A stretch of DNA of 64,000 nucleotides, taken from the NCBI GenBank assembly GCA_043797085.1, contig JAZDQA010000011.1, forward strand, positions 96,001 to 160,000, read 5' to 3'. The translations under genes were made by a program, and so were the position numbers. Positions 1-64,000 of this stretch are shown piece by piece. The DNA comes from Pseudomonadota bacterium (lineage in GTDB: Bacteria > Campylobacterota > Campylobacteria > Campylobacterales > Sulfurimonadaceae). How positions within the stretch are numbered: the first letter of the stretch is position 1; every line of letters starts with the position of its first letter. Below the pieces are notes generated by a model that saw only the letters and a program-made list of their open reading frames with translations, searched no databases and had not been told where the DNA came from.

Positions 1-2
1 TA

Positions 3-1691
3 AAAAATACACTCATGAAAAGTGATGGCACAGTAAGCCCATTTTTTAAATCAATTAGTAATGAGGCAACAAAACTTGGGAATGCATTGCCAGGGACTAC
101 AGCTGACTTCTTCAAAATGGCATCGACGCTCAAATCGCTTGGAGTTGAAGAGAAGAGTATTGTAGGAGGTGCTCTTAAATCAGCAGCATACCTTGGAGCT
201 GTTTTAAAAATACCATACGAAGAAGCTGCTACAGCTACGGCTAAATTTAAAGAAGCAATGGGGATAGCAGATAATGAACTACTCCCATTTATTGATGATA
301 TTCAGCGTCTATCGCACATGGGTGTCCAAGTTGGAGAAATGAGTTTTGCATTCTCGAAGATCGGGGCAACGATGAAAGGTCTTGGCATGAGTGGGCTTAA
401 AGCGGCTCGGGATGTTGAACCCCTAATCGGCATGTTGATCAAGGCAGGATTCTCAGGCGAGACGGTAGGTACAAACCTAGGAAACATTATGAAAGATGCT
501 GTCTCATTTAAAGGTTCAAAAGACCTTGACGCAATGGGAATCAAACTAAATTTCAATGATGCAAACGGTAATTTTAAAGGTACCGAAAATATGATCAAGC
601 AACTCGAGAAACTGAAAGCTATCAAAAGTGATGCTGCACGTTTAAGTGCTGTAGAGTCCATATTTGGAAAAGGTGAAGCCTCTACTATGGTCAACGTTCT
701 AATCAATAAAGGTACATCAGGGCTTGTAGAGTTTAATAAGCAGATGAAAGTTCAGGCGGATATCAATCAACGTGCTGCTGAATCATCAAAAACATTAGGA
801 TCGATGTGGGAGGCAATGACCGGAACCGTAACTAATTTGTTTGCGCTCATAGGTGGGAGTTTATCACCTGAGATGAAATCCCTTACCGAATGGTTTGGGA
901 ACTCTGCCGCAGCTATCAGCAGCTTTGGGGAAAAACACCCCGTAATAACAAAATTTGTAGGAGGAGCAGTTGTAGGACTTACAATCGTTACTGGAGTGCT
1001 TGGTGCTGTAGGTATAGCAGTAGGAGCTCTTACGTTTGCCGTCGGAGCTTTAGGTATAACCAGTATGGCCACATTTGGAATTGTCCTCGGAGCAGCAGCT
1101 TTAATTGGTGGGGCTGCATTTTTGATAATTAGTAATTGGGAACCTATCAAGGGATGGTTTCAAGGTATATTTGAAAATATTAAGACAGCTGCTTCAACAT
1201 CTTGGGAGTATTTAAAAGGGATATTTTCATGGACACCACTAGGGATGGTTATAAATAACTGGACCCCAATAGTATCTACGTTTCAGGCAATTATAGGGGC
1301 AATATCAAAGCCGTTTACAGTTTTCTTTGATTGGATTGAATCGAAATTCAAGGCAGTATCAGAGACTGTAAATAGCGTTGGTTCATTTTTTGGGATGTCT
1401 ACCGGTCAAGCCCCTACTCCAAGAACCGTTAGGATCCCAGCAAACACAACTTCAACTCCAGCAAGTGCTAGAACAGCAGTAGAAAACCGAACAGACAATA
1501 TACAACAAAGGATAGCATCAGTTCCAACTAGATCTCAATCCATGAATAACAATGTAACGGTAAATATATCAAACCCTAGCTTTGCCAATGCAGCACAGGC
1601 TGTTGCTACTCAAAAACAGATCGATGAGCAGGTTCGCAAAGCCCTGGCAAAACAGAAAAATGATAAAGCAGATAGGGGGTATGCGTCATGA
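3..1691 (+). CDS. Phage tail tape measure protein (5' end outside window)
   Basis: Frame open from the window edge; Ala/Gly-rich helical TP901-like core, hydrophobic stretch and W-periodic repeats (NWEPIKGWF, NWTPIVSTF); precedes GpU. Confidence 0.9.
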   Translation, partial: KNTLMKSDGTVSPFFKSISNEATKLGNALPGTTADFFKMASTLKSLGVEEKSIVGGALKSAAYLGAVLKIPYEEAATATAKFKEAMGIADNELLPFIDDIQRLSHMGVQVGEMSFAFSKIGATMKGLGMSGLKAARDVEPLIGMLIKAGFSGETVGTNLGNIMKDAVSFKGSKDLDAMGIKLNFNDANGNFKGTENMIKQLEKLKAIKSDAARLSAVESIFGKGEASTMVNVLINKGTSGLVEFNKQMKVQADINQRAAESSKTLGSMWEAMTGTVTNLFALIGGSLSPEMKSLTEWFGNSAAAISSFGEKHPVITKFVGGAVVGLTIVTGVLGAVGIAVGALTFAVGALGITSMATFGIVLGAAALIGGAAFLIISNWEPIKGWFQGIFENIKTAASTSWEYLKGIFSWTPLGMVINNWTPIVSTFQAIIGAISKPFTVFFDWIESKFKAVSETVNSVGSFFGMSTGQAPTPRTVRIPANTTSTPASARTAVENRTDNIQQRIASVPTRSQSMNNNVTVNISNPSFANAAQAVATQKQIDEQVRKALAKQKNDKADRGYAS

Positions 1692-2071
1692 ACACTGTAA
1701 TGGCAATGATCTCAACGTTCGCGTTTGACTTATCAAGTAGAGACTTTAACCGGCTCGATCGTACACGAAGCTACAACTTTGCAGAAATACAAAAAGCTCA
1801 AGATCACCCAGGCCTACAGTCTATCGGAAAAGATATGGAAGAAATCACAATTAGTGGAAGTCTAACAACGCTTAGATCAGGAATAGATCCTCTCGATGAT
1901 CTCTACACGATAGCAGATCAAAAAGATCCGGTCCCATTTGTAATGGGGTACGGTGTCGTTGTAGGTGATTTCCTAATAACAAAGATCAGTGAGGGCAAAT
2001 CGATCTTCCTGGATGATGGTGTTCACATTCAAATGGAGTTCAGCATCGATCTCAAAAAGGTGTACCTATGA
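1688..2071 (+). CDS. P2 GpU-like phage tail protein
   Basis: 127 aa; LQSIG..EEITISG and FSIDLKK pattern; position after tape measure, ATGA overlap. Confidence 0.85.
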   Translation: MNTVMAMISTFAFDLSSRDFNRLDRTRSYNFAEIQKAQDHPGLQSIGKDMEEITISGSLTTLRSGIDPLDDLYTIADQKDPVPFVMGYGVVVGDFLITKISEGKSIFLDDGVHIQMEFSIDLKKVYL

Positions 2072-2268
2072 AATATGCTATAGCAACTCAGGGTGATCGT
2101 CTCGATCAAATCGTATATCAGTATTATAAAACGCTTGACGTACTAGGCGAGGTAATGATGAGCAACCCTGATCTGCTCAATAAGCCTATCCTCGATGAGG
2201 GTGATCGTGTAGCTCTCCCAGATATAGCTATCGAAGCTCAATCTGAAACTGGGGTGAGTTTATGGTAA
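2068..2268 (+). CDS. Phage tail protein X (LysM-like)
   Basis: QGDRLDQIVYQYY...NPDL...LDEGDRVALP, C-terminal VSLW. Confidence 0.9.
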   Translation: MKYAIATQGDRLDQIVYQYYKTLDVLGEVMMSNPDLLNKPILDEGDRVALPDIAIEAQSETGVSLW

Positions 2269-3206
2269 AGCATCCTGATTTTAAGATCATCGTAAACGAC
2301 AAAGACGTTACCGAAAGCCTGCGACCTTATTTAGTAAGTGTTGAATATACCGACGATATCGATGATGAAGCGGATGGGCTTACTTTGCGATTTCAGGGTG
2401 AGAATTTCAAGCCTCCATCGTTTAATGATTCGCTCAAGGTATGGCTTGGATACCGTGAAGGGCTTTGGTATATCGGTTCATTTTCCGTTTTAAAGTCACG
2501 TATCGAGTTTGAGACGTTGGAAGTAGAAGTCACTGCAACGCCTGTCAATTTTGGAAGCGACATAAAAGAGAAGCGGACCATGTCTTATGACAACGTAACG
2601 CTTGATCAGATTTTAAACAAGATAGCTAAACGGTACAAGCTGTCAGTAAAAAACAGCTTCCCAAAGCGTGCCTACAAACACAAAAGCCAAACCAATCAAA
2701 GCGACTTGGATTTCATGCAGCGGTTGGCGAAAGAGAGCGGTGCAACATTCGCCATCAAAAACAATACGATCATTTTTCGTCCTAAAAATGGGAGTGATGG
2801 TGACAAAGAGCTTCCCTCTGTTTCCATCGATGCAAAGCTGACAAAAGGGTTGTGGTTCGAAACCCTTGATAAAACAGCATACGGATCATGCGTCGCTTCA
2901 TGGCATAGCACGAAAGATAATAAAACCCAGAGCGTTACAGTCGGTAAAGGTAAACCAGTGCTGCACATCAAGAGCACATTCAAAGATGCAAGTGATGCCA
3001 GGATGAAAGCATTAGCCCGATTAGATGAGTCAAAACGCGGGGAAGCACGCGGTGGCTTTGAGGGTGAGGGGATGAATATTGTCGCTGGCTCAAAGGTTCA
3101 ATTATCCAATCTACCTCCTGGATGGCAGTCAGCGTTTGGTATCAAACAAGTACGTCATTCATGGGGAGATAGTGGATACACGGTAAACGTTGAGTTTGAA
3201 AGTTAG
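2262..3206 (+). CDS. Phage late control D / baseplate hub (GpD-like)
   Basis: YTD..D.EADGL, WLGY, QTNQSDLDFMQRLA motifs. Confidence 0.88.
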   Translation: MVKHPDFKIIVNDKDVTESLRPYLVSVEYTDDIDDEADGLTLRFQGENFKPPSFNDSLKVWLGYREGLWYIGSFSVLKSRIEFETLEVEVTATPVNFGSDIKEKRTMSYDNVTLDQILNKIAKRYKLSVKNSFPKRAYKHKSQTNQSDLDFMQRLAKESGATFAIKNNTIIFRPKNGSDGDKELPSVSIDAKLTKGLWFETLDKTAYGSCVASWHSTKDNKTQSVTVGKGKPVLHIKSTFKDASDARMKALARLDESKRGEARGGFEGEGMNIVAGSKVQLSNLPPGWQSAFGIKQVRHSWGDSGYTVNVEFES

Positions 3207-3215
3207 GAGGTGTTG

Positions 3216-3497
3216 ATGTCAAAAGATTACTGCTCATGGTTCCCGGAGAGAATATGTGGTACTGATATATCCAAGTGCTGTAAGAAGCACGACAATGACT
3301 GCGGCATGGCTGGATCATTTAATTTTGTGAAACATCAGATTGACTTCTATCGATGCCTAAGTTTAAAAGTATGTGTTTTATGGGCGGTATTGATCACCTC
3401 GGGAGGGACACTGTTTTGTCTCATAAAAAGCCCTTGGTTGATCTACAAAAAGATCAAATATCGAATCACTGTAGATCGTGATTCAGTTAGAAATTAA
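3216..3497 (+). CDS. Small phage protein with PLA2-like CCxxHDxxC motif
   Basis: AGGAGG RBS; CCKKHDNDC; C-terminal hydrophobic segment. Confidence 0.55.
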   Translation: MSKDYCSWFPERICGTDISKCCKKHDNDCGMAGSFNFVKHQIDFYRCLSLKVCVLWAVLITSGGTLFCLIKSPWLIYKKIKYRITVDRDSVRN

Positions 3498-3507
3498 AGG
3501 ATAAACA

Positions 3508-3804
3508 GTGAAAGCATTATTTCTTATGATACTGCTCAGTATAGCATGCATAGCTATTGAAGAGGACAAAGTAAAACACTTCGCAGGTTCTATGGCCATT
3601 GCAAGCGTAGGAAGTGGATTAGCTAAGCACTATGGATCAAGCCCAGTAGAAGCTTGGTTTATTGGGTTTGGTACATCTATTATCGTAGGTATCGCTAAAG
3701 AGCGTATAGACGGAAGTGGATATGGCAGTGAGGACATCCATGATGTCTACGCAGATACATTAGGTGCCTCCATAGGAGCAACCTTATTCTCATTGGAGTT
3801 CTGA
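3508..3804 (+). CDS. Small membrane protein, YfiM/VanZ-like
   Basis: DKVKHF...GIAKE..D...D..AD.LG pattern; AAGGA RBS. Confidence 0.65.
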   Translation: MKALFLMILLSIACIAIEEDKVKHFAGSMAIASVGSGLAKHYGSSPVEAWFIGFGTSIIVGIAKERIDGSGYGSEDIHDVYADTLGASIGATLFSLEF

Positions 3805-3805
3805 A

Positions 3806-4066
3806 ATGAAAAAAGTAATGTTGGTTGTAATGTTAATGATGATGGTAGTAATGAGTGGGTGTACTCCCGCAACGGTTGATTTTATGGAGTCAATGCAAGT
3901 TGATGGACAGCATCAGAAAGCCTTGGAATTCTTGGGTGATGATAAGGGTACACTTGTTTATAAGGCAACTCCTAAAGCTAAAGAGTGCCTACGAGCAAAG
4001 ATGGTCGAGCGTGGGTATTATCTTGTACAGGATGATATTGATTGTTTTGATAATGAGGTTCGGTGA
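3806..4066 (+). CDS. Phage lipoprotein, unknown function
   Basis: Signal peptide with lipobox VMSGC. Confidence 0.65.
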   Translation: MKKVMLVVMLMMMVVMSGCTPATVDFMESMQVDGQHQKALEFLGDDKGTLVYKATPKAKECLRAKMVERGYYLVQDDIDCFDNEVR

Positions 4067-4353
4067 TGGACTGGCAATGGATAGCTAATGGCGCTTTTGT
4101 AATTTTAGGTATTGTGGGTACTGCACTTTATAACTCACTTAAAAATAATATGGATAACTCATTTAAATCAGTTAATGAAAGTATCCATGAAATAGAGCTT
4201 GATGCTTCAAAGTTGACAGAGAAAGTCCAAGCAGTTGAACTTTTAGTAGCTGGAAATTATGTGATGAAATCTGAATTTGAAGCAAAGATGGACGCAATGC
4301 TTAAAAAGCTTGACAAGATTTTTGACAAGCTGGATGGAAAGGCAGATAAATAA
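4063..4353 (+). CDS. Phage membrane protein (1 TM + coiled coil), holin/antiholin candidate
   Basis: N-terminal TM then amphipathic helix; lies in the lysis module. Confidence 0.6.
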   Translation: MMDWQWIANGAFVILGIVGTALYNSLKNNMDNSFKSVNESIHEIELDASKLTEKVQAVELLVAGNYVMKSEFEAKMDAMLKKLDKIFDKLDGKADK

Positions 4354-4523
4354 TGGAAGAATATAAAGGTATTAACCGCGATCAGTTCCCAGCTTGGCAG
4401 GGATGGAAGATTGTCGATGACTATAAAAGACTTGATGCAGATGCTTACGTCATAGTAAACCTTTGTGAAAACAATGGCCAGCTTCAGCAGCTGGTAGCTC
4501 AATTTTACGAAGGAGGTAAATAA
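4353..4523 (+). CDS. Unannotated 56-aa protein resembling an internal segment of the adjacent endolysin
   Basis: Translated by hand: MEEYKGINRDQFPAWQGWKIVDDYKRLDADAYVIVNLCENNGQLQQLVAQFYEGGK; TAATG stop/start overlaps at both ends. Confidence 0.75.
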   Translation: MEEYKGINRDQFPAWQGWKIVDDYKRLDADAYVIVNLCENNGQLQQLVAQFYEGGK

Positions 4524-5089
4524 TGGCACAGTTTGAAGTCGCACATGCAAGAACATCGTCAAATGAGGGAGGATATGCGAATAACATCAAAGACCGAGGT
4601 GGTGAAACCTTTCATGGAATTGCTCGAAAATACTGGCCAAAATGGACGGGGTGGGTACTAATCGATGCTCAAAGATCAAAATTTCCAAAAGAGATTCATA
4701 GCTCTAAAAACTGGAAACACGTTGACAAAATACTCAATGAGATACCACGCTTAAAAGAGCTTGTACGATCATTCTATAAAGCCAACTTTTGGGATGACAT
4801 CGAGGGAGATCGTATCAATTCTCAAGAAGTAGCCAATACTCTCTATGACTGGGCGGTAAACAGCGGCGAAGGTTCACCAGCAAAAGCGATTCAACGGATT
4901 ATCGGTGCGACAGCTGATGGTGATATCGGTCCTGCAACTGCCTTGAAGATTAATACTTATCCGGATCAGTTATCTTTACCAGGTATGTTGAGAGAAAAAC
5001 GGGTACAGCTTGTTAGAGATATTGTTAAAAATGATCCAAGCCAAATCGTGTTTTTGAAGAACTGGGTTGAAAGGGCAAAGTATGCTTAA
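4523..5089 (+). CDS. Endolysin, glycoside hydrolase family 108 with peptidoglycan-binding C-terminus
   Basis: EGGY..N..DRGGET..GI motif; DWAVNSG; ADGDIGPAT; FLKNWVER. Confidence 0.92.
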   Translation: MAQFEVAHARTSSNEGGYANNIKDRGGETFHGIARKYWPKWTGWVLIDAQRSKFPKEIHSSKNWKHVDKILNEIPRLKELVRSFYKANFWDDIEGDRINSQEVANTLYDWAVNSGEGSPAKAIQRIIGATADGDIGPATALKINTYPDQLSLPGMLREKRVQLVRDIVKNDPSQIVFLKNWVERAKYA

Positions 5090-5327
5090 AAATACCATGT
5101 ACGAAATATTTTCACCGGATGGTAAATTATCATCTTCACGCATAGGATTTTTTATTGCATTGATAGCTGTCATCATTTTTGCCGGCTATGATACATGGAT
5201 CAATAAGCGTCTTGATATTGGTTTAGCTGGGTTAATACTTACAGCTGGAACAACTGGATACGGTATCCATAGGACTACTGAAAAAGGTGAAAAAACAGAA
5301 ATAACACCATCGGGAGGCGGGCAATGA
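5067..5327 (+). CDS. Putative holin (2 TM)
   Basis: DGKLSSSRI followed by two TM helices and a charged tail; directly after the endolysin. Confidence 0.7.
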   Translation: MKGQSMLKNTMYEIFSPDGKLSSSRIGFFIALIAVIIFAGYDTWINKRLDIGLAGLILTAGTTGYGIHRTTEKGEKTEITPSGGGQ

Positions 5328-5689
5328 CTGCTTTATTCTTAAAAGAGTTTTGGCGTGAAATTATCATAGTTATTATGGGTATTACTTTATTCTCAGTATG
5401 GTCCATCTATTCTAATCGTGTTGAGGAACGCGATAATACTATCACGAAAATGACTGTCGAGGCAAAACTTGGAGAGATCCAACAGGATGCATTACGTAAA
5501 GCAATTATAGATCAAAGTGATGCCGTAGAAAAACAGCGCATCGATGCTGAAAAACGTGCTGCTAAATTTAAAGCGGAATCAAAGCGGATCTGGTTGGACT
5601 TTGAGCGTACTAAATTAGACGTGCAAAATCTATCCGGGGATGCAGAGTGTGAAGCTATGCGTAATATTGTAAGGGAGGCAGTGCAATGA
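5324..5689 (+). CDS. Putative i-spanin (Rz-like)
   Basis: N-terminal TM, long coiled coil, C-terminal Cys. Confidence 0.65.
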   Translation: MTALFLKEFWREIIIVIMGITLFSVWSIYSNRVEERDNTITKMTVEAKLGEIQQDALRKAIIDQSDAVEKQRIDAEKRAAKFKAESKRIWLDFERTKLDVQNLSGDAECEAMRNIVREAVQ

Positions 5690-5910
5690 AGATTATAATT
5701 TTGTTGCCGACATTGATGTCGGTCGCACTTTTAACTGGGTGTGTTGGGAAAACTGTATATGTAGATCGTATCGTTGAAGTGAAAGTTCCAGTGCCGTGCA
5801 AGATGAAGGAAGTTAAGCCGGCCATACCAGGTGCGAATGATGCGGTGACGACAGCTGATATTGTGAGAGAACGGGATGAGTTGAGAAAATCTAATAATGG
5901 GTGTCAGTAA
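5686..5910 (+). CDS. Putative o-spanin lipoprotein (Rz1-like)
   Basis: Lipobox LLTGC; VEVKVPVPC Pro-rich motif; follows the i-spanin. Confidence 0.75.
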   Translation: MKIIILLPTLMSVALLTGCVGKTVYVDRIVEVKVPVPCKMKEVKPAIPGANDAVTTADIVRERDELRKSNNGCQ

Positions 5911-6969
5911 TCACTTACTGATATCATCCATCATATTAGAGGCTATCCTTGAGCCTTTCATGTAATTCATCGTTAGATACTTATTGATCGTTGTAGCATC
6001 ATTGTGACCTAGAGCACCGCTCATATGTATCGCATCAACTCCATTCTCAGCCATTGCTGAAACCATAATATTTCTAAGGTAATGTAGTGAGAACCAATCC
6101 CCTATGCTTTTTCTAATCATCAAAACTTGTTTATACCCACCGGTGATCTTTCCACCTGTTCTAGGAGATGTGAATACATATCCTTTTTTAGGCATGAACT
6201 CCATAAGGGCGATTTTAACATTAGGCGGTAAGAATATCTTTTGCTCTTCCCCATTCTTAGTATCCCTGAGAATGTACATGTCATGTGCTAGATCTACATC
6301 TTCAACTCTTAGGTTTATTATTTCTCCTCTACGACGTCCTTGAATTGCTAGAAGGAAAAATGCTCTAAAAAACGGGTCTTTTTCGTATCGCTCCATGATA
6401 TGATTATAAGCAATTTTCAACCGCTCAGAAGCATTTGCTACAATCTTCTTAGTCTTTGTATATTTAATCTTAACATCTTCACATGGGTTATGATACATGA
6501 TCCTATTTGCCCTGGCTATACGAAATGCAGGTGATAGTATCTCGATCGCCTGCTTAGCTGTACGTGCAGCATATCCACTTTTTATGAGGGCATCAACCAG
6601 GGACTGAATATGATCCGGCATAATTGATGATATTTTCTTATTTCCAAGTTTTGTTTTAACGTTACGATCATAGAATGATTTACGATCACGTTTGTACTCA
6701 CCCTCATCAAGTGTCGATAAATATTTATCAACCATATAATTAACGGTGGCATCTGAGCTTATTCCCTGCTCAACTTTTTCCTTGATAGATAGGAATTCTT
6801 TTTTGGCAACCATTAAACGATCGCGTTTTGATAGGTCCTTATTGGATAGATCTATGATCCCTCGATGCTGTTTTTTTTCAAACTCAAATCGATACCAAAA
6901 ACGATCATAGCTATCATTGGCTTTTAGGTTTTGCATTACAAGATTATTGAACTGTTCTTTAGGTGGCAT
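5911..6969 (-). CDS. int: Prophage tyrosine integrase
   Basis: GRRRGE, HYLR, LGH and KY catalytic motifs; adjacent to the tRNA-derived att. Confidence 0.93.
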   Translation of the reverse strand: MPPKEQFNNLVMQNLKANDSYDRFWYRFEFEKKQHRGIIDLSNKDLSKRDRLMVAKKEFLSIKEKVEQGISSDATVNYMVDKYLSTLDEGEYKRDRKSFYDRNVKTKLGNKKISSIMPDHIQSLVDALIKSGYAARTAKQAIEILSPAFRIARANRIMYHNPCEDVKIKYTKTKKIVANASERLKIAYNHIMERYEKDPFFRAFFLLAIQGRRRGEIINLRVEDVDLAHDMYILRDTKNGEEQKIFLPPNVKIALMEFMPKKGYVFTSPRTGGKITGGYKQVLMIRKSIGDWFSLHYLRNIMVSAMAENGVDAIHMSGALGHNDATTINKYLTMNYMKGSRIASNMMDDISK

Positions 6970-6982
6970 ATTGTATCTTTCG

Positions 6983-7006
6983 GGTGACGGCTTTGGTGAC
7001 GGCTTT
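6983..7006 (+). repeat. Tandem 12-bp repeat GGTGACGGCTTT x2, putative arm-type integrase binding sites (prophage)
   Basis: Exact tandem repeat between the integrase start and the att core. Confidence 0.7.
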
Positions 7007-7110
7007 CGAATGAATGATACTATAATTTTAGTGAATATGGGTGAAAGTAGGCAAGGTTTTAAGGGCGTGTGGTGAGGGATAGTGAGGAATGATTATGGAA
7101 GATAAAGCGA

Positions 7111-7155
7111 CTCATAACGGAGTTGTCGCAGGTTCAAATCCTGCTTGACCCACCA
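7111..7155 (+). repeat. att core 1: 3' half of a tRNA with CAT anticodon (Met or Ile2), not an intact tRNA
   Basis: CTCATAA loop, T-arm GCAGG-TTCAAAT-CCTGC, ends ACCA; no 5' half upstream; identical to 32977-33021. Confidence 0.93.
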
Positions 7156-7223
7156 CCTTCAAACCTCACAATCACCGAAACTTCAAGCCTTTTTTGAATC
7201 ATAATAATAATTGTATTTTTATA

Positions 7224-7245
7224 TTGGGTACCGCTTTGGGTACCG
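7224..7245 (+). repeat. TTGGGTACCG x2 (12-bp period), putative arm-type sites at the island's left end
   Basis: The same doublet occurs at 32847-32868. Confidence 0.75.
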
Positions 7246-7473
7246 TTTAAGTTATTGACTTTTGTTGCTCTGGTGCAATTTGCTTATTCTTAATTCTATC
7301 AAATTATTTAGTTTTTTAATGCGGATAGTGTTCAATTTATTGATACTGGAGTTCAAAAGAAGGTATACATTGAAGAAAGTTACTTATATTTTGAATTTTT
7401 CTATTTGATTCGATATTGCAGAACTTTCTTGATCATTTCGCTTATGAGCTGTAGAGAGTTGGCTATTGTTACT

Positions 7474-7512
7474 GAATAACTGATTTTATCATATTCGTAA
7501 AATCAGTTATTC
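7474..7512. terminator. 15-bp perfect inverted repeat at the end of the xis-like gene (terminator or protein-binding site)
   Basis: GAATAACTGATTTTA-9 nt-TAAAATCAGTTATTC. Confidence 0.45.
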
Positions 7513-7701
7513 CAATATACCATCAGCTTCAAATGTGTGTTTTTCTATCCATGCGTTTATCTTACTTCTACTGTAAAAAACAAATCCTCCAATCTTTGAG
7601 TACGGTATCATCTTTAGCTGTCTGTACTTCGCTTGAGTACTCACTGCAATCCCAAACTCTTCCAACAATGTTTTAGTATTTAACCATTCGTTGCTACTCA
7701 T
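7507..7701 (-). CDS. Excisionase/AlpA-like HTH protein
   Basis: WLNTK...FGIAVST....R....IPYSKIGG.VFY....I..WI. Confidence 0.85.
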   Translation of the reverse strand: MSSNEWLNTKTLLEEFGIAVSTQAKYRQLKMIPYSKIGGFVFYSRSKINAWIEKHTFEADGILE

Positions 7702-7735
7702 AAGTAAAACCCTCTTTTCAAATTATCCAGGAGTG

Positions 7736-8398
7736 TCATCGATATAGTCCCCTTTCGTCATCGTCGCCATTTTGATTTTTTTGTAACTCTTTATGTTTGC
7801 GGCACCATGATGAAAAAGCGCTGAGCCAATTAACCCAAGCCCCTCCAATCATAGAGTTATGTTCAATAAACTTCTCATATTCCAGTCTTCCATTGACAAC
7901 ACCTAGGCGTTGTGCAGCCTCCAAACATGCGGTATAAAGATCATGCTCAATATACCCAGCCGGCAAATCTACAAGGGCTGTTTTTTTTGTGAACTGGAAT
8001 TTATGAGGTTTTTTATCTTTTGGTGCTGTTAATTTAGGCGGTTTTGATTCGCCGTCATTTGCGTTTTTCTTTATTTCGGGTTTGCGCTTCCAACTTATCC
8101 CTTTTTCTGTTAGGCAGTAAGCAGGGGTGGTGTTTTTGTTGATACATTTGATGATACCCTTATCCTCAAGTTCTTTTATGGAGCGTGATATGGTCGATAC
8201 GCTTCCAAGAAACGGTAATTCTGCAAGTATTTTTTCCCGATAGAGAAGGTAGTAAATATTATCATCATTGACATCGTTAGATTTATGACGAGTAGCCCAG
8301 CTCTCTAAATCAGCAAAGACACCCATAACAGGGATTGTCCTTAGTCGTAATTTCCACTCATTTACCTTTTGTAAATTTATACACATTGCAAATGTCAT
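7736..8398 (-). CDS. Phage-type replication initiator (N-terminal wHTH, DnaT-like C-terminus)
   Basis: KILAELPFL...TISRSIKELEDKGII...LTEKG wHTH; C-terminal KFIEH...W.SAFSSW. Confidence 0.7.
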   Translation of the reverse strand: MTFAMCINLQKVNEWKLRLRTIPVMGVFADLESWATRHKSNDVNDDNIYYLLYREKILAELPFLGSVSTISRSIKELEDKGIIKCINKNTTPAYCLTEKGISWKRKPEIKKNANDGESKPPKLTAPKDKKPHKFQFTKKTALVDLPAGYIEHDLYTACLEAAQRLGVVNGRLEYEKFIEHNSMIGGAWVNWLSAFSSWCRKHKELQKNQNGDDDERGLYR

Positions 8399-8609
8399 AG
8401 TAAGCTTACCTCCGTTTTTATTTTATTGCTACTGTTGTAATATGCTGCATTTGTTCATTTAAGAAACTTATCGATCTATTTTCTAAACAAGTGAATGTAT
8501 TCTTCTTGCTTTAATCTCACGAATAATAGTTTTAAAATGCTATAATTAAACACTAGCTAAGCTAATTGTAGTGCAATATAGAACTTAAAGTCAATAGTCA
8601 AGGTGCAAA

Positions 8610-9026
8610 ATGAGTAATTATAAAGAAATAATGGATAGATTGAAACTTTATTATGGTGTTAAAACGTATAAGGAAGTGGCTAAAAAGCTTGCTATAAGCT
8701 ATGATACTGTGAAATCTTGGGGAAATAGAGATAAAGTCGTGATTGAGACTTTGCTTGAATGTATGCAACATGAACCTGTAAGCGTAGATTGGCTTTTAAG
8801 GGGAATCGGTAAAATGCATATTAAATCTATCGAAGCGCAAATTCAAGAGATGAACGATGAGAATAATATGATGCTAAGTCCTGAAGAGGATGGGCATTTA
8901 AGAAAAATAAGTGAAGATCTAAATAATATAAATTATATCAGAGAGCTGTTGCAGTATGCACCCAAACCATTTATTGAGCAATTAATCACTCGACTCGAAG
9001 AGTTCAAAAAGCTCTCAGAACTCTAA
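8610..9026 (+). CDS. CI-like HTH repressor
   Basis: EVAKKLAISYDTVKSW..R and VSVDWLL.G.G; divergent from the rep/xis genes. Confidence 0.85.
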   Translation: MSNYKEIMDRLKLYYGVKTYKEVAKKLAISYDTVKSWGNRDKVVIETLLECMQHEPVSVDWLLRGIGKMHIKSIEAQIQEMNDENNMMLSPEEDGHLRKISEDLNNINYIRELLQYAPKPFIEQLITRLEEFKKLSEL

Positions 9027-9924
9027 ATAAAAGTTTTTTCTCTTTTAAAAATAGACTTTTTATTTATAAAAAGGCTATAGGATAATTTAGTATAAGGATT
9101 GTGTGCATATTTGCACGACCACTTGACCGAATATGGATGACCTCGACCGATATTGGTCGACCTAAAAAATCGCCGCCATTTGAAATTTCAATTCAAAATT
9201 ATATATTCATTGGGCAATTATCGCATATAGAGGACTGCAGGTGTATGGGGATGGGGAATCATCCCCCCCTAAAAAGTCTATGAGTATAAATAGCAAAATA
9301 AATTTACACTACGGCAGCATTGTGTCTCCACAAAAGAAATATGATTATTTTAACGGCTACGCCATCGCTACTGAAAATATTGAATAAATTGCTTCCACTT
9401 TGATACCCTGCAATACCACCGATTTATCTCTAACCTTAAGCCGATTTCACCTAAGATCGGGTTCTAACCTTAAGCGGTATGTATTTCTTAAGAAAGTCCC
9501 ATTGAAACTGAAACTAAACATATTAAAATCTTTAAAATAATATGTTTTAGTAGTGGAACGCGTATTTTTCCGTAATTTCCGAAAAGATTAAAATTCCCGC
9601 ACTCACCACCCCATTCCCTCCGAAAAAGTACCCATCTCGATGCGCGTCCACCACGAACGAACCCATTTTATTATAAGCTACGTTCTTGCAGGTCATTCTC
9701 TCAATAAAATCCGTAAATCTCGAAAATAGGTTAAAAAAATTTCCAAATGGCGGCAAAGCGGTGGAGGTGGAGGAATTGTGCGATATTTACTGTTTTGAGT
9801 CTTTAAAATCGTGTGTAAGATCGATTGTCCGACGTTTTCTTTGTCGGGTGCGAACCATTTTACACGGTGAAAGAGTTTTTAGGTGAGAGGCTACGAGCAT
9901 GGATGATTTTGGACTACAAAAGCC

Positions 9925-10113
9925 CTATTGTTTTCCTACTGTTTTCCAACCATTGCTCACTTCACCAATATATTGTGTTGTTCCAGTGATCTTATTCATT
10001 CTAAAAGGATAATTACCAACCTCTCTATACTCCCAAACTCCATCGCTCCACAAATAACCTATAAAGAGAGCACCGATCATAGCGATAAACTTTAAAATAT
10101 ATTCCTTATTCAT
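9925..10113 (-). CDS. Small membrane-anchored hypothetical protein
   Basis: N-terminal TM, RMNKITG motif; overlaps the upstream HTH gene. Confidence 0.6.
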   Translation of the reverse strand: MNKEYILKFIAMIGALFIGYLWSDGVWEYREVGNYPFRMNKITGTTQYIGEVSNGWKTVGKQ

Positions 10114-10303
10114 TACCCTTTATGAGTTTTTGTAACTCAATAAGCTTTCTAATCTTTTCTTCGTCGAGATCATTTAGCTTACATAATACTCCAATTTTCA
10201 CAAATTCAAGCAGTTTAGGAAACTTTTGCTTCCAGCCTTTGATTGTATTTTCACTTTTACCGAGTATTTCCCCGATCTCTTTGTATGTAATATCTTTTTT
10301 CAT
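10106..10303 (-). CDS. Small HTH DNA-binding protein
   Basis: TYKEIGEILGKSENTIKGW. Confidence 0.75.
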   Translation of the reverse strand: MKKDITYKEIGEILGKSENTIKGWKQKFPKLLEFVKIGVLCKLNDLDEEKIRKLIELQKLIKGNE

Positions 10304-10447
10304 ACAAATATATTATCTAAAAAATCGAATAAAATCAATTTTACTCAATAAAGTATCCTATAAGATACCTTGTTAATATATTTTTAAGTCATACTATAGG
10401 ATACTATCAGAGATATAAGTATTGAATAAGATATAAAAGGATAAATT

Positions 10448-11038
10448 GTGAGACCTATTGGAACGACAAGAGCTAAAAAGCCAATCCTTAAAAAAGAGTT
10501 TGAAAGACTCGTCCGAGCATGTAACCACAGTACGGAGATCAAAAGTACAACAAAGGTGAAGCTTATTTCAGCGTTCACGCTTTTATATATGACTGGTTGC
10601 AGGGCAGGGGAGATTGTGAATATGATGAGATCGGACGTAGAGCAAATGATAAGAGAAAATGAATATTCTCTCACAAACGCTACTAAGACTAAAACATCAA
10701 GGCTGATAAGCTTCGATGAGAGTCGCCAACAAGTAGAGTTTTTAAAAAAGATACTTCCTCGCCATAGTACTTATCTATTTGCCCGTAACAATTCAGACTC
10801 ACCCATGACCGCGAGCGCATTGAAACTTTTGATGAATACATTTATCCATAGCGTACTGGGTGAACTGTACTCGTCACATTCGTTTAGAGCAGGATATATT
10901 ACGGCATTTCATCAACAGGGATTAAGCCTTGAGCATATTCGCCAAGATATAGGACACGCTAATATCGCGACGACAGCGCGATATGCTACTGTGACAAACG
11001 AGGAAATTTCACGGAGTAAGAATTTTAGAAACTGGTAA
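10448..11038 (+). CDS. Short tyrosine recombinase/resolvase (catalytic domain only)
   Basis: TGCRAGE, HSFR, IGH, TTARY; 196 aa. Confidence 0.9.
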   Translation: MRPIGTTRAKKPILKKEFERLVRACNHSTEIKSTTKVKLISAFTLLYMTGCRAGEIVNMMRSDVEQMIRENEYSLTNATKTKTSRLISFDESRQQVEFLKKILPRHSTYLFARNNSDSPMTASALKLLMNTFIHSVLGELYSSHSFRAGYITAFHQQGLSLEHIRQDIGHANIATTARYATVTNEEISRSKNFRNW

Positions 11039-11127
11039 AATCGTTTTTACATAATCATCCAATAACATCTTAGAATATTAAGTGTTAAATAGATATGCTT
11101 ATAGCAATTAAAATTAGATGGTGATAT

Positions 11128-14016
11128 TTGAAAAAAGCAATATACCTACCTACGGGACAAAATACCCTCGTCGTATCTGAATTTGACGGATATTGTGAAA
11201 TTTTTCTTGATGGTGAATACAAGACCGTTCCAAAATCAGATATCGGTGATGTAGCAGCATCGATAGCATCCGTTTCGCTTCCCAGTCTCGAAGAGCATAT
11301 TTTTGCTGACTATCTACGTAAGCCTATCTCTGATTTACTTTATTCGTTCAACACAAACCGTCTCAGCCCTGAACCGCACCAGTATAAACCGCTTATCAAA
11401 TTTCTCAATTCTGAAAACAACCGCATCCTTATAGCCGATGAAGTGGGATTGGGAAAAACCATCGAAGCAGGGATGATTTTCAAAGAGATTGATCAGCGCG
11501 AAGATCTAAAAATCTCATTGATAGTTGTTCCTTCATCTCTTACCTACAAATGGAAAGAGGAGCTTGAAATCCGCTTTGATGAACATTTTAGGATACTAAA
11601 ATCAAATGAATTTATACAATTGATTGATGAATTTGATGGGTTTCATGAGGGAAGATCGTTTAATGAAAAAATTATCATCTCCTATCATACCCTCCGAGAT
11701 GAGAGGGTAATAAAAAAGCTCCGCAATAGTTTCTTTGAAGTTGACTTTCTTATAATGGATGAAGCCCATACTATGAGAAATGCGGGAACATCGACGTTTG
11801 AAAGTGGAGAAATTATCACCGCATTAGCCGATCATATTATATTTTTGAGTGCAACCCCTGTTCAAAACAGCCTTAGTGATATTTTCAATATTCTCTCATT
11901 GCTTGATAATGACTATTTCAAAGACTATGACTATTTTACAAAAATGATTGCTCCCAATGCGGTGATCCATAAAACGATTGCAATGCTTCGTAATCATAAT
12001 TCTCTCGAAGAGATTAACGGTTTTTTGTATGAAAAGGGGTCGTTTGAGGGTGAGTTAGGTCAAGTGGTTGGATCACTCATGAAACTGAATAGCATTGACA
12101 GCGAACAACGAATCCATTTTATCAACTGTCTTATACAGTGCGATCATTTGAGTTTTATTATCAATCGAAGCAAGAAAAAAGACGTAGGGCGCTCCATCCC
12201 ACGAAATGCCACCTCCGTCATCGTGAACATCACCGATGCTGAACAAGCGTACTATGATAGTGTTATCGAATTTGTTAAATTTCTCAACCCCAGCACACCC
12301 CAAGGTTTTATCACCATCATGCCAGAACGAATGGCGAGTTCGTCGATGATCGCTTCGTTGGAGAGTTTTATTTCGATGCGTAAAAGCGGGAAACTTTTTA
12401 TCAAAGATATCGAAGATTTAGAAGATTATTACGATGATATTGACATCCGAGCCGAAGCAATGAACTATCTTGATGCGGTGATTGAACGAGGAAGTGCTAT
12501 TGGTATCAATGATTCAAAATTCCTTCGTTTTGATGAAATCGTACGTGATCTACACAGCCAAAACCTTCGTCAGATGATCGTTTTCTCATTTTTCAAAAAA
12601 ACGCTTAATTATCTCGAAATCAAACTAACAGCATTAGGATATAAAGTCGGAAAAATACACGGAGATTTTACCATCGAAGAACGATTCGCCAAGATCAAAG
12701 AGTTTAAAAAGGGTAGCTTTGACATTCTCCTTTCCAGCGAAGTAGGTTCGGAAGGGTTAGACATGCAGTTTTGTAATGTTGTCATCAACTATGATCTCCC
12801 ATGGAATCCAATGCGAGTTGAACAGCGTATAGGACGTATCGACCGTATCGGTCAAAAATTCGACAAACTTCATATTTTCAATCTCTGCATCGAAGGCTCC
12901 ATCGAAGATCGTATCTATAACCGTCTCTATACCAAACTCGATATTTTTGAAAGCTCAATTGGTGAGTTGGAACCCATTTTGGGAGATCTGCAAAGCCGTC
13001 TCAACATCGCAGAACTTATCCATCTTACTCCTGAAGAGGTCGAACAGCGCGTCCATCTCCAAGAACTTGCCATCACTCGTGAGAAAATAGAGATCGAGGG
13101 GCAAACCGCTGAAGTGGAAAAACTGATTAATGACGATTACCGTTTTGAGAGCGAAAAAGAACAATGGATAGGAGCTGAAAAAACAGCTTACCTTCAAAAA
13201 CAAGTTCGCCGCCTCTTTTTAGCTTTTTTAGAATATAAGGGAATCGGATTTAATGAGCTAAAAGACGGTACGGTCAAGCTCACAACAGATAATACAAAGC
13301 GCCTAATTGGAATACTAAAAGAGCGAATGAGCGATAAACGCACACAAAGCACACGTTACAGAGATGAATTTAATGCATTACGTATACTTAACAGACAAAA
13401 AGAACTCCGTATTACATTTGAGTCGAATAACAACGATGATTACAACACCCTATATCTATCCCTCTCTCATCCATTTATAATGATGATTTCCCCAAACAAA
13501 AGCGCTACACCGCTTTACACTACTATAGCCCACCCAAACTCTTCAAGCGCAGTAGGTGTCATCTATCGTGCTGATATTCATGCCCGAAAGCCTAAATCAT
13601 CGTTGTGCATCACACTTCTTCATGGTTCAGGAATGGTTGAAACACTTGATTATTTTGATTTTATCACTCACGCTACGCAAGTTAATGAGATCAGTACAGG
13701 TGATGCAGACAGTATTAAAATTAGAACAATGCCACACATTATGAGTTATATCGAAAAACTAAAGTCGGAGGAATCCGAAACACTTTATCGGCTTATCGAT
13801 GTAAAGATTCAAGCTCTAACCAACTACTACGACAAAAAGATAGCCCAAGCCAAAAAGATGGAATCAAAGGTGAAAGAAGAAGGGGTATTGCGGATGCGTG
13901 AAGCGCAGATCGACAATCTAATCGAGGATAAATACTCCAAGATCACTGCACTCGAAAAACAGCGGGATATTGCGGGGAGTTTTGAGATTTTAGGGATAGT
14001 TGGAATTGGAGAATGA
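11128..14016 (+). CDS. SNF2-family helicase/ATPase (RapA/DrmD-like)
   Basis: ADEVGLGKT, DEAH, SATP, SEGLDMQ, YDLPWNP, EQRIGRIDRIGQ. Confidence 0.93.
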   Translation: MKKAIYLPTGQNTLVVSEFDGYCEIFLDGEYKTVPKSDIGDVAASIASVSLPSLEEHIFADYLRKPISDLLYSFNTNRLSPEPHQYKPLIKFLNSENNRILIADEVGLGKTIEAGMIFKEIDQREDLKISLIVVPSSLTYKWKEELEIRFDEHFRILKSNEFIQLIDEFDGFHEGRSFNEKIIISYHTLRDERVIKKLRNSFFEVDFLIMDEAHTMRNAGTSTFESGEIITALADHIIFLSATPVQNSLSDIFNILSLLDNDYFKDYDYFTKMIAPNAVIHKTIAMLRNHNSLEEINGFLYEKGSFEGELGQVVGSLMKLNSIDSEQRIHFINCLIQCDHLSFIINRSKKKDVGRSIPRNATSVIVNITDAEQAYYDSVIEFVKFLNPSTPQGFITIMPERMASSSMIASLESFISMRKSGKLFIKDIEDLEDYYDDIDIRAEAMNYLDAVIERGSAIGINDSKFLRFDEIVRDLHSQNLRQMIVFSFFKKTLNYLEIKLTALGYKVGKIHGDFTIEERFAKIKEFKKGSFDILLSSEVGSEGLDMQFCNVVINYDLPWNPMRVEQRIGRIDRIGQKFDKLHIFNLCIEGSIEDRIYNRLYTKLDIFESSIGELEPILGDLQSRLNIAELIHLTPEEVEQRVHLQELAITREKIEIEGQTAEVEKLINDDYRFESEKEQWIGAEKTAYLQKQVRRLFLAFLEYKGIGFNELKDGTVKLTTDNTKRLIGILKERMSDKRTQSTRYRDEFNALRILNRQKELRITFESNNNDDYNTLYLSLSHPFIMMISPNKSATPLYTTIAHPNSSSAVGVIYRADIHARKPKSSLCITLLHGSGMVETLDYFDFITHATQVNEISTGDADSIKIRTMPHIMSYIEKLKSEESETLYRLIDVKIQALTNYYDKKIAQAKKMESKVKEEGVLRMREAQIDNLIEDKYSKITALEKQRDIAGSFEILGIVGIGE

Positions 14017-14017
14017 A

Positions 14018-17000
14018 ATGACAGAACAAGAACTATACATTCGTAAGAAAAAATCTAAATTCGAAGAAGAAAAAAATACAGATTCATATAAACGTGTACA
14101 GCGTATGGCAAAAACACTAAGTATCGATCTCTATGAATCAGAATCTCATTTTATATATGAATTGATACAAAATGCACAAGATAATGATTACAATCCCAAC
14201 GTATTTCCGGAAATTTCTTTTTATCTTTTAGATGATGGTATTTTGATTCAAAATAATGAAGTCGGATTTAATCAAAATAACATTAATTCTATCTGTGATT
14301 TTCATGAATCTACAAAAACAGAAAATAAAGAACTTGGATATATCGGAGAAAAAGGGATAGGCTTTAAATCTGTTTTTACTATTTCTGATACACCTGCTAT
14401 TCATTCAAATGGGTATAGATTTTATTTCAAGAAAGGTGAGTACATCGAACCGTATTGGATTGACGATTTTAAATCATATCCTGAAAAATTTGCTGATGAA
14501 AACTATACATCTATTTATTTACCATACAGTCATGATTTCAAACATATCGATGATATTAAGAACAAAATAAAAGACATAGAGCCATTCGTTCTTTTATTTC
14601 TTGATAAATTAAAAAAGATTTGTATTTATAATCAAAATGAGCTGGTTTTAGATGTCTCAAAAAAAATCAATAAGAACGGCAGTTCAAATGAATTGATTCT
14701 AAAAACAACTAAAGCAAAATATGACTTTATCACAATTAATAAAATCATTTCAAGACCAGAAAACCTCATAGAACAAAAACGTGAAAAGATCAAACACAGA
14801 GAAATTATTTTTGCATTTCCATTAAATGAAATTAAAGATGATAGAATTTTTGCTTTTTTACCTACACATGTAAAATCGGGGCTTCCATTTATCATACAGG
14901 CTGATTTTATATTAACCGCGAATCGTGAAGGAATTTCTTTCACTGAGGATTGGAACAATTGGCTTGTTGTTGAATTGCAGCAATTTTATGAAGAGGCTGT
15001 AACAGTTTTCCAAAATCATGATTTATTAAAATTCACTTATTTAATATATTATAAAAAATCTAATAATGGCAACAATCCAGTTTTTAGCAATCTTTATGAA
15101 AAAACTATCAAATCTATCAAAAATAAAGAGATTATTTTAAATGATAATGGAAAATGGGAGAAACCAGAAAATATTCTCATTCTTGACGGTATTGATTTCG
15201 AAATTAATTTACTTAAAAAACTCTACGGTACTAATTTTTCTGTAATACATCCTGATTTTAAAATTGATAAAGATCTAATCGTTAAATTCAATATCGAGAA
15301 AATTAACAAAGATAAACTCATTGATAGAATATGTCGCTATTTAGAAAACAAAAAAAACATTGAAGTAGGTGAGTTAAAAGCATTTACTTCCTTTTTGGCT
15401 GATTACGAAACGGATCATTTAATTCGAAGAGTAAAAAAAATATTACCCATTCTACCGCTTTACATGCAAGAGACAAAAGACTATTATGATGCTAATGATA
15501 TTTATCTATCAGATATTTATCAGTCTTCTTTTTCAACCGAGAGTATGATCAAAGACATCAATATCGACTTTACAACATGGAATTTCTTATCTGATTATTA
15601 TTTATCAAACGAAAAATTAAAAATTTTCATTGTGAAAATTTTGGGTGATTCGAACCAAAAAATCATTAATTTTTTTGAAACTCATACCGATATATTGGAA
15701 GCATATTTATATGCAGACATCGAAAATAACTATCCAAAAGTTTTGGATTTTTTAATCGAAACGAAAATTGAAGATCAGATTATTAAAAAACTACCTTTGA
15801 TCCTTACTAATCAAAATAAATTCAAATCTGCATTTAAAGCTACCGATATCTATTTTTCTCATTCAGGAACAGAATCTTTAGAGGTATTAAACTCCAATCT
15901 TTTCAATATCCTCAATCAGAATCAACGCTATAAAGATCTTTTTGTAAGAGTGTATGGGATTAAAACAGCCGATGATGTGACTATCATTATGGATCAAGAT
16001 CTACGTTGGTTTGAGCAAAACAAAAATTCAAGAAACAGCGAGAATGATCTTCACATCTTGAAGCTAACAAAAAAAATCATATATCATCTCGATAACTTTG
16101 ATGAGAGTCAAAAAAAACAGTTGAAAAATAAAATACTTTTTATAGCTACAAACTCTTCAGATAACTACATAAAATCTGAAAAAATTTATCTCTCTCAAAA
16201 TCTGCAAGAAGCCATATATGGCACTGATTCAATAGAAAAATTTATTGTCACCGACAGAAAAGAACTTTTTGATTTTTTGGATGCAAGGTATGAAATTATT
16301 TTTGAGGAAATAGATGAAGCAAAAATTATTCGATTTATGCATCTGATTTCATTTTCAAAATCTCTTAGAAAAGAAAACACTGAGTCTTTTATCAAATCCT
16401 TAAAACCTGATTTGCTAAAAGATGAAAATCTCAAAGCGATCAAGTTAATAATAGAAAACAACCCAAATTCAGATTTTCTGAAAACTCTCAAAGTTTACGA
16501 TCATCTTGATCGTTTAGATGAAGTTCAGAATCTATACTTTTCAAAAATTGGTGATACGAATATTGCCCATTTAAGCGATGAGTATAAAAAAATGAATCTT
16601 GAATGGGGAAATTTCAAACAGTATTTTAAAGAATCTGGTAAAAAAGCCAAAGACATTCAATACATCATTTCATACCTTCAGTCCGAATCCATCGATTGTA
16701 TTGAAGCAGAAAAAGTATTTCGATATATCGATACAGAAGATTTATCAAATCAACAAAGTTTGCAAAAATTCTTCAAGACACATAAGTTGATTTTTGATGC
16801 TGAAAATAATCGAAAATATCTTGATGATGCTCGCTGGAAACGTGATAAAAGTGGTAAAACGATTTTATCTGAAATTTATACGCATGATTTAGAGCGGTTC
16901 TTTGTCAAAAAGTTGGGTTTATCTGATGATATCACTATTCAATCCGTGATTGATGAACTCAAGGCTTTTGATAGAAAAAGTTTCGAGTATTATGAATTAT

Positions 17001-18580
17001 TGATTAAACTTGGAGAACTGGCAGTAGAAGAAATTCAGATTCAAAAGTATTACAATGAAAATGGACTAAATAAATATCTTGCTGACGATAATCCAAAAAG
17101 TATTAAATCGTTCATAGTGAGTAAATTACGGCTATTTTTATTAGATAATGGAAAATCCAATGAGGATGAGAATTTTTATTTTAATGATTTGAATCTTGAC
17201 AATTATGAGTCAAAGCTATTAAGCAAGATTTTTTCTGCTTTAGAAGATGCTCCACCACCCAAACATTTTGAGCCTTTATTTTCTCATCTACACATTAAAA
17301 AACTTTCCGATTTGCCAGTGAAAAGTCATTGCGGGAAATTTATATGTGAATTTGAACTATCTAAATATCAACAATATCTTCGATTTGCTTATGACTATCT
17401 CTACTCAGAAGAAAAAATAAATTATGATGCCATTATTACAAATATAGATCAGTTTCAGTCGATAAATATGATTAAAACTGTTTCAATATATGATAAATTA
17501 TATACATCCCGTACTATAAGTCAATTAGCAATTACGGATGCATCTATCGACTTTTTTATCGAGGTTGATATATTGAATGTCACAAGTGAAGAAGGGATAT
17601 ACAAATTCATAGGTCAAAAACTTGGCATAGAATATGAAAAAATTGAACTATATGCTCAAAAAGGTGAACGCTACCGAAAAGATAAAAATATCAAATCAGA
17701 TCAGCATTTTTCAATTGAGTTTGCTGAGTTACCACAAAAGCCGCAAGATTCAATTATGAAGGAACAAAATCATAAAGAAGATCATAATTATGATGAATCT
17801 GAAAAAATTCCCACCCTTGAAGCTATGACATATGAAAGGGAAGAAAGAAAAAAAAGCGGTTATGATATTGCAAAAGGTTATGAAAGAGATGTGCCTGATG
17901 ATGGAAATAACTCTACCAATCCATCGATTGTTAAAGATCAAGAAAAGTATTTACAGGCATATGAAAAAAAACGCACTGCTCGTTTGTCAGAGATAACGAA
18001 TGCTTCAAAATCGATTTCAGATACAACAATAGAAAAACTTAAATTGCAAAATACTAACTTCCCTAATAATTCAAACAAAGTTAAACCAAATAAATATGGA
18101 TATGAAGAAACAAAGAATACATTTAAAAGAAGAGATTGGTATTTAGGTCAGTGCCAAATATGTGGATTTACTTTCAAAACAAAAGATGGTAATCATTGCG
18201 AAAGATTTACGTGGACTGATTTTGGTCGTGGTGAATGGACAGAAGGACAAAAAGCACTGCTAATATATAATATTATCGAGCCAGGAAACTCATTATGTTT
18301 ATGTTCACGGTGTTATTCAATTTTAAAACATGGAGGACAATTCAAAGCTTTATTTTTAGATAATGACTTTCGCCATAAATATAAATCGAATGAATATAGT
18401 TTTGAAAATTTTTTGGAAGATATTGAATTAGATAAACCATTAACACAACCAGACTGTTTTAACGATCATGTTGAATGGAAAGATATGTATTTTACAAGCA
18501 TAGAGTTAAACAAGAAAGAAGAAAATATATATTTTACGGAAGAACATTTACTTTTATTTTTTATTTTCTTGACAAGTTAA
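14018..18580 (+). CDS. Large sacsin/NO-VEIN-like GHKL ATPase protein with C-terminal Zn/HNH-like domain
   Basis: HFIYELIQNAQD, IGEKGIGFKSVF, GLPFIIQADF; C-terminal CQICG...NSLCLCSRC; GGAG RBS before ATG 14018. Confidence 0.85.
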   Translation: MTEQELYIRKKKSKFEEEKNTDSYKRVQRMAKTLSIDLYESESHFIYELIQNAQDNDYNPNVFPEISFYLLDDGILIQNNEVGFNQNNINSICDFHESTKTENKELGYIGEKGIGFKSVFTISDTPAIHSNGYRFYFKKGEYIEPYWIDDFKSYPEKFADENYTSIYLPYSHDFKHIDDIKNKIKDIEPFVLLFLDKLKKICIYNQNELVLDVSKKINKNGSSNELILKTTKAKYDFITINKIISRPENLIEQKREKIKHREIIFAFPLNEIKDDRIFAFLPTHVKSGLPFIIQADFILTANREGISFTEDWNNWLVVELQQFYEEAVTVFQNHDLLKFTYLIYYKKSNNGNNPVFSNLYEKTIKSIKNKEIILNDNGKWEKPENILILDGIDFEINLLKKLYGTNFSVIHPDFKIDKDLIVKFNIEKINKDKLIDRICRYLENKKNIEVGELKAFTSFLADYETDHLIRRVKKILPILPLYMQETKDYYDANDIYLSDIYQSSFSTESMIKDINIDFTTWNFLSDYYLSNEKLKIFIVKILGDSNQKIINFFETHTDILEAYLYADIENNYPKVLDFLIETKIEDQIIKKLPLILTNQNKFKSAFKATDIYFSHSGTESLEVLNSNLFNILNQNQRYKDLFVRVYGIKTADDVTIIMDQDLRWFEQNKNSRNSENDLHILKLTKKIIYHLDNFDESQKKQLKNKILFIATNSSDNYIKSEKIYLSQNLQEAIYGTDSIEKFIVTDRKELFDFLDARYEIIFEEIDEAKIIRFMHLISFSKSLRKENTESFIKSLKPDLLKDENLKAIKLIIENNPNSDFLKTLKVYDHLDRLDEVQNLYFSKIGDTNIAHLSDEYKKMNLEWGNFKQYFKESGKKAKDIQYIISYLQSESIDCIEAEKVFRYIDTEDLSNQQSLQKFFKTHKLIFDAENNRKYLDDARWKRDKSGKTILSEIYTHDLERFFVKKLGLSDDITIQSVIDELKAFDRKSFEYYELLIKLGELAVEEIQIQKYYNENGLNKYLADDNPKSIKSFIVSKLRLFLLDNGKSNEDENFYFNDLNLDNYESKLLSKIFSALEDAPPPKHFEPLFSHLHIKKLSDLPVKSHCGKFICEFELSKYQQYLRFAYDYLYSEEKINYDAIITNIDQFQSINMIKTVSIYDKLYTSRTISQLAITDASIDFFIEVDILNVTSEEGIYKFIGQKLGIEYEKIELYAQKGERYRKDKNIKSDQHFSIEFAELPQKPQDSIMKEQNHKEDHNYDESEKIPTLEAMTYEREERKKSGYDIAKGYERDVPDDGNNSTNPSIVKDQEKYLQAYEKKRTARLSEITNASKSISDTTIEKLKLQNTNFPNNSNKVKPNKYGYEETKNTFKRRDWYLGQCQICGFTFKTKDGNHCERFTWTDFGRGEWTEGQKALLIYNIIEPGNSLCLCSRCYSILKHGGQFKALFLDNDFRHKYKSNEYSFENFLEDIELDKPLTQPDCFNDHVEWKDMYFTSIELNKKEENIYFTEEHLLLFFIFLTS

Positions 18581-18680
18581 AATATAAGGATCAATATACA
18601 ATGTGCTCAATTTGTAAAACACCTTATGTTGGTGATGGTGTGTTAGATGGAAAACTAATGTGTCTATAAAATGGGGGGCA

Positions 18681-18776
18681 TTCCATTTTATTATAAACCA
18701 ATATCCATGTATTGTATGGAAGGATGCTGAAGATTTGGCGAAACAACTTATTGATGATCTAAGACGCGATTTATAG
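18681..18776 (+). pseudogene. Possible C-terminal remnant of a nucleoside deoxyribosyltransferase-like gene
   Basis: Frame reads FHFIINQYPCIVWKDAEDLAKQL, resembling the HFD..Y..I.W....L ending of that family; no convincing start. Confidence 0.3.
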
Positions 18777-18826
18777 ACTCAAGCTTTGAGCTGATTTGGA
18801 CAAAATTATTTAACCAAAATTGATAG

Positions 18827-19525
18827 TTATATTCTCTTCTCAAACGCCTTCAGTTGCTCTTCACATTTCAAATAGCCGCTCAAGTATTTTTTAACCACTC
18901 CCCAAAACTCTTTCGAGTGATTTTTGTAAGCGATATGCGCCAACTCATGAACCACGGCATATTCGATTAATGACGGGGAAAGTTTCATAAGCTCAGGATT
19001 GAAGGCAATTTGATTCTTATGATTGCAGCTTCCCCATTTAGTATTTGAGGTTTTAAAATCAATATGAGCGGGAGTAAGTTGCATTTTCTTGCTCCATTTG
19101 AGCACCAGCTTTTTGATCTTGTCGTGTGCTTTTTCGAGATAAAAAATTTCAATGGCTTCGCTGATCTTTTCTTGATCAACTTCTTGCGGTATACGTATCT
19201 TGAATTTTGAGTGAATAAAGTCTATTAGAACGCTCTGGCACTCTTCTTTGATCAACTCGACATAATAGCTCTTTCCAAGATAATAAAGGCGTGAGCCTGT
19301 GATTATGGCATCTTGAGACGGTGCTTCACCGAGTTCTTCGAGTTTAACACAAATCCACGCCGCTTTTTTATGAACCAGCTTTTTGATTTCGTCATTATCA
19401 ACCGAATCGTTTGCCCGTACCAACACAGGACAATCTCGTTCAACGGTGATATAAGTGTGTTTGAGCCGATTATTGCGCTGCACTTCAAACTCTATGGTTC
19501 GAGTGCCGTAGGTAATAGCGGTCAT
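18827..19525 (-). CDS. M48/YgjP-like (DUF45) metallopeptidase associated with type I RM
   Basis: KWGSC, YAVVHELAH, HSKEFW; overlaps the hsdR end. Confidence 0.9.
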   Translation of the reverse strand: MTAITYGTRTIEFEVQRNNRLKHTYITVERDCPVLVRANDSVDNDEIKKLVHKKAAWICVKLEELGEAPSQDAIITGSRLYYLGKSYYVELIKEECQSVLIDFIHSKFKIRIPQEVDQEKISEAIEIFYLEKAHDKIKKLVLKWSKKMQLTPAHIDFKTSNTKWGSCNHKNQIAFNPELMKLSPSLIEYAVVHELAHIAYKNHSKEFWGVVKKYLSGYLKCEEQLKAFEKRI

Positions 19526-22509
19526 TGGTTTTCTAAAATATCCACAATATCTACAGGAAGCGATTTGAACAATTCACTATCTGCACCAGCAGCACGTAGC
19601 AACGATTTGATTTCTACACGAATCGTCTTTTTAATATCGTCGTGATCTTTCCAGTCGGCTTTTTGGAGATAAATACCGATTTTGTTAAAAATAGCTAACG
19701 TCAATCCCATAGGATCAGGGAGTAGTTTTTCAATTTTCTTGTAAATTGGAAACTGTTCCGTTGAAGCAAGTCCAAGTCGTTGCCACTCGTCTTTGGCATT
19801 TATAATCTCTTCTTGGATTTTATGGAATTCGGTTAGTAAGTGCGCTTGATCGATTCGATCCTCTTCACGATCACGAATTAGTCGCTCCAACCGCTTTGCC
19901 AAATCGTCATAAAACTCAGGATTCTCTTTTTTATTGGCTTGAATCGTGTGTTTGATCCGATTGGCGATGGTCAGCTCTTTGGTTTTACCGCCTTTACGTG
20001 CCAGCTCTTCTTCGAACCGTTTAGAGTCGGTAATATCCACCGCTTCGGACAGCAGATAATGAACTCCTGTTGCACGAAGGTGTTCATCGATAATCATTTG
20101 GATTTTTTTGCTCTCTTCTTTGGTGATAAGGAGCTTTTCAGGGGTATGGGTATTCACTGATTCCAGTTTAATGTCATTGAAGAGTTTTAAATCATACTCA
20201 TACGCTACCGCAAATGGATCAGGCAACACAATATCCATAGACTTGTTAAAGAGCTTCACCAGCTCGATATATTTGTCTCTCAGATCATCGGGTTCGAGAT
20301 ACAGTACACAAGCATCCACAAACTTAGCTCGCTCTTTATGTCTGTCAATTTTAACGGTATTGAAATACGCCACAATTTTTGAATGACGGTTTTCCAGTAT
20401 GGTTTTTTCATTATCAATGTTCGTCATAACGTCACTGGCTTCGAGATCACCGCTAAATATTTTTAAAGCGTCGGTGAGATAGTTGGTAATCCCCGCATAA
20501 TCGACAACAAGTCCATACACTTTTCCACTTCCTGTTCGATTGACCCGTGCGATAGCCTGAAGAAGGTTATGCTCTTTGAGGAGTTTATCGATATACATAC
20601 ATTGAACGATAGGAGCATCGTATCCCGTGAGAAGCATATCTGATACGATCAAAATCGCCGTATTGTCAAACTGTTTTTTGCCGCCTCTACTCAAATCAAT
20701 TTCGCTTCCAAAAGGGAGCTTGAAATTTTCAATCGCTGTTTTTACTTGATCTTCAGACGTTGCCAACTCTCTAAATTCAGGAGGGTCTTTCTTGGTATTC
20801 AAGCTCATGATCACTTTAGTCTCAAAAGTATTCAATCCCTGTTCTTTGAGTTTTAAAAACGCTTTTTGATACGCAATCGCTTGATAACGGTTATGACAAA
20901 CCAGCATAGCTTTATAGCCGTTAGGGTAGATTTTATCTTTGAAATGGGTGATCAAATGTTTAGCAATCTCTTCAAGCCGACGTTTTGCCATGAGAAAAGT
21001 ATCCAAACTTGCCGCTTTGCTTTTGAGCTTGGCTTGTTTCTCTTCAGTTTCATGTCCGAACGTCGCACTGAATACTTCATTCATAAGCTCTTTTTCGATA
21101 AAGAAATCAGGCATTCCCGTCTGATACCGAATCGCCAACGTGTTACCGTCTTCGACCGATTGTTTGATCGTGTACTTATCGATATAGTCCCCGCCGTAAA
21201 ACTCTCGCAATGTCGATTTGGACTCTTTATCGATAGGGGTTCCTGTAAAGGCGATAAACTTGGCTTTGGGAAGTGCGCTTCTCATATACGCCGCCGTCAT
21301 TCCGTATTGGCTACGGTGTGCTTCGTCAATCAGAACAAAGATATTTTCCTTATCCGATAGCACTTCCAGATTATCCCGTTGCTCTTCAGCCCGTTCTTGG
21401 AACTTATGAATCGTTGTCATAAGGGTTTTTCCGTATGTGTCTTTTAGCAGTTCTTTGAGATTGGCGATACTGGCGGTCTGTATCGGATTGTCAAATCCCA
21501 CCCGTCGAAACGTAGAGCTGATTTGATTATCGAGATCGATCCGATCTGTCACCACCAAAATCGTCGGGTTATCAAATCCCGCTTCCTCACGGCGTAATTT
21601 TGTCGCCAAATAGATCATGGTGATCGATTTACCCGATCCTTGGGTGTGCCATACAACACCCCCTTTATTCGTCGTCTGTAATCGATCAAGGATTTTATTG
21701 ACTGCACGGAGCTGCTGATAACGGGGAAGCTTCTTGATCGTTCGCCCCTGATCCACTTCGAAGATCGTGAAGTTACGCACTATGTCCAAAAATATCTCTT
21801 TTTGAAACAAAGCGTGTATTAAAATATCCTGAACCGTCGGTTCCCGATCCACCAGCTCTTGCACTGCCGTAACGTCGTCAGCTCTGTATTTGGCATAGTG
21901 AGGAAAGCTCCCGCCGATTGTTCCATAGAGGGCTTTGCCTTTATTGATTCCAATACACATTTGATTGTAGTGGAAGAGCTTCGGAGAATTGGTTTGGTAA
22001 TATTCCAAGTCGCTGATAGCGTCTGTAATACTCACCTTTGGTGATTTAGCTTCAATCACCGCCAATGGCAAGCCATTGACATAGACAATCAAATCAGGAA
22101 TCGAGTTATTCCCATGCCCGTGGTGTTTCATTTGATTCACGACGAGGAAATTGTTATTTTCGATATTCTGATAATCGATTAGAAATACAGGCTGTGGCTT
22201 GGAATCTGGTGTCGGCTTTTCGGTGATAGCGTCGCTTTTGGTGATTAGTTCAAACGCTCGTTGATTCGCTTCCATGAGGGTACTTGCCGAGATTGTCGTG
22301 ACGTTGCGAATCACCTTTTCGAGAACATTCCCATCCAGCCACGGGTTGATTTTTTGCAGAGCCATTCTGAGCCGATCCAGCAGCACTACTTCATTGATAG
22401 AACTTCGTGAATCTTGTAGTGAAGCGTCGATATAGTCGTATCCCAACTTTTGGAAGAGTTCGATTGCGGGAAGTTCGCTTTGGAAATATTCGGGGGTCAT
22501 TTGGCTCAT
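19522..22509 (-). CDS. hsdR: Type I restriction subunit R
   Basis: PD..NGLPL..IEAK nuclease; WHTQGSGKS, DEAHRSQ, FTGTP, MLLTGYDAP, QAIARVNR. Confidence 0.96.
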   Translation of the reverse strand: MSQMTPEYFQSELPAIELFQKLGYDYIDASLQDSRSSINEVVLLDRLRMALQKINPWLDGNVLEKVIRNVTTISASTLMEANQRAFELITKSDAITEKPTPDSKPQPVFLIDYQNIENNNFLVVNQMKHHGHGNNSIPDLIVYVNGLPLAVIEAKSPKVSITDAISDLEYYQTNSPKLFHYNQMCIGINKGKALYGTIGGSFPHYAKYRADDVTAVQELVDREPTVQDILIHALFQKEIFLDIVRNFTIFEVDQGRTIKKLPRYQQLRAVNKILDRLQTTNKGGVVWHTQGSGKSITMIYLATKLRREEAGFDNPTILVVTDRIDLDNQISSTFRRVGFDNPIQTASIANLKELLKDTYGKTLMTTIHKFQERAEEQRDNLEVLSDKENIFVLIDEAHRSQYGMTAAYMRSALPKAKFIAFTGTPIDKESKSTLREFYGGDYIDKYTIKQSVEDGNTLAIRYQTGMPDFFIEKELMNEVFSATFGHETEEKQAKLKSKAASLDTFLMAKRRLEEIAKHLITHFKDKIYPNGYKAMLVCHNRYQAIAYQKAFLKLKEQGLNTFETKVIMSLNTKKDPPEFRELATSEDQVKTAIENFKLPFGSEIDLSRGGKKQFDNTAILIVSDMLLTGYDAPIVQCMYIDKLLKEHNLLQAIARVNRTGSGKVYGLVVDYAGITNYLTDALKIFSGDLEASDVMTNIDNEKTILENRHSKIVAYFNTVKIDRHKERAKFVDACVLYLEPDDLRDKYIELVKLFNKSMDIVLPDPFAVAYEYDLKLFNDIKLESVNTHTPEKLLITKEESKKIQMIIDEHLRATGVHYLLSEAVDITDSKRFEEELARKGGKTKELTIANRIKHTIQANKKENPEFYDDLAKRLERLIRDREEDRIDQAHLLTEFHKIQEEIINAKDEWQRLGLASTEQFPIYKKIEKLLPDPMGLTLAIFNKIGIYLQKADWKDHDDIKKTIRVEIKSLLRAAGADSELFKSLPVDIVDILENQ

Positions 22510-22518
22510 AACTTCTCT

Positions 22519-23235
22519 TTAGTTGGATTCTAACTGCTGGACAATAAATTGTTTTTTTTCTTCAATCAAGGGAAACTCGTCAAACAAAATACTAAGTTCT
22601 TGCATATCGCTACTGATCCAACCCAATACCGTCAAAATATCGTTATGAATTTGCTCTAAATTAGGCTGATTGAAAACAGGCTCATAGTGAAAAATACGAT
22701 TTCTAAATTTTCTGATTAAGTCTATAGTATTGCCAACAATGACTTTATCACTATCAACAGAATGCGAAATGGGACAGTTTGGAAATACGTCAGAAAATAT
22801 TTTACGCCACATATTGGTGTAATTTCGCTCCTTAGAGAGCAATAGTTCAGTCCAAAAACCGAAATTAAGTTCTGCAATTATTTTTCCGTCATGGATATTA
22901 TTGTGTCTAAGTTTATATTTGACACCACAAAGCATTTTCCAGCATTCCCGTGAATGTTTCTCTTTTTTAGCGAGATACCTTTCATGTGAATTTGTTTCAT
23001 GCAAATAGAAAAAATCATGGCTCGGATAATGTTTTTTAAATCCGTTATAAATGGCATTACGCAAAGAAACTTCGAGATTTTGAAGTAGAAAATAAAAGTT
23101 TTCAGAGATTTTAGCATTCAGAATATAGTTGGCTATCGCCAGCTTGTTATCATTACTTCCACCATTATTTTTGTAAGTGGATAATCTGCTAGCGGATATA
23201 CTCGTTTCAATGTTGTTATAAAATTGTTGTGTCAT
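22519..23235 (-). CDS. Abi-like (AbiD/AbiF family) HEPN protein
   Basis: S..RL..Y, LEVSLRN, LNFGFW, and the HEPN R-x4-H motif RNRIFH(YEP). Confidence 0.85.
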   Translation of the reverse strand: MTQQFYNNIETSISASRLSTYKNNGGSNDNKLAIANYILNAKISENFYFLLQNLEVSLRNAIYNGFKKHYPSHDFFYLHETNSHERYLAKKEKHSRECWKMLCGVKYKLRHNNIHDGKIIAELNFGFWTELLLSKERNYTNMWRKIFSDVFPNCPISHSVDSDKVIVGNTIDLIRKFRNRIFHYEPVFNQPNLEQIHNDILTVLGWISSDMQELSILFDEFPLIEEKKQFIVQQLESN

Positions 23236-23287
23236 TTTGCTACTTTAACTCAATTTAATATGAAATTCGTTACACTTCTTTTAATGA

Positions 23288-23346
23288 ACCTCGGAATCAC
23301 CCGAAGATATAAGTAGGGATTGCCTCTCACTGAAGCTGTCCGAGGT
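23288..23346 (-). ncRNA. Candidate structured RNA upstream of the Abi-like gene
   Basis: 8-bp closing stem ACCTCGGA/TCCGAGGT enclosing two hairpins, one with a C(UUCG)G tetraloop on the minus strand; GC-rich patch in AT-rich spacer. Confidence 0.55.
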
Positions 23347-23416
23347 ACTGTCTTTCACTTCTAACATTCAAATCTTGATTTATTATCTCTGTAATTTTCA
23401 CCAATAAAGCAACATT

Positions 23417-23584
23417 ATGAAAAAAACAATCGCTAATTCCAATCCCTATTTTTCGACACCACAGAAGAAAGAGAATATGATAGTCAATTCTGTCTATACT
23501 TCCGCTAAAGTCGAAGGCTCCAAAACGACCAAAGAAGAACTGAAAAAACATTATGCACGTCTCATTTTTGCTCAACTTCAATAG
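23417..23584 (+). CDS. Unannotated 55-aa protein with Fic-antitoxin-like SxxxEG motif
   Basis: MKKTIANSNPYFSTPQKKENMIVNSVYTSAKVEGSKTTKEELKKHYARLIFAQLQ. Confidence 0.5.
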   Translation: MKKTIANSNPYFSTPQKKENMIVNSVYTSAKVEGSKTTKEELKKHYARLIFAQLQ

Positions 23585-24893
23585 GAACGTCAATTCTATC
23601 CATCGCAATACAAACGTTGTCTTTAACAATATAGCATTCAACAAAATGCTTACCTTTGAATTTTGTTGGTTCAGTATGAGTTCTTTCGCCTTTAAAAATT
23701 GATCCCCTCAATTGACCAGCCTTTTTAGACTCTAGCCCTTCATTTTTTACTTTCCAATAAATTTCATATCCATTAGGAATCTCATCGTCTATCTTTTCAA
23801 TAAAAAATTCCAACTTTTTTTGTGCTCTTAATATGGGGACAACACTTAGAAACATATCTCGTATGCCATTTTGTCCTTTTACAATACAATTTATTTTTAA
23901 TTGATAATCTAAAGATATTAGAACAACTTTGTCTTCTATGAATTCTTCAACTTCAGAATAATTTTCATTGAATTTTTCAAGTTTAGCACTTCGTGTAAAT
24001 TCAGGAAATTTATAACCAAAAACTGCTTTCCATTTTTCGATACTTTTCTTTTTATCCTCTTCATTATATGCTTCATTTGTTTTGTCGTTATAAAGTTTAA
24101 TTTTATTTCTAAAATTCGAATATTGATCTTCAGTCCAATTTCGCATAAAGTCTTCTTGAGGCATTATAGGGTTATACACATGCGGCATTACGGAATTTAC
24201 TTGTAAATAATCATTCAGTCTATTTATTAAAGTTTTAAAAGCTGTTGGTAAATTACTATAATTAGTTGTACTATCTGAAGAATAAACTTGATTAGCAAGT
24301 AACGTATTTAATAAAACAGATTTCACTGTAAAATTCTGTTTTATATCTCTCATATATTTAAACAGTCTTATTACCTTTCTAAGGTTGTAATTAGTCAATC
24401 TATTTTTATCGGCTAACCATGTAGTATATTCAATAGGACTTGTTAGTTCAAAGGCATTATCTTTGAAGTTGACTATGTAGTATCCCCCAGCTCTTTCTAT
24501 AAGAGGAACAATATCAATATGAAAATCTCCAGCGTAATTAAGGGTCACGCAGCGAGTATTTTTTTTTATAATATTTTGATATGTACTTGTTTCTTGAAAT
24601 TCTTTAAACAATTGATTTATGTACTCACAAGGATTATCTTCAAATTCATCTATTGGTGTAACCAACAATAAAATATCAGCGTCAAATTCTTTATTCGCTT
24701 TTGGTGGCTTGATAATTGTTTTATGCCTATATGAACCCTGTGAAAACATTTCTTGATAACTATCACAAAATGTATCAGTCTTTTGTATAAATTGATTTAA
24801 AGTATTAAACTTTTGATCCAAAATATTGACTCTCGATTGATTCAGATTCACTTCGTCATTCATAAATTGATTGAAATAGCTAACTAATTGCAC
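23562..24893 (-). CDS. CBASS cyclic oligonucleotide synthase (SMODS/CD-NTase) with C-terminal AGS-C domain
   Basis: QGSY...TIIKP, EFDADI, HIDIVP; C-terminal YWKVKN.G....QLRG.I....E.TKFKGKHFVECYIVK. Confidence 0.9.
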   Translation of the reverse strand: MQLVSYFNQFMNDEVNLNQSRVNILDQKFNTLNQFIQKTDTFCDSYQEMFSQGSYRHKTIIKPPKANKEFDADILLLVTPIDEFEDNPCEYINQLFKEFQETSTYQNIIKKNTRCVTLNYAGDFHIDIVPLIERAGGYYIVNFKDNAFELTSPIEYTTWLADKNRLTNYNLRKVIRLFKYMRDIKQNFTVKSVLLNTLLANQVYSSDSTTNYSNLPTAFKTLINRLNDYLQVNSVMPHVYNPIMPQEDFMRNWTEDQYSNFRNKIKLYNDKTNEAYNEEDKKKSIEKWKAVFGYKFPEFTRSAKLEKFNENYSEVEEFIEDKVVLISLDYQLKINCIVKGQNGIRDMFLSVVPILRAQKKLEFFIEKIDDEIPNGYEIYWKVKNEGLESKKAGQLRGSIFKGERTHTEPTKFKGKHFVECYIVKDNVCIAMDRIDVPIEVEQK

Positions 24894-24894
24894 A

Positions 24895-25839
24895 TTACTC
24901 TCCTAAGCCTAATAATCTTCGTATTGCTTCACTATTTTCAGCAAAGTGTTTTACTGCTTTTGACTCTAATGTTGAAATGATATTAGTCTTGTCTAATGAT
25001 AACTCATTGTCAGATTCAAAATTAAGTCGTAAATAATTTTCTTTCGGAAGCATAAAATTGACAGTATTATGCACATTAATTGACTGTAAATTCAAAATTG
25101 TGTCAATGAGCTTACTGGTTTTCCATTTAGTGAGAAAACCCCATTTGTCTAGCATAGAATCTTGCGTGTCATAGTATTTGTGCCCTATGCCAGTCCCTAT
25201 AGATAATAGTTTTATATTATTCATAGTAATAGAGTCAATATTATTTGTCGTTTTAATTTTTCCTATGGCTTCTGTTAGTGCAACAAGAGAAGGATTATTT
25301 GCCCATAAGCCCCCATCTGCTAATAAATATTTTTGCATTTCGACTGGATTAAAATATAAAGGTGCCGAACAAGAAGCAAGTATAGCGTCTTGAATTTTTC
25401 GATCTTTATCTCTTTTATATTCAGATAGATAATGTGACTTTATTACATGAACGTCACCGTTAGATATATCAGTTGTAGGGATGAGTAAACGAGTTTTTAT
25501 GGAAGAATCAGATAATGTTTTATTCTTAAATTTACTGTTCAGAAGGTTTTTTAAATGAGAATTGTCATATCTACTTTTAAATAATCCCATTCGTCCAGTT
25601 TGACGTAATTTAAAAATATTTTCACCTTCATTTTTATATAAATCAATTATCTCTTGCAATGGAATATCTATCGCTATGGCTGAAGCTAAGATTGATCCCG
25701 TACTTGTGCCTGCTATTAAGTCAAAATGTTCATTGATCTTGATAGCAAACTTATCTTCTATTTCTTTGAGAATTATCGCAGAATATATCCCTCTTATGCC
25801 ACCACCGTCAATTGAAAGAATTTTAAAATATTGATTCAT
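24895..25839 (-). CDS. Patatin-like phospholipase (CapV-type CBASS effector)
   Basis: DGGGIRG, GTSTG, SCSAP, DGGLWANNP; directly upstream of the CD-NTase. Confidence 0.92.
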   Translation of the reverse strand: MNQYFKILSIDGGGIRGIYSAIILKEIEDKFAIKINEHFDLIAGTSTGSILASAIAIDIPLQEIIDLYKNEGENIFKLRQTGRMGLFKSRYDNSHLKNLLNSKFKNKTLSDSSIKTRLLIPTTDISNGDVHVIKSHYLSEYKRDKDRKIQDAILASCSAPLYFNPVEMQKYLLADGGLWANNPSLVALTEAIGKIKTTNNIDSITMNNIKLLSIGTGIGHKYYDTQDSMLDKWGFLTKWKTSKLIDTILNLQSINVHNTVNFMLPKENYLRLNFESDNELSLDKTNIISTLESKAVKHFAENSEAIRRLLGLGE

Positions 25840-25894
25840 TAAAACACTAACTCCATTGATTTTTTTAGCAGTTTAATTATCAAAGTATCGTTTT

Positions 25895-27247
25895 TCAACT
25901 GGGTTCTCTTTCAGCTAATTTCTTCAAATATTTATTTTGCTCTTCTATCAATTTAATCAATTGATCTTGTTTTTGGCTCTCTGTAGATTTGTCATTTATG
26001 GCTTTTAAGAGTTGCACGTTATCGTTATCATTATCCACCTTCTCACTAGAAGAAATATGATAAGTTGCTGCTATGCTAAAAAGTCCCACTACTATACTAA
26101 TACCAATCCCCCACAACGCTATTTTTCTTGTGAAGCTATTAGCACCTTTATTTTCGGCAATTTCTGTATCTTTTTGTCCTATTTGTATTTCAACCTTTTC
26201 ATTCTGCTTCTTCAGCTCGATCAGTTGATCTTCGATCTTTTCATTTTGTGTTTTTAATTCATTGACAATAATTTCATTATTGCCCTGCTGATTTTGCATT
26301 AGCAAAATGATATTGTTTTGAATATCTGAATCAGAAGTCTGTATTTGCAATAGCTCTGAATTAACGGTAATGAGAGTGTCATTTTGTTCTTTTAGTATCT
26401 CAAGAATAGAAATGATTTGTGCATTTTGTGCAGGTAGTGGATTTTTTGGAATTTTAAGTGGTGTGTATTCCCTTTTAAGGATGCTGGGAATGGTTCGTGA
26501 TTGTTCCGCAATTTTATATTCCAAGCTATCGCTTGCAATAGACGTTCCAAGACCAGCTAATATTTTTGAAGAACCCAATAAATCTCTATTGTTCTCTATT
26601 GCTGCAGTTGCATATGCTAAACCTGACTTGTATGTTTTAAAATTTTCTAAATGTGACAATGTATTTTGAATACTTGGGCTATCAATTGTTTTGCGGAACT
26701 GTTCCATAGCTGATTGAACTGTTGCATATTCAGGCTTCAAATATTGTTTGTAATCAGCCGCCAATGCTTCAGCCAAGCCAAGCCCCTTATGCTCAATTGA
26801 CCCCAATAATGGCTTCGTAAATGCCTCATAGTCTTGTGCACTTTTAAATGCAGCAGCGATACTTGGGTTGTTAAGGGATTTTTCCAATTCAGAAATTTTT
26901 GATTGTAAAGATTCAGCGCTCCATGCAGAATCTACCAATCCACCTAAAAAGGTTTTTTTATCATCTTCTATTTGTTTAAAAGTTTCAAATATTGGATTTT
27001 TATAGGCTAATTCTATCTCTTCATACAATTGTTCTATAGCTGTTTTTTTGCTTTTTTCATGTGCTTGAAAATCTGCTGTAAGCTTCTCTATTGCTTGTTG
27101 AGCAGCTGATTTCTTATCCTCACCATTTGTGCTCAAGTCTAATTCTGGGGAAATACTTGGCAAGGGTGGTTTTTCATTTTCGTCTAATGGAAGCTTTGCT
27201 TTTGAAAAATCAATAGTCTTTAAATTCAATTTTGGCTTTTTCTCCAT
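25895..27247 (-). CDS. Hypothetical protein, coiled coil with single C-proximal TM
   Basis: 450 aa; Q/E/K-rich heptads; TM IALWGIGISIVVGLFSIAATY. Confidence 0.75.
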   Translation of the reverse strand: MEKKPKLNLKTIDFSKAKLPLDENEKPPLPSISPELDLSTNGEDKKSAAQQAIEKLTADFQAHEKSKKTAIEQLYEEIELAYKNPIFETFKQIEDDKKTFLGGLVDSAWSAESLQSKISELEKSLNNPSIAAAFKSAQDYEAFTKPLLGSIEHKGLGLAEALAADYKQYLKPEYATVQSAMEQFRKTIDSPSIQNTLSHLENFKTYKSGLAYATAAIENNRDLLGSSKILAGLGTSIASDSLEYKIAEQSRTIPSILKREYTPLKIPKNPLPAQNAQIISILEILKEQNDTLITVNSELLQIQTSDSDIQNNIILLMQNQQGNNEIIVNELKTQNEKIEDQLIELKKQNEKVEIQIGQKDTEIAENKGANSFTRKIALWGIGISIVVGLFSIAATYHISSSEKVDNDNDNVQLLKAINDKSTESQKQDQLIKLIEEQNKYLKKLAEREPS

Positions 27248-27296
27248 TAGTTTACCCTCACTTCCCCGCTCAACAACTTCTGCATAAGTCTTTTTT
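27248..27296 (-). repeat. Second copy of the hsdS 3' end
   Basis: 26 bp identical (27257-27282 = 28812-28837); encodes KRLMQKLLSGEVRVN* versus hsdS KGLIQKLLSGEVRVNA*. Confidence 0.9.
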
Positions 27297-27311
27297 GAAC
27301 GATTATATTCC

Positions 27312-28322
27312 TCATAATTTTGTTTTCCTCTTTGCAGCTACGATAAATTGATATATCAAAAAGCCAGCAAAGATTTTATGTAAAAACCATATCCCATATA
27401 TGTTGTCGAACTTTTCACCTGCTGTTCTACTTAAGGGATTAAAAAAATGCATAAAATCATTAAAATTGTACGTCAGTATAAGTCCTAAACAATACAAGCC
27501 CATATATAAAGCTATCGAAAGTGTAATCAGCCAAAATAATGGTAACGTCCAACTTTGACCGTAATTTGAGACTATACGATTGAAAGAAAATAAAAACTTA
27601 TCCTCTATATTTTCAAATAACTTCGTTTGCTTTAGCTCTTTACGATATTCGTTAAGTTCCAAACTGTAAAACAGTTGAGAATCAATAAAGTTTTTTTGAT
27701 TTTCAAGAACAACTTTGAGTTGTCTAAAAGTATCACGATTGGCTTGATATTTTTTACCCCAATGCACTTCGTTGAATTTAATGCCTTCAAATTGTGTATG
27801 CTTAAAGATTAATGTGGCTTTTTTAAAGTCAATATTAATCAACTTCGCCTTTTCTAAAATACAATTTTCAATATCAACAATAGCACTAAATGAACAATTT
27901 TTAAGATCAAATTTTTTACTATCGTGCCTTGAATCAAAACCTATGATCCTAAAGTTCGCATTAAAGACAGAATCATTGATTATGATTTTTTCACCACTTG
28001 CTAAAGATATATCAGCGTTAGCCATAAACTCACAATTATCAAAAGTTAAATTCTTTAGTTTTTGAAACTTGGATGAATCAAACTCACCCTGAAACTTACA
28101 ATTTATGAAGTTCAAACTATCCGCTATTTGAGTGTTGGAAGGGAAAAAATAATCAAATATAGACGCTTCAGTAATATCAGGAAATTCGATACATTTACAT
28201 GATAAAACATTAGAAGCCCTGCTTGGAAGATAGGTAGCATTGTTGTTTTTATATAGTTCTGCAAAATCAGACCAAAAAGCGTCTGAGGTTTCAGCTGAAA
28301 AATATTGATCACATTTGTTCAA
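27312..28322 (-). CDS. Pentapeptide-like repeat protein with C-terminal membrane domain
   Basis: FxNCxF-type repeats, RDTFRQLK, SNYGQSWTLPLFWL, C-terminal TMs. Confidence 0.8.
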   Translation of the reverse strand: MNKCDQYFSAETSDAFWSDFAELYKNNNATYLPSRASNVLSCKCIEFPDITEASIFDYFFPSNTQIADSLNFINCKFQGEFDSSKFQKLKNLTFDNCEFMANADISLASGEKIIINDSVFNANFRIIGFDSRHDSKKFDLKNCSFSAIVDIENCILEKAKLINIDFKKATLIFKHTQFEGIKFNEVHWGKKYQANRDTFRQLKVVLENQKNFIDSQLFYSLELNEYRKELKQTKLFENIEDKFLFSFNRIVSNYGQSWTLPLFWLITLSIALYMGLYCLGLILTYNFNDFMHFFNPLSRTAGEKFDNIYGIWFLHKIFAGFLIYQFIVAAKRKTKL

Positions 28323-28332
28323 TTGATCACCC

Positions 28333-28806
28333 TTACTTTTCTTCCAGTTTCATGATTTTCAATTTCTTTGTGCCATCTTTTGAATTAAAATCAAGCATTG
28401 CAGCAGCTTTCTTATTAATATAAAGTTGAATCTTTCCACCACATTCGGCAGGCGTTTTTGGATCAACAATATTAGAGATTAAAAGTTTAATTCTCGGTTG
28501 AAAATTACTTGCTGGATTGCGCAAGATGATACTTTCTCCATATTTAAACGTTAATTGGCAGTTTGAAAGCAATATTGCTTGATTGTCATAAGCCTCGCTG
28601 CTCACACCCACCATAACAGTCTGTCCATCTTCAATATTATCTTTGAGTTCATCCGAAAGGTTTTTCACATACGCATGCGTCTCTTCTACCTGAGTTATGA
28701 GTTGTTTTGTTTTTTCTGGAAAGCCAAAATACACCATTGCAATAGTTACCACGGCAGTAATTCCCTTAAGTATTTCCCACCAATTATTTTTTAAAAAATT
28801 AAGCAT
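28333..28806 (-). CDS. Membrane-anchored protein, possible RlpA-like double-psi beta-barrel
   Basis: N-terminal TM; C-terminal LYINKKAAAMLDF...GTKKLKI resembles the RlpA IDLS..AA..L...G...V.I pattern. Confidence 0.6.
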   Translation of the reverse strand: MLNFLKNNWWEILKGITAVVTIAMVYFGFPEKTKQLITQVEETHAYVKNLSDELKDNIEDGQTVMVGVSSEAYDNQAILLSNCQLTFKYGESIILRNPASNFQPRIKLLISNIVDPKTPAECGGKIQLYINKKAAAMLDFNSKDGTKKLKIMKLEEK

Positions 28807-30058
28807 TCACTCTCACTTCCCCGCTCAACAACTTCTGTATAAGCCCTTTTTTAAGGGTTTTAAATGCCTCTTTTTTAGCTCGTAGGGTTTCGAGTTTTTC
28901 GTCGGTGGTGGAGAGGATTTCGGCGATTTTTTGCTGTTCTTCAAGAGGAGGAAGAGGTACTTTGATAACTGAAAAATCAGATTTATTTAACAAAGGAACA
29001 GCCTGAGTACCTGCAAGATTTTTTATATACTCTTTTTTCATATCAAGCACATAATAATAAAAGTCTGGAGAATTTTCTTTTGTGCAAACAAGAGAGTTTA
29101 TTTGTTGATTGGTGCTCATTTCTTCATAAGCCATGCCGATTTTTCCAATTGTTGAACCGATACACGTCACCAAAATACTACGAGCAGGTAAAATTCTTGT
29201 TTGTTCAAACCCTAAATCAGTTAGTTTATTAGCCGTATTTTTGACTTCTTTTGATTTTCCCAAATCACTTGGAGAAGCCCAAAGTCTGGTGCCATTCGTG
29301 TAATACTCTTGATTTGAAGTTTTTGGAGTGCTACCTGTCACAATTTGCCCAATCTTCTTCAGTTCCACTACTTCCCACACCCTCGGAATCCGCCCAATCT
29401 CAGACTCTTTAAACTCACTATGCCCGATCCCCTCACTCAAAAGCCGCTGCATTAACCCCCGCTTGAGGGTTTGGGTCTCTTCGATCTTGGAGTCAATCGA
29501 ATCGATCTTTTGATCGACGGTACTGAGGATTTCGGCGATTTTTTGCTGTTCTGGGAGAGGGGGAAACGTAATTAAAAGCTTTCGTAAATTTTGAATCCCC
29601 AATGATATCCGTGTGGATCCTGACGTAAAATTTCTGAATTGATTTTTGGTATGCCCTGAATTCAAAAATTGAAACAAGAACTCATTTTTTATACTTTTGC
29701 TTTTTATTAATGCCATTGTCGGTGATAATGCAAATGGAAAATCGTAACGCTTAAACTTTATAACTTTACCTACGGTTGCAACTCTTCCAAATGCAATATC
29801 GTTTTCATTTATCGCAATATTGTTATTTTGCTCTAAAACGTCTTCAAGAGAAACTTTTCTACAGCTTGATAAATTAATCTCACCACTTTCACTAATATCA
29901 CCTATCCCCACAAATGGATAGCCATTACTATCTTCTTTAGGTGCTCTATGAGTTGGGTGTGGGTCAAGAATATCAGCTACATTTCCTAATTCGAGAAGCT
30001 CCCATTCTTCAGGAATCACCCCGATTTCGGTCTGTTTGTATCCTTCTCGAATACTCAT
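28799..30058 (-). CDS. hsdS: Type I RM specificity subunit
   Basis: Two TRDs; conserved IPEEW/IPRVW and PPL.EQQKIAEILST repeats. Confidence 0.96.
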   Translation of the reverse strand: MSIREGYKQTEIGVIPEEWELLELGNVADILDPHPTHRAPKEDSNGYPFVGIGDISESGEINLSSCRKVSLEDVLEQNNNIAINENDIAFGRVATVGKVIKFKRYDFPFALSPTMALIKSKSIKNEFLFQFLNSGHTKNQFRNFTSGSTRISLGIQNLRKLLITFPPLPEQQKIAEILSTVDQKIDSIDSKIEETQTLKRGLMQRLLSEGIGHSEFKESEIGRIPRVWEVVELKKIGQIVTGSTPKTSNQEYYTNGTRLWASPSDLGKSKEVKNTANKLTDLGFEQTRILPARSILVTCIGSTIGKIGMAYEEMSTNQQINSLVCTKENSPDFYYYVLDMKKEYIKNLAGTQAVPLLNKSDFSVIKVPLPPLEEQQKIAEILSTTDEKLETLRAKKEAFKTLKKGLIQKLLSGEVRVNA

Positions 30059-31611
30059 AGAGCAAACCCTAACTCTCTAAGGTATTCGCCCAGCTTCTCG
30101 TCGATCTCCCGCTCTTTCTCCTCGATCTCACTGATTTTCCCAAGCGTCTCTTCTATGTCTATGATTACCTCTTCGGCACTCATATCGATATAACGGGCGA
30201 TATTGAGATTGTAATCATTATCAGCGATTTCGGACATATCAACCACTCTCATATACTGCTCGACTTCACACCCAGTGTCATAGGAGCTGACCACTTTTTC
30301 GATATTTTCAGGAGTGAGAGAGTTTTGATTTTTGCCGTCTTTATACTCTTTGGAAGCGTCGATAAAGATCACTTTATTCTTTAGAGCTTCGGATTTTGAT
30401 TTATTTATAAGGATAATGCTCGCAGGGATTCCCGTGTTATAAAATAGTTTTTCAGGCAACCCCACCACCGCTTCGATTAGATCGTCACGGAGCAGCCCTT
30501 CACGGATTTTCCCCTCTGTACCGCTACGAAAGAGGACACCGTGAGGCAGAACGATCCCCATTTTCCCATTGTGTTTGAGGACGCTGATCATGTGCTGTAA
30601 AAACGCCATATCGCCATAGCCACGAGGAGGAATACCATAGCGGAACCGTCCGTATTCGTCGCTCACTACGTCGTTGTATTTAGGAGCTATCGGCTGACCT
30701 TTTGCGTCGGTCTTTACATCCACTTCGGCAGCTTCCCACCAGTTGGAGAGACTAAAAGGGGGATTGGCGATAACACGGTCGAATGTTTCGAGTTCTCCAT
30801 TTACGGTATGTTTCGGAGAGCCTAATGTATCGCCTTTGCGAATATCGGAGTCTTTGAAGTTATGGACGATCATATTGATCTTACAAATCGCCCACGTCCC
30901 TAAGTTTTTCTCCTGACCTTTGAGGGTACAGTTGACATACTCACCGATCAGTCCGCCATGACTAGCTACATAATGCGCCGACTGGATCAGCATACCGCCC
31001 GATCCACACGTAGGATCGTAGATCGTGTTTCCCGCTTCGGGTTTGATCAGTTGAACGAGGAGCTGCACCACCTCTTTAGGGGTATAGAATTCTCCCCCTT
31101 TTTTACCAGCGTCGTCGGCGAATACACGGATTAGGTATTCATAGGCGTTTCCGAGAATATCGGGATTTTCGAGTGCGGAGTTGGCGAGAGAGTATTTGTT
31201 GAAATGCTGTAAAAGACGGGAGAGGAGTTTATCGGGAAGTTTTTCGCTATCGCCGAAATGTACTGCCGTCATTACCCCCTCTAATGAGCTGTTGTGTTCT
31301 TCGATTGCGCTAAACGCTTGATCTATCGCTTGACCGATATTTTCCGTCTTTTTGGTGATCTCTTTCCACCATGCGGCTTGGGGGATATAAAAGCGGTGGA
31401 AGTCTTCGTCTTCTATCGCTTCTTCGAGGGTGATTCCCTCTTTATGAGCGGCATTCTCCGCCTCTTCGAAAAACTGATCACTGGCACGTTTGAGAAAGAG
31501 GAGTCCGAAAATATAGTTTTTAAAATCTGAGCTGTCGATATGCCCGCGCAGTAAGTTCGCCGAATCCCAAAGCCACGATTCGAGCGTTGCTAAATCCAAT
31601 TTTTGAGCCAT
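30055..31611 (-). CDS. hsdM: Type I RM N6-adenine methyltransferase
   Basis: GEFYTP, DPTCGSGG, NPPF, LPHGVLFR. Confidence 0.97.
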   Translation of the reverse strand: MAQKLDLATLESWLWDSANLLRGHIDSSDFKNYIFGLLFLKRASDQFFEEAENAAHKEGITLEEAIEDEDFHRFYIPQAAWWKEITKKTENIGQAIDQAFSAIEEHNSSLEGVMTAVHFGDSEKLPDKLLSRLLQHFNKYSLANSALENPDILGNAYEYLIRVFADDAGKKGGEFYTPKEVVQLLVQLIKPEAGNTIYDPTCGSGGMLIQSAHYVASHGGLIGEYVNCTLKGQEKNLGTWAICKINMIVHNFKDSDIRKGDTLGSPKHTVNGELETFDRVIANPPFSLSNWWEAAEVDVKTDAKGQPIAPKYNDVVSDEYGRFRYGIPPRGYGDMAFLQHMISVLKHNGKMGIVLPHGVLFRSGTEGKIREGLLRDDLIEAVVGLPEKLFYNTGIPASIILINKSKSEALKNKVIFIDASKEYKDGKNQNSLTPENIEKVVSSYDTGCEVEQYMRVVDMSEIADNDYNLNIARYIDMSAEEVIIDIEETLGKISEIEEKEREIDEKLGEYLRELGFAL

Positions 31612-31712
31612 AAAAATCCTAAATTATAAAGTCGTTCATTATAGGAGAAAACATTTAAATGAAAGTGGGTTGTCCTTGTTTTCTGTTGGTTTTTTATATC
31701 TTCCATTTCATT

Positions 31713-32819
31713 TTAATGCTCTAGCAACTTCTCTTTACGCTCTTTTTCGGCGATCACGATGGCATCAATAACTCCACTTGCTATCTCACTGCTCTTTAAA
31801 TAGTTCATGGTGAGATATTTTTTGATTGTATTTGGGTCATTGTGTCCCAGTGCCGCACTGAGATGCATACTCTCTAGCCCTTGTTCTGCCATTGCCGATA
31901 CCATCACGTTACGCAGGTAATGGATACCAAAATTAGTATCTTTTAATCGTGTTTTTAGGCGTCCAACAACTTTGTCAATGTTGATGATATGCCCACCCGT
32001 AATTCGAGAGCTAAAGACCCAACCCTCATCCTGACGGAATATCTCTAAATTTTCTTTGATTGCATCGGATAAAAATATCTTTTGTTCTTCATCATTTTTA
32101 GTTTTTCGCAGCACATAATAATTCGCATTGAAATTGATATCCTCCCAGCGCAGAGTTAGTATTTCACCTTTTCGTCTGCCTTGGAGGGCAAATAGAAAAA
32201 ATGCGAGATAGAACGGATCATCATTAAATTCTTTATGAATTGCTTCATGAATAGAGTTTAGCTTACTAACGGCATTGACAACCATTTTTTTGGATGGAGG
32301 CAATTTTATCTTTATCCCATCGAGCGGGTTAAAGGATATGAGTCGATTTGCTATGGCTTTTTTCAAAGCAGGGGAGAGCACTTCTAGCGTCTGCTTAATT
32401 GTTCGAGGAAGTAATCCTAGTTCCTCTTGTTTTTTTATCGCGTGGCTTATATGCAACTGCCGAAGTTCTGTAACCTTCTTTTGACCACAATAAGGACTTA
32501 CATAGCGCTTATAATGACTTTTGCGTGTTTTAGTGTAATTCGTATCGGGAAGAAGTTTGAAATGAGCATCTATAAAATCATCAAGTGTTATATTGCTGTT
32601 TAAGATATTTTCTTTTTTAGCATTTTTGATCCTAATAACTTCAATCTTTGCAAAAGCTATTTTATCTTTTTTAGTCCATGAAACTTGATCACTTACATCT
32701 ATTAAACCGCTGTGTTCTTTTTTTTCATACGAAAAACGATAGAGAAAAATAGTATATGAACTATTAGCCCACAACCCTGTTTCAATCTTTTGCGGATAAT
32801 CATTTCTGTCTATAGCCAT
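31713..32819 (-). CDS. int: Island tyrosine integrase
   Basis: GRRKGE, HYLR, LGH, KY; clearly paralogous to 5911-6969; next to att core 2. Confidence 0.93.
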   Translation of the reverse strand: MAIDRNDYPQKIETGLWANSSYTIFLYRFSYEKKEHSGLIDVSDQVSWTKKDKIAFAKIEVIRIKNAKKENILNSNITLDDFIDAHFKLLPDTNYTKTRKSHYKRYVSPYCGQKKVTELRQLHISHAIKKQEELGLLPRTIKQTLEVLSPALKKAIANRLISFNPLDGIKIKLPPSKKMVVNAVSKLNSIHEAIHKEFNDDPFYLAFFLFALQGRRKGEILTLRWEDINFNANYYVLRKTKNDEEQKIFLSDAIKENLEIFRQDEGWVFSSRITGGHIINIDKVVGRLKTRLKDTNFGIHYLRNVMVSAMAEQGLESMHLSAALGHNDPNTIKKYLTMNYLKSSEIASGVIDAIVIAEKERKEKLLEH

Positions 32820-32846
32820 TAATATTATCCCTCCCTGATATTATAT

Positions 32847-32868
32847 TTGGGTACCGTTTTGGGTACCA
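32847..32868 (+). repeat. TTGGGTACC x2 (12-bp period), putative arm-type sites at the island's right end
   Basis: Matches 7224-7245. Confidence 0.75.
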
Positions 32869-32976
32869 ACTTTGTAGGTATTAGTATATTCTTATTAATA
32901 TTAAAGAAGACTATAAAGCCCATAAAATAGGCTTATTAGTATGCGTATATATTAGTAAATTATATAGCAGTAGTGG

Positions 32977-33021
32977 CTCATAACGGAGTTGTCGCAGGTT
33001 CAAATCCTGCTTGACCCACCA
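32977..33021 (+). repeat. att core 2: 3' half of the tRNA(CAT)
   Basis: Identical to 7111-7155; the match extends 8 bp further with 1 mismatch; no 5' half. Confidence 0.93.
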
Positions 33022-33094
33022 TCTTCAAATACCGCAATTATCAAAAAATCAAACATATTACAAAAGTTATAAATGTATCTACTAATGCTTATCG

Positions 33095-34045
33095 TCATCT
33101 CTGTTGTTGCATCGTTTCATAAAGCTGTGCAAGTGATTCAACAAATAAAGGGTGATCGTTTGGGGCACGTGCTACACGGTAGTCGTCAATTCCAAGTGCT
33201 TTGGCTTTCTCTCGGTATTCGATATCAAGCTCAAATTCTGTTTCGGAGTTGTCAACTGTAAAAGCGATAGGGTAGATGATGACTTTTTTGGTCTTTAAGC
33301 TGGCAAGTTTATCTTCTAGATAGGGTCGTATCCACTCTAATGGCCCGAGTCTGGATTGATAGGCCAAATGGGTTTTGTTGAAATGGAGTCCAGCATCGTT
33401 AAGTGCACGCCGTACATGATAGACGTTATTACGAATATGTCGTTGATAGAGATCACCTTTGGCAATAATCTGTTTTGTAAGGCCATGTGCTGAAAAAACG
33501 AGATCAAATTCTTGGGGATTATCGTCTCCAATTGTTTCTTTGATACGTTCAACGATCGCATTGATATAGTTGGGTTCATTGTAATAGCGGTCAATAGTTT
33601 TAATCTTATGTGAAATTCCTAAACGCAAGGACTCTTCGTGTAAAACGTCAAAAGAGGAGACGGTTGTTGTCGATGAATGATGGGGATAAAGAGGGATGGC
33701 ATAAATCTCATCATACGATGCAACATCTTTGAGTACATCAACAGTATAAGGAGGAGTATAGCGCATTACATAATAGACATCAACATTGAGCCGCTTAGAC
33801 AGTGCATTTACAAGATTGCGCGTGTGTGCAACGATAGGAGATTTACCTCCAATCAAAGAATAGTTATGTTGTGATTCTTTGAGCCTCAGGGTTGTAATGA
33901 GCCATGCGATGATAGAACGGATTGGTTTTGGAGCACCAATAATACGTTTGTCATTAAACATGTTGGTCAAAAAAACTTTTACCTCGGAGAGATTGTTGGG
34001 ACCACCCATATTGAGTAAAAGAACTGCTTTGGTCGTGTGTATCAT
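33095..34045 (-). CDS. hemH: Ferrochelatase
   Basis: LLNMGGP, GGKSP, FSAHG, YQSRLGP..W, DNSETEFELD; start MIHTTK preferred because of the ATGA overlap. Confidence 0.95.
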   Translation of the reverse strand: MIHTTKAVLLLNMGGPNNLSEVKVFLTNMFNDKRIIGAPKPIRSIIAWLITTLRLKESQHNYSLIGGKSPIVAHTRNLVNALSKRLNVDVYYVMRYTPPYTVDVLKDVASYDEIYAIPLYPHHSSTTTVSSFDVLHEESLRLGISHKIKTIDRYYNEPNYINAIVERIKETIGDDNPQEFDLVFSAHGLTKQIIAKGDLYQRHIRNNVYHVRRALNDAGLHFNKTHLAYQSRLGPLEWIRPYLEDKLASLKTKKVIIYPIAFTVDNSETEFELDIEYREKAKALGIDDYRVARAPNDHPLFVESLAQLYETMQQQR

Positions 34046-34140
34046 AAGGAACCTGTCCATATAGCATCCAGCAAAGGTAAAGTAAGTGAAGAGGATGCGA
34101 GAAATGCAAAAAATGGATGGTGTTCAAAGAGTTTAATCAT
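34042..34140 (-). CDS. Unannotated 32-aa hydrophobic peptide coupled to hemH
   Basis: GGAG RBS; MIKLFEHHPFFAFLASSSLTLPLLDAIWTGSL; stop overlaps the hemH ATG. Confidence 0.5.
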   Translation of the reverse strand: MIKLFEHHPFFAFLASSSLTLPLLDAIWTGSL

Positions 34141-34230
34141 TAGTATTCTCCGATAGATAAAATATAGAAGAATGATAGAAAAAAAAACAATCCTTTCGTA
34201 GGGCTTTTTTGACAGTTTGATATTACATAA

Positions 34231-34381
34231 TTAGTGTTTTGAAAAATACGCTTTGGTTGCGTTGTGACGATACTCAAACATGGTATCTATATCCCGCTTG
34301 ATGAGTGCTAATGCGCCTAGCCATCCCATGGGAAAGCTGAGATCGTTAAGGTTTCTTCCATAAGTGTTGTTTGAGTTTCAT
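34231..34381 (-). pseudogene. Remnant of an SRPBCC-family gene
   Basis: Out-of-frame tail FPMGWLGALALIKRDIDTMFEYRHNATK resembles the SRPBCC C-terminus; the ATGA-coupled start frame stops after 11 codons. Confidence 0.45.
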
Positions 34382-35787
34382 AGATGAGCTTTTTTAATAA
34401 GATTGTTTGCCATCCCTTTAAAAACGAAAAGATGGATGGGTATTAATGCGTACCAATAGAGTCTTCCAGCAAGACCTTGAGGATAAAAATAGGCACTTTG
34501 ATAAAGATTTCCGTCTTTGATTAAAAACTCAAGCCATGCTTTTCCTGGTAGTTTCATTTGTGCAAAGAGTAAAAGTCTTTGATTGTCTTGGATATCAACG
34601 ACTTTCCAAAAATCGATACTGTCACCTATGCGAACGGCTTTTGGATCACGTCTCCCGCGTGAAATACCATAGCCGCCGAAAAGTTTATCGATAAACCCAC
34701 GCGTTTCCCACAGCCAGTCAAATCCAAACCATCCATTTGCTCCTCCAACAGAACAAAAAGTTTCAAACACTTTTTGAGCTGATATGTCATTTAGCGGTAT
34801 GAGTTGACGATCGATAAACACGGCATCGGCTAAATTGGCATGATCGGTTTCCCATGCTTCTCCTGAGGCATCCGACCAGCGACTTAGAACTTGAGCAGTT
34901 TTTATCTCTTCAACCGTCGCATTGACCGCTTCACGATAGGACATGGGATGGATTGAGGGGAAAAGCTGTGCGGCATTATTGTTGGTCAAGAGGACTTCAC
35001 TTTTTAGTCCTTCGATGAGGGCAGAGGCTACCGAGTAAGGGACAGGAGTCATAATGGTAAGCCAATAGGAGGAGAGTTTCGGGGTGAAAAAAGGGATTGG
35101 TATGAGAGTACGTTCCAACCCTACGGCATCGGCATAGCCTAAGAGAAGATCTTTATAGCTCATGGTTTCACTCCCGATATCGATCATACTGCTTTGCTGT
35201 TTTGGGAGGAATGCCGCTAGGGTCAAGTATTCGATTACGTCACTTTGGGAGATCGGTTGACAGAGGGTATTGACCCATTTTGGGGTAATCATAAAAGGGA
35301 GTTTTTCCACCAAGTGACGGATGATTTCAAAGCTAGCAGAACCGGATCCAATGATAACACCTGCACGAAACCACAGTGTCTGGATCATATCCGGACGGGA
35401 GCTTAGTATCTCTCCTGTCTCAATACGGCTGAGGAGATGTTCGCTTGCGCTCTTTTTTTCACCCAAACCGCCCAAGTAAATAATACGCTTTACGCCCGCT
35501 TTTATACAGGCATCCAAAAAATTCTGAGCACTTTTTCGATCGAGTTCTCGATAATTACTCGATGCCATCGAATGAATCAGGTAATACGCTGTATCTATAC
35601 CTTGAAGCGCTTGATTGAGACTTTCAACATCAAAAGTATTACCTTGAAAAATTTCAACGCGCTCTTGGGGATTAAGCGTTTGTCCGTGCTTTACAAAAAG
35701 ACGCACATTAATCGTCTCTTCTTGCAGTAATCTATGTTTGAGTCGTCGCCCAATATATCCGTTTGCACCTGTTAATAATACATTCAT
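34378..35787 (-). CDS. NAD(P)-binding SDR protein with DUF2867-like C-terminus (YbjT-like)
   Basis: TGANGYIG, AYYLIHSM, GSGSASFE, DFWKV, MKLPGKAWLEF. Confidence 0.88.
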   Translation of the reverse strand: MNVLLTGANGYIGRRLKHRLLQEETINVRLFVKHGQTLNPQERVEIFQGNTFDVESLNQALQGIDTAYYLIHSMASSNYRELDRKSAQNFLDACIKAGVKRIIYLGGLGEKKSASEHLLSRIETGEILSSRPDMIQTLWFRAGVIIGSGSASFEIIRHLVEKLPFMITPKWVNTLCQPISQSDVIEYLTLAAFLPKQQSSMIDIGSETMSYKDLLLGYADAVGLERTLIPIPFFTPKLSSYWLTIMTPVPYSVASALIEGLKSEVLLTNNNAAQLFPSIHPMSYREAVNATVEEIKTAQVLSRWSDASGEAWETDHANLADAVFIDRQLIPLNDISAQKVFETFCSVGGANGWFGFDWLWETRGFIDKLFGGYGISRGRRDPKAVRIGDSIDFWKVVDIQDNQRLLLFAQMKLPGKAWLEFLIKDGNLYQSAYFYPQGLAGRLYWYALIPIHLFVFKGMANNLIKKAHL

Positions 35788-36046
35788 TGTTTCTCACTTT
35801 TTGAGATAGTTAGAGAGTCATTTCTAATATTTACAGTACTATACATTTTTTACACAGCTTTTTGAACTATATTTTTGTCTTTTGATGAATTAAACATAAA
35901 AAATTGGTTAGTAAACATTTAAGAAAAGTAAACCTTATCATCAGTTACCCATTCGAAGAAAATATAAATATCTGGTTACGATTTACGGCATGGAGTAATT
36001 ACCATGTAATAGTTTTCATCCATAATTATGATCATTAAAATTGATT

Positions 36047-38878
36047 TTAAGCCATCCATTCATGGTTTTGAGACCATTTCTGAGACCATTCAATTAATTT
36101 TTCTGCGGGCATTGGTCGTGCGATTCCGTATCCTTGTGCATAATCACATCCAAGCAATAGCAGTTGTTTGCCATGTTCATGGGTTTCGACACCTTCTGCG
36201 ATCACTGCACGACCAAAAGCAGACGCTAAGCCAACTATGCCTGCTAAGATTGCCAAATCATCACTATCATCAAGCATATCACGAACAAAACTTTGATCGA
36301 TTTTTAAGGTAGCAACGGGAAGACGTTTAAGATAAGTAAGAGAGGAATAGCCCGTACCGAAATCATCTAAAGCGAAATGTATCCCCAGTTTTTTGCACTC
36401 TTCTATAATTTGAGAAGCTCGAGTAACATCTTCCAATGCACTGGTCTCCAGTACTTCAATTTCCAGTAAAGAAGAATCAAAATTTTCATGCTTAGCAAGA
36501 ATCTCTAGCAACCGTTCAACAAAATCCCCTTGCAGCAACTGCCGAGCTCCGACATTAACACTTACAGGCAAATTAAGCCCCTGATTTTGCCATCGTTGGA
36601 TTTGTGAAATAGCCTCGTTGATTACCCACTCACCGATTTCTACGGCTAATGGATGATTTTCAATGATCGGAAGAAATTTAAGAGGAGGGATAAGACCTTC
36701 TTGGGGGTGTTGCCAACGTATAAGTGCTTCAGCACCGATAAGGTCACCGGTACGCATATTAATTTTTGGTTGATAGTACAGAACAAATTCGTTGTTGCTC
36801 AGTGCCTGTTGTATTCTCTCTAAATTTTCGTGTCTTATGCGTATTGTGCGATCATGTTCAGGATTAAAAATATGATAGCGATTTTTACCCGATTGTTTCG
36901 CTTCATACATTGACTGATCCCCTTGTCGAATCAGCTGGTCAGCATCTACATCATCAAATTGAGGATAAAATGTCACCCCGATACTGGCTGAAACTTGAAT
37001 GACAATATCTTCTAAGTAGATAGTCTGACTTGCAGCATCTAAAAGTCTTTGTATAATAGGCAACGCAATGGAGGTATCATTCATATCCGTCAAAATTGCA
37101 ATAAACTCGTCACCTCCTAGTCTGGAAAGAGTATCTCCTTCGCGCAATGCTTGTTTCATCCGTGCTGAAAGAGCAACCAGAAGTTGATCTCCAACTGCAT
37201 GACCATAGCGATCATTGACTTCTTTGAATCCATCTAAATCAAGATAAAGCACGGCTATATGCTCATGTCGTCGCAGAGCTTGAGCCATTGCTTGTCGTAA
37301 TCGGTCTGAATTTAAAACACGATTGGGTAAACCGGTAAGGGAATCATAATGGGCAATGTGTTCAAGCTGCTGCTCGTGTTCCTTGGTCTTAGTGATGTCA
37401 TAAAACCATCCCAAAATGGACAATTCACCTTCAAATTCCATAGGAATGTAAGAAGCCAATACCCATATTGTTTGATTATTGATAAAAAGTTCTACAAGCC
37501 GATCACGTATAACTTCATTATTGTTAATCTGTGTTACTATCTCATCATACTCATTTTTATTCGCATAGTGATTTTTAGGACTTTTATCTATAAGAGTAGA
37601 TTTTTCTGTATCAATAAGTTTGGCATAAGCATTATTTGCAAAAAGAACTTTACTGCCGTTTGCTTTTGCAATTCTAACAGCAATAGGGCTTAATTCGAGT
37701 AATTGTGTAAGCATATGCTCTCGGTCATGCACGGTTTTTGCCAATTGGTGCATACTTTTTGAAATCAGCTCCAGTTCATCACCGGTTTTGATTAGAATAT
37801 CGGAATTATAATTTTGGTTTTTAATCGTCTGAATCTGCTCCATCAGCTTTTGTAACGGATTCGCAATTTGTTGATTAAACAAGTACCTAAGAAGCGCAAT
37901 TGCAATCAATGTCAGTGCAAGGATGATAGAAACAAAAGCGGTTCGGTTTTTTTTAAGGCTCTCAGACTGAAACGTTTTATCAAGATTGCTTATGATGTAT
38001 AGAGGACCATCCTTTGTAACGATAAAAGAGAAACCTTTATAAGCATTACTCTCATTAAGTATAGGTATTTGATTTCTATACTTAAGCGGTGAACTCAGTG
38101 TTTTAAATCGTGAATCCGAACTGGAATGTATCCATATGTTTAAATCATCAGAGAGTTCTTTAAAATAGCTTTTTCCCATTATTTGTGACATTTCAACATG
38201 AACGATAAGTTTATTTGTTTGTTTGTCTAAAAGACTCATGTGGCAGCTAACAATCAGTTCATCATTTTCCTTGTGATAGGTCACGATTCCTTTTGAATAC
38301 AAACCGGGATCAGTATAATTAGACGTATGCCGATACGGTATTAATCGGAGAAATTTAGTCGGTATTGGCTGATATTCTTCTTCTTGTTCCAAACGGCTGT
38401 ATATCGTCACTCTATTACTTTCATAAGAGATGAAATTGAGACGATACCCTTTTGAAGTTTTATAGACATACGCTAGAAGTTCTTGATGGGTATCATAAAG
38501 GGCAATGGAATCATTAAGCGAAAGTTTCACCCGATAAAGCAGCTGTTCCGTAATATTCTTTTTTTCTTCATCAAGCAAGATCGCATTGTAATTGTTTTTA
38601 TCCTGATACGAATCGATTAATTGAAGAGAAGAAATCATTATTTCATCGTCTTGGATGAATGTAATCCCTTGTTTTAAATTGTCTTCTAAAGAGTTTAGAC
38701 TCGTAGATATTCTCTGAAAAGCAAAATGAATTTGTTGTTGGGATTTTTCCGCGTAATTTGAACGAAGAAAATATTCAAAATAGCTTCCAAGGATTCCAAC
38801 CACCAATACTATCGTGGCGATAAGAATCAGCAGCAGCTTGTTTTTAAGATTTTGTTTTGAATACCAGTTGATCTGCAT
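36047..38878 (-). CDS. Membrane sensor HAMP-PAS-GGDEF-EAL c-di-GMP enzyme
   Basis: Two TMs around a periplasmic domain; RLGGDEF; EALIRW; DDFGTGYSSL. Confidence 0.93.
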   Translation of the reverse strand: MQINWYSKQNLKNKLLLILIATIVLVVGILGSYFEYFLRSNYAEKSQQQIHFAFQRISTSLNSLEDNLKQGITFIQDDEIMISSLQLIDSYQDKNNYNAILLDEEKKNITEQLLYRVKLSLNDSIALYDTHQELLAYVYKTSKGYRLNFISYESNRVTIYSRLEQEEEYQPIPTKFLRLIPYRHTSNYTDPGLYSKGIVTYHKENDELIVSCHMSLLDKQTNKLIVHVEMSQIMGKSYFKELSDDLNIWIHSSSDSRFKTLSSPLKYRNQIPILNESNAYKGFSFIVTKDGPLYIISNLDKTFQSESLKKNRTAFVSIILALTLIAIALLRYLFNQQIANPLQKLMEQIQTIKNQNYNSDILIKTGDELELISKSMHQLAKTVHDREHMLTQLLELSPIAVRIAKANGSKVLFANNAYAKLIDTEKSTLIDKSPKNHYANKNEYDEIVTQINNNEVIRDRLVELFINNQTIWVLASYIPMEFEGELSILGWFYDITKTKEHEQQLEHIAHYDSLTGLPNRVLNSDRLRQAMAQALRRHEHIAVLYLDLDGFKEVNDRYGHAVGDQLLVALSARMKQALREGDTLSRLGGDEFIAILTDMNDTSIALPIIQRLLDAASQTIYLEDIVIQVSASIGVTFYPQFDDVDADQLIRQGDQSMYEAKQSGKNRYHIFNPEHDRTIRIRHENLERIQQALSNNEFVLYYQPKINMRTGDLIGAEALIRWQHPQEGLIPPLKFLPIIENHPLAVEIGEWVINEAISQIQRWQNQGLNLPVSVNVGARQLLQGDFVERLLEILAKHENFDSSLLEIEVLETSALEDVTRASQIIEECKKLGIHFALDDFGTGYSSLTYLKRLPVATLKIDQSFVRDMLDDSDDLAILAGIVGLASAFGRAVIAEGVETHEHGKQLLLLGCDYAQGYGIARPMPAEKLIEWSQKWSQNHEWMA

Positions 38879-39798
38879 TAAAAAATTGGTTTCACTTTCT
38901 CTACATTTTCTTTTGTGACCAATTCTACGGGAATTAGAATATGTTTGGGCACTTTTTCACCTTTGAAAATTTTAGCGGCAATCTCAGCGGATTTTACCCC
39001 TCCCAAGGGAAACAAGACTGATCCGCTTTGTGTCCCTTTTCGAATAGCATCTCGCGCTTCGGAAGTATAATCGCATCCGACGGTAATCAAAGATGCCGGA
39101 TTGATACCATGATGTTCGAGTGCCAATCGGGCACCACTTAGCATGCTGTCACTTTCAGAGAAAATCGCATCGATTTTTTCACCGGAAGCAATCAGTTTTT
39201 CCATCTCGAAAATCGCATCTTTACGCAGATAGTTACCCGTGCGTTTAATCACATGAATTTCTTTGTATTTTCCGATGGTATCTAAAAATCCTTTGGACCG
39301 AAGCTTGGTGACATCAGCCGTTTGTATCCCCTCGAATAAAAGTACTTTTCCCTTTCCGTTAAGTCGTTTTGCAATGTACTGTGCACCAAGCATCCCGATT
39401 TTAATGTTATCAGAGTTGATAAACGTTGTATAGGCATCTCCTTGGATTCCACGGTCAAGAATGATGACGGGAGTTCCGCGCTTATACGCTTTAGCTATGA
39501 CAGGAACGACTGCTTTTTCATCGTTAGTCCCAATGATCAGAAGATCGGCTTTGGTGTCTATAAAATGGTTGATTTGGCTGATGAGTAGTGCTGTTTTTCC
39601 TTTGGCGTCAGAAGAGACGAAATGGATATTCGGATATTTTTTGAGCGCATCAGCAACTTCACGCGTTTGTGCTTTACGAAAATCATTTGCCATTGTATCT
39701 TGTGCAAATGCAACCGTTTTTCCATTGTTATCAGCCGCAGCAAGAATGGATGAACAAACTATCATTCCTGCTAGAATCATCTGTTTAAACGTCGTCAT
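38878..39798 (-). CDS. Periplasmic sugar-binding protein (RbsB-like)
   Basis: Signal peptide; PVIILDR, SDN.KIG, LRSKGF; 1-nt overlap with the downstream gene. Confidence 0.88.
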   Translation of the reverse strand: MTTFKQMILAGMIVCSSILAAADNNGKTVAFAQDTMANDFRKAQTREVADALKKYPNIHFVSSDAKGKTALLISQINHFIDTKADLLIIGTNDEKAVVPVIAKAYKRGTPVIILDRGIQGDAYTTFINSDNIKIGMLGAQYIAKRLNGKGKVLLFEGIQTADVTKLRSKGFLDTIGKYKEIHVIKRTGNYLRKDAIFEMEKLIASGEKIDAIFSESDSMLSGARLALEHHGINPASLITVGCDYTSEARDAIRKGTQSGSVLFPLGGVKSAEIAAKIFKGEKVPKHILIPVELVTKENVEKVKPIF

Positions 39799-40120
39799 GC
39801 TGATACTTTCCTTTTAAATATAGTCACTGATGTTACGCATATTAAGTGCATAACGTCAGATAGTCACAAATTTATTACCGCTATTCAAATTGGAGCCCAA
39901 GATTATTATCCGATGTCACATTACGATAGTAATGACATTTGAAATTTTATCGTGAAGACCATCATATTCAGCTTCAAAGACTAAACGACAATTTTGCTGA
40001 TAAAACCACTTACATATTATATTTATCTCATTTGACTCTTTTACAATGTTTTTATGCAAACGTAAGAAATTTAATTTTTTAAGTTTTAGTCCTGCTGTTA
40101 ATAGTCGTGAAGGTGAAAAT

Positions 40121-40552
40121 ATGCTACCAAAGTTAATTATAGTGACGGATTTAGACCACTTTAAGCTCTATACGAGAAAAGTAGATCCAAAAGGGAAATT
40201 GTCTCTTAGTCTGAGCATGAGCAAAAACAGTCTCAATTTGCATAAAAAGATAGGTGAAGCGTTTTTTGATGTACAAGGAAGCTTTCATGGAATTCGAGGA
40301 AGCGGAACAGGTGAAAGCTATTGCAGTAGAGTCGAAAAAGAACAACGTAAAATCAAAGAAATTTCAGAACAGATTACGACGGTTTTAGAAAATAACCCTC
40401 ATCAAAGATGGTCATTTTCTGCCCCCCAAGCCATTAATAATCATATTGTCGAGCTACTCCCTGAATCGATTAAAAATAGATTGAGAGAGAATCTTTATGC
40501 TAATTTGACAGCAATTCCAACGGATGAAGTCTTGGCACATTTTTCAAAATAG
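40121..40552 (+). CDS. Host attachment protein / baeRF-like
   Basis: LIIVTDLDHFKLY...WSFSAP....N...ANLT..P..EVL.HF. Confidence 0.7.
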   Translation: MLPKLIIVTDLDHFKLYTRKVDPKGKLSLSLSMSKNSLNLHKKIGEAFFDVQGSFHGIRGSGTGESYCSRVEKEQRKIKEISEQITTVLENNPHQRWSFSAPQAINNHIVELLPESIKNRLRENLYANLTAIPTDEVLAHFSK

Positions 40553-40573
40553 ACTTTTACTTAAGGATTTGGT

Positions 40574-41602
40574 ATGTCATCCATTGCATGGCTTTCACAC
40601 ACACTTGACGACGGAAGGATTGCGTGCGATGCCTGCAATCAAGAATGTAAACTTTTTGAAGGAGAGTACGGTATCTGCGGTGTCCGTAAAGTCGAAAACG
40701 CTCAAATGCATCTTCTCACCTATGGTCGTGCGGCAACGGTCAATGTCGGTTCTATTGAAAAAAAACCGTTGTTCCATTTTTTGCCTGATTCAGATGTCTT
40801 TTCGTTCGGAACAGTCGGATGCAATCTTTCATGCAAATTTTGCCAAAATCCCGATATTTCTCAGTATCCGAAAGAACATCATAATACGATATTAGGGCAT
40901 AAGCTTTCTCCTCAACGTGCGCTTAATCTCGCCATTGAAAATGGATGCCAAAGTATCGCCTATAGGTATAATGAGCCTGTCGTATTCTTCGAATACACGT
41001 ATGACACTGCCAAGTTGGCGTATGAAGCCGGACTCAATAACATCTATGTCTCAAGCGGTTATGAAACCCGAAAGGCGATTGATACTATCCTCCCATTTTT
41101 AGACGGTATGAATATCGATATCAAGGGATATAATGAATCGTTTTACAAAGATATATGCGGTTCATCGCTAAAACCCGTTTTAGAAACACTCGATTACGCC
41201 TATCAAAAAGGGATATGGATCGAAACCTCGACTCTTCTAATCCCCGGATGTAACGATTCTGATCAAGAGATTCGAGACATAGCAAAGTTTCAAGCCAGTC
41301 TTGATCCAAATATTCCTTGGCATATTAGCACCTACAATAATGCAAGGTATAAAATGCAAAACACCTCAAAAACACCTCAAGAAACACTGACTCGTGCTTA
41401 TGATATTGCTAAAGAAGTAGGATTAAACTATGTTTATACCGATACTATGAATGATATGTTGCGAGAATCAACCTATTGCCCGCATTGTGACAAATCGGTT
41501 ATTGATCGTCACAGCAGGGAGAGAAATTACGTCACAAACCATTTGTCTTCAAAAGGGCAATGCCCATGGTGCGGTACGGACATAGCAGGAGTATGGTTTT
41601 AA
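40574..41602 (+). CDS. amrS: AmmeMemoRadiSam-type radical SAM enzyme
   Basis: IEKKPLFHFLP, GCNLSCKFCQN, YNEP, C-terminal CPHC/CPWC. Confidence 0.88.
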   Translation: MSSIAWLSHTLDDGRIACDACNQECKLFEGEYGICGVRKVENAQMHLLTYGRAATVNVGSIEKKPLFHFLPDSDVFSFGTVGCNLSCKFCQNPDISQYPKEHHNTILGHKLSPQRALNLAIENGCQSIAYRYNEPVVFFEYTYDTAKLAYEAGLNNIYVSSGYETRKAIDTILPFLDGMNIDIKGYNESFYKDICGSSLKPVLETLDYAYQKGIWIETSTLLIPGCNDSDQEIRDIAKFQASLDPNIPWHISTYNNARYKMQNTSKTPQETLTRAYDIAKEVGLNYVYTDTMNDMLRESTYCPHCDKSVIDRHSRERNYVTNHLSSKGQCPWCGTDIAGVWF

Positions 41603-41613
41603 TAAGCTAATTG

Positions 41614-41645
41614 TTAACATTCTATTAACATTCTATCGCTATAAT
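41614..41645 (+). promoter_or_regulatory. 11-bp tandem repeat TTAACATTCTA x2 followed by a TATAAT -10 box
   Basis: Seen directly upstream of ORF 41652. Confidence 0.55.
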
Positions 41646-41651
41646 TCGTTT

Positions 41652-41843
41652 ATGATAAACAATTTAAATTATAAGCTTGACTTAATAGAAAAAAATATTG
41701 AACAAAAAAGCAGTTTAGAACTGCAGCTGTTTTTGCTTGATGCAAAAGAACACTTTCTCGATATATGTAGAGAACTCACGCCAGAGCAAGAAGTTACTTT
41801 AACCGACAAGATCGCAAAAATCGAAAAATACTTAGAAAACTGA
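41652..41843 (+). CDS. Small hypothetical protein
   Basis: 63-aa helical ORF behind a TATAAT box. Confidence 0.55.
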   Translation: MINNLNYKLDLIEKNIEQKSSLELQLFLLDAKEHFLDICRELTPEQEVTLTDKIAKIEKYLEN

Positions 41844-41937
41844 CCTGAGCGTTTTTTAACCTGAGGTATTCTCTCAACGCCGCTCAAGAGTGAATCTGAT
41901 TCCACAAACAATTTCTAATATATCACACAAGCGTCAA

Positions 41938-41993
41938 ATTCTCATTATATTCTCATTATTTATTGTTAACATGTTGTTAACATATCATTAACA
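41938..41993 (+). promoter_or_regulatory. 11-bp-period direct repeats (ATTCTCATTAT x2; TTAACA x3) upstream of the response regulator
   Basis: TTAACA at 41966, 41977 and 41988. Confidence 0.55.
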
Positions 41994-42038
41994 ATATGCA
42001 ACATAAGCTTTTATATCCGATAGACAAGAGGATAGACG

Positions 42039-42719
42039 ATGTTCACTATGCAGAATTTAAGTGTGCTTTATATTGAAAAAGATCTTGAAACTCGCCGCAG
42101 AGGTTCCTCTTTGATGCGTGACAACGGATTGAAGGTGTTTGAAACTTCAGACACAACAAACGGATGTGAATTATTTCGTATGAACGAGATTGATATCGTT
42201 ATGATTGATCTGGAACTTCCTGAAAATAGCGGCTTGAATTTTATCCGTTGTCTTCGGGGGAAAGATGTACTGACTCCGGTCATTATTACGACCGATCATT
42301 CGGATGAAGAGACGTTGTTTGAAGCGATCAATCTCGATATTACACGATATCTGATAAAACCCTGCAAAGAAAGTTCACTGCTCGAAGCCCTTCAAATGGC
42401 AATCAAAAAAACCGTTAACGCCCACCCGATAACGTATACCAAGCTACACCATGGTTTTAGTTACGATCCAATCAATAAAAGTGTCAATAACCCTGATGGA
42501 ACGGTGAGTCATTTAAGCAAAAAAAATCACCTTTTTATCGAACTGCTTTTAAAAAACAAGAAGAGTATCATCCCCTATGATGTTATAGAAATGCTCGTAT
42601 GGGAAGGCTCTATGATGACAATGGATGCCCTGCGTACATTGGTTCGCAGTGTTCGTAAAAAGACCTATATGGATATTGTTTCCAACCACAATGGGATCGG
42701 TTATAAAATCAATATTTGA
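42039..42719 (+). CDS. OmpR-family response regulator
   Basis: REC domain (MIDLELP, YLIKP) plus wHTH (LRTLVRSVRKK, GIGYKI). Confidence 0.9.
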   Translation: MFTMQNLSVLYIEKDLETRRRGSSLMRDNGLKVFETSDTTNGCELFRMNEIDIVMIDLELPENSGLNFIRCLRGKDVLTPVIITTDHSDEETLFEAINLDITRYLIKPCKESSLLEALQMAIKKTVNAHPITYTKLHHGFSYDPINKSVNNPDGTVSHLSKKNHLFIELLLKNKKSIIPYDVIEMLVWEGSMMTMDALRTLVRSVRKKTYMDIVSNHNGIGYKINI

Positions 42720-42836
42720 TCTAAGAAGAGTAGTGTGATTTCGGAAGCACTTCAAAATATGATTTAAATTATTTTTTAAGAAAATATATTACTGTGCTAT
42801 AATCAACCTAAGTAAATAACATTACAAAGGGGATGT

Positions 42837-45500
42837 TTGGTGCGGGAAGTTATTTTATTTTTTATCTTTTTTACATCATTATGTGCAACCACAATTCTTC
42901 ATCAAACCGTTAATGTCGGAGTTCTCTCTTTTCGTCCTCTCGATGAGAATCAAAAAATATGGAAACCTCTCAAAGATGAAGTTCACGCCTCCAATCCATT
43001 TCTTGATCTAAATATCACTTCCGGAAGTTTAGAAGAGATAGAAAAACTCACCGAAAAAAATGCTCTTGATTTTGTTGTCGTTCATCCTGCTGCTTTTGTG
43101 GAAATGGAGTACAAATACGGTATTTCTAATATCGCTTCCATTGTTCGAGAAACCACATCAAACGGTAATCATCTCACAACATACGGCGGTGTCATTGTTG
43201 CCCTATCCAATCGTCATGATGTTCATACGCTTTTGGATGTTCGCGGGAAAACCATCGCGACAACGCATAAAGAGGGGTTTGCTGCAATGCTTATGCAGCA
43301 AGAAACGCTCTCACAAGCCGGTATAGATATTCTTCGTGAGTGTAAAATGCTTTATACCGGTCAGCCATCAGAGACTGTGATTGATGCTCTTCGTGAGGGT
43401 AAAGCCGATATTGCTTTTGTTCGTACCGGATACATCGAAGAGATGATCAGTAAAGGTAAACTAAAAGAAGCCGAACTTACTATTATAAATCCACAAAAAG
43501 AAAAAAACTTCCCCTATCTTCTCTCTACTAAGCTTTATCCCGAATGGGCCGTTGCATCTACATCTCGTCCATCGGCTGATACAATCAAGGCATTTACGAT
43601 CGCACTGTATCAAATTCACACCGATGATTCAAAAGATTTTCATGAATTTTCCATCCCTCTTTCGAATCAAGCCGCACGGGAACTTATGCAAAAATTCCAT
43701 GTTTATCCATTTGATAATACATCTACACTGCAAGATATAGTAAAAAAATACAGCATCGCTTTAATCACATTTTTTGCATTATTAGCGATTGGAAGCGTAC
43801 TCTTTACTTTGTATTATTTTTTATCAAAACGTAAAGCATTTAAACAAGCCAAACAAATAGAATTGATTCTCGCCACTGCAACCGATGGAATTCATGTACA
43901 CGATACCAAAGGAAATTTGATTCTCTTTAGCGACTCGTTTGCACAAATGCTCGGATACACCAGAGATGAGACAGCAAAGTTGAACATTTATGATTGGGAT
44001 AAACATTTTGATCCTGAAAAAATTATCAATATGATGGAATCTATAGAGGATAAAACACTCAAATTTGAAACCAAACATCTCCGTAAAAATGGAACTGAAT
44101 TTGATGTAGAGATTCATTCCAAAGGGATGGTTCTTAATGGTAATCCCTATATTTTTGCTTCTGCAAGGGATATTACCCATCAAAAAGAAGATCAAAAACG
44201 CCTTCTTGAAGAGAAAAACCGTTTTGATCATCTCGCTCATCACGATCCGCTCACCGGTTTTCCGAATCGTCTTAGTCTGATCGAAAAACTGGAAGATAAA
44301 ATTTCTCATTACAGTGATCATCCCTTTGCCCTTATGTTTCTCGATTTGGATGGTTTTAAAGAGATTAATGATTCTTTCGGTCACCGTTTTGGAGATCAGC
44401 TACTCATCTTATTCTCGAAACTTCTGCAAAATCTGCTTCCGGATGATACTTTTATCGTCCGTACGGGGGGAGATGAGTTTGTTATACTGATGATGTGTAA
44501 AGAAAATAAAGGGCAGATAGAACAACTTTTACTGCACCTTATTCAAAAGCTTAATGACCCCTTTAATATTGATCTGATTGATGTCTATATCACGGCAAGT
44601 ATTGGTATCGCGATATATCCGCAAGATGGATCTACTCACGAAGAACTCTTACAAAAAGCCGATGCGGCTATGTACAATGCCAAAAATATCGGTAAAAATA
44701 CCTACAGTTTTTACAATACCCTATTTACTGAAAAAGCGCTCCAACGTACAATACTCTCTACTCAATTGAAAAAAGCAATTCAAAACAATGAACTGGAACT
44801 TTATTTTCAGCCTCAGGTCGATGTTGATACCGGTAATATCATCGGGGCTGAAGCACTTATGCGATGGATGACACCCAATGGAATGATCCCGCCATCAATG
44901 TTTATCCCAATAGCTGAAGAGAGCGGATTGATCTTAGAAGTAGGAAAATTTGCACTGATGCAAGGGTGCAGTACTGCTGTAGCTTTGTCAAATGAAGAGA
45001 TGCTGCATGGTCGAATTGCCATTAACGTTTCGGCCCGTCAACTGGCACATCTGGATTTTCTTGCGACTCTTGACGATGTCCTTAATTTGACTCAATGTAA
45101 TCCGCAGTATATTGAACTTGAAATTACTGAAAGTTCTATCCTTGAAAATCCTGAAAAAATGATTGCATTATTGAGCGTGATTAAGTCGAAAGGATTTAAT
45201 ATTTCTATCGATGATTTCGGTACCGGGTATTCGTCCCTCTCGTATCTTAAAAATCTTCCTATCGATAAACTCAAAATCGATCAGTCTTTTATTCGAAATA
45301 TTACGCATGAACATAAAAATCAAACGATTGTAAAAACGATCATATCTTTGGCTAAAGGGCTTGGAATGAGTGTGCTTGCTGAGGGAGTCGAAACCGAAGA
45401 TGAGATGCTGTTTTTACGGAATAACGGTATTGATTCTATACAAGGATATTATTATCATAAGCCGATGAAGATCGATTCATTTAGAGAAATAGTGAAGTAA
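42837..45500 (+). CDS. PhnD-like binding domain-TM-PAS-GGDEF-EAL protein
   Basis: STKLYPEW, PAS, RTGGDEF, EALMRW, DDFGTGYSSL. Confidence 0.92.
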   Translation: MVREVILFFIFFTSLCATTILHQTVNVGVLSFRPLDENQKIWKPLKDEVHASNPFLDLNITSGSLEEIEKLTEKNALDFVVVHPAAFVEMEYKYGISNIASIVRETTSNGNHLTTYGGVIVALSNRHDVHTLLDVRGKTIATTHKEGFAAMLMQQETLSQAGIDILRECKMLYTGQPSETVIDALREGKADIAFVRTGYIEEMISKGKLKEAELTIINPQKEKNFPYLLSTKLYPEWAVASTSRPSADTIKAFTIALYQIHTDDSKDFHEFSIPLSNQAARELMQKFHVYPFDNTSTLQDIVKKYSIALITFFALLAIGSVLFTLYYFLSKRKAFKQAKQIELILATATDGIHVHDTKGNLILFSDSFAQMLGYTRDETAKLNIYDWDKHFDPEKIINMMESIEDKTLKFETKHLRKNGTEFDVEIHSKGMVLNGNPYIFASARDITHQKEDQKRLLEEKNRFDHLAHHDPLTGFPNRLSLIEKLEDKISHYSDHPFALMFLDLDGFKEINDSFGHRFGDQLLILFSKLLQNLLPDDTFIVRTGGDEFVILMMCKENKGQIEQLLLHLIQKLNDPFNIDLIDVYITASIGIAIYPQDGSTHEELLQKADAAMYNAKNIGKNTYSFYNTLFTEKALQRTILSTQLKKAIQNNELELYFQPQVDVDTGNIIGAEALMRWMTPNGMIPPSMFIPIAEESGLILEVGKFALMQGCSTAVALSNEEMLHGRIAINVSARQLAHLDFLATLDDVLNLTQCNPQYIELEITESSILENPEKMIALLSVIKSKGFNISIDDFGTGYSSLSYLKNLPIDKLKIDQSFIRNITHEHKNQTIVKTIISLAKGLGMSVLAEGVETEDEMLFLRNNGIDSIQGYYYHKPMKIDSFREIVK

Positions 45501-45575
45501 TCTCCGTCTTTATAAAAGTTGATCCTTGAGTTTTGAATCTGCTATACTATCATTATAGATGGTAAAGGACGCAAG

Positions 45576-47276
45576 ATGAGTGAAAGTGCCTTATGTGATG
45601 AATTTCTTAGTGAAATGACACTGTTGTGTGTCGAGGATGATAAATATTCACAGATGCTTTACCCTTTACTTTTTGATGACATTGTTTCGAGAGTGATTCT
45701 CGTTGATAATGAAGTCGAAGCATATCGGCGATTTAAAGAAGATCACGTTGATATTATTATCACTGATTATCATTTGCCACAGCTCAATGGTCTTGCGCTA
45801 ATTCAAAAAATACGTGCAGACAATTCCACTATTCCTATAATTTTTGTTACAGCCATTGATGAGACGAATGTCATTATTGAGGCGCTAAAGTTGCATGTGT
45901 CTAATTTTGTTCGTAAGCCTATTAATACAGCAGAGTTGCTGGATGTTGTAACGGTTGCTGCAAAAATGGTGATTGCTGAGCGTTACATGGAAGACGAGAG
46001 AAGCAAAAAGCTTGAGCAGCTGCATGAGAAAGAGCAGTACAGTGCTTATCAGCAAAAATTGGCTTTTGATAAAGAACTTAACATTTTACGAAATGATTTT
46101 TACTATCAGATGCTTGAGTCTCCTTTGTATCACAAAGATGGAAGTTTTACCATTCCGGATTTTATTTATCGTCCGCTTGACATCCTTAGCGGTGACGCGT
46201 ATTCAGCACGTAGGATAGATGAATATCAAACGCTTTATTTACTAGTAGACGGAATGGGCAAGGGTATGTCCGCTTCGCTGAGTGCGATGCTAATGACATC
46301 CCATATCAACCATATGATTGACGGGATGCTTAAACAAGAAAAGTTTGATTTTCATGAGCTAATTATTAATGCAATGGATTATATTAGACCAATTTTACTT
46401 GATGATGAAATGCTTTCTATTGATTTTTACCTTATTAATCAAGAGCATAATACGATGTATTATGCAAAATTTGCGATGCCTCCCTCATTACTGCAGGATA
46501 ATACAAACAGGGTTATTAAAATCAAATCGAATAACCCGCCAATGAATAAATATCAAAATCAATTTAATATAGCACAAATAGATATTACGTCGATCATTAA
46601 ATTTCTTTTCTGCACGGACGGTCTTGTCGAAAATACTCTTAAAGGGGGGACTGGTATTTATGAAGAGATGGTGGAAGAAGATTTTGTAAACGCATTTACC
46701 AAAGAGGAGTTAAAAAAGCTCTTTTTTGAAAAAATTGAGACTCAAGAAGATGATGTGACACTGATATTTATAACCGATTTTACTTTAGGGGACAGTATTG
46801 TACATCATCGTATCTTCGCTTCTTCTCTGAGTGCACTTGGTGAAGCTGGAGATTGGTATGAGTCACTTTGGCATGTGCTAATTTCGGATCGTCATCCGAT
46901 TATCGAGAATGCTCAAGTTGTTTTTACCGAACTGATGATGAATGCTTATGAGCATGGAAATTTGGGGATTAGAGCAGAGACAAAGCATCATCTCATGGCG
47001 GAAGATCAATATCTCGATACATTGATGGCGAGTGAGGCGGGATGCAGTAAAATGATAGATGTAAAAATTCGCATCTTTAATCACAATACAAGCAGATACG
47101 TCGTGACACAGATTACGGATGAGGGGGCTGGATTTGACACCAAAGAACTTAGTCAAATATTTAGAAATACGACCCGTTTTAATGGTAGGGGTGTCTATCT
47201 TTCTCGACAGTCTTCTCTGGGGATTTATTATAATAAGCTCGGAAATTCAGTAATATTTTTACATAAAATATCCTAA
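45576..47276 (+). CDS. REC-PP2C(SpoIIE)-Ser kinase partner-switch regulator (HsbR/SypE-like)
   Basis: REC; LSGDAY, VDGMGKG, TDGLVE, DDVT; ELMMNAYEHGN, DEGAGFD, GRG. Confidence 0.88.
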   Translation: MSESALCDEFLSEMTLLCVEDDKYSQMLYPLLFDDIVSRVILVDNEVEAYRRFKEDHVDIIITDYHLPQLNGLALIQKIRADNSTIPIIFVTAIDETNVIIEALKLHVSNFVRKPINTAELLDVVTVAAKMVIAERYMEDERSKKLEQLHEKEQYSAYQQKLAFDKELNILRNDFYYQMLESPLYHKDGSFTIPDFIYRPLDILSGDAYSARRIDEYQTLYLLVDGMGKGMSASLSAMLMTSHINHMIDGMLKQEKFDFHELIINAMDYIRPILLDDEMLSIDFYLINQEHNTMYYAKFAMPPSLLQDNTNRVIKIKSNNPPMNKYQNQFNIAQIDITSIIKFLFCTDGLVENTLKGGTGIYEEMVEEDFVNAFTKEELKKLFFEKIETQEDDVTLIFITDFTLGDSIVHHRIFASSLSALGEAGDWYESLWHVLISDRHPIIENAQVVFTELMMNAYEHGNLGIRAETKHHLMAEDQYLDTLMASEAGCSKMIDVKIRIFNHNTSRYVVTQITDEGAGFDTKELSQIFRNTTRFNGRGVYLSRQSSLGIYYNKLGNSVIFLHKIS

Positions 47277-47318
47277 ACATTAAAAAAATGATACAATAAT
47301 CTTATTAAAGGAATAGCA

Positions 47319-47627
47319 ATGGAAAGTAAAATTATCAACGAAAATATACGCACCGTTTTGAGTGTGAGCGGTATTGTCAAGACAATCAGTGATACAGTTG
47401 TACTCAAAGAACAGATTGGTTCGTTGTTACAGCGTGAACCTGATAAGCAAATCGTTATTGATTTCCTGGATACTTTTGTAATCCCTTCTGCATTGATCGG
47501 TACATTGCAAAAATTCATTCTTGGTGATAAAGCCAAAATCTCGGTGATTGCAAGAGAACCGCAATTGTATGACTTACTGGATAATTTATGTCTGACATCA
47601 CAACTCAATGTAACCAAAAAATACTGA
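47319..47627 (+). CDS. STAS-like anti-anti-sigma factor
   Basis: IVIDF.D...I.SALIG.L pattern, 102 aa, directly after the PP2C/kinase. Confidence 0.75.
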
Positions 47628-47640
47628 TAAAGGATTTTTA

Positions 47641-49233
47641 ATGATGAAGGTACGCCGTTCAATCGGATTGAAGATAATGTTGTATTTAATTGCTATTTTA
47701 CTTATAACTTCTGTGGTATTGCAGTTGGTAGTGACCCGAGAGTTTAAAGAAGCACAGCTTGAATCAGGAAAAAAGCATTTGCAGATGTTAAGTGCTTCTG
47801 TATTTCAGACCGTTCGTGGTGCAATGAACTTGGGCGATCCTGTCGCGGTTGAAGAAACCATAAAAAAAGCCGGAGAGATTGATGGAGTAAAAAAGCTGAC
47901 TATTTACAAATCGCCACAAGTTATAGAGCTTTTTAAACTTCCGCAACAGTCTGAAATTCCAAAAGAAGCCGTTAATGTATTTAAAAATGTCAAAGAAACA
48001 ACGGTGGTTAGTGAGGATGGTCATGTATTGAAAATTTTTAGTCCTCTTGTTGCGACTAATGAGTGTCTAATGTGTCATACAAATGCTAAAGAAGGTGATG
48101 TTCTTGGGGTAATGGATCTTGAATATTCACTTGAAGATCTTGAAAATGACATTTCTGTTATGACTAAAAAAACTATTTTGACGATGGCAGGAGGAGCAAT
48201 TTTTACCATTTTATTTTTGATGATTATGCTTCGCCGTATTATTGGAATTCCTCTCCAAGAATTATTGCAGCGAGTTAAAGATTTGGCAAGCGGTGAAGGA
48301 GATTTGACCGCTCGAGTTAGTGTTAAAAGTGAAGATGAACTAGGTGAAATTGCCTATCATATCAATCTTTTTATTGAAAAGATCCGTCAGGTTGCTGTTT
48401 CGGTTCTAGCTACTGCATCCGATTCGGAGCATATTGCTACTGTGTTATCTGCGCATGCTACCGCACTTCAAAGCAGTACTATGTCTCAAAGTGCCAAAGT
48501 GGATGAATCAAAAAAACTTACAGAGTTGGTCGAAAAAGATCTTGATTTAAGTGAAGAATATTCTATTCAAACCGCTGAAGAGATGCTCAAAAGTTATCAA
48601 GCTCTTGAAATGATGGTGGCTTCATTGGACGATGTTGTGGTCAATATTCTCACTGCCAGCAGTCGAGAGCTTGATACAAGTGCCAAAGTGGTAGAAACCG
48701 CTCAGCAGACGATGGAGATCAAAAAAATACTTACCATTATTCGAGATATTGCGGACCAGACCAATTTACTAGCACTTAATGCGGCAATTGAGGCGGCACG
48801 TGCAGGTGAGCATGGAAGAGGATTTGCCGTAGTTGCTGATGAAGTCCGTAAACTGGCAGAGCGGACACAAAAGAGTTTGTCTGAGATTGATGCAACCGTC
48901 AATATTGTGGTTCAAAGTGTCGAAGATGTAAGCCAAACGATGCATGAAAATGCGAAACGCATTAATCATATAAGCGAAGAAGCTTCTTTGGTAAAAGACC
49001 AAGCGGCTGAAACAAAAAATACCAACAAAATAACGAGTGAAATAGCGAAAAAAGCTTCAATGGAGGTTGTATCGATTGGACAACGTACGAAGGAATTGAT
49101 GAATAAAATGATAGAAACATCACATCTTGCTGCTGAAAATGAACAAATTGCAAATGAATTGCAGCAAATTGCGGGCAAACTTGATGGAGTGACCCATGAG
49201 CTTACTCGCGAGCTTGGTGCGTTTAAAGTATAG
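47641..49233 (+). CDS. Methyl-accepting chemotaxis protein with periplasmic haem-c motif
   Basis: CLMCH between two TMs; [42 protein letters not shown]. Confidence 0.95.
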
Positions 49234-49328
49234 GGTATTATACAGCCTTAAAATGCCATGTTCTGGGATTTACAAGGCGACCTGTTGTATAATATTTTAT
49301 TAATTTTTAAAACAAAGTACTTAACTAT

Positions 49329-51386
49329 ATGATAATATCATCAGCAGTAAAAGCTAAACATACTATCTTCAAACCACTGCTAAAATTAATATTGGCATTA
49401 ATAGGGATTGCAAGCAGTTATATTAGTGCAAATGACTTGCCCAATGTTTGCAGTCGAGATCAAAATCCTAATGAATTTACCGTCCTAAGCTATCACGAAA
49501 TTGCCGATAAAAGTGAAACGTTGGATTCAAATTATGCCGTTACACCGGCGCATTTTGAAGAGCAGATTCGTTGGCTTGCAGAAAGTGGCTACCATTTTAT
49601 CAGTGTAGATGATATTGTCAATTATCGACAAACTAAAAAATCTTTGCCCAGCAAGGCGGTTTTAATCACGTTTGATGATGGATACAGTTCGGTTTATGCT
49701 AACGCTTTTCCCATTATTAAAAAGTACAAAATACCGGTGGTAATCGCATTGGTAGGCAGTTGGCTGCAAGCTAAAGAAAAAGTGGATTTTGATGGGCAAC
49801 TCATTGCACGTGAAAAGTTTTTAAGTCAAGAAGAGCTAAAAGAGATGGTCAGCAGCGGTCTCGTCGAGATTGCAAGTCATACCCATTCTCTGCACAAAGG
49901 GATACAGGGCAATCCTCAGGGCAATATGCAGCCTGCAGTAAAAACGCGTCAATGGTTAAGTGATAAACACAAATATGAAGATGAAAAAAGTTATCAGCAG
50001 CGTATAACCAATGATTTAGTGAGAAATAATACTTTTTTAAAAGAGTACACCGGACAATCACCTCGAGTCATTGTTTGGCCCTATGGACATTACAACAAAA
50101 CGGTACGTAGTGTTGCTCAACAGCTTGGAATGCCTATAGGATTGACGCTTGATGATGGAAGCAATACTAAGATTATTCCTTTGTGGGGGATGAGACGAAT
50201 ATTAGTCGAAAATAAAATGACACTCAAAGATTTAGAGCTTAATATGTGGTTGCGTAATGCTAATCTTACGGATGATGATCGTACAACTAAAGCAGCTCAT
50301 ATTGATTTGGATTATATTTATGATAGTGATCTCGATCAGCAAGAGAGAAATTTGGGTGATTTATTGGAGCGAATCAAGAAGCTGGGTATTAATACGGTTT
50401 ATTTGCAGGCCTTTGCCGATCCTGATGCCAACGGTGCAGCCGATTATGTCTATTTTCCCAATCGTAATATTCCAATGCGTGCGGATTTATTTAACCGCGT
50501 AGCATGGCAAATCGTAACACGTACCCAAGTCAAGCGTGTGTATGCGTGGATGCCTATGTTGGCATGGCAACTTCCAAGAGGGCATAAAGCGGCTAAAGAT
50601 ACGTTAGTAACGCTCAAAGTTGATACCAATCATCTCAATATGGGTTATCCAAGACTCTCACCTTTTTCCCAAAAATCTCAAAAAGTTATCCGAGAAATTT
50701 ATGAAGATTTAGCAAAGTTACCTCGTATTGACGGGATTCTTTTTCATGATGATGTTACCCTTACGGATTATGAAGATGAGAGTAAATTTGCAAAAGAGCA
50801 GTATAAAAAATGGGGCTTGCCCAATAGCGTACGTAAGATCAAAGCTAGCAGAGCAGCTTATGAAAAGTGGTCAATGCTTAAAATAGATTATTTGGATGAT
50901 TTTGCACTACAGCTAGTGGGTATTGTGCGAGATGGGCATCCAGGGTTAAAATCTGCCCGTAATCTATATGCCGAAGTGGCTTCCAATTGGTTCGCTCAAG
51001 AGTGGTATGGACAAGGTTTGACTCAGTCTCTTAAAAAATATGACTATACGGCTATCATGGCAATGCCTTATATGGAAAAGGCAGAGGATAATAAGAAGTT
51101 TTATGAGACAATCGTGGATAATGTTAAACAAGAAGAGTGCGGGTTAGAACGTACTATAATGGAGCTTCAAACGGTGAATTGGCGAAAAGATGGTGAAGCG
51201 ATTTCATCTCAAGAACTGGACGAAACGATAAAAACTTTATACGATATGGGTGTGCATCATATAGCGTATTATCCCGACAGTGTATTTAAAAACATTCCTG
51301 ATGCTGATACCATCAAACACGCTTTTGAACAAAAGCCTGTACGTATGCATACGTTAATGCCAAGCAATATTGCGCCCAATAAGTAG
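49329..51386 (+). CDS. pgaB: PNAG de-N-acetylase/hydrolase
   Basis: LSYHE, TFDDG, HTHSLH, VWPYG; YLQAFADPD, RADLFNRVAWQ, GILFHDD, AIMAMPYME. Confidence 0.95.
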   Translation: MIISSAVKAKHTIFKPLLKLILALIGIASSYISANDLPNVCSRDQNPNEFTVLSYHEIADKSETLDSNYAVTPAHFEEQIRWLAESGYHFISVDDIVNYRQTKKSLPSKAVLITFDDGYSSVYANAFPIIKKYKIPVVIALVGSWLQAKEKVDFDGQLIAREKFLSQEELKEMVSSGLVEIASHTHSLHKGIQGNPQGNMQPAVKTRQWLSDKHKYEDEKSYQQRITNDLVRNNTFLKEYTGQSPRVIVWPYGHYNKTVRSVAQQLGMPIGLTLDDGSNTKIIPLWGMRRILVENKMTLKDLELNMWLRNANLTDDDRTTKAAHIDLDYIYDSDLDQQERNLGDLLERIKKLGINTVYLQAFADPDANGAADYVYFPNRNIPMRADLFNRVAWQIVTRTQVKRVYAWMPMLAWQLPRGHKAAKDTLVTLKVDTNHLNMGYPRLSPFSQKSQKVIREIYEDLAKLPRIDGILFHDDVTLTDYEDESKFAKEQYKKWGLPNSVRKIKASRAAYEKWSMLKIDYLDDFALQLVGIVRDGHPGLKSARNLYAEVASNWFAQEWYGQGLTQSLKKYDYTAIMAMPYMEKAEDNKKFYETIVDNVKQEECGLERTIMELQTVNWRKDGEAISSQELDETIKTLYDMGVHHIAYYPDSVFKNIPDADTIKHAFEQKPVRMHTLMPSNIAPNK

Positions 51387-51395
51387 GAAAATTTT

Positions 51396-52688
51396 ATGAC
51401 CACTTTTATTATCTTTTTGCATTTACTATGGCATACGCTGTTAGGTTTTATCTTTTATTATCCCCTCTTTATGTCAAGTTTGTGGATAGTAGGGGCTATC
51501 TTTTTTTATTTTAAAAATGAAAAACCGTATCTTAAATATATTATTCCACCATTACGAGACAATGAAAAGTGGGAGGGTGTCAGTATTTTGATTCCTTGCT
51601 ACAACGAAGGACAAAATGCGATTGAAACCATCACCTATGCCCTTAATGTCAAATATCCCGAATTTGAGGTTATCGCCATTAATGATGGGAGTAAAGATGA
51701 TACTTTAGAGATATTACTAGAATTGGCAAAAAATAATCCGAAATTAAAAGTGGTGAATTTAGCTGAAAATCAGGGCAAAGCTTTGGGGCTTCAAGCAGGG
51801 GCATTGGTCGCAAAATATGAGTATTTGATCGGTATTGACGGGGATGCTTTGATTGATGAATATTGTGTTCATTGGATGGTGAAACATTTTATCCGCTATC
51901 CCGCAGTTGCAGCAGTAACGGGAAATCCACGCATACGCAATCGAACGACATTACTGGGTAAAATTCAAGTGGGTGAGTTTTCCTCTATTGTCGGGATGAT
52001 AAAACGGGCACAGCGCAGTTTTGGGCGGATATTTACCGTATCGGGGGTTATTACCGGTTTTAGAAAAGCGGCGGTACACGAGGTAGGCTATTGGAGTCCC
52101 GATATGCTGACCGAAGACATCGATATTACCTGGAAACTGCAACGCAACGGGTGGGATGTCCGTTTTGAACCGCGTGCTTTGGTCTGGATTTTGATGCCTG
52201 AGACATTGAGCGGTCTATGGAAACAACGGTTACGTTGGGCGATGGGCGGTGTACAAGTGATGCTGAAAAACTTCAAGGTGTTATTTATGCCAAAACAAAC
52301 CCACCTTTGGGGGCTGATGGTAGAACTAATGCTTAGTACGATTTGGGCATACAGTATGGTATTGGTCTTTTTAGTTTGGATTGTTAGTTTGTTTGTTCCG
52401 GTCAATTATTTAATGCCACAGCAATCCCCTATTTTGCCTGATCAAAGCAGTGTCATTTTGATTGGTGCTTGTTTGGTGCAGTTTGGTGTGAGTAAATGGC
52501 TGGACGGTCATTATGACCAAGGTTTAGGGAAAAATTATTTTTGGATGATTTGGTATCCGTTTGCCTATTGGCTCCTTAATTTGTTTACGGCAGTAACGGC
52601 ACTTCCAAAAGTGTTGTTCGGTAAAAAAGGTCGTGCGAGGTGGGTTAGCCCTGATCGTGGTGCGCATCAACAGGTCAAAAAAGGTTAA
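51396..52688 (+). CDS. pgaC: PNAG synthase (GT2)
   Basis: INDGS, IDGDA, TGNPRIR, TEDID, QRLRW, RWVSPDRG. Confidence 0.96.
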   Translation: MTTFIIFLHLLWHTLLGFIFYYPLFMSSLWIVGAIFFYFKNEKPYLKYIIPPLRDNEKWEGVSILIPCYNEGQNAIETITYALNVKYPEFEVIAINDGSKDDTLEILLELAKNNPKLKVVNLAENQGKALGLQAGALVAKYEYLIGIDGDALIDEYCVHWMVKHFIRYPAVAAVTGNPRIRNRTTLLGKIQVGEFSSIVGMIKRAQRSFGRIFTVSGVITGFRKAAVHEVGYWSPDMLTEDIDITWKLQRNGWDVRFEPRALVWILMPETLSGLWKQRLRWAMGGVQVMLKNFKVLFMPKQTHLWGLMVELMLSTIWAYSMVLVFLVWIVSLFVPVNYLMPQQSPILPDQSSVILIGACLVQFGVSKWLDGHYDQGLGKNYFWMIWYPFAYWLLNLFTAVTALPKVLFGKKGRARWVSPDRGAHQQVKKG

Positions 52689-52692
52689 GAAA

Positions 52693-53127
52693 ATGGAAAC
52701 ATTGATTATTAATAAACGCCGTGAGCTGCCTAGAGCCAAACGAATCATTTGGGACATCGTAACTGTTTTGCTTTGGCTGGGTTTTTTCTATTTATGGAAA
52801 CCGGTATTTCACGTATTTTATCGTATTATTACATTAGATGCACCGGTGGAAGAGTTGTCTGATTGGATTTTTGGTGAGATCCATAGTGTTACCTTTGAAC
52901 ATGCGCTTTATATGCTTATTGGAACGCCTATAGTGCTTTTTATACTTTCAAGGTTAAATCGACACCAAGCCCCAAGTGAGCATTTAATCTATCATTCTAA
53001 TGATTATTCAAATTATTTTAACGTAGATGATACACAATTGCAAGAGTGTGTAAATAGTCAGTTGGTTACGGTTTATTTCGATGACCATGGGCATATCATC
53101 CGTCTGAATAATCAGATTATAAAATAA
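52693..53127 (+). CDS. pgaD: PNAG biosynthesis protein
   Basis: LII...RIIWDIVT.LLW..F.YL; C-terminal TVYFDDHGHII. Confidence 0.85.
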   Translation: METLIINKRRELPRAKRIIWDIVTVLLWLGFFYLWKPVFHVFYRIITLDAPVEELSDWIFGEIHSVTFEHALYMLIGTPIVLFILSRLNRHQAPSEHLIYHSNDYSNYFNVDDTQLQECVNSQLVTVYFDDHGHIIRLNNQIIK

Positions 53128-53156
53128 TATGAAACATCAAAACTAGGAAAAATACA

Positions 53157-53963
53157 TTGTTTGGTTTTTTTAAAAATAAGAGTAAAGAAATAGCAGTAGA
53201 AGAAATATTCGAGACTCCAAAGGAATTTACGAATTCTATTGGAATGGAATTTTTATACATTGATGGCGGACGCTTTAGTATGGGAAAGAATTCTAATTAC
53301 GATGAAGGAGGAGACGTCGAGACTCCTTCGCATTTTGTTGATATAGAGAGTTTTTGGATTTCTAAATATCTAGTGACGCAAGAGGAATATTACAAACTTA
53401 CTCGCGTCAATCCATCTTATTTTAAAAAAGATAAAGTTGAAGAGGAGAGTTCTCGTCGTCATCCCATAGAGCAAGTAAGTTGGTTCGATGCGAAAGCTTT
53501 TGTTGAATTACTGAATCGATACGAAGGTAAAAACCACTCCTATGCACTGCCTACAGAGGCACAATGGGAATATTGTGCAAAAGCGGGAGGAAACACACGC
53601 TTTAGCTTTGGAGACTCTGAGGCACTTATTGATGATTATGCCGTTTATGAGTACAGTTCGAATGGAAGAACGGGTGTTGTTGATGGTAGATTGGCAAATC
53701 GTTTGGGAATATACGGCTTGATGGGGAATGTGTGGGAGTGGTGTGAGGATGATTTTTTCCCAAATTACATTAATGCCCCGAAAGATGGGTCAGCATGGTT
53801 TGATGGAGTAAATAAGGAATCATTTAAAGTGCGTAGAGGAGGAAGCTACAAAACGAGTTATATGTGTTTGAGAAGTTCGTTTCGCGGTTATTCTCGTCCT
53901 GATTTTGCTTCAAATGAGATTGGATTTCGTCTCGTAATCAATGGGGCTCTAAAGAATCTATAA
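53157..53963 (+). CDS. Formylglycine-generating-enzyme (FGE-sulfatase) family protein
   Basis: HPIEQVSW, LPTEAQWEY, GNVWEWCED, RGGS, GFRLV. Confidence 0.9.
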   Translation: MFGFFKNKSKEIAVEEIFETPKEFTNSIGMEFLYIDGGRFSMGKNSNYDEGGDVETPSHFVDIESFWISKYLVTQEEYYKLTRVNPSYFKKDKVEEESSRRHPIEQVSWFDAKAFVELLNRYEGKNHSYALPTEAQWEYCAKAGGNTRFSFGDSEALIDDYAVYEYSSNGRTGVVDGRLANRLGIYGLMGNVWEWCEDDFFPNYINAPKDGSAWFDGVNKESFKVRRGGSYKTSYMCLRSSFRGYSRPDFASNEIGFRLVINGALKNL

Positions 53964-53968
53964 GTATA

Positions 53969-54223
53969 TTAAAACGGGTTTTTAACACTCTCGGCTGTTT
54001 TGATATCTATGCGATCAGGCAAGTTTCTATCCCGTTTAAGCGCATCAATCGAAGCATCGACAATTCGTTTTAGTTTCATGGCGAATTCAAGCCCTTGGCG
54101 GTCTTTGGTGAGGTCTACGGAGCCGTAAATTGAGATGCGATCCAGACGATTTTCTACCGTTAGATTATCGATCAGGAGGGAATCAACTTCATTTTCGTAT
54201 GCCATAAAAGGTTGAGTGGGCAT
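53969..54223 (-). CDS. Conserved small hypothetical protein
   Basis: LTVENRLDRISIYGSVDLTKD..GL..A..LK; in operon with the nuclease. Confidence 0.75.
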   Translation of the reverse strand: MPTQPFMAYENEVDSLLIDNLTVENRLDRISIYGSVDLTKDRQGLEFAMKLKRIVDASIDALKRDRNLPDRIDIKTAESVKNPF

Positions 54224-54224
54224 T

Positions 54225-55055
54225 TTAAAACATCCTTTTCAAAAGTTTTTCTATTAAACGGATTATATCCTCATCTGAAAGATTATGGTAGGAGTGACCG
54301 TTTCTCTCTTGGGGATCAGGCAGGCTCATGGCTGATTTTTTGGCAGATGGAGCCATTTTTGGAAAGAGCTGCACTCCTGCCATTTGCTCCAGCTGAGCAA
54401 TACTGATCACTTCATAATCACCGTTAGGTGCATTACTAACCAGATAGGCTCCCCCTTTTCCGCTAGAGGGATCGTAGATTGCTTTATAGAGTTTTGAGGG
54501 GACTAATACTCTCCCGCCGATACGTTTGATCGGTGAACCGCTGAAGATAGGTCCCGTGATAATATAGAGCTCTCCCTTTTGATTAGTCAAATGGCGCGTT
54601 GCTCCCTCGATGGCTGACCATACCCCCCGATTGTTTTCAGAATTTTGAGGAATCATGTTGGCAAGAGTAAAGGACTCATTCTGTGATTGTTTGTTGCCCA
54701 TGTCAGCTGAGGGTGCTAAATGACCTCTATCATAGCCCGACTTAGAATAATCGGCAAGTTCGGCACGCTCATCAGGGTCTAACTGATCTTCCGGATGAAA
54801 ATTGTTGCTTCTTTTGCTTTTATGACGCAATCCCTCTTTCGTGAGATGCTCGGCGCTCCATAATGGTGTGCGAGAGATACCTGAGTGCATTACGGCAAAG
54901 GTGCTATAGCACAGCTCTTTCGTTTTCGGGAGAAGTTTTGTGTTTAAAATATTGGGTGCTTCGTTGCCGTAATAGAGCCCCTCACATTGCGTAGGGGCAG
55001 AAAATAACGCGGTTGAAAACAGTAAGGTACTAATCAGAGATACAAGCGATTTCAT
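54225..55055 (-). CDS. Secreted DNA/RNA non-specific endonuclease (NucA-like)
   Basis: Signal peptide; YDRGHLAP, ESF.LANMIPQ, NNRGVW..IE. Confidence 0.93.
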   Translation of the reverse strand: MKSLVSLISTLLFSTALFSAPTQCEGLYYGNEAPNILNTKLLPKTKELCYSTFAVMHSGISRTPLWSAEHLTKEGLRHKSKRSNNFHPEDQLDPDERAELADYSKSGYDRGHLAPSADMGNKQSQNESFTLANMIPQNSENNRGVWSAIEGATRHLTNQKGELYIITGPIFSGSPIKRIGGRVLVPSKLYKAIYDPSSGKGGAYLVSNAPNGDYEVISIAQLEQMAGVQLFPKMAPSAKKSAMSLPDPQERNGHSYHNLSDEDIIRLIEKLLKRMF

Positions 55056-55085
55056 TGATCACATTTTAGCATTATTTTCACTCTA

Positions 55086-55565
55086 TTATTTTTTCTCAAC
55101 GGGATATCCCATCTCTTTCCATGCACTAAATCCATTTAGAAGCCAATAGACGTTAGTGTATCCAAGTTTTCGAACGGCTAAAGCCGCTTCGTATGAGTTG
55201 GCGCACGTTTCTCCGTAACAATAAAAGAGAAGAATTTCATCTTTCTCTTTTGGGAGCTGTATCACGATATATTCTGCTTTAGAAACATCGAAGTAGACCG
55301 GATACGCTCCTTTTATATGTTCTTTTTCGTAGTGGCGCTTTTCACGGGCATCAAAAAAGTAGGATTTTTGATCGTACAGTTTTTTAGCCGTGTCAACATC
55401 CACGACTTTTACCCCTTTGGCGATTGCATCATCTACTTGGGGAGGAATAACACAAACATCGTATTTTGCTTCGAAAATAATACTTTTTTCACCGTCATAT
55501 TCGACAGCACTGAGGGAAGATGTTAATAATACTGCAGCGAATGCAGTTGAAATCAAGCGTAACAT
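55086..55565 (-). CDS. Periplasmic rhodanese-domain protein
   Basis: DAR...HIKGA, FYCYG..C, GF.AW...GYPV. Confidence 0.9.
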   Translation of the reverse strand: MLRLISTAFAAVLLTSSLSAVEYDGEKSIIFEAKYDVCVIPPQVDDAIAKGVKVVDVDTAKKLYDQKSYFFDAREKRHYEKEHIKGAYPVYFDVSKAEYIVIQLPKEKDEILLFYCYGETCANSYEAALAVRKLGYTNVYWLLNGFSAWKEMGYPVEKK

Positions 55566-55686
55566 GATGAACTCCTTGAATCGATATGAATTAATGATAA
55601 TGGATAAAATATTATAGTCATATCATTTTTTTAAATAAAGAAATAAAATAAGAATAAATTTATTTCTCGTTTCTACATTCTCGCCT

Positions 55687-56820
55687 TCATTTGTCGTCGG
55701 AGTAGCGGATGCGGTAGATGGCATTGGCTTTGTCATCCGACACCAGAAGAGAACCATCAGGCAGGATCAGCAGATCAACAGGTCTTCCCCACGAGGTGAT
55801 CCCCTTGTGCCACCCTTGCGCAAAAATCGTGTAGGAAGGTTTGGCATTTTCAAAAAAACGTACCAGTGTGATGCGGTAGCCTATCGGGGGAATCCGATTC
55901 CACGAACCGTGCTCGGCAACTAATATCTGATCTAGGTACGCCGGCGGAAATTGGCTGCCCGTGTAAAATCGCATCCCCAACGCGGCGACGTGGGGATCGA
56001 GTTCCCTTACAGGCGGGGTAAAATCGGCACATTTTTTCTTTTTACCGAATTCGGAATCGGCGAAACGACCTGCGTGACAGTAGGGAAATCCGAAGTGCAT
56101 CCCTTTTTTCAAAGCCATATTCAGCTCATCGCCCGGTGTGTTGTTTCCCATCCAGTCGCGGCCGTTGTCGGTAAAGAAGAGAGTGCCGTTTTTCGGATGC
56201 CAGTCGAATCCCACCGTATTTCTTACTCCGTGTGCAAAAATCTCGAGTCCGGTTCCATCGGGTCGCATCCGCATGATGGAGGCGTAGCGCGGATCATCCT
56301 GTTCGCAGACATTGCAGGGAGCACCAACGGGTACATAGAGGTATCCATCGGGACCGAAGCGTATGAATTTCCAGCCGTGGTGAGGGTTTGAGGGAAAGGA
56401 GTCGCTGACGACGACCGGCTGTGGCGGGTTGTCCAAACGGTTTTCGATGGCGTCAAAACGTAAAATACGGTTGATTTCGGAAACGTAAAGTGCTTTGTTG
56501 CGGAAAGCGACGCCGTTTGGGCTGTTGAGTCCATGAGCGATAACGTAGCGACGGTCGGCGCGAAAATCGCCGTCGGTGTCTTGAAGTGCATACACTTTTC
56601 CTTCGGCACGGGAGCCTACGAAAACGGTTCCTCCCTCACCGATAGCCAGGGAACGCGCCCCATCGACATTGCGGGCATAGAGGTCGATGTGAAATCCGGG
56701 GGGGAGCTTGATGGTGGCTAGCTTTTCGGAGAGATCGTCGGCATGGGTCTGGTAGAGAAAGAAAATATTGATGCTCATTGCGAGAAGTAACCGTACTACG
56801 TGCGATGCTTTAGTCCACAT
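55687..56820 (-). CDS. PQQ-dependent sugar/sorbosone dehydrogenase family
   Basis: GAPCNVC, GVRNTVGFDW, TDNGRD, GRPVD, SDD. Confidence 0.9.
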   Translation of the reverse strand: MWTKASHVVRLLLAMSINIFFLYQTHADDLSEKLATIKLPPGFHIDLYARNVDGARSLAIGEGGTVFVGSRAEGKVYALQDTDGDFRADRRYVIAHGLNSPNGVAFRNKALYVSEINRILRFDAIENRLDNPPQPVVVSDSFPSNPHHGWKFIRFGPDGYLYVPVGAPCNVCEQDDPRYASIMRMRPDGTGLEIFAHGVRNTVGFDWHPKNGTLFFTDNGRDWMGNNTPGDELNMALKKGMHFGFPYCHAGRFADSEFGKKKKCADFTPPVRELDPHVAALGMRFYTGSQFPPAYLDQILVAEHGSWNRIPPIGYRITLVRFFENAKPSYTIFAQGWHKGITSWGRPVDLLILPDGSLLVSDDKANAIYRIRYSDDK

Positions 56821-56841
56821 AACTCTCTCCCTATAGTTGTA

Positions 56842-57717
56842 TTATTCTTCTCCATTCTGACCAAAGAGGTTGTTGATTGCCGCTTCGATGGTTTTGAATT
56901 CAAACTCGAAGCCGGCTTCGGGAAGGCGTTTGGAGGTGGCATACTGTCCGCTAGAGAACGCTTCGGCGGCTTCGGATCCGAAACGCAGTGCCAACATAAA
57001 TTTTGGAATCGCAAATAGGGTAGGGAGATGCAATGCGGCACCCAATGCTTTGGTCAGACCGTAGTTAGTAGTAGGATTGGGTGCCATCAGATTGTAAACA
57101 CCCTGCATCTGCGGGTGTTCGAGAACAAAGAGATAACCTCTCATCAGATCTTGGATATGGACCCAGCTGAAGTTTTGGCTCCCATCACCGATCGTCCCTC
57201 CCAGCCCAAGTTTGAAGGGGAGTAACATTTCGTTGAGTATACCACCGCCGTGACCGAGGACGATCCCATAGCGAAAGATGACGGTTCTGATTCCAAGCGT
57301 TTTGGCTTTCATGGCCTCATTCTCCCAGTCCCTGACCAGCCGACCCAGAAAATCCTTCGCGTAAAGGGCATGTTCTTCATCGTGCTTACCGCTTGCCGCA
57401 TAGATACCCACCGCCGATGTACAGACGAAGAGTCCCGGCTTTTGCTCCATCCTCTCCATAGTGGCGACCATCTTTTTCGTCGTGTCGATGCGGCTTGTGT
57501 AGAGCACTTTTTTGTAGTGTTTTGTCCATCGTTTACTGATGGAAGCCCCAGCGAGATGGATAACAACGTCTGCACCCAAAAGTCTTTTGCCAAAAGCCGT
57601 ATCGTCAAGATCAAAATCAGCCGTATGCAGGGGCAATATCTCCCATCCTTTTTCTTTGAACATGGAGACCAGATGGGTGCCGATAAAACCTCCCGCTCCG
57701 CTGATGACGACTTTCAT
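56842..57717 (-). CDS. TIGR01777-type NAD-dependent epimerase
   Basis: SGAGGFIG, HLAGA, SRI.TT, SAVGIY, SWVHI.D. Confidence 0.9.
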   Translation of the reverse strand: MKVVISGAGGFIGTHLVSMFKEKGWEILPLHTADFDLDDTAFGKRLLGADVVIHLAGASISKRWTKHYKKVLYTSRIDTTKKMVATMERMEQKPGLFVCTSAVGIYAASGKHDEEHALYAKDFLGRLVRDWENEAMKAKTLGIRTVIFRYGIVLGHGGGILNEMLLPFKLGLGGTIGDGSQNFSWVHIQDLMRGYLFVLEHPQMQGVYNLMAPNPTTNYGLTKALGAALHLPTLFAIPKFMLALRFGSEAAEAFSSGQYATSKRLPEAGFEFEFKTIEAAINNLFGQNGEE

Positions 57718-57725
57718 GACGATAC

Positions 57726-58523
57726 CTACAAGGTGATGAGAAGTGCTGCTTCGGGGTTGATGATGCGAAACGTGCAGCTTTCACTCATAAAAAGTGCATA
57801 GCTGTCAGTTTTTTCTTCGGCATACCCGATACTGACATCCAGAGCGTTATAGAGAGCAAAATCTCCGCCTCTTTGTGAAAGAGCCAAAATCTTGTCATCA
57901 CCAATGTTCTCGCAAACCACAAAAAAGTTTATTCCCAGTAGTGTTTCCAGACGGCTTTTAACACTTAGACCTCCTTCGCTTTCTCCTACCATTTTGATCA
58001 GCGTAGCGGTGGAGAGAACCAGTTTGTACGGTCCCTCAACGAATTCGCCACCGAAAGCGGCGATCATCGAGGCGACCGCATCGATCAGCCCTTTGGTGCT
58101 TTTGGCATGTATCGGTTTACGCGGGATATTTTTCAAAATACCTTTTATTTGTGCTTCTTTAACTCCATCAAGGATCAGCGAATTTTCAACGGCGCTGAAA
58201 CGGTTTGCAACGTGTTTGAAGACGGTGTCATCAAAATCGATTTTATCCCGTTTGAAGTCCTCGACAACCGATTTGGGCAGATCAAAATCGTACCGAACCT
58301 CAATCATTCGGATCGGTTCTCGTACTGATAGTGTCAAATGCTCGGAAGTAGAGAGTACATTGAGGTTGCCCGTCGCGATCGAATCGGTCTCAAAAGGAAC
58401 GGGGGTAAATCCGACAAGAGCGCGAAGTTTCAGCCGTTGGCTCAGCAATGGGGTAAAAACATTGTCGATCTGGCTCCAAACGGCTGCTGCTATCGGTGAG
58501 GTTTCTCGATTTAAAAATTTCAT
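57726..58523 (-). CDS. Family 1 encapsulin shell protein
   Basis: MKFLNRETSPI....W..ID, GPYKL, RGGDF.L....D.SIGY, ES.TFRIINPEA. Confidence 0.92.
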   Translation of the reverse strand: MKFLNRETSPIAAAVWSQIDNVFTPLLSQRLKLRALVGFTPVPFETDSIATGNLNVLSTSEHLTLSVREPIRMIEVRYDFDLPKSVVEDFKRDKIDFDDTVFKHVANRFSAVENSLILDGVKEAQIKGILKNIPRKPIHAKSTKGLIDAVASMIAAFGGEFVEGPYKLVLSTATLIKMVGESEGGLSVKSRLETLLGINFFVVCENIGDDKILALSQRGGDFALYNALDVSIGYAEEKTDSYALFMSESCTFRIINPEAALLITL

Positions 58524-58533
58524 AGTGAACTCC

Positions 58534-58908
58534 TTAGTTATTATTGCCGATTTTCAGTGTCCCTGTAGCTACTGCAACGGTTACTGAATCGGTCTGAGTA
58601 GGTTGATCCGCTGCATCGGACTCCTGAACGATGATATCTCCATTCGTAAACAGAAATTTATGCATCATGGCGTCCCACACGGGAGAATTGCGTCTGAGCC
58701 ATTCAAGCCCCATGCACGCGTGTTCAATCTCTTCGTCTCGATTGTGTTCCATAATAGCTTTGGCGGTAGGGTCTGTTGCGGCTTCGGCACGTTGGTTATA
58801 CCAATCTACTGCCTCGAATTCTTCCATTGTACTTTGGATAATGCGGTGATAATCTTTTGTAAAATCTGAGAGTTTATTGGGATCTTCGTGAAAACCTTCA
58901 TGTGCCAT
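58534..58908 (-). CDS. Encapsulin-associated ferritin-like protein
   Basis: EEFEAVDWYNQR, HNRDEEIEHA, EWLRR; C-terminal GTLKIG cargo-loading-like peptide. Confidence 0.93.
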   Translation of the reverse strand: MAHEGFHEDPNKLSDFTKDYHRIIQSTMEEFEAVDWYNQRAEAATDPTAKAIMEHNRDEEIEHACMGLEWLRRNSPVWDAMMHKFLFTNGDIIVQESDAADQPTQTDSVTVAVATGTLKIGNNN

Positions 58909-59080
58909 AACTGCTCCTTTGAGTTCAATTCTGATATTTCTAATGGTACAAAGACATAAGAAAGGATGTCAATAGGATTTTATAGGGAGCATTTCTTTTA
59001 ATTTTTAATTAAGAAATAAATAGTTGAAAAGATAAAAAAAAGTTGTGTTATTATTGAACGAAATCAACAAGGAGGCAGTT

Positions 59081-59692
59081 ATGAAGGTCTTAATTGTGTA
59101 CTACTCTATGTACGGTCATATCTATCAAATGGTTCAGGCGGCAGCGGAAGGAGCAGGATCAGTGGAAGGGGTCGAAGCAGTATTACGCCGTGTCCCAGAG
59201 ACGCTTTCTATCGATATTCTGGAAAAAATGGGAGCGACAGAAGCCCAAAAAGAGCAGTCTGACATCCCTGTTTGTACACTGGATGAACTTGCCGAAGCGG
59301 ATGCCGTGATCTTCGCCACACCGACGCGTTTTGGGAACATGTGCGGTCAGATGCGCCAGTTCCTTGATGCGACCGGTAAACTCTGGGGTAAGGGAGCGCT
59401 AGTAGGCAAGGTGGGAAGCGTGATAACCAGCTCAGGTACTCAGCACGGCGGTCAAGAATCGACGATCCTGACGTTTCACGTCACGTTACTGCATCATGGA
59501 ATGGTGATCGTAGGACTTCCCTATACCTTTGCAGGACAATCGTTTTCCGACCAGATTACGGGCTGTTCACCCTATGGTGCATCGACGATTGTGGGAGGCG
59601 ACGGCAGCCGCTTTCCCAGTGCCAACGAACTCGCCGGAGCCAAATATCAAGGGGAACACGTTGCCAAAATCGCCAAGAAGCTTACCCGATAG
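59081..59692 (+). CDS. wrbA: NAD(P)H:quinone oxidoreductase WrbA
   Basis: [38 protein letters not shown]. Confidence 0.96.
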
Positions 59693-59714
59693 CCCGTGTT
59701 TTCGGGCACTTTTT
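59692..59714 (+). terminator. Probable intrinsic terminator after wrbA
   Basis: GCCCG/CGGGC stem followed by a T run. Confidence 0.5.
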
Positions 59715-59750
59715 ACGCAGTCTTTTAAATGCTGCGCAAAAGTATTTTCA

Positions 59751-59821
59751 CTCGCTCCCATGCTCCAGTTTGGGAGTGTATACCATTAGTCTGCACTCTC
59801 TGTGAGGAAGTTGGGAACGAG
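59751..59821. repeat. REP-like palindromic element copy 1 (degenerate)
   Basis: CTCGCTCCCA...TGGGAGTG.ATAC...TGGGAACGAG. Confidence 0.8.
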
Positions 59822-60006
59822 AGAAGGGAGAAAAAAATTTGAATACTTTTGGGTTATAGTTATCACCTGACTCTTATTTTTCAATACAGGATAAATAATA
59901 AATTTAGTATTTGTTTAAGAATTTTATGGATACAATAGTCCTACATTTTTTAACATTATTGAATTTAAAAGTGTTAAAAACTTGAAGTCTGCTTGGAGGC
60001 TTTACT

Positions 60007-60273
60007 ATGAATACATTAAAGTGGTTTACGTGTTTAGAACATTACAATGGACGAAATGAAGTTGCAAAGATGTTCATGAATGGTGCATGGAGAATTGATT
60101 TTAATGAGAATAGTCCGACATTTATGTGTTATTCTGAGCGTGAATGCCATCAATGCCCGAATTACTCTCACGACCCTTGCTTATGCTCCCTTGAAAGTAC
60201 CGAAAAGATTAGTCAACCTCTTTATCATGAACAGATGTTGATGTATTGTGCGGAATTTTCCGAATTGTGTTGA
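60007..60273 (+). CDS. Cys-rich hypothetical protein
   Basis: GGAGG RBS; CHQC..CLC. Confidence 0.6.
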   Translation: MNTLKWFTCLEHYNGRNEVAKMFMNGAWRIDFNENSPTFMCYSERECHQCPNYSHDPCLCSLESTEKISQPLYHEQMLMYCAEFSELC

Positions 60274-60384
60274 ACTTTTCGTTGAACTGTATTGATAATA
60301 TCTATTTTAAAATATAATTTTTATAAGAACATATAATGCATATCACTAAGAATTACCTATTTAATTCAAGTGTAGGAGTGTGTG

Positions 60385-60774
60385 ATGGCAGTTCTAATTA
60401 CCGACTTATGTATAAACTGTGACGCGTGTATCGATGAGTGTCCTGCGACAGCTATCGTCAGTGCCGATGATTCCCCGCTAAGCGGTGGTGAATACACTTA
60501 CGTTAAGCCCGAAAAATGTATCGAATGTGTCGATTCGGCAGTACCGAAATGTGCCGATGTGTGTCCTACTGAGGGGTGTATCGTGTGGGATATGCCTTAT
60601 ACAGCCGAATACAACGACTATTTTGTAAACAGTGGCGAGTATATGATCCGCGTCCATAAGAGTAAAGGGCTTATGTCGCCCGAAGTGAGTCCGATGCCGT
60701 GGCGGGAGAGTATCAGCATGGAGCAAAGAGCAGGGCGTGTGAGTGTCGGGGAGACGTTGAGGCTTTATAATTAG
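60385..60774 (+). CDS. 2x[4Fe-4S] ferredoxin
   Basis: CINCDACIDECP and CIECV....CADVCP. Confidence 0.92.
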   Translation: MAVLITDLCINCDACIDECPATAIVSADDSPLSGGEYTYVKPEKCIECVDSAVPKCADVCPTEGCIVWDMPYTAEYNDYFVNSGEYMIRVHKSKGLMSPEVSPMPWRESISMEQRAGRVSVGETLRLYN

Positions 60775-60818
60775 AAAATTAGCCTATCCCAAATGGCACT
60801 TACTTAAGCTTTTAAACC

Positions 60819-61547
60819 TTATTTTGGAAAAGGGAACATCATCCGAACCCGTTGTTGGTACTCTCGGTAGGTATCCCCTAACTCTGCTATCAAATCTCTC
60901 TCCTCAAACCAAAGCCCGACAAAAATATAAATCGTAAGAGTGGATGAGAGCATCAAGTGTGAATAGGACATAGTCGGTGTAATCCATAGTCCGATAAGCA
61001 CTCCCAATTGGATCGGATGGCGTACTGCCTTATAAAACAGTTTCTCTTTGAACTCGATAGCGGGAGATGGTTTGTTAAGCAAATTTAGATAGATTTGCTG
61101 TAAACCGAAAAGTTCGAAATGGTTGATAATAAACGTCGAAAAGAGCGAAAAAGTCCAGCCGAAAAGATACCCTGCGGTTAATAAGGTTCTGCCTACTTCA
61201 TTATCCACGTGCCATAACCCCCCCTCCAATGGTTGCCAATACAGACAGATTAATCCCAACGCTACCCCCGAAAAGAGGACATAGGTACTTCTTTCTGCGG
61301 CGATAGGGATAACTTTGGTCAGATATTTTTTAAAGAGCGAGCGAGCCATTAGTGAGTGTTGCAGAGAAAACAGTAAAACCAAAGCGAGATTGATGCTCAG
61401 GGCAGTTACTAACGGCACAGGATGGTACGAGTTGATGGTAGTTGGCATAAACTTCCACTCACCGATATAGAAAATAAACCACATTTGAGCGATCAGCGCA
61501 AGTGTATAGGCAAATATTCCATAAATAAAAATAATGCTTCTACTCAT
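60819..61547 (-). CDS. mddA: Methanethiol S-methyltransferase-like (MddA/ICMT family)
   Basis: LQHSLMAR, ERSTYVL, INHFELFGLQQ, VRHPI.LG, EERDL. Confidence 0.78.
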   Translation of the reverse strand: MSRSIIFIYGIFAYTLALIAQMWFIFYIGEWKFMPTTINSYHPVPLVTALSINLALVLLFSLQHSLMARSLFKKYLTKVIPIAAERSTYVLFSGVALGLICLYWQPLEGGLWHVDNEVGRTLLTAGYLFGWTFSLFSTFIINHFELFGLQQIYLNLLNKPSPAIEFKEKLFYKAVRHPIQLGVLIGLWITPTMSYSHLMLSSTLTIYIFVGLWFEERDLIAELGDTYREYQQRVRMMFPFPK

Positions 61548-61624
61548 ACCGTATTATCCTTTTTTCTTTTAATGGTCTTTGTGAGTATAGCCTAAAAGTG
61601 TAGGGGGGATAGTAGAGTTCTCTC

Positions 61625-62089
61625 TTAATTTACGGTGAATTTCTGTCTCGTGACGATTCCCCAGTACGGATCGTCGTAGCACTCTTCAGTATACGCTGTT
61701 TCGTTAAAAGAGCTTATGGTTTTACGCCAAAACGCGGTGGCGTACTCAGCCCCCTGAATCTGTTTGATCTCCCACTCTCCGTGGTAACTTTTCCAGATGA
61801 CGTGGGCAAACTCCATTCCGATACCGTTCTTTCTAAAACGGGGTGCAACGTAAAACTCACATACTTCATAGGGCTGAGACACTTTACAGCGGATCGCGGT
61901 GATTCCGGCAGGGGTATTGTCGATCACGAGTAAAAAGCCTAGCGTATCGTCTCCTAGATGGGTATCGAGTTCGAACAGACCCGAAGCGTTTGGTTTTTTA
62001 CCCGTGATAGGTGAGAACTCAGCTTCATAGGATTGTATGAGATTGTGATAGATAGGGGAATTGGTTTCGGTAACAGGGGTGATTTTCAT
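61625..62089 (-). CDS. GNAT acetyltransferase
   Basis: EFYVAPRFRKNGIG, A..FWRK. Confidence 0.85.
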   Translation of the reverse strand: MKITPVTETNSPIYHNLIQSYEAEFSPITGKKPNASGLFELDTHLGDDTLGFLLVIDNTPAGITAIRCKVSQPYEVCEFYVAPRFRKNGIGMEFAHVIWKSYHGEWEIKQIQGAEYATAFWRKTISSFNETAYTEECYDDPYWGIVTRQKFTVN

Positions 62090-62224
62090 AGGATTTAGTA
62101 GGTGCTTTTTTTTGCGAATTGTAGCACAACTATAGCTTGGGAATGAGTAAACAAGGGAAAAGTTGAGAAGTTTTTGGATTGATTTTGTATAATGATTTGA
62201 ATAAATTGAATAAAGATTATTGAA

Positions 62225-62470
62225 ATGCAGCAAATTAACTGGAATAAATTTAAATTTTATAAACAAGAACGATCATCCCAGCTAGGAATGGATAATTTTC
62301 AGTTATTGATCGAGTTCATTCGTGGGTATTACCATATTGTGAATCTTGATGATATCTTTGATATTCTTGAGAATGATGATCTTTCACGTCAAATGTTAGA
62401 GAAGAGGGAGATTAAAAACTCTCTCAATTTGGAAAATTATCTGTACCGTTTACAGTTATCGGCAAAGTAA
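62225..62470 (+). CDS. Hypothetical protein
   Basis: 81-aa ORF with coding-like composition. Confidence 0.6.
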   Translation: MQQINWNKFKFYKQERSSQLGMDNFQLLIEFIRGYYHIVNLDDIFDILENDDLSRQMLEKREIKNSLNLENYLYRLQLSAK

Positions 62471-62539
62471 TCTGAAAAAGATATTATTTATTTCTTCGAT
62501 CCTGCCGTAAATCTTTTCGATCACGAGCTCTGTCTTTTT

Positions 62540-62610
62540 CTCGCTCCCAAGCTCCAGCTTGGGAGTGTGTACCATTAGTATGCATTCCCACTCAGGAGAG
62601 TGGGAACGAG
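62540..62610. repeat. REP-like palindromic element copy 2 (two inverted hairpins)
   Basis: CTCCCAAGCT-CC-AGCTTGGGAG and TTCCCACTC-AGGA-GAGTGGGAA. Confidence 0.85.
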
Positions 62611-62642
62611 GAAAATGGCCTGTTCCATTTTTTTCTTTTTTC

Positions 62643-63635
62643 TTAATTTTCTATTTTCTGAGGAATTGAAACTAAGACACATAACCCAGTTCCTTCATTT
62701 ACCCACTGATTACATGATATTGTAATTATTTTTTTGTCTTTAGTGATATCGAGGTAATATTTTGCTCCTACAACAAAAATAGCATGTTCCCTTATTTCAA
62801 CTTCCCCGTCGCATCGTAAGTAAAATTTGAATCCATCAGTAGGCTGAAGAGCTTTAAATTGGATAAGAGACCAATGGTCAGTCCCAAATTCAGTAACTTT
62901 TAATTCTACATCAAGATGATTTTTACTATCACCGAAATCTTTTATTGGAATTGTTGCAACACTTGCTATATCTCCACCATTATTCGTTTCTTTTAATTGT
63001 GGTTTTTCATAAAATTTTCGTACACCTTCAGGATCACTAACGGCCACATATGAACAGAATGAATCACCTCCATCAGGTTGTTCAAAGCCGATTGTAATGT
63101 CGTTGTAACCTTCGGAGCTAGGATATAATCTATAGCTGTACATGGCGTCCACAGCGATTTTTCCTTTAGATGAGTCAAAATATGCATGCGAAGTTATTTG
63201 ATAATTACTTCGGACGTTTTTATGTCCAATTTCTAAAGTTTTATCAATAAAATATCCGTAATAATTCCCAATATTTGGGTATTGATTTTTTTCACTTATA
63301 GATGGTTGAATCAGTGATTTTAATGCTTCTTTTTTTCCTTCAGGATCAATATTTGCAAGAAAATTGCGACGAACAACTATGTCTTCAAGTAGACTTTGAA
63401 TCTTTTCAATGAATCCAGATGTTCCTGAAGCAAAAGAAAAAATAGCAGCAATAATAACTGAAAGACCTATTGCTTCAATAGATTTTATAAATATGGAGAG
63501 AGAATAAGTTCTTGAAGTTGATGGATAATGAAGATCTAGTATAATTGAAATCAGTAATAGGAGAATACCTATCCAAACATAATTAATGAAGAATCTTTCA
63601 AGCCAATGGAATGTTTTCGTTATTGATTCGTTCAT
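62643..63635 (-). CDS. Hypothetical 2-TM protein with large soluble domain
   Basis: 330 aa, two N-terminal TMs, AT-rich. Confidence 0.75.
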   Translation of the reverse strand: MNESITKTFHWLERFFINYVWIGILLLLISIILDLHYPSTSRTYSLSIFIKSIEAIGLSVIIAAIFSFASGTSGFIEKIQSLLEDIVVRRNFLANIDPEGKKEALKSLIQPSISEKNQYPNIGNYYGYFIDKTLEIGHKNVRSNYQITSHAYFDSSKGKIAVDAMYSYRLYPSSEGYNDITIGFEQPDGGDSFCSYVAVSDPEGVRKFYEKPQLKETNNGGDIASVATIPIKDFGDSKNHLDVELKVTEFGTDHWSLIQFKALQPTDGFKFYLRCDGEVEIREHAIFVVGAKYYLDITKDKKIITISCNQWVNEGTGLCVLVSIPQKIEN

Positions 63636-63783
63636 ATACTTACCTTGTAAAAATTAAAATATGTTATTGTACTATATATTTCAGAGAAGATGGCATATAA
63701 AGATAAAATGTTTGAATAAAAAAAAGCTTTTGATAGGCAGTTTGCTGCGCGTGGGCATTCCGCCGATGAAAACTCAGCGTTTT

Positions 63784-63890
63784 CTCGCTCCTAAGCTCCA
63801 GCTTGGGAGTGTATACCATTTTCTTGCTCCCACTCTCCTGAGTGGGAGTGTCTATACGGTACGCATTCCCACTTGGAAAGTGGGAACGAG
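63784..63890. repeat. REP-like palindromic element copy 3 (three hairpins)
   Basis: Same CTCGCTCC and GGGAACGAG termini with an extra internal unit. Confidence 0.85.
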
Positions 63891-64000
63891 GGATAGAATA
63901 TTTTATTGGCGTCTTACTATCTCTAATGCATCAGGATCGGTAGTGTTATTTTCAATGTAATTTTTGATTAAAGATCTATTTGATGAAATAATTTTACCCC

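Follow-up and report, generated by a model that had tools for sequence, protein, structure and literature searches.

In a 64,000-nucleotide stretch of Sulfurimonadaceae DNA (hereafter, the window), two adjacent genes, A and B, probably constitute a defence module, in which an SNF2 motor is accompanied by a large GHKL ATPase whose C-terminal tail, judged from its sequence and predicted structure, is an HNH fold in which the canonical catalytic residues are missing. Comparison of related loci indicates that, in the close clade, this tail is the constant partner of the SNF2 protein, and that the body preceding it, including the GHKL ATPase, is exchangeable. The pairing of an SNF2 gene with a Tiamat-like gene is of a kind already catalogued, according to the accessible part of a preprint (bioRxiv 10.64898/2026.09.30.754977); what appears from the sequence comparisons to be new is the organization of exchangeable partners around a constant tail, together with the absence of a recognizable nuclease, unlike in the HEPN-fused relatives.

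Genomic setting of the A/B unit

The features described below are located in the window as follows.
7112..7155, + strand: 3′ fragment of tRNA-Met(CAT), bounding the island on its left and the adjoining prophage on its right
11128..14016, + strand: gene A, RapA/DrmD-like SNF2 ATPase, TTG start, 962 aa (Pfam, PADLOC, model)
14018..18580, + strand: gene B, predicted Tiamat-like Type IV-A protein, ATG start, 1520 aa
14039..15187, + strand: GHKL/sacsin ATPase and transducer region of B, aa 8-390 (TmtA, NF047352, invariant columns)
15188..17767, + strand: variable middle region of B, aa ~390-1250 (P0023 alignment; no Pfam or PADLOC match)
17918..18580, + strand: predicted pseudo-HNH zinc tail of B, aa 1301-1520 (model, fold matches, McrA alignment, column counts)
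31713..32819, − strand: tyrosine integrase of the island, beside the right boundary (Pfam Phage_integrase, Phage_int_M)
32978..33021, + strand: 3′ fragment of tRNA-Met(CAT), right boundary of the 25.9-kb island

Genes A and B lie within an island of 25.9 kb (7156-33021) delimited on either side by a 44-nt copy of the tRNA-Met(CAT) 3′ part. The tRNA-Met gene itself, which is intact, is situated 31 kb upstream of the window (G000:C11:64886-64961) and is separated from the first copy by the prophage. Besides the integrase, the cargo includes a type I restriction-modification (RM) operon, a CBASS cyclase with a phospholipase, and an Abi2/PD-T4-5-like gene, in keeping with the defence-island context proposed in an earlier note on this DNA. 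The suggestion that the two plus-strand genes form a unit of their own is likewise supported: a single base separates the stop codon of A from the start codon of B, a GGAG sequence is found at 14008-14011, and no partner gene of DISARM, Zorya, or BREX was found among the 21 island and flanking ORFs scanned. The GC content is 0.393 for A and 0.286 for B, against 0.408 for the genome, and the GC content of the partner gene is below that of the SNF2 gene in 14 of the 15 complete loci of relatives. Among 353 genomes of the family, the SNF2 gene was found in 5 and the tail in 6, and four, including the source genome, carry both on one contig; together with the tRNA-bounded island and its integrase, the low counts indicate that the module is mobile.

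A tyrosine recombinase gene at 10448-11038, upstream of A, was not seen beside the close relatives and is therefore placed outside the unit. A promoter scan performed at chance level (4 found versus 4.0 expected). One groundwater metatranscriptome run yielded 11 contigs of at least 99% identity that represent parts of A, B, and the upstream recombinase gene, but, since these contigs cover intergenic DNA as well, they are no proof of transcription; the other two runs contained next to nothing.

The SNF2 motor encoded by gene A

The full set of SNF2 motifs ascribed to the first gene is present: the Walker A (ADEVGLGKT), DEAH, SAT, and QRIGRIDRIG motifs show little or no variation among 31 homologues, and Pfam identifies SNF2-rel_dom (E 2e-24) and Helicase_C (E 1e-26). 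The best PADLOC scores are those of DrmD (E 1e-108) and BrxHI (E 9e-68). The predicted structure (pLDDT 77) consists of a small N-terminal β-barrel, two RecA lobes, a helical spacer, and a C-terminal domain, and its top fold matches are RapA, over ~1000 columns. On the evidence of these motifs and the model, gene A is taken to encode an intact SNF2 ATPase of RapA-like architecture. Neither a HEPN domain nor any other nuclease domain was found in gene A with Pfam or in the model, and the ~100 residues preceding Walker A give no nuclease match, whereas the N-terminal SNF2 extensions of 7 of the 9 distant relatives tested are Swt1-like HEPN domains (HEPN_Swt1). The HEPN-less SNF2 clade comprises 119 listed relatives, most of them 49-92% identical over nearly the full length, and the nearest named relatives of gene A belong to Sulfuricurvum and other Campylobacterota.

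Gene B: a Tiamat-like body and a pseudo-HNH tail

The second gene had been described as encoding a protein of about 1520 aa with an N-terminal GHKL/sacsin ATPase, a description that is upheld by its GHKL motifs and by the NCBIfam sacsin domain NF047352, which matches above its cut-off (E 2.3e-19). The motifs ELIQNA (E48, N52) and GEKGIGFKSVF are nearly all invariant in 20 homologues; the catalytic E48, N52, and the lid glycines are fully so, and the glycine-rich lid is intact. Seven PADLOC models of TmtA (Tiamat) match residues 8-390, with a best E of 4.8e-82 over residues 8-388; this match, and the fit of B to Tiamat-like Type IV-A as described in the accessible preprint text, speak against the earlier view that the pair could not be matched to a named system. 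A Pfam search of full-length B gave no match, and no sequence match to a solved structure was found. The following ~1000 aa had been said to contain no recognizable domain; this holds with respect to Pfam and PADLOC, but the region aligns with P0023, a protein of Tiamat architecture (SACS+DUF3883), over 1131 hhalign columns, up to approximately residue 1260, and the middle region is thus probably the Tiamat core. A weak lead from the Atlas is given by feature matches of 0.94 to clusters in which 17-18% carry DUF3684. NOV_C/DUF3883 (PF13020) was found neither in B nor elsewhere in the genome, with the control positive in 3 of 14 genomes, and domain searches, together with the models of A and of the tail, revealed no recognizable nuclease in A or B. 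Sequence and model describe B as a Tiamat-like body that carries an intact GHKL ATPase and ends in a zinc-binding HNH fold.

The C-terminal zinc module reported in the earlier note (CQIC...NHCERFTW...LCLCSRCY) is present, and its model (aa 1301-1520, pLDDT 85) folds as an HNH domain, with a lead helix and the zinc cysteines C1379, C1382, C1429, and C1432. TagI is the best fold match (Z 6.7, rmsd 3.3, 98 residues aligned), followed by EcoKMcrA (Z 4.5), with the HNH domains of Cas9 and Cap5 lower; the Z values are middling, yet HNH proteins fill all of the top seven rows. With Foldseek, nothing was retrieved at E ≤ 0.001, TagI again being the best (E 0.04); a fold missing from these match lists is not thereby ruled out. 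In a weak alignment with EcoKMcrA (E 1.3), F1397/T1398 fall on the HH pair and Y1433/K1437 on the helix histidines. Column counts were obtained from 140 alignable proteins of the 149 representatives examined. Among the 94 close tails, histidine occurs at position 1398 in 1, at 1397 in 6, at 1433 in 52, and at 1437 in none; the general-base position is His in 1 and S, N, D, or T in 87; and both key histidines occur together in 1 of the 140 tails. The replacement of the HNH histidines that had been suspected is therefore substantiated and, since the loss extends across the whole tail family, it does not reflect decay of this copy of B. The first three cysteines are invariant in all 94 close tails; as the fourth ligand, 70 of these tails have Cys and 24 have His. 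These features make a non-catalytic adaptor the most likely role of the tail, as far as can be judged from sequence and model. The tail profile gave no credible match in viral loci (one weak match, E 8e-4) and none in a plasmid collection.

A constant tail with exchangeable bodies

Conservation of the pair across genomes, a check proposed in the earlier note, was examined, and the homologues were found to co-occur. A complete tail-bearing gene lies downstream of the SNF2 gene, with 0-3 genes between them, in 15 of the 21 close loci; a GHKL gene is cut by the contig end in 4 others, the contig ends inside the SNF2 gene in 1, and in the last (L018) the SNF2 gene is truncated and the partner absent. 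Among the 68 distant loci, drawn from the best 80 of 595 matches, a GHKL gene is directly downstream in 16; 12 of these partners are full length with the same tail, three are cut by contig ends, and one (L048) ends at 616 aa with no tail. The other 52 loci of this sample contain fragments, no visible partner, or partners such as Hsp70/actin-like proteins, suggesting that the wider SNF2 family has been reused. Two family genomes (97% and 99% complete) carry a tail but no SNF2 gene of the gene A family, each tail lying within 1.2 kb of a contig start.

The GHKL ATPase had been regarded as the defining partner; this view is not sustained, as in the close clade the tail is constant and the ATPase exchangeable. 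First partners in the 15 complete close loci are of three kinds: GHKL proteins (8 loci), SF1 helicases whose Walker motifs are intact (4), and C2H2 zinc-finger proteins (3). In two of the loci, a GHKL and an SF1 partner stand in tandem. No GHKL gene is visible in 6 of the 15 cassettes, a number that includes two near copies and one contig ending 1.5 kb downstream. The tail profile retrieves 667 representatives at E ≤ 0.001; among the best 97 of these, 51 are at least 900 aa in length (34 GHKL, 15 SF1, and 2 without an N-terminus), and two shorter ones are SF2 helicases.

Exchange of bodies is also apparent from the relationships among the tails. In a quick tree of 71 rows, the SF1 label must change at least five times on account of the starred branches, and GHKL/SF1 sister tails are 80, 86, and 73% identical, compared with ~30% between tail clades. 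A single clade for SF1 tails is rejected by the AU test (p 1e-68; 22 rows, picked after the tree had been viewed). Measured per 100 residues, identity between B and P0003 is 61-91% as far as residue 1200, 46% over 1201-1300, and 22-27% over the tail, a drop indicating that B itself has been part of body/tail exchange. At L001, the SNF2 protein is 85% identical to A, and the partner is an SF1 protein with a 51% identical tail.

Across 15 paired loci, no correlation was found between the distances of the SNF2 proteins and those of the tails (Mantel r −0.06 to 0.06, p 0.34-0.58), and any docking between the two must therefore tolerate very different tails. A complex prediction for the tail (1301-1520) with residues 340-962 of A, from which the first ATPase lobe was excluded, scored 0.00 in both runs, a result that weighs neither for nor against an interaction. 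Two ideas about the partners were discarded. Heterodimerization of tandem partners through like tails would accord with the 57% identity of the tails in L009, but those of the other two tandem cases are 28% and 33% identical. A proposed correspondence between the SNF2 C-terminal domain and the type of partner proved not to be decisive: most GHKL-partnered SNF2 proteins score 7-24 bits against the C-terminal profile of gene A, but two score ~1 bit, and several with another partner or none score 17-27 bits.

Relation to known systems

Tiamat (TmtA) is reportedly a single-gene anti-phage system, its description being ascribed to Millman et al. 2022. B resembles Tiamat in its N-terminal Hsp90-like ATPase with a catalytic Glu, its long variable middle, and its similar size; it differs in that the NOV_C/DUF3883 PD-(D/E)xK nuclease is absent and in being translationally coupled to an SNF2 gene. 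The tail being an HNH fold, B was rejected as Tiamat proper. A computational classification of Tiamat-like proteins defines, in its accessible text, a Type IV-A with a Tiamat-type ATPase, a length over 900 aa, and an HNH-like fold that replaces the nuclease and typically lacks the catalytic residues (bioRxiv 10.64898/2026.09.30.754977). On the basis of sequence and model, B agrees with that definition in all four respects. Type IV-B is a helicase-linked neighbourhood in which a helicase gene is conserved beside the Type IV protein, as in the A/B pair, and is listed among the neighbourhoods whose helicase often carries a nuclease fusion; judged by the same text, the A/B pair resembles IV-B except that gene A has no such fusion. 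The occurrence of the HNH-like tail on SF1, SF2, and zinc-finger proteins beside the same SNF2 gene is not described in the accessible text of the preprint, and a literature search found neither a phenotype or test of an SNF2 + Tiamat-like pair nor a description of the tail on non-GHKL proteins; the accessible part of a further article does not describe the pair (PMC3710099).

Gene A belongs to the same RapA-like SNF2 subfamily as DrmD (DISARM class 1), BrxHI/II (BREX), and IetH (IetHAS). According to the accessible part of a study of IetHAS, the DrmD-like SNF2 protein is essential in that system, and Walker A and DEAH mutants lose protection (PMC13069673). Gene A falls under every NCBIfam cut-off: 289 versus 610 bits for DrmD, 181 versus 576 for RapA, and 46 versus 1500 for ZorD. 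DISARM class 1 was rejected on the DrmD score and because DrmA/B/C/MI were not found among the 21 ORFs scanned; Zorya I and BREX were rejected because ZorAB(C), BrxC, and PglZ were likewise not found there and on the ZorD score; and no IetHAS partner gene was found in the same set. Membership of A in RapA was also rejected, on its score and the lack of the RapA C-terminal domain, its fold being RapA-like nonetheless. The HNH domains of TagI and EcoKMcrA (PDB 6ghs, 6ghc) resemble the tail of B in fold and zinc ligands, but in the tail the catalytic histidines are replaced and the modified-base reader domain is absent.

Proposed function and alternatives

On balance, we lean towards regarding A/B as a two-gene module of Tiamat-like Type IV that moves horizontally and acts against phages or plasmids, with the tail as a non-catalytic adaptor. 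Judging from GHKL and SNF2 biology and the accessible preprint text, the product of gene A may track double-stranded DNA as a duplex translocase, and B may act as an ATP-gated clamp, the variable middle of which would recognize an invader protein or DNA structure. The preprint reports, in the part accessible, that the Bacillus cereus Tiamat ATPase is active, cites an E44A mutant that loses protection, and proposes that Tiamat proteins act with partner helicases; it also describes the Tiamat nuclease as a predicted dimerization domain. The tail of B occupies this position and could accordingly be a structural adaptor that serves in dimerization and/or in binding of DNA or the motor, thereby coupling any partner to the motor. 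As the A/B copy has no recognizable nuclease, the pair would more likely obstruct or strip DNA-protein complexes of the invader, or rely on an effector acting in trans, with RNA cleavage added in the HEPN-fused relatives. Co-occurrence of the genes, their mobility, the RM, CBASS, and Abi neighbours, the dead HNH, and the swapping of bodies favour this adaptor and defence reading. Weighing against this reading are the failure to identify an effector domain in this copy and the ~14% of Tiamat-like proteins that the preprint places in non-defence neighbourhoods; the two SNF2-less family genomes, L018, and L048 count against strict linkage, and the uncorrelated distances against a tightly co-adapted interface, since such an interface would predict a correlation.

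It is possible, though doubtful, that the system is better defined by the SNF2 motor and the pseudo-HNH adaptor than as Tiamat, that is, as a plug-in immune platform that lacks its own nuclease, has an exchangeable sensor or effector, and may act on RNA polymerase complexes. In such a platform, the catalytically dead HNH zinc domain would be a portable plug by which unrelated partners, singly or two in tandem, are joined to one conserved DNA motor. These partners would be GHKL clamps of two kinds, an SF1 ATPase resembling HelD, an SF2 helicase, and C2H2 zinc-finger arrays. We think it unlikely that the tail is instead an atypical active nuclease, the true effector, to which the motor, aided by its GHKL or SF1 partner, feeds DNA, in a manner similar to that proposed for Tiamat with a helicase. 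The tail alone persists throughout the 15 complete close loci, it occupies the nuclease position of Tiamat, and H1510 (94 of 94 close tails), E1395 (71), K1437 (73), and His at 1433 (52) are retained; the accessible preprint text adds, citing PacI, that lost HNH residues need not abolish activity. However, 87 of the 94 close tails have S, N, D, or T in place of the general base, the helix His is also absent in B (Y1433), and the separate HEPN nuclease on the SNF2 protein of many distant relatives (7 of 9 tested) is as expected of a non-cutting tail. Quite improbable, in our estimation, is that A/B is an effector-less sensor and motor that works only with other island systems (the type I restriction enzyme, for example), or that it descends in attenuated form from the HEPN-bearing type. 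The missing nuclease domain and NOV_C, and a type I RM operon that adjoins A/B and is also near L009 and L017, would suit such a dependence, but A and B are intact, HEPN-less SNF2 proteins form a large conserved clade, and L007, L010, L014, and others lie between housekeeping genes with no RM in view.

Slightly less credence still is given to a RapA-like motor that, with interchangeable partners including the HelD-like SF1 ATPase, strips or stalls RNA polymerase transcription complexes during infection. HelR_2 is weakly matched by 10 of 19 SF1 partners (best E 4e-5), and one of the seven tail-bearing representatives scanned, P0216, ends in a GreA/GreB C-terminal domain. The spacing between SF1 motifs IV and V is ~120 aa, as opposed to ~287 in UvrD, which indicates that the SF1 partners lack a 2B domain; HelD, too, is not known to have one. 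RapA is the best fold match of A, but this is expected, as no other full-length member of the bacterial subfamily with a solved structure is among the matches; A remains below the RapA cut-off with no RapA_C match, the best PDB match of the SF1 profile is UvrD (E 4e-7) rather than HelD (E 0.007), and the literature search found no paper combining the elements of this explanation.

Under the preferred reading of a Tiamat-like Type IV defence module, the compact A/B unit provides a direct test case for the cooperation of Tiamat proteins with partner helicases proposed in the preprint, and any protection by the pair would need a new output, given that no recognizable nuclease is present. If the pair gives no protection, it would represent one more catalogued Tiamat-like neighbourhood. 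The sharing of one motor and one tail by GHKL, SF1, and zinc-finger partners makes the role of the dead HNH testable by gene swaps.

Genomic setting of the SNF2-partner pair

The tRNA-Met(CAT) site is doubly occupied, first by a tailed prophage carrying its own integrase and then, in tandem, by the defence island that holds the RapA/DrmD-like SNF2 ATPase gene (gene A) and its Tiamat-like GHKL partner. The neighbouring features are as follows:

Window 1-7155 and G000:C11:64886-103155 (the same contig in its own numbering): tailed prophage with integrase, inserted in tRNA-Met(CAT)
Window 10448-11038, + strand: short tyrosine recombinase, 196 aa, catalytic domain only (Pfam)
Window 18827-31611, - strand: type I RM operon (hsdM, hsdS, hsdR, YgjP-like) with cargo (Pfam and PADLOC matches)

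The recombinase gene is preceded by a 27-nt inverted repeat (window 10352-10405) and lies 90 bp upstream of gene A; no counterpart was found adjoining the close SNF2 relatives. The cargo of the RM operon is placed between hsdS and hsdR and comprises a CBASS phospholipase with a SMODS/AGS_C cyclase, an Abi2/PD-T4-5-like gene, a pentapeptide-repeat protein (weak match), and two genes (157 and 450 aa) for which Pfam and PADLOC profile searches returned no family match. Window 27251-27307 nearly repeats the end of hsdS over 57 nt, which suggests that an older hsdS stump is present there.

Related loci

Downstream of related SNF2 genes, an Hsp70/actin-like ATPase gene was observed at L032, L035, L043, L055, L059, L061, and L076. 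Genes encoding 460-630 aa follow the SNF2 gene at L030, L036, L042, L053, L054, L056, L062, and L087; these gave no convincing Pfam match and possibly represent further partner families. In some ATPase-less partners (L007:14527-15063; P0183, P0185, P0188, P0190, P0194), a conserved domain of ~170 aa is located C-terminal of the pseudo-HNH zinc tail; this domain, a possible effector, has no NCBIfam match, and its Atlas scores, all below 0.8, point loosely to restriction nucleases.

A Campylobacterota-like copy of the pair (L002; SNF2 60% identical) was found on a contig binned as Woesearchaeota, a placement for which misbinning is as likely as transfer.

At L001 (2746-3237), L004 (12960-15295), and L005 (3125-4308), small cargo genes of PemK-like, RhuM-like, and unknown types separate the SNF2 gene from its partner; therefore, the junction is an insertion hotspot. 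At L019/L096 (G576:C46), the related SNF2 gene with two tail-bearing partners is inserted between two other gene sets: one consists of a DrmD-like SNF2 gene and the gene of a type IIG/DrmMI-like methylase, the other of the gene of a DruE-like helicase (2058 aa) and a UvrD-like gene.
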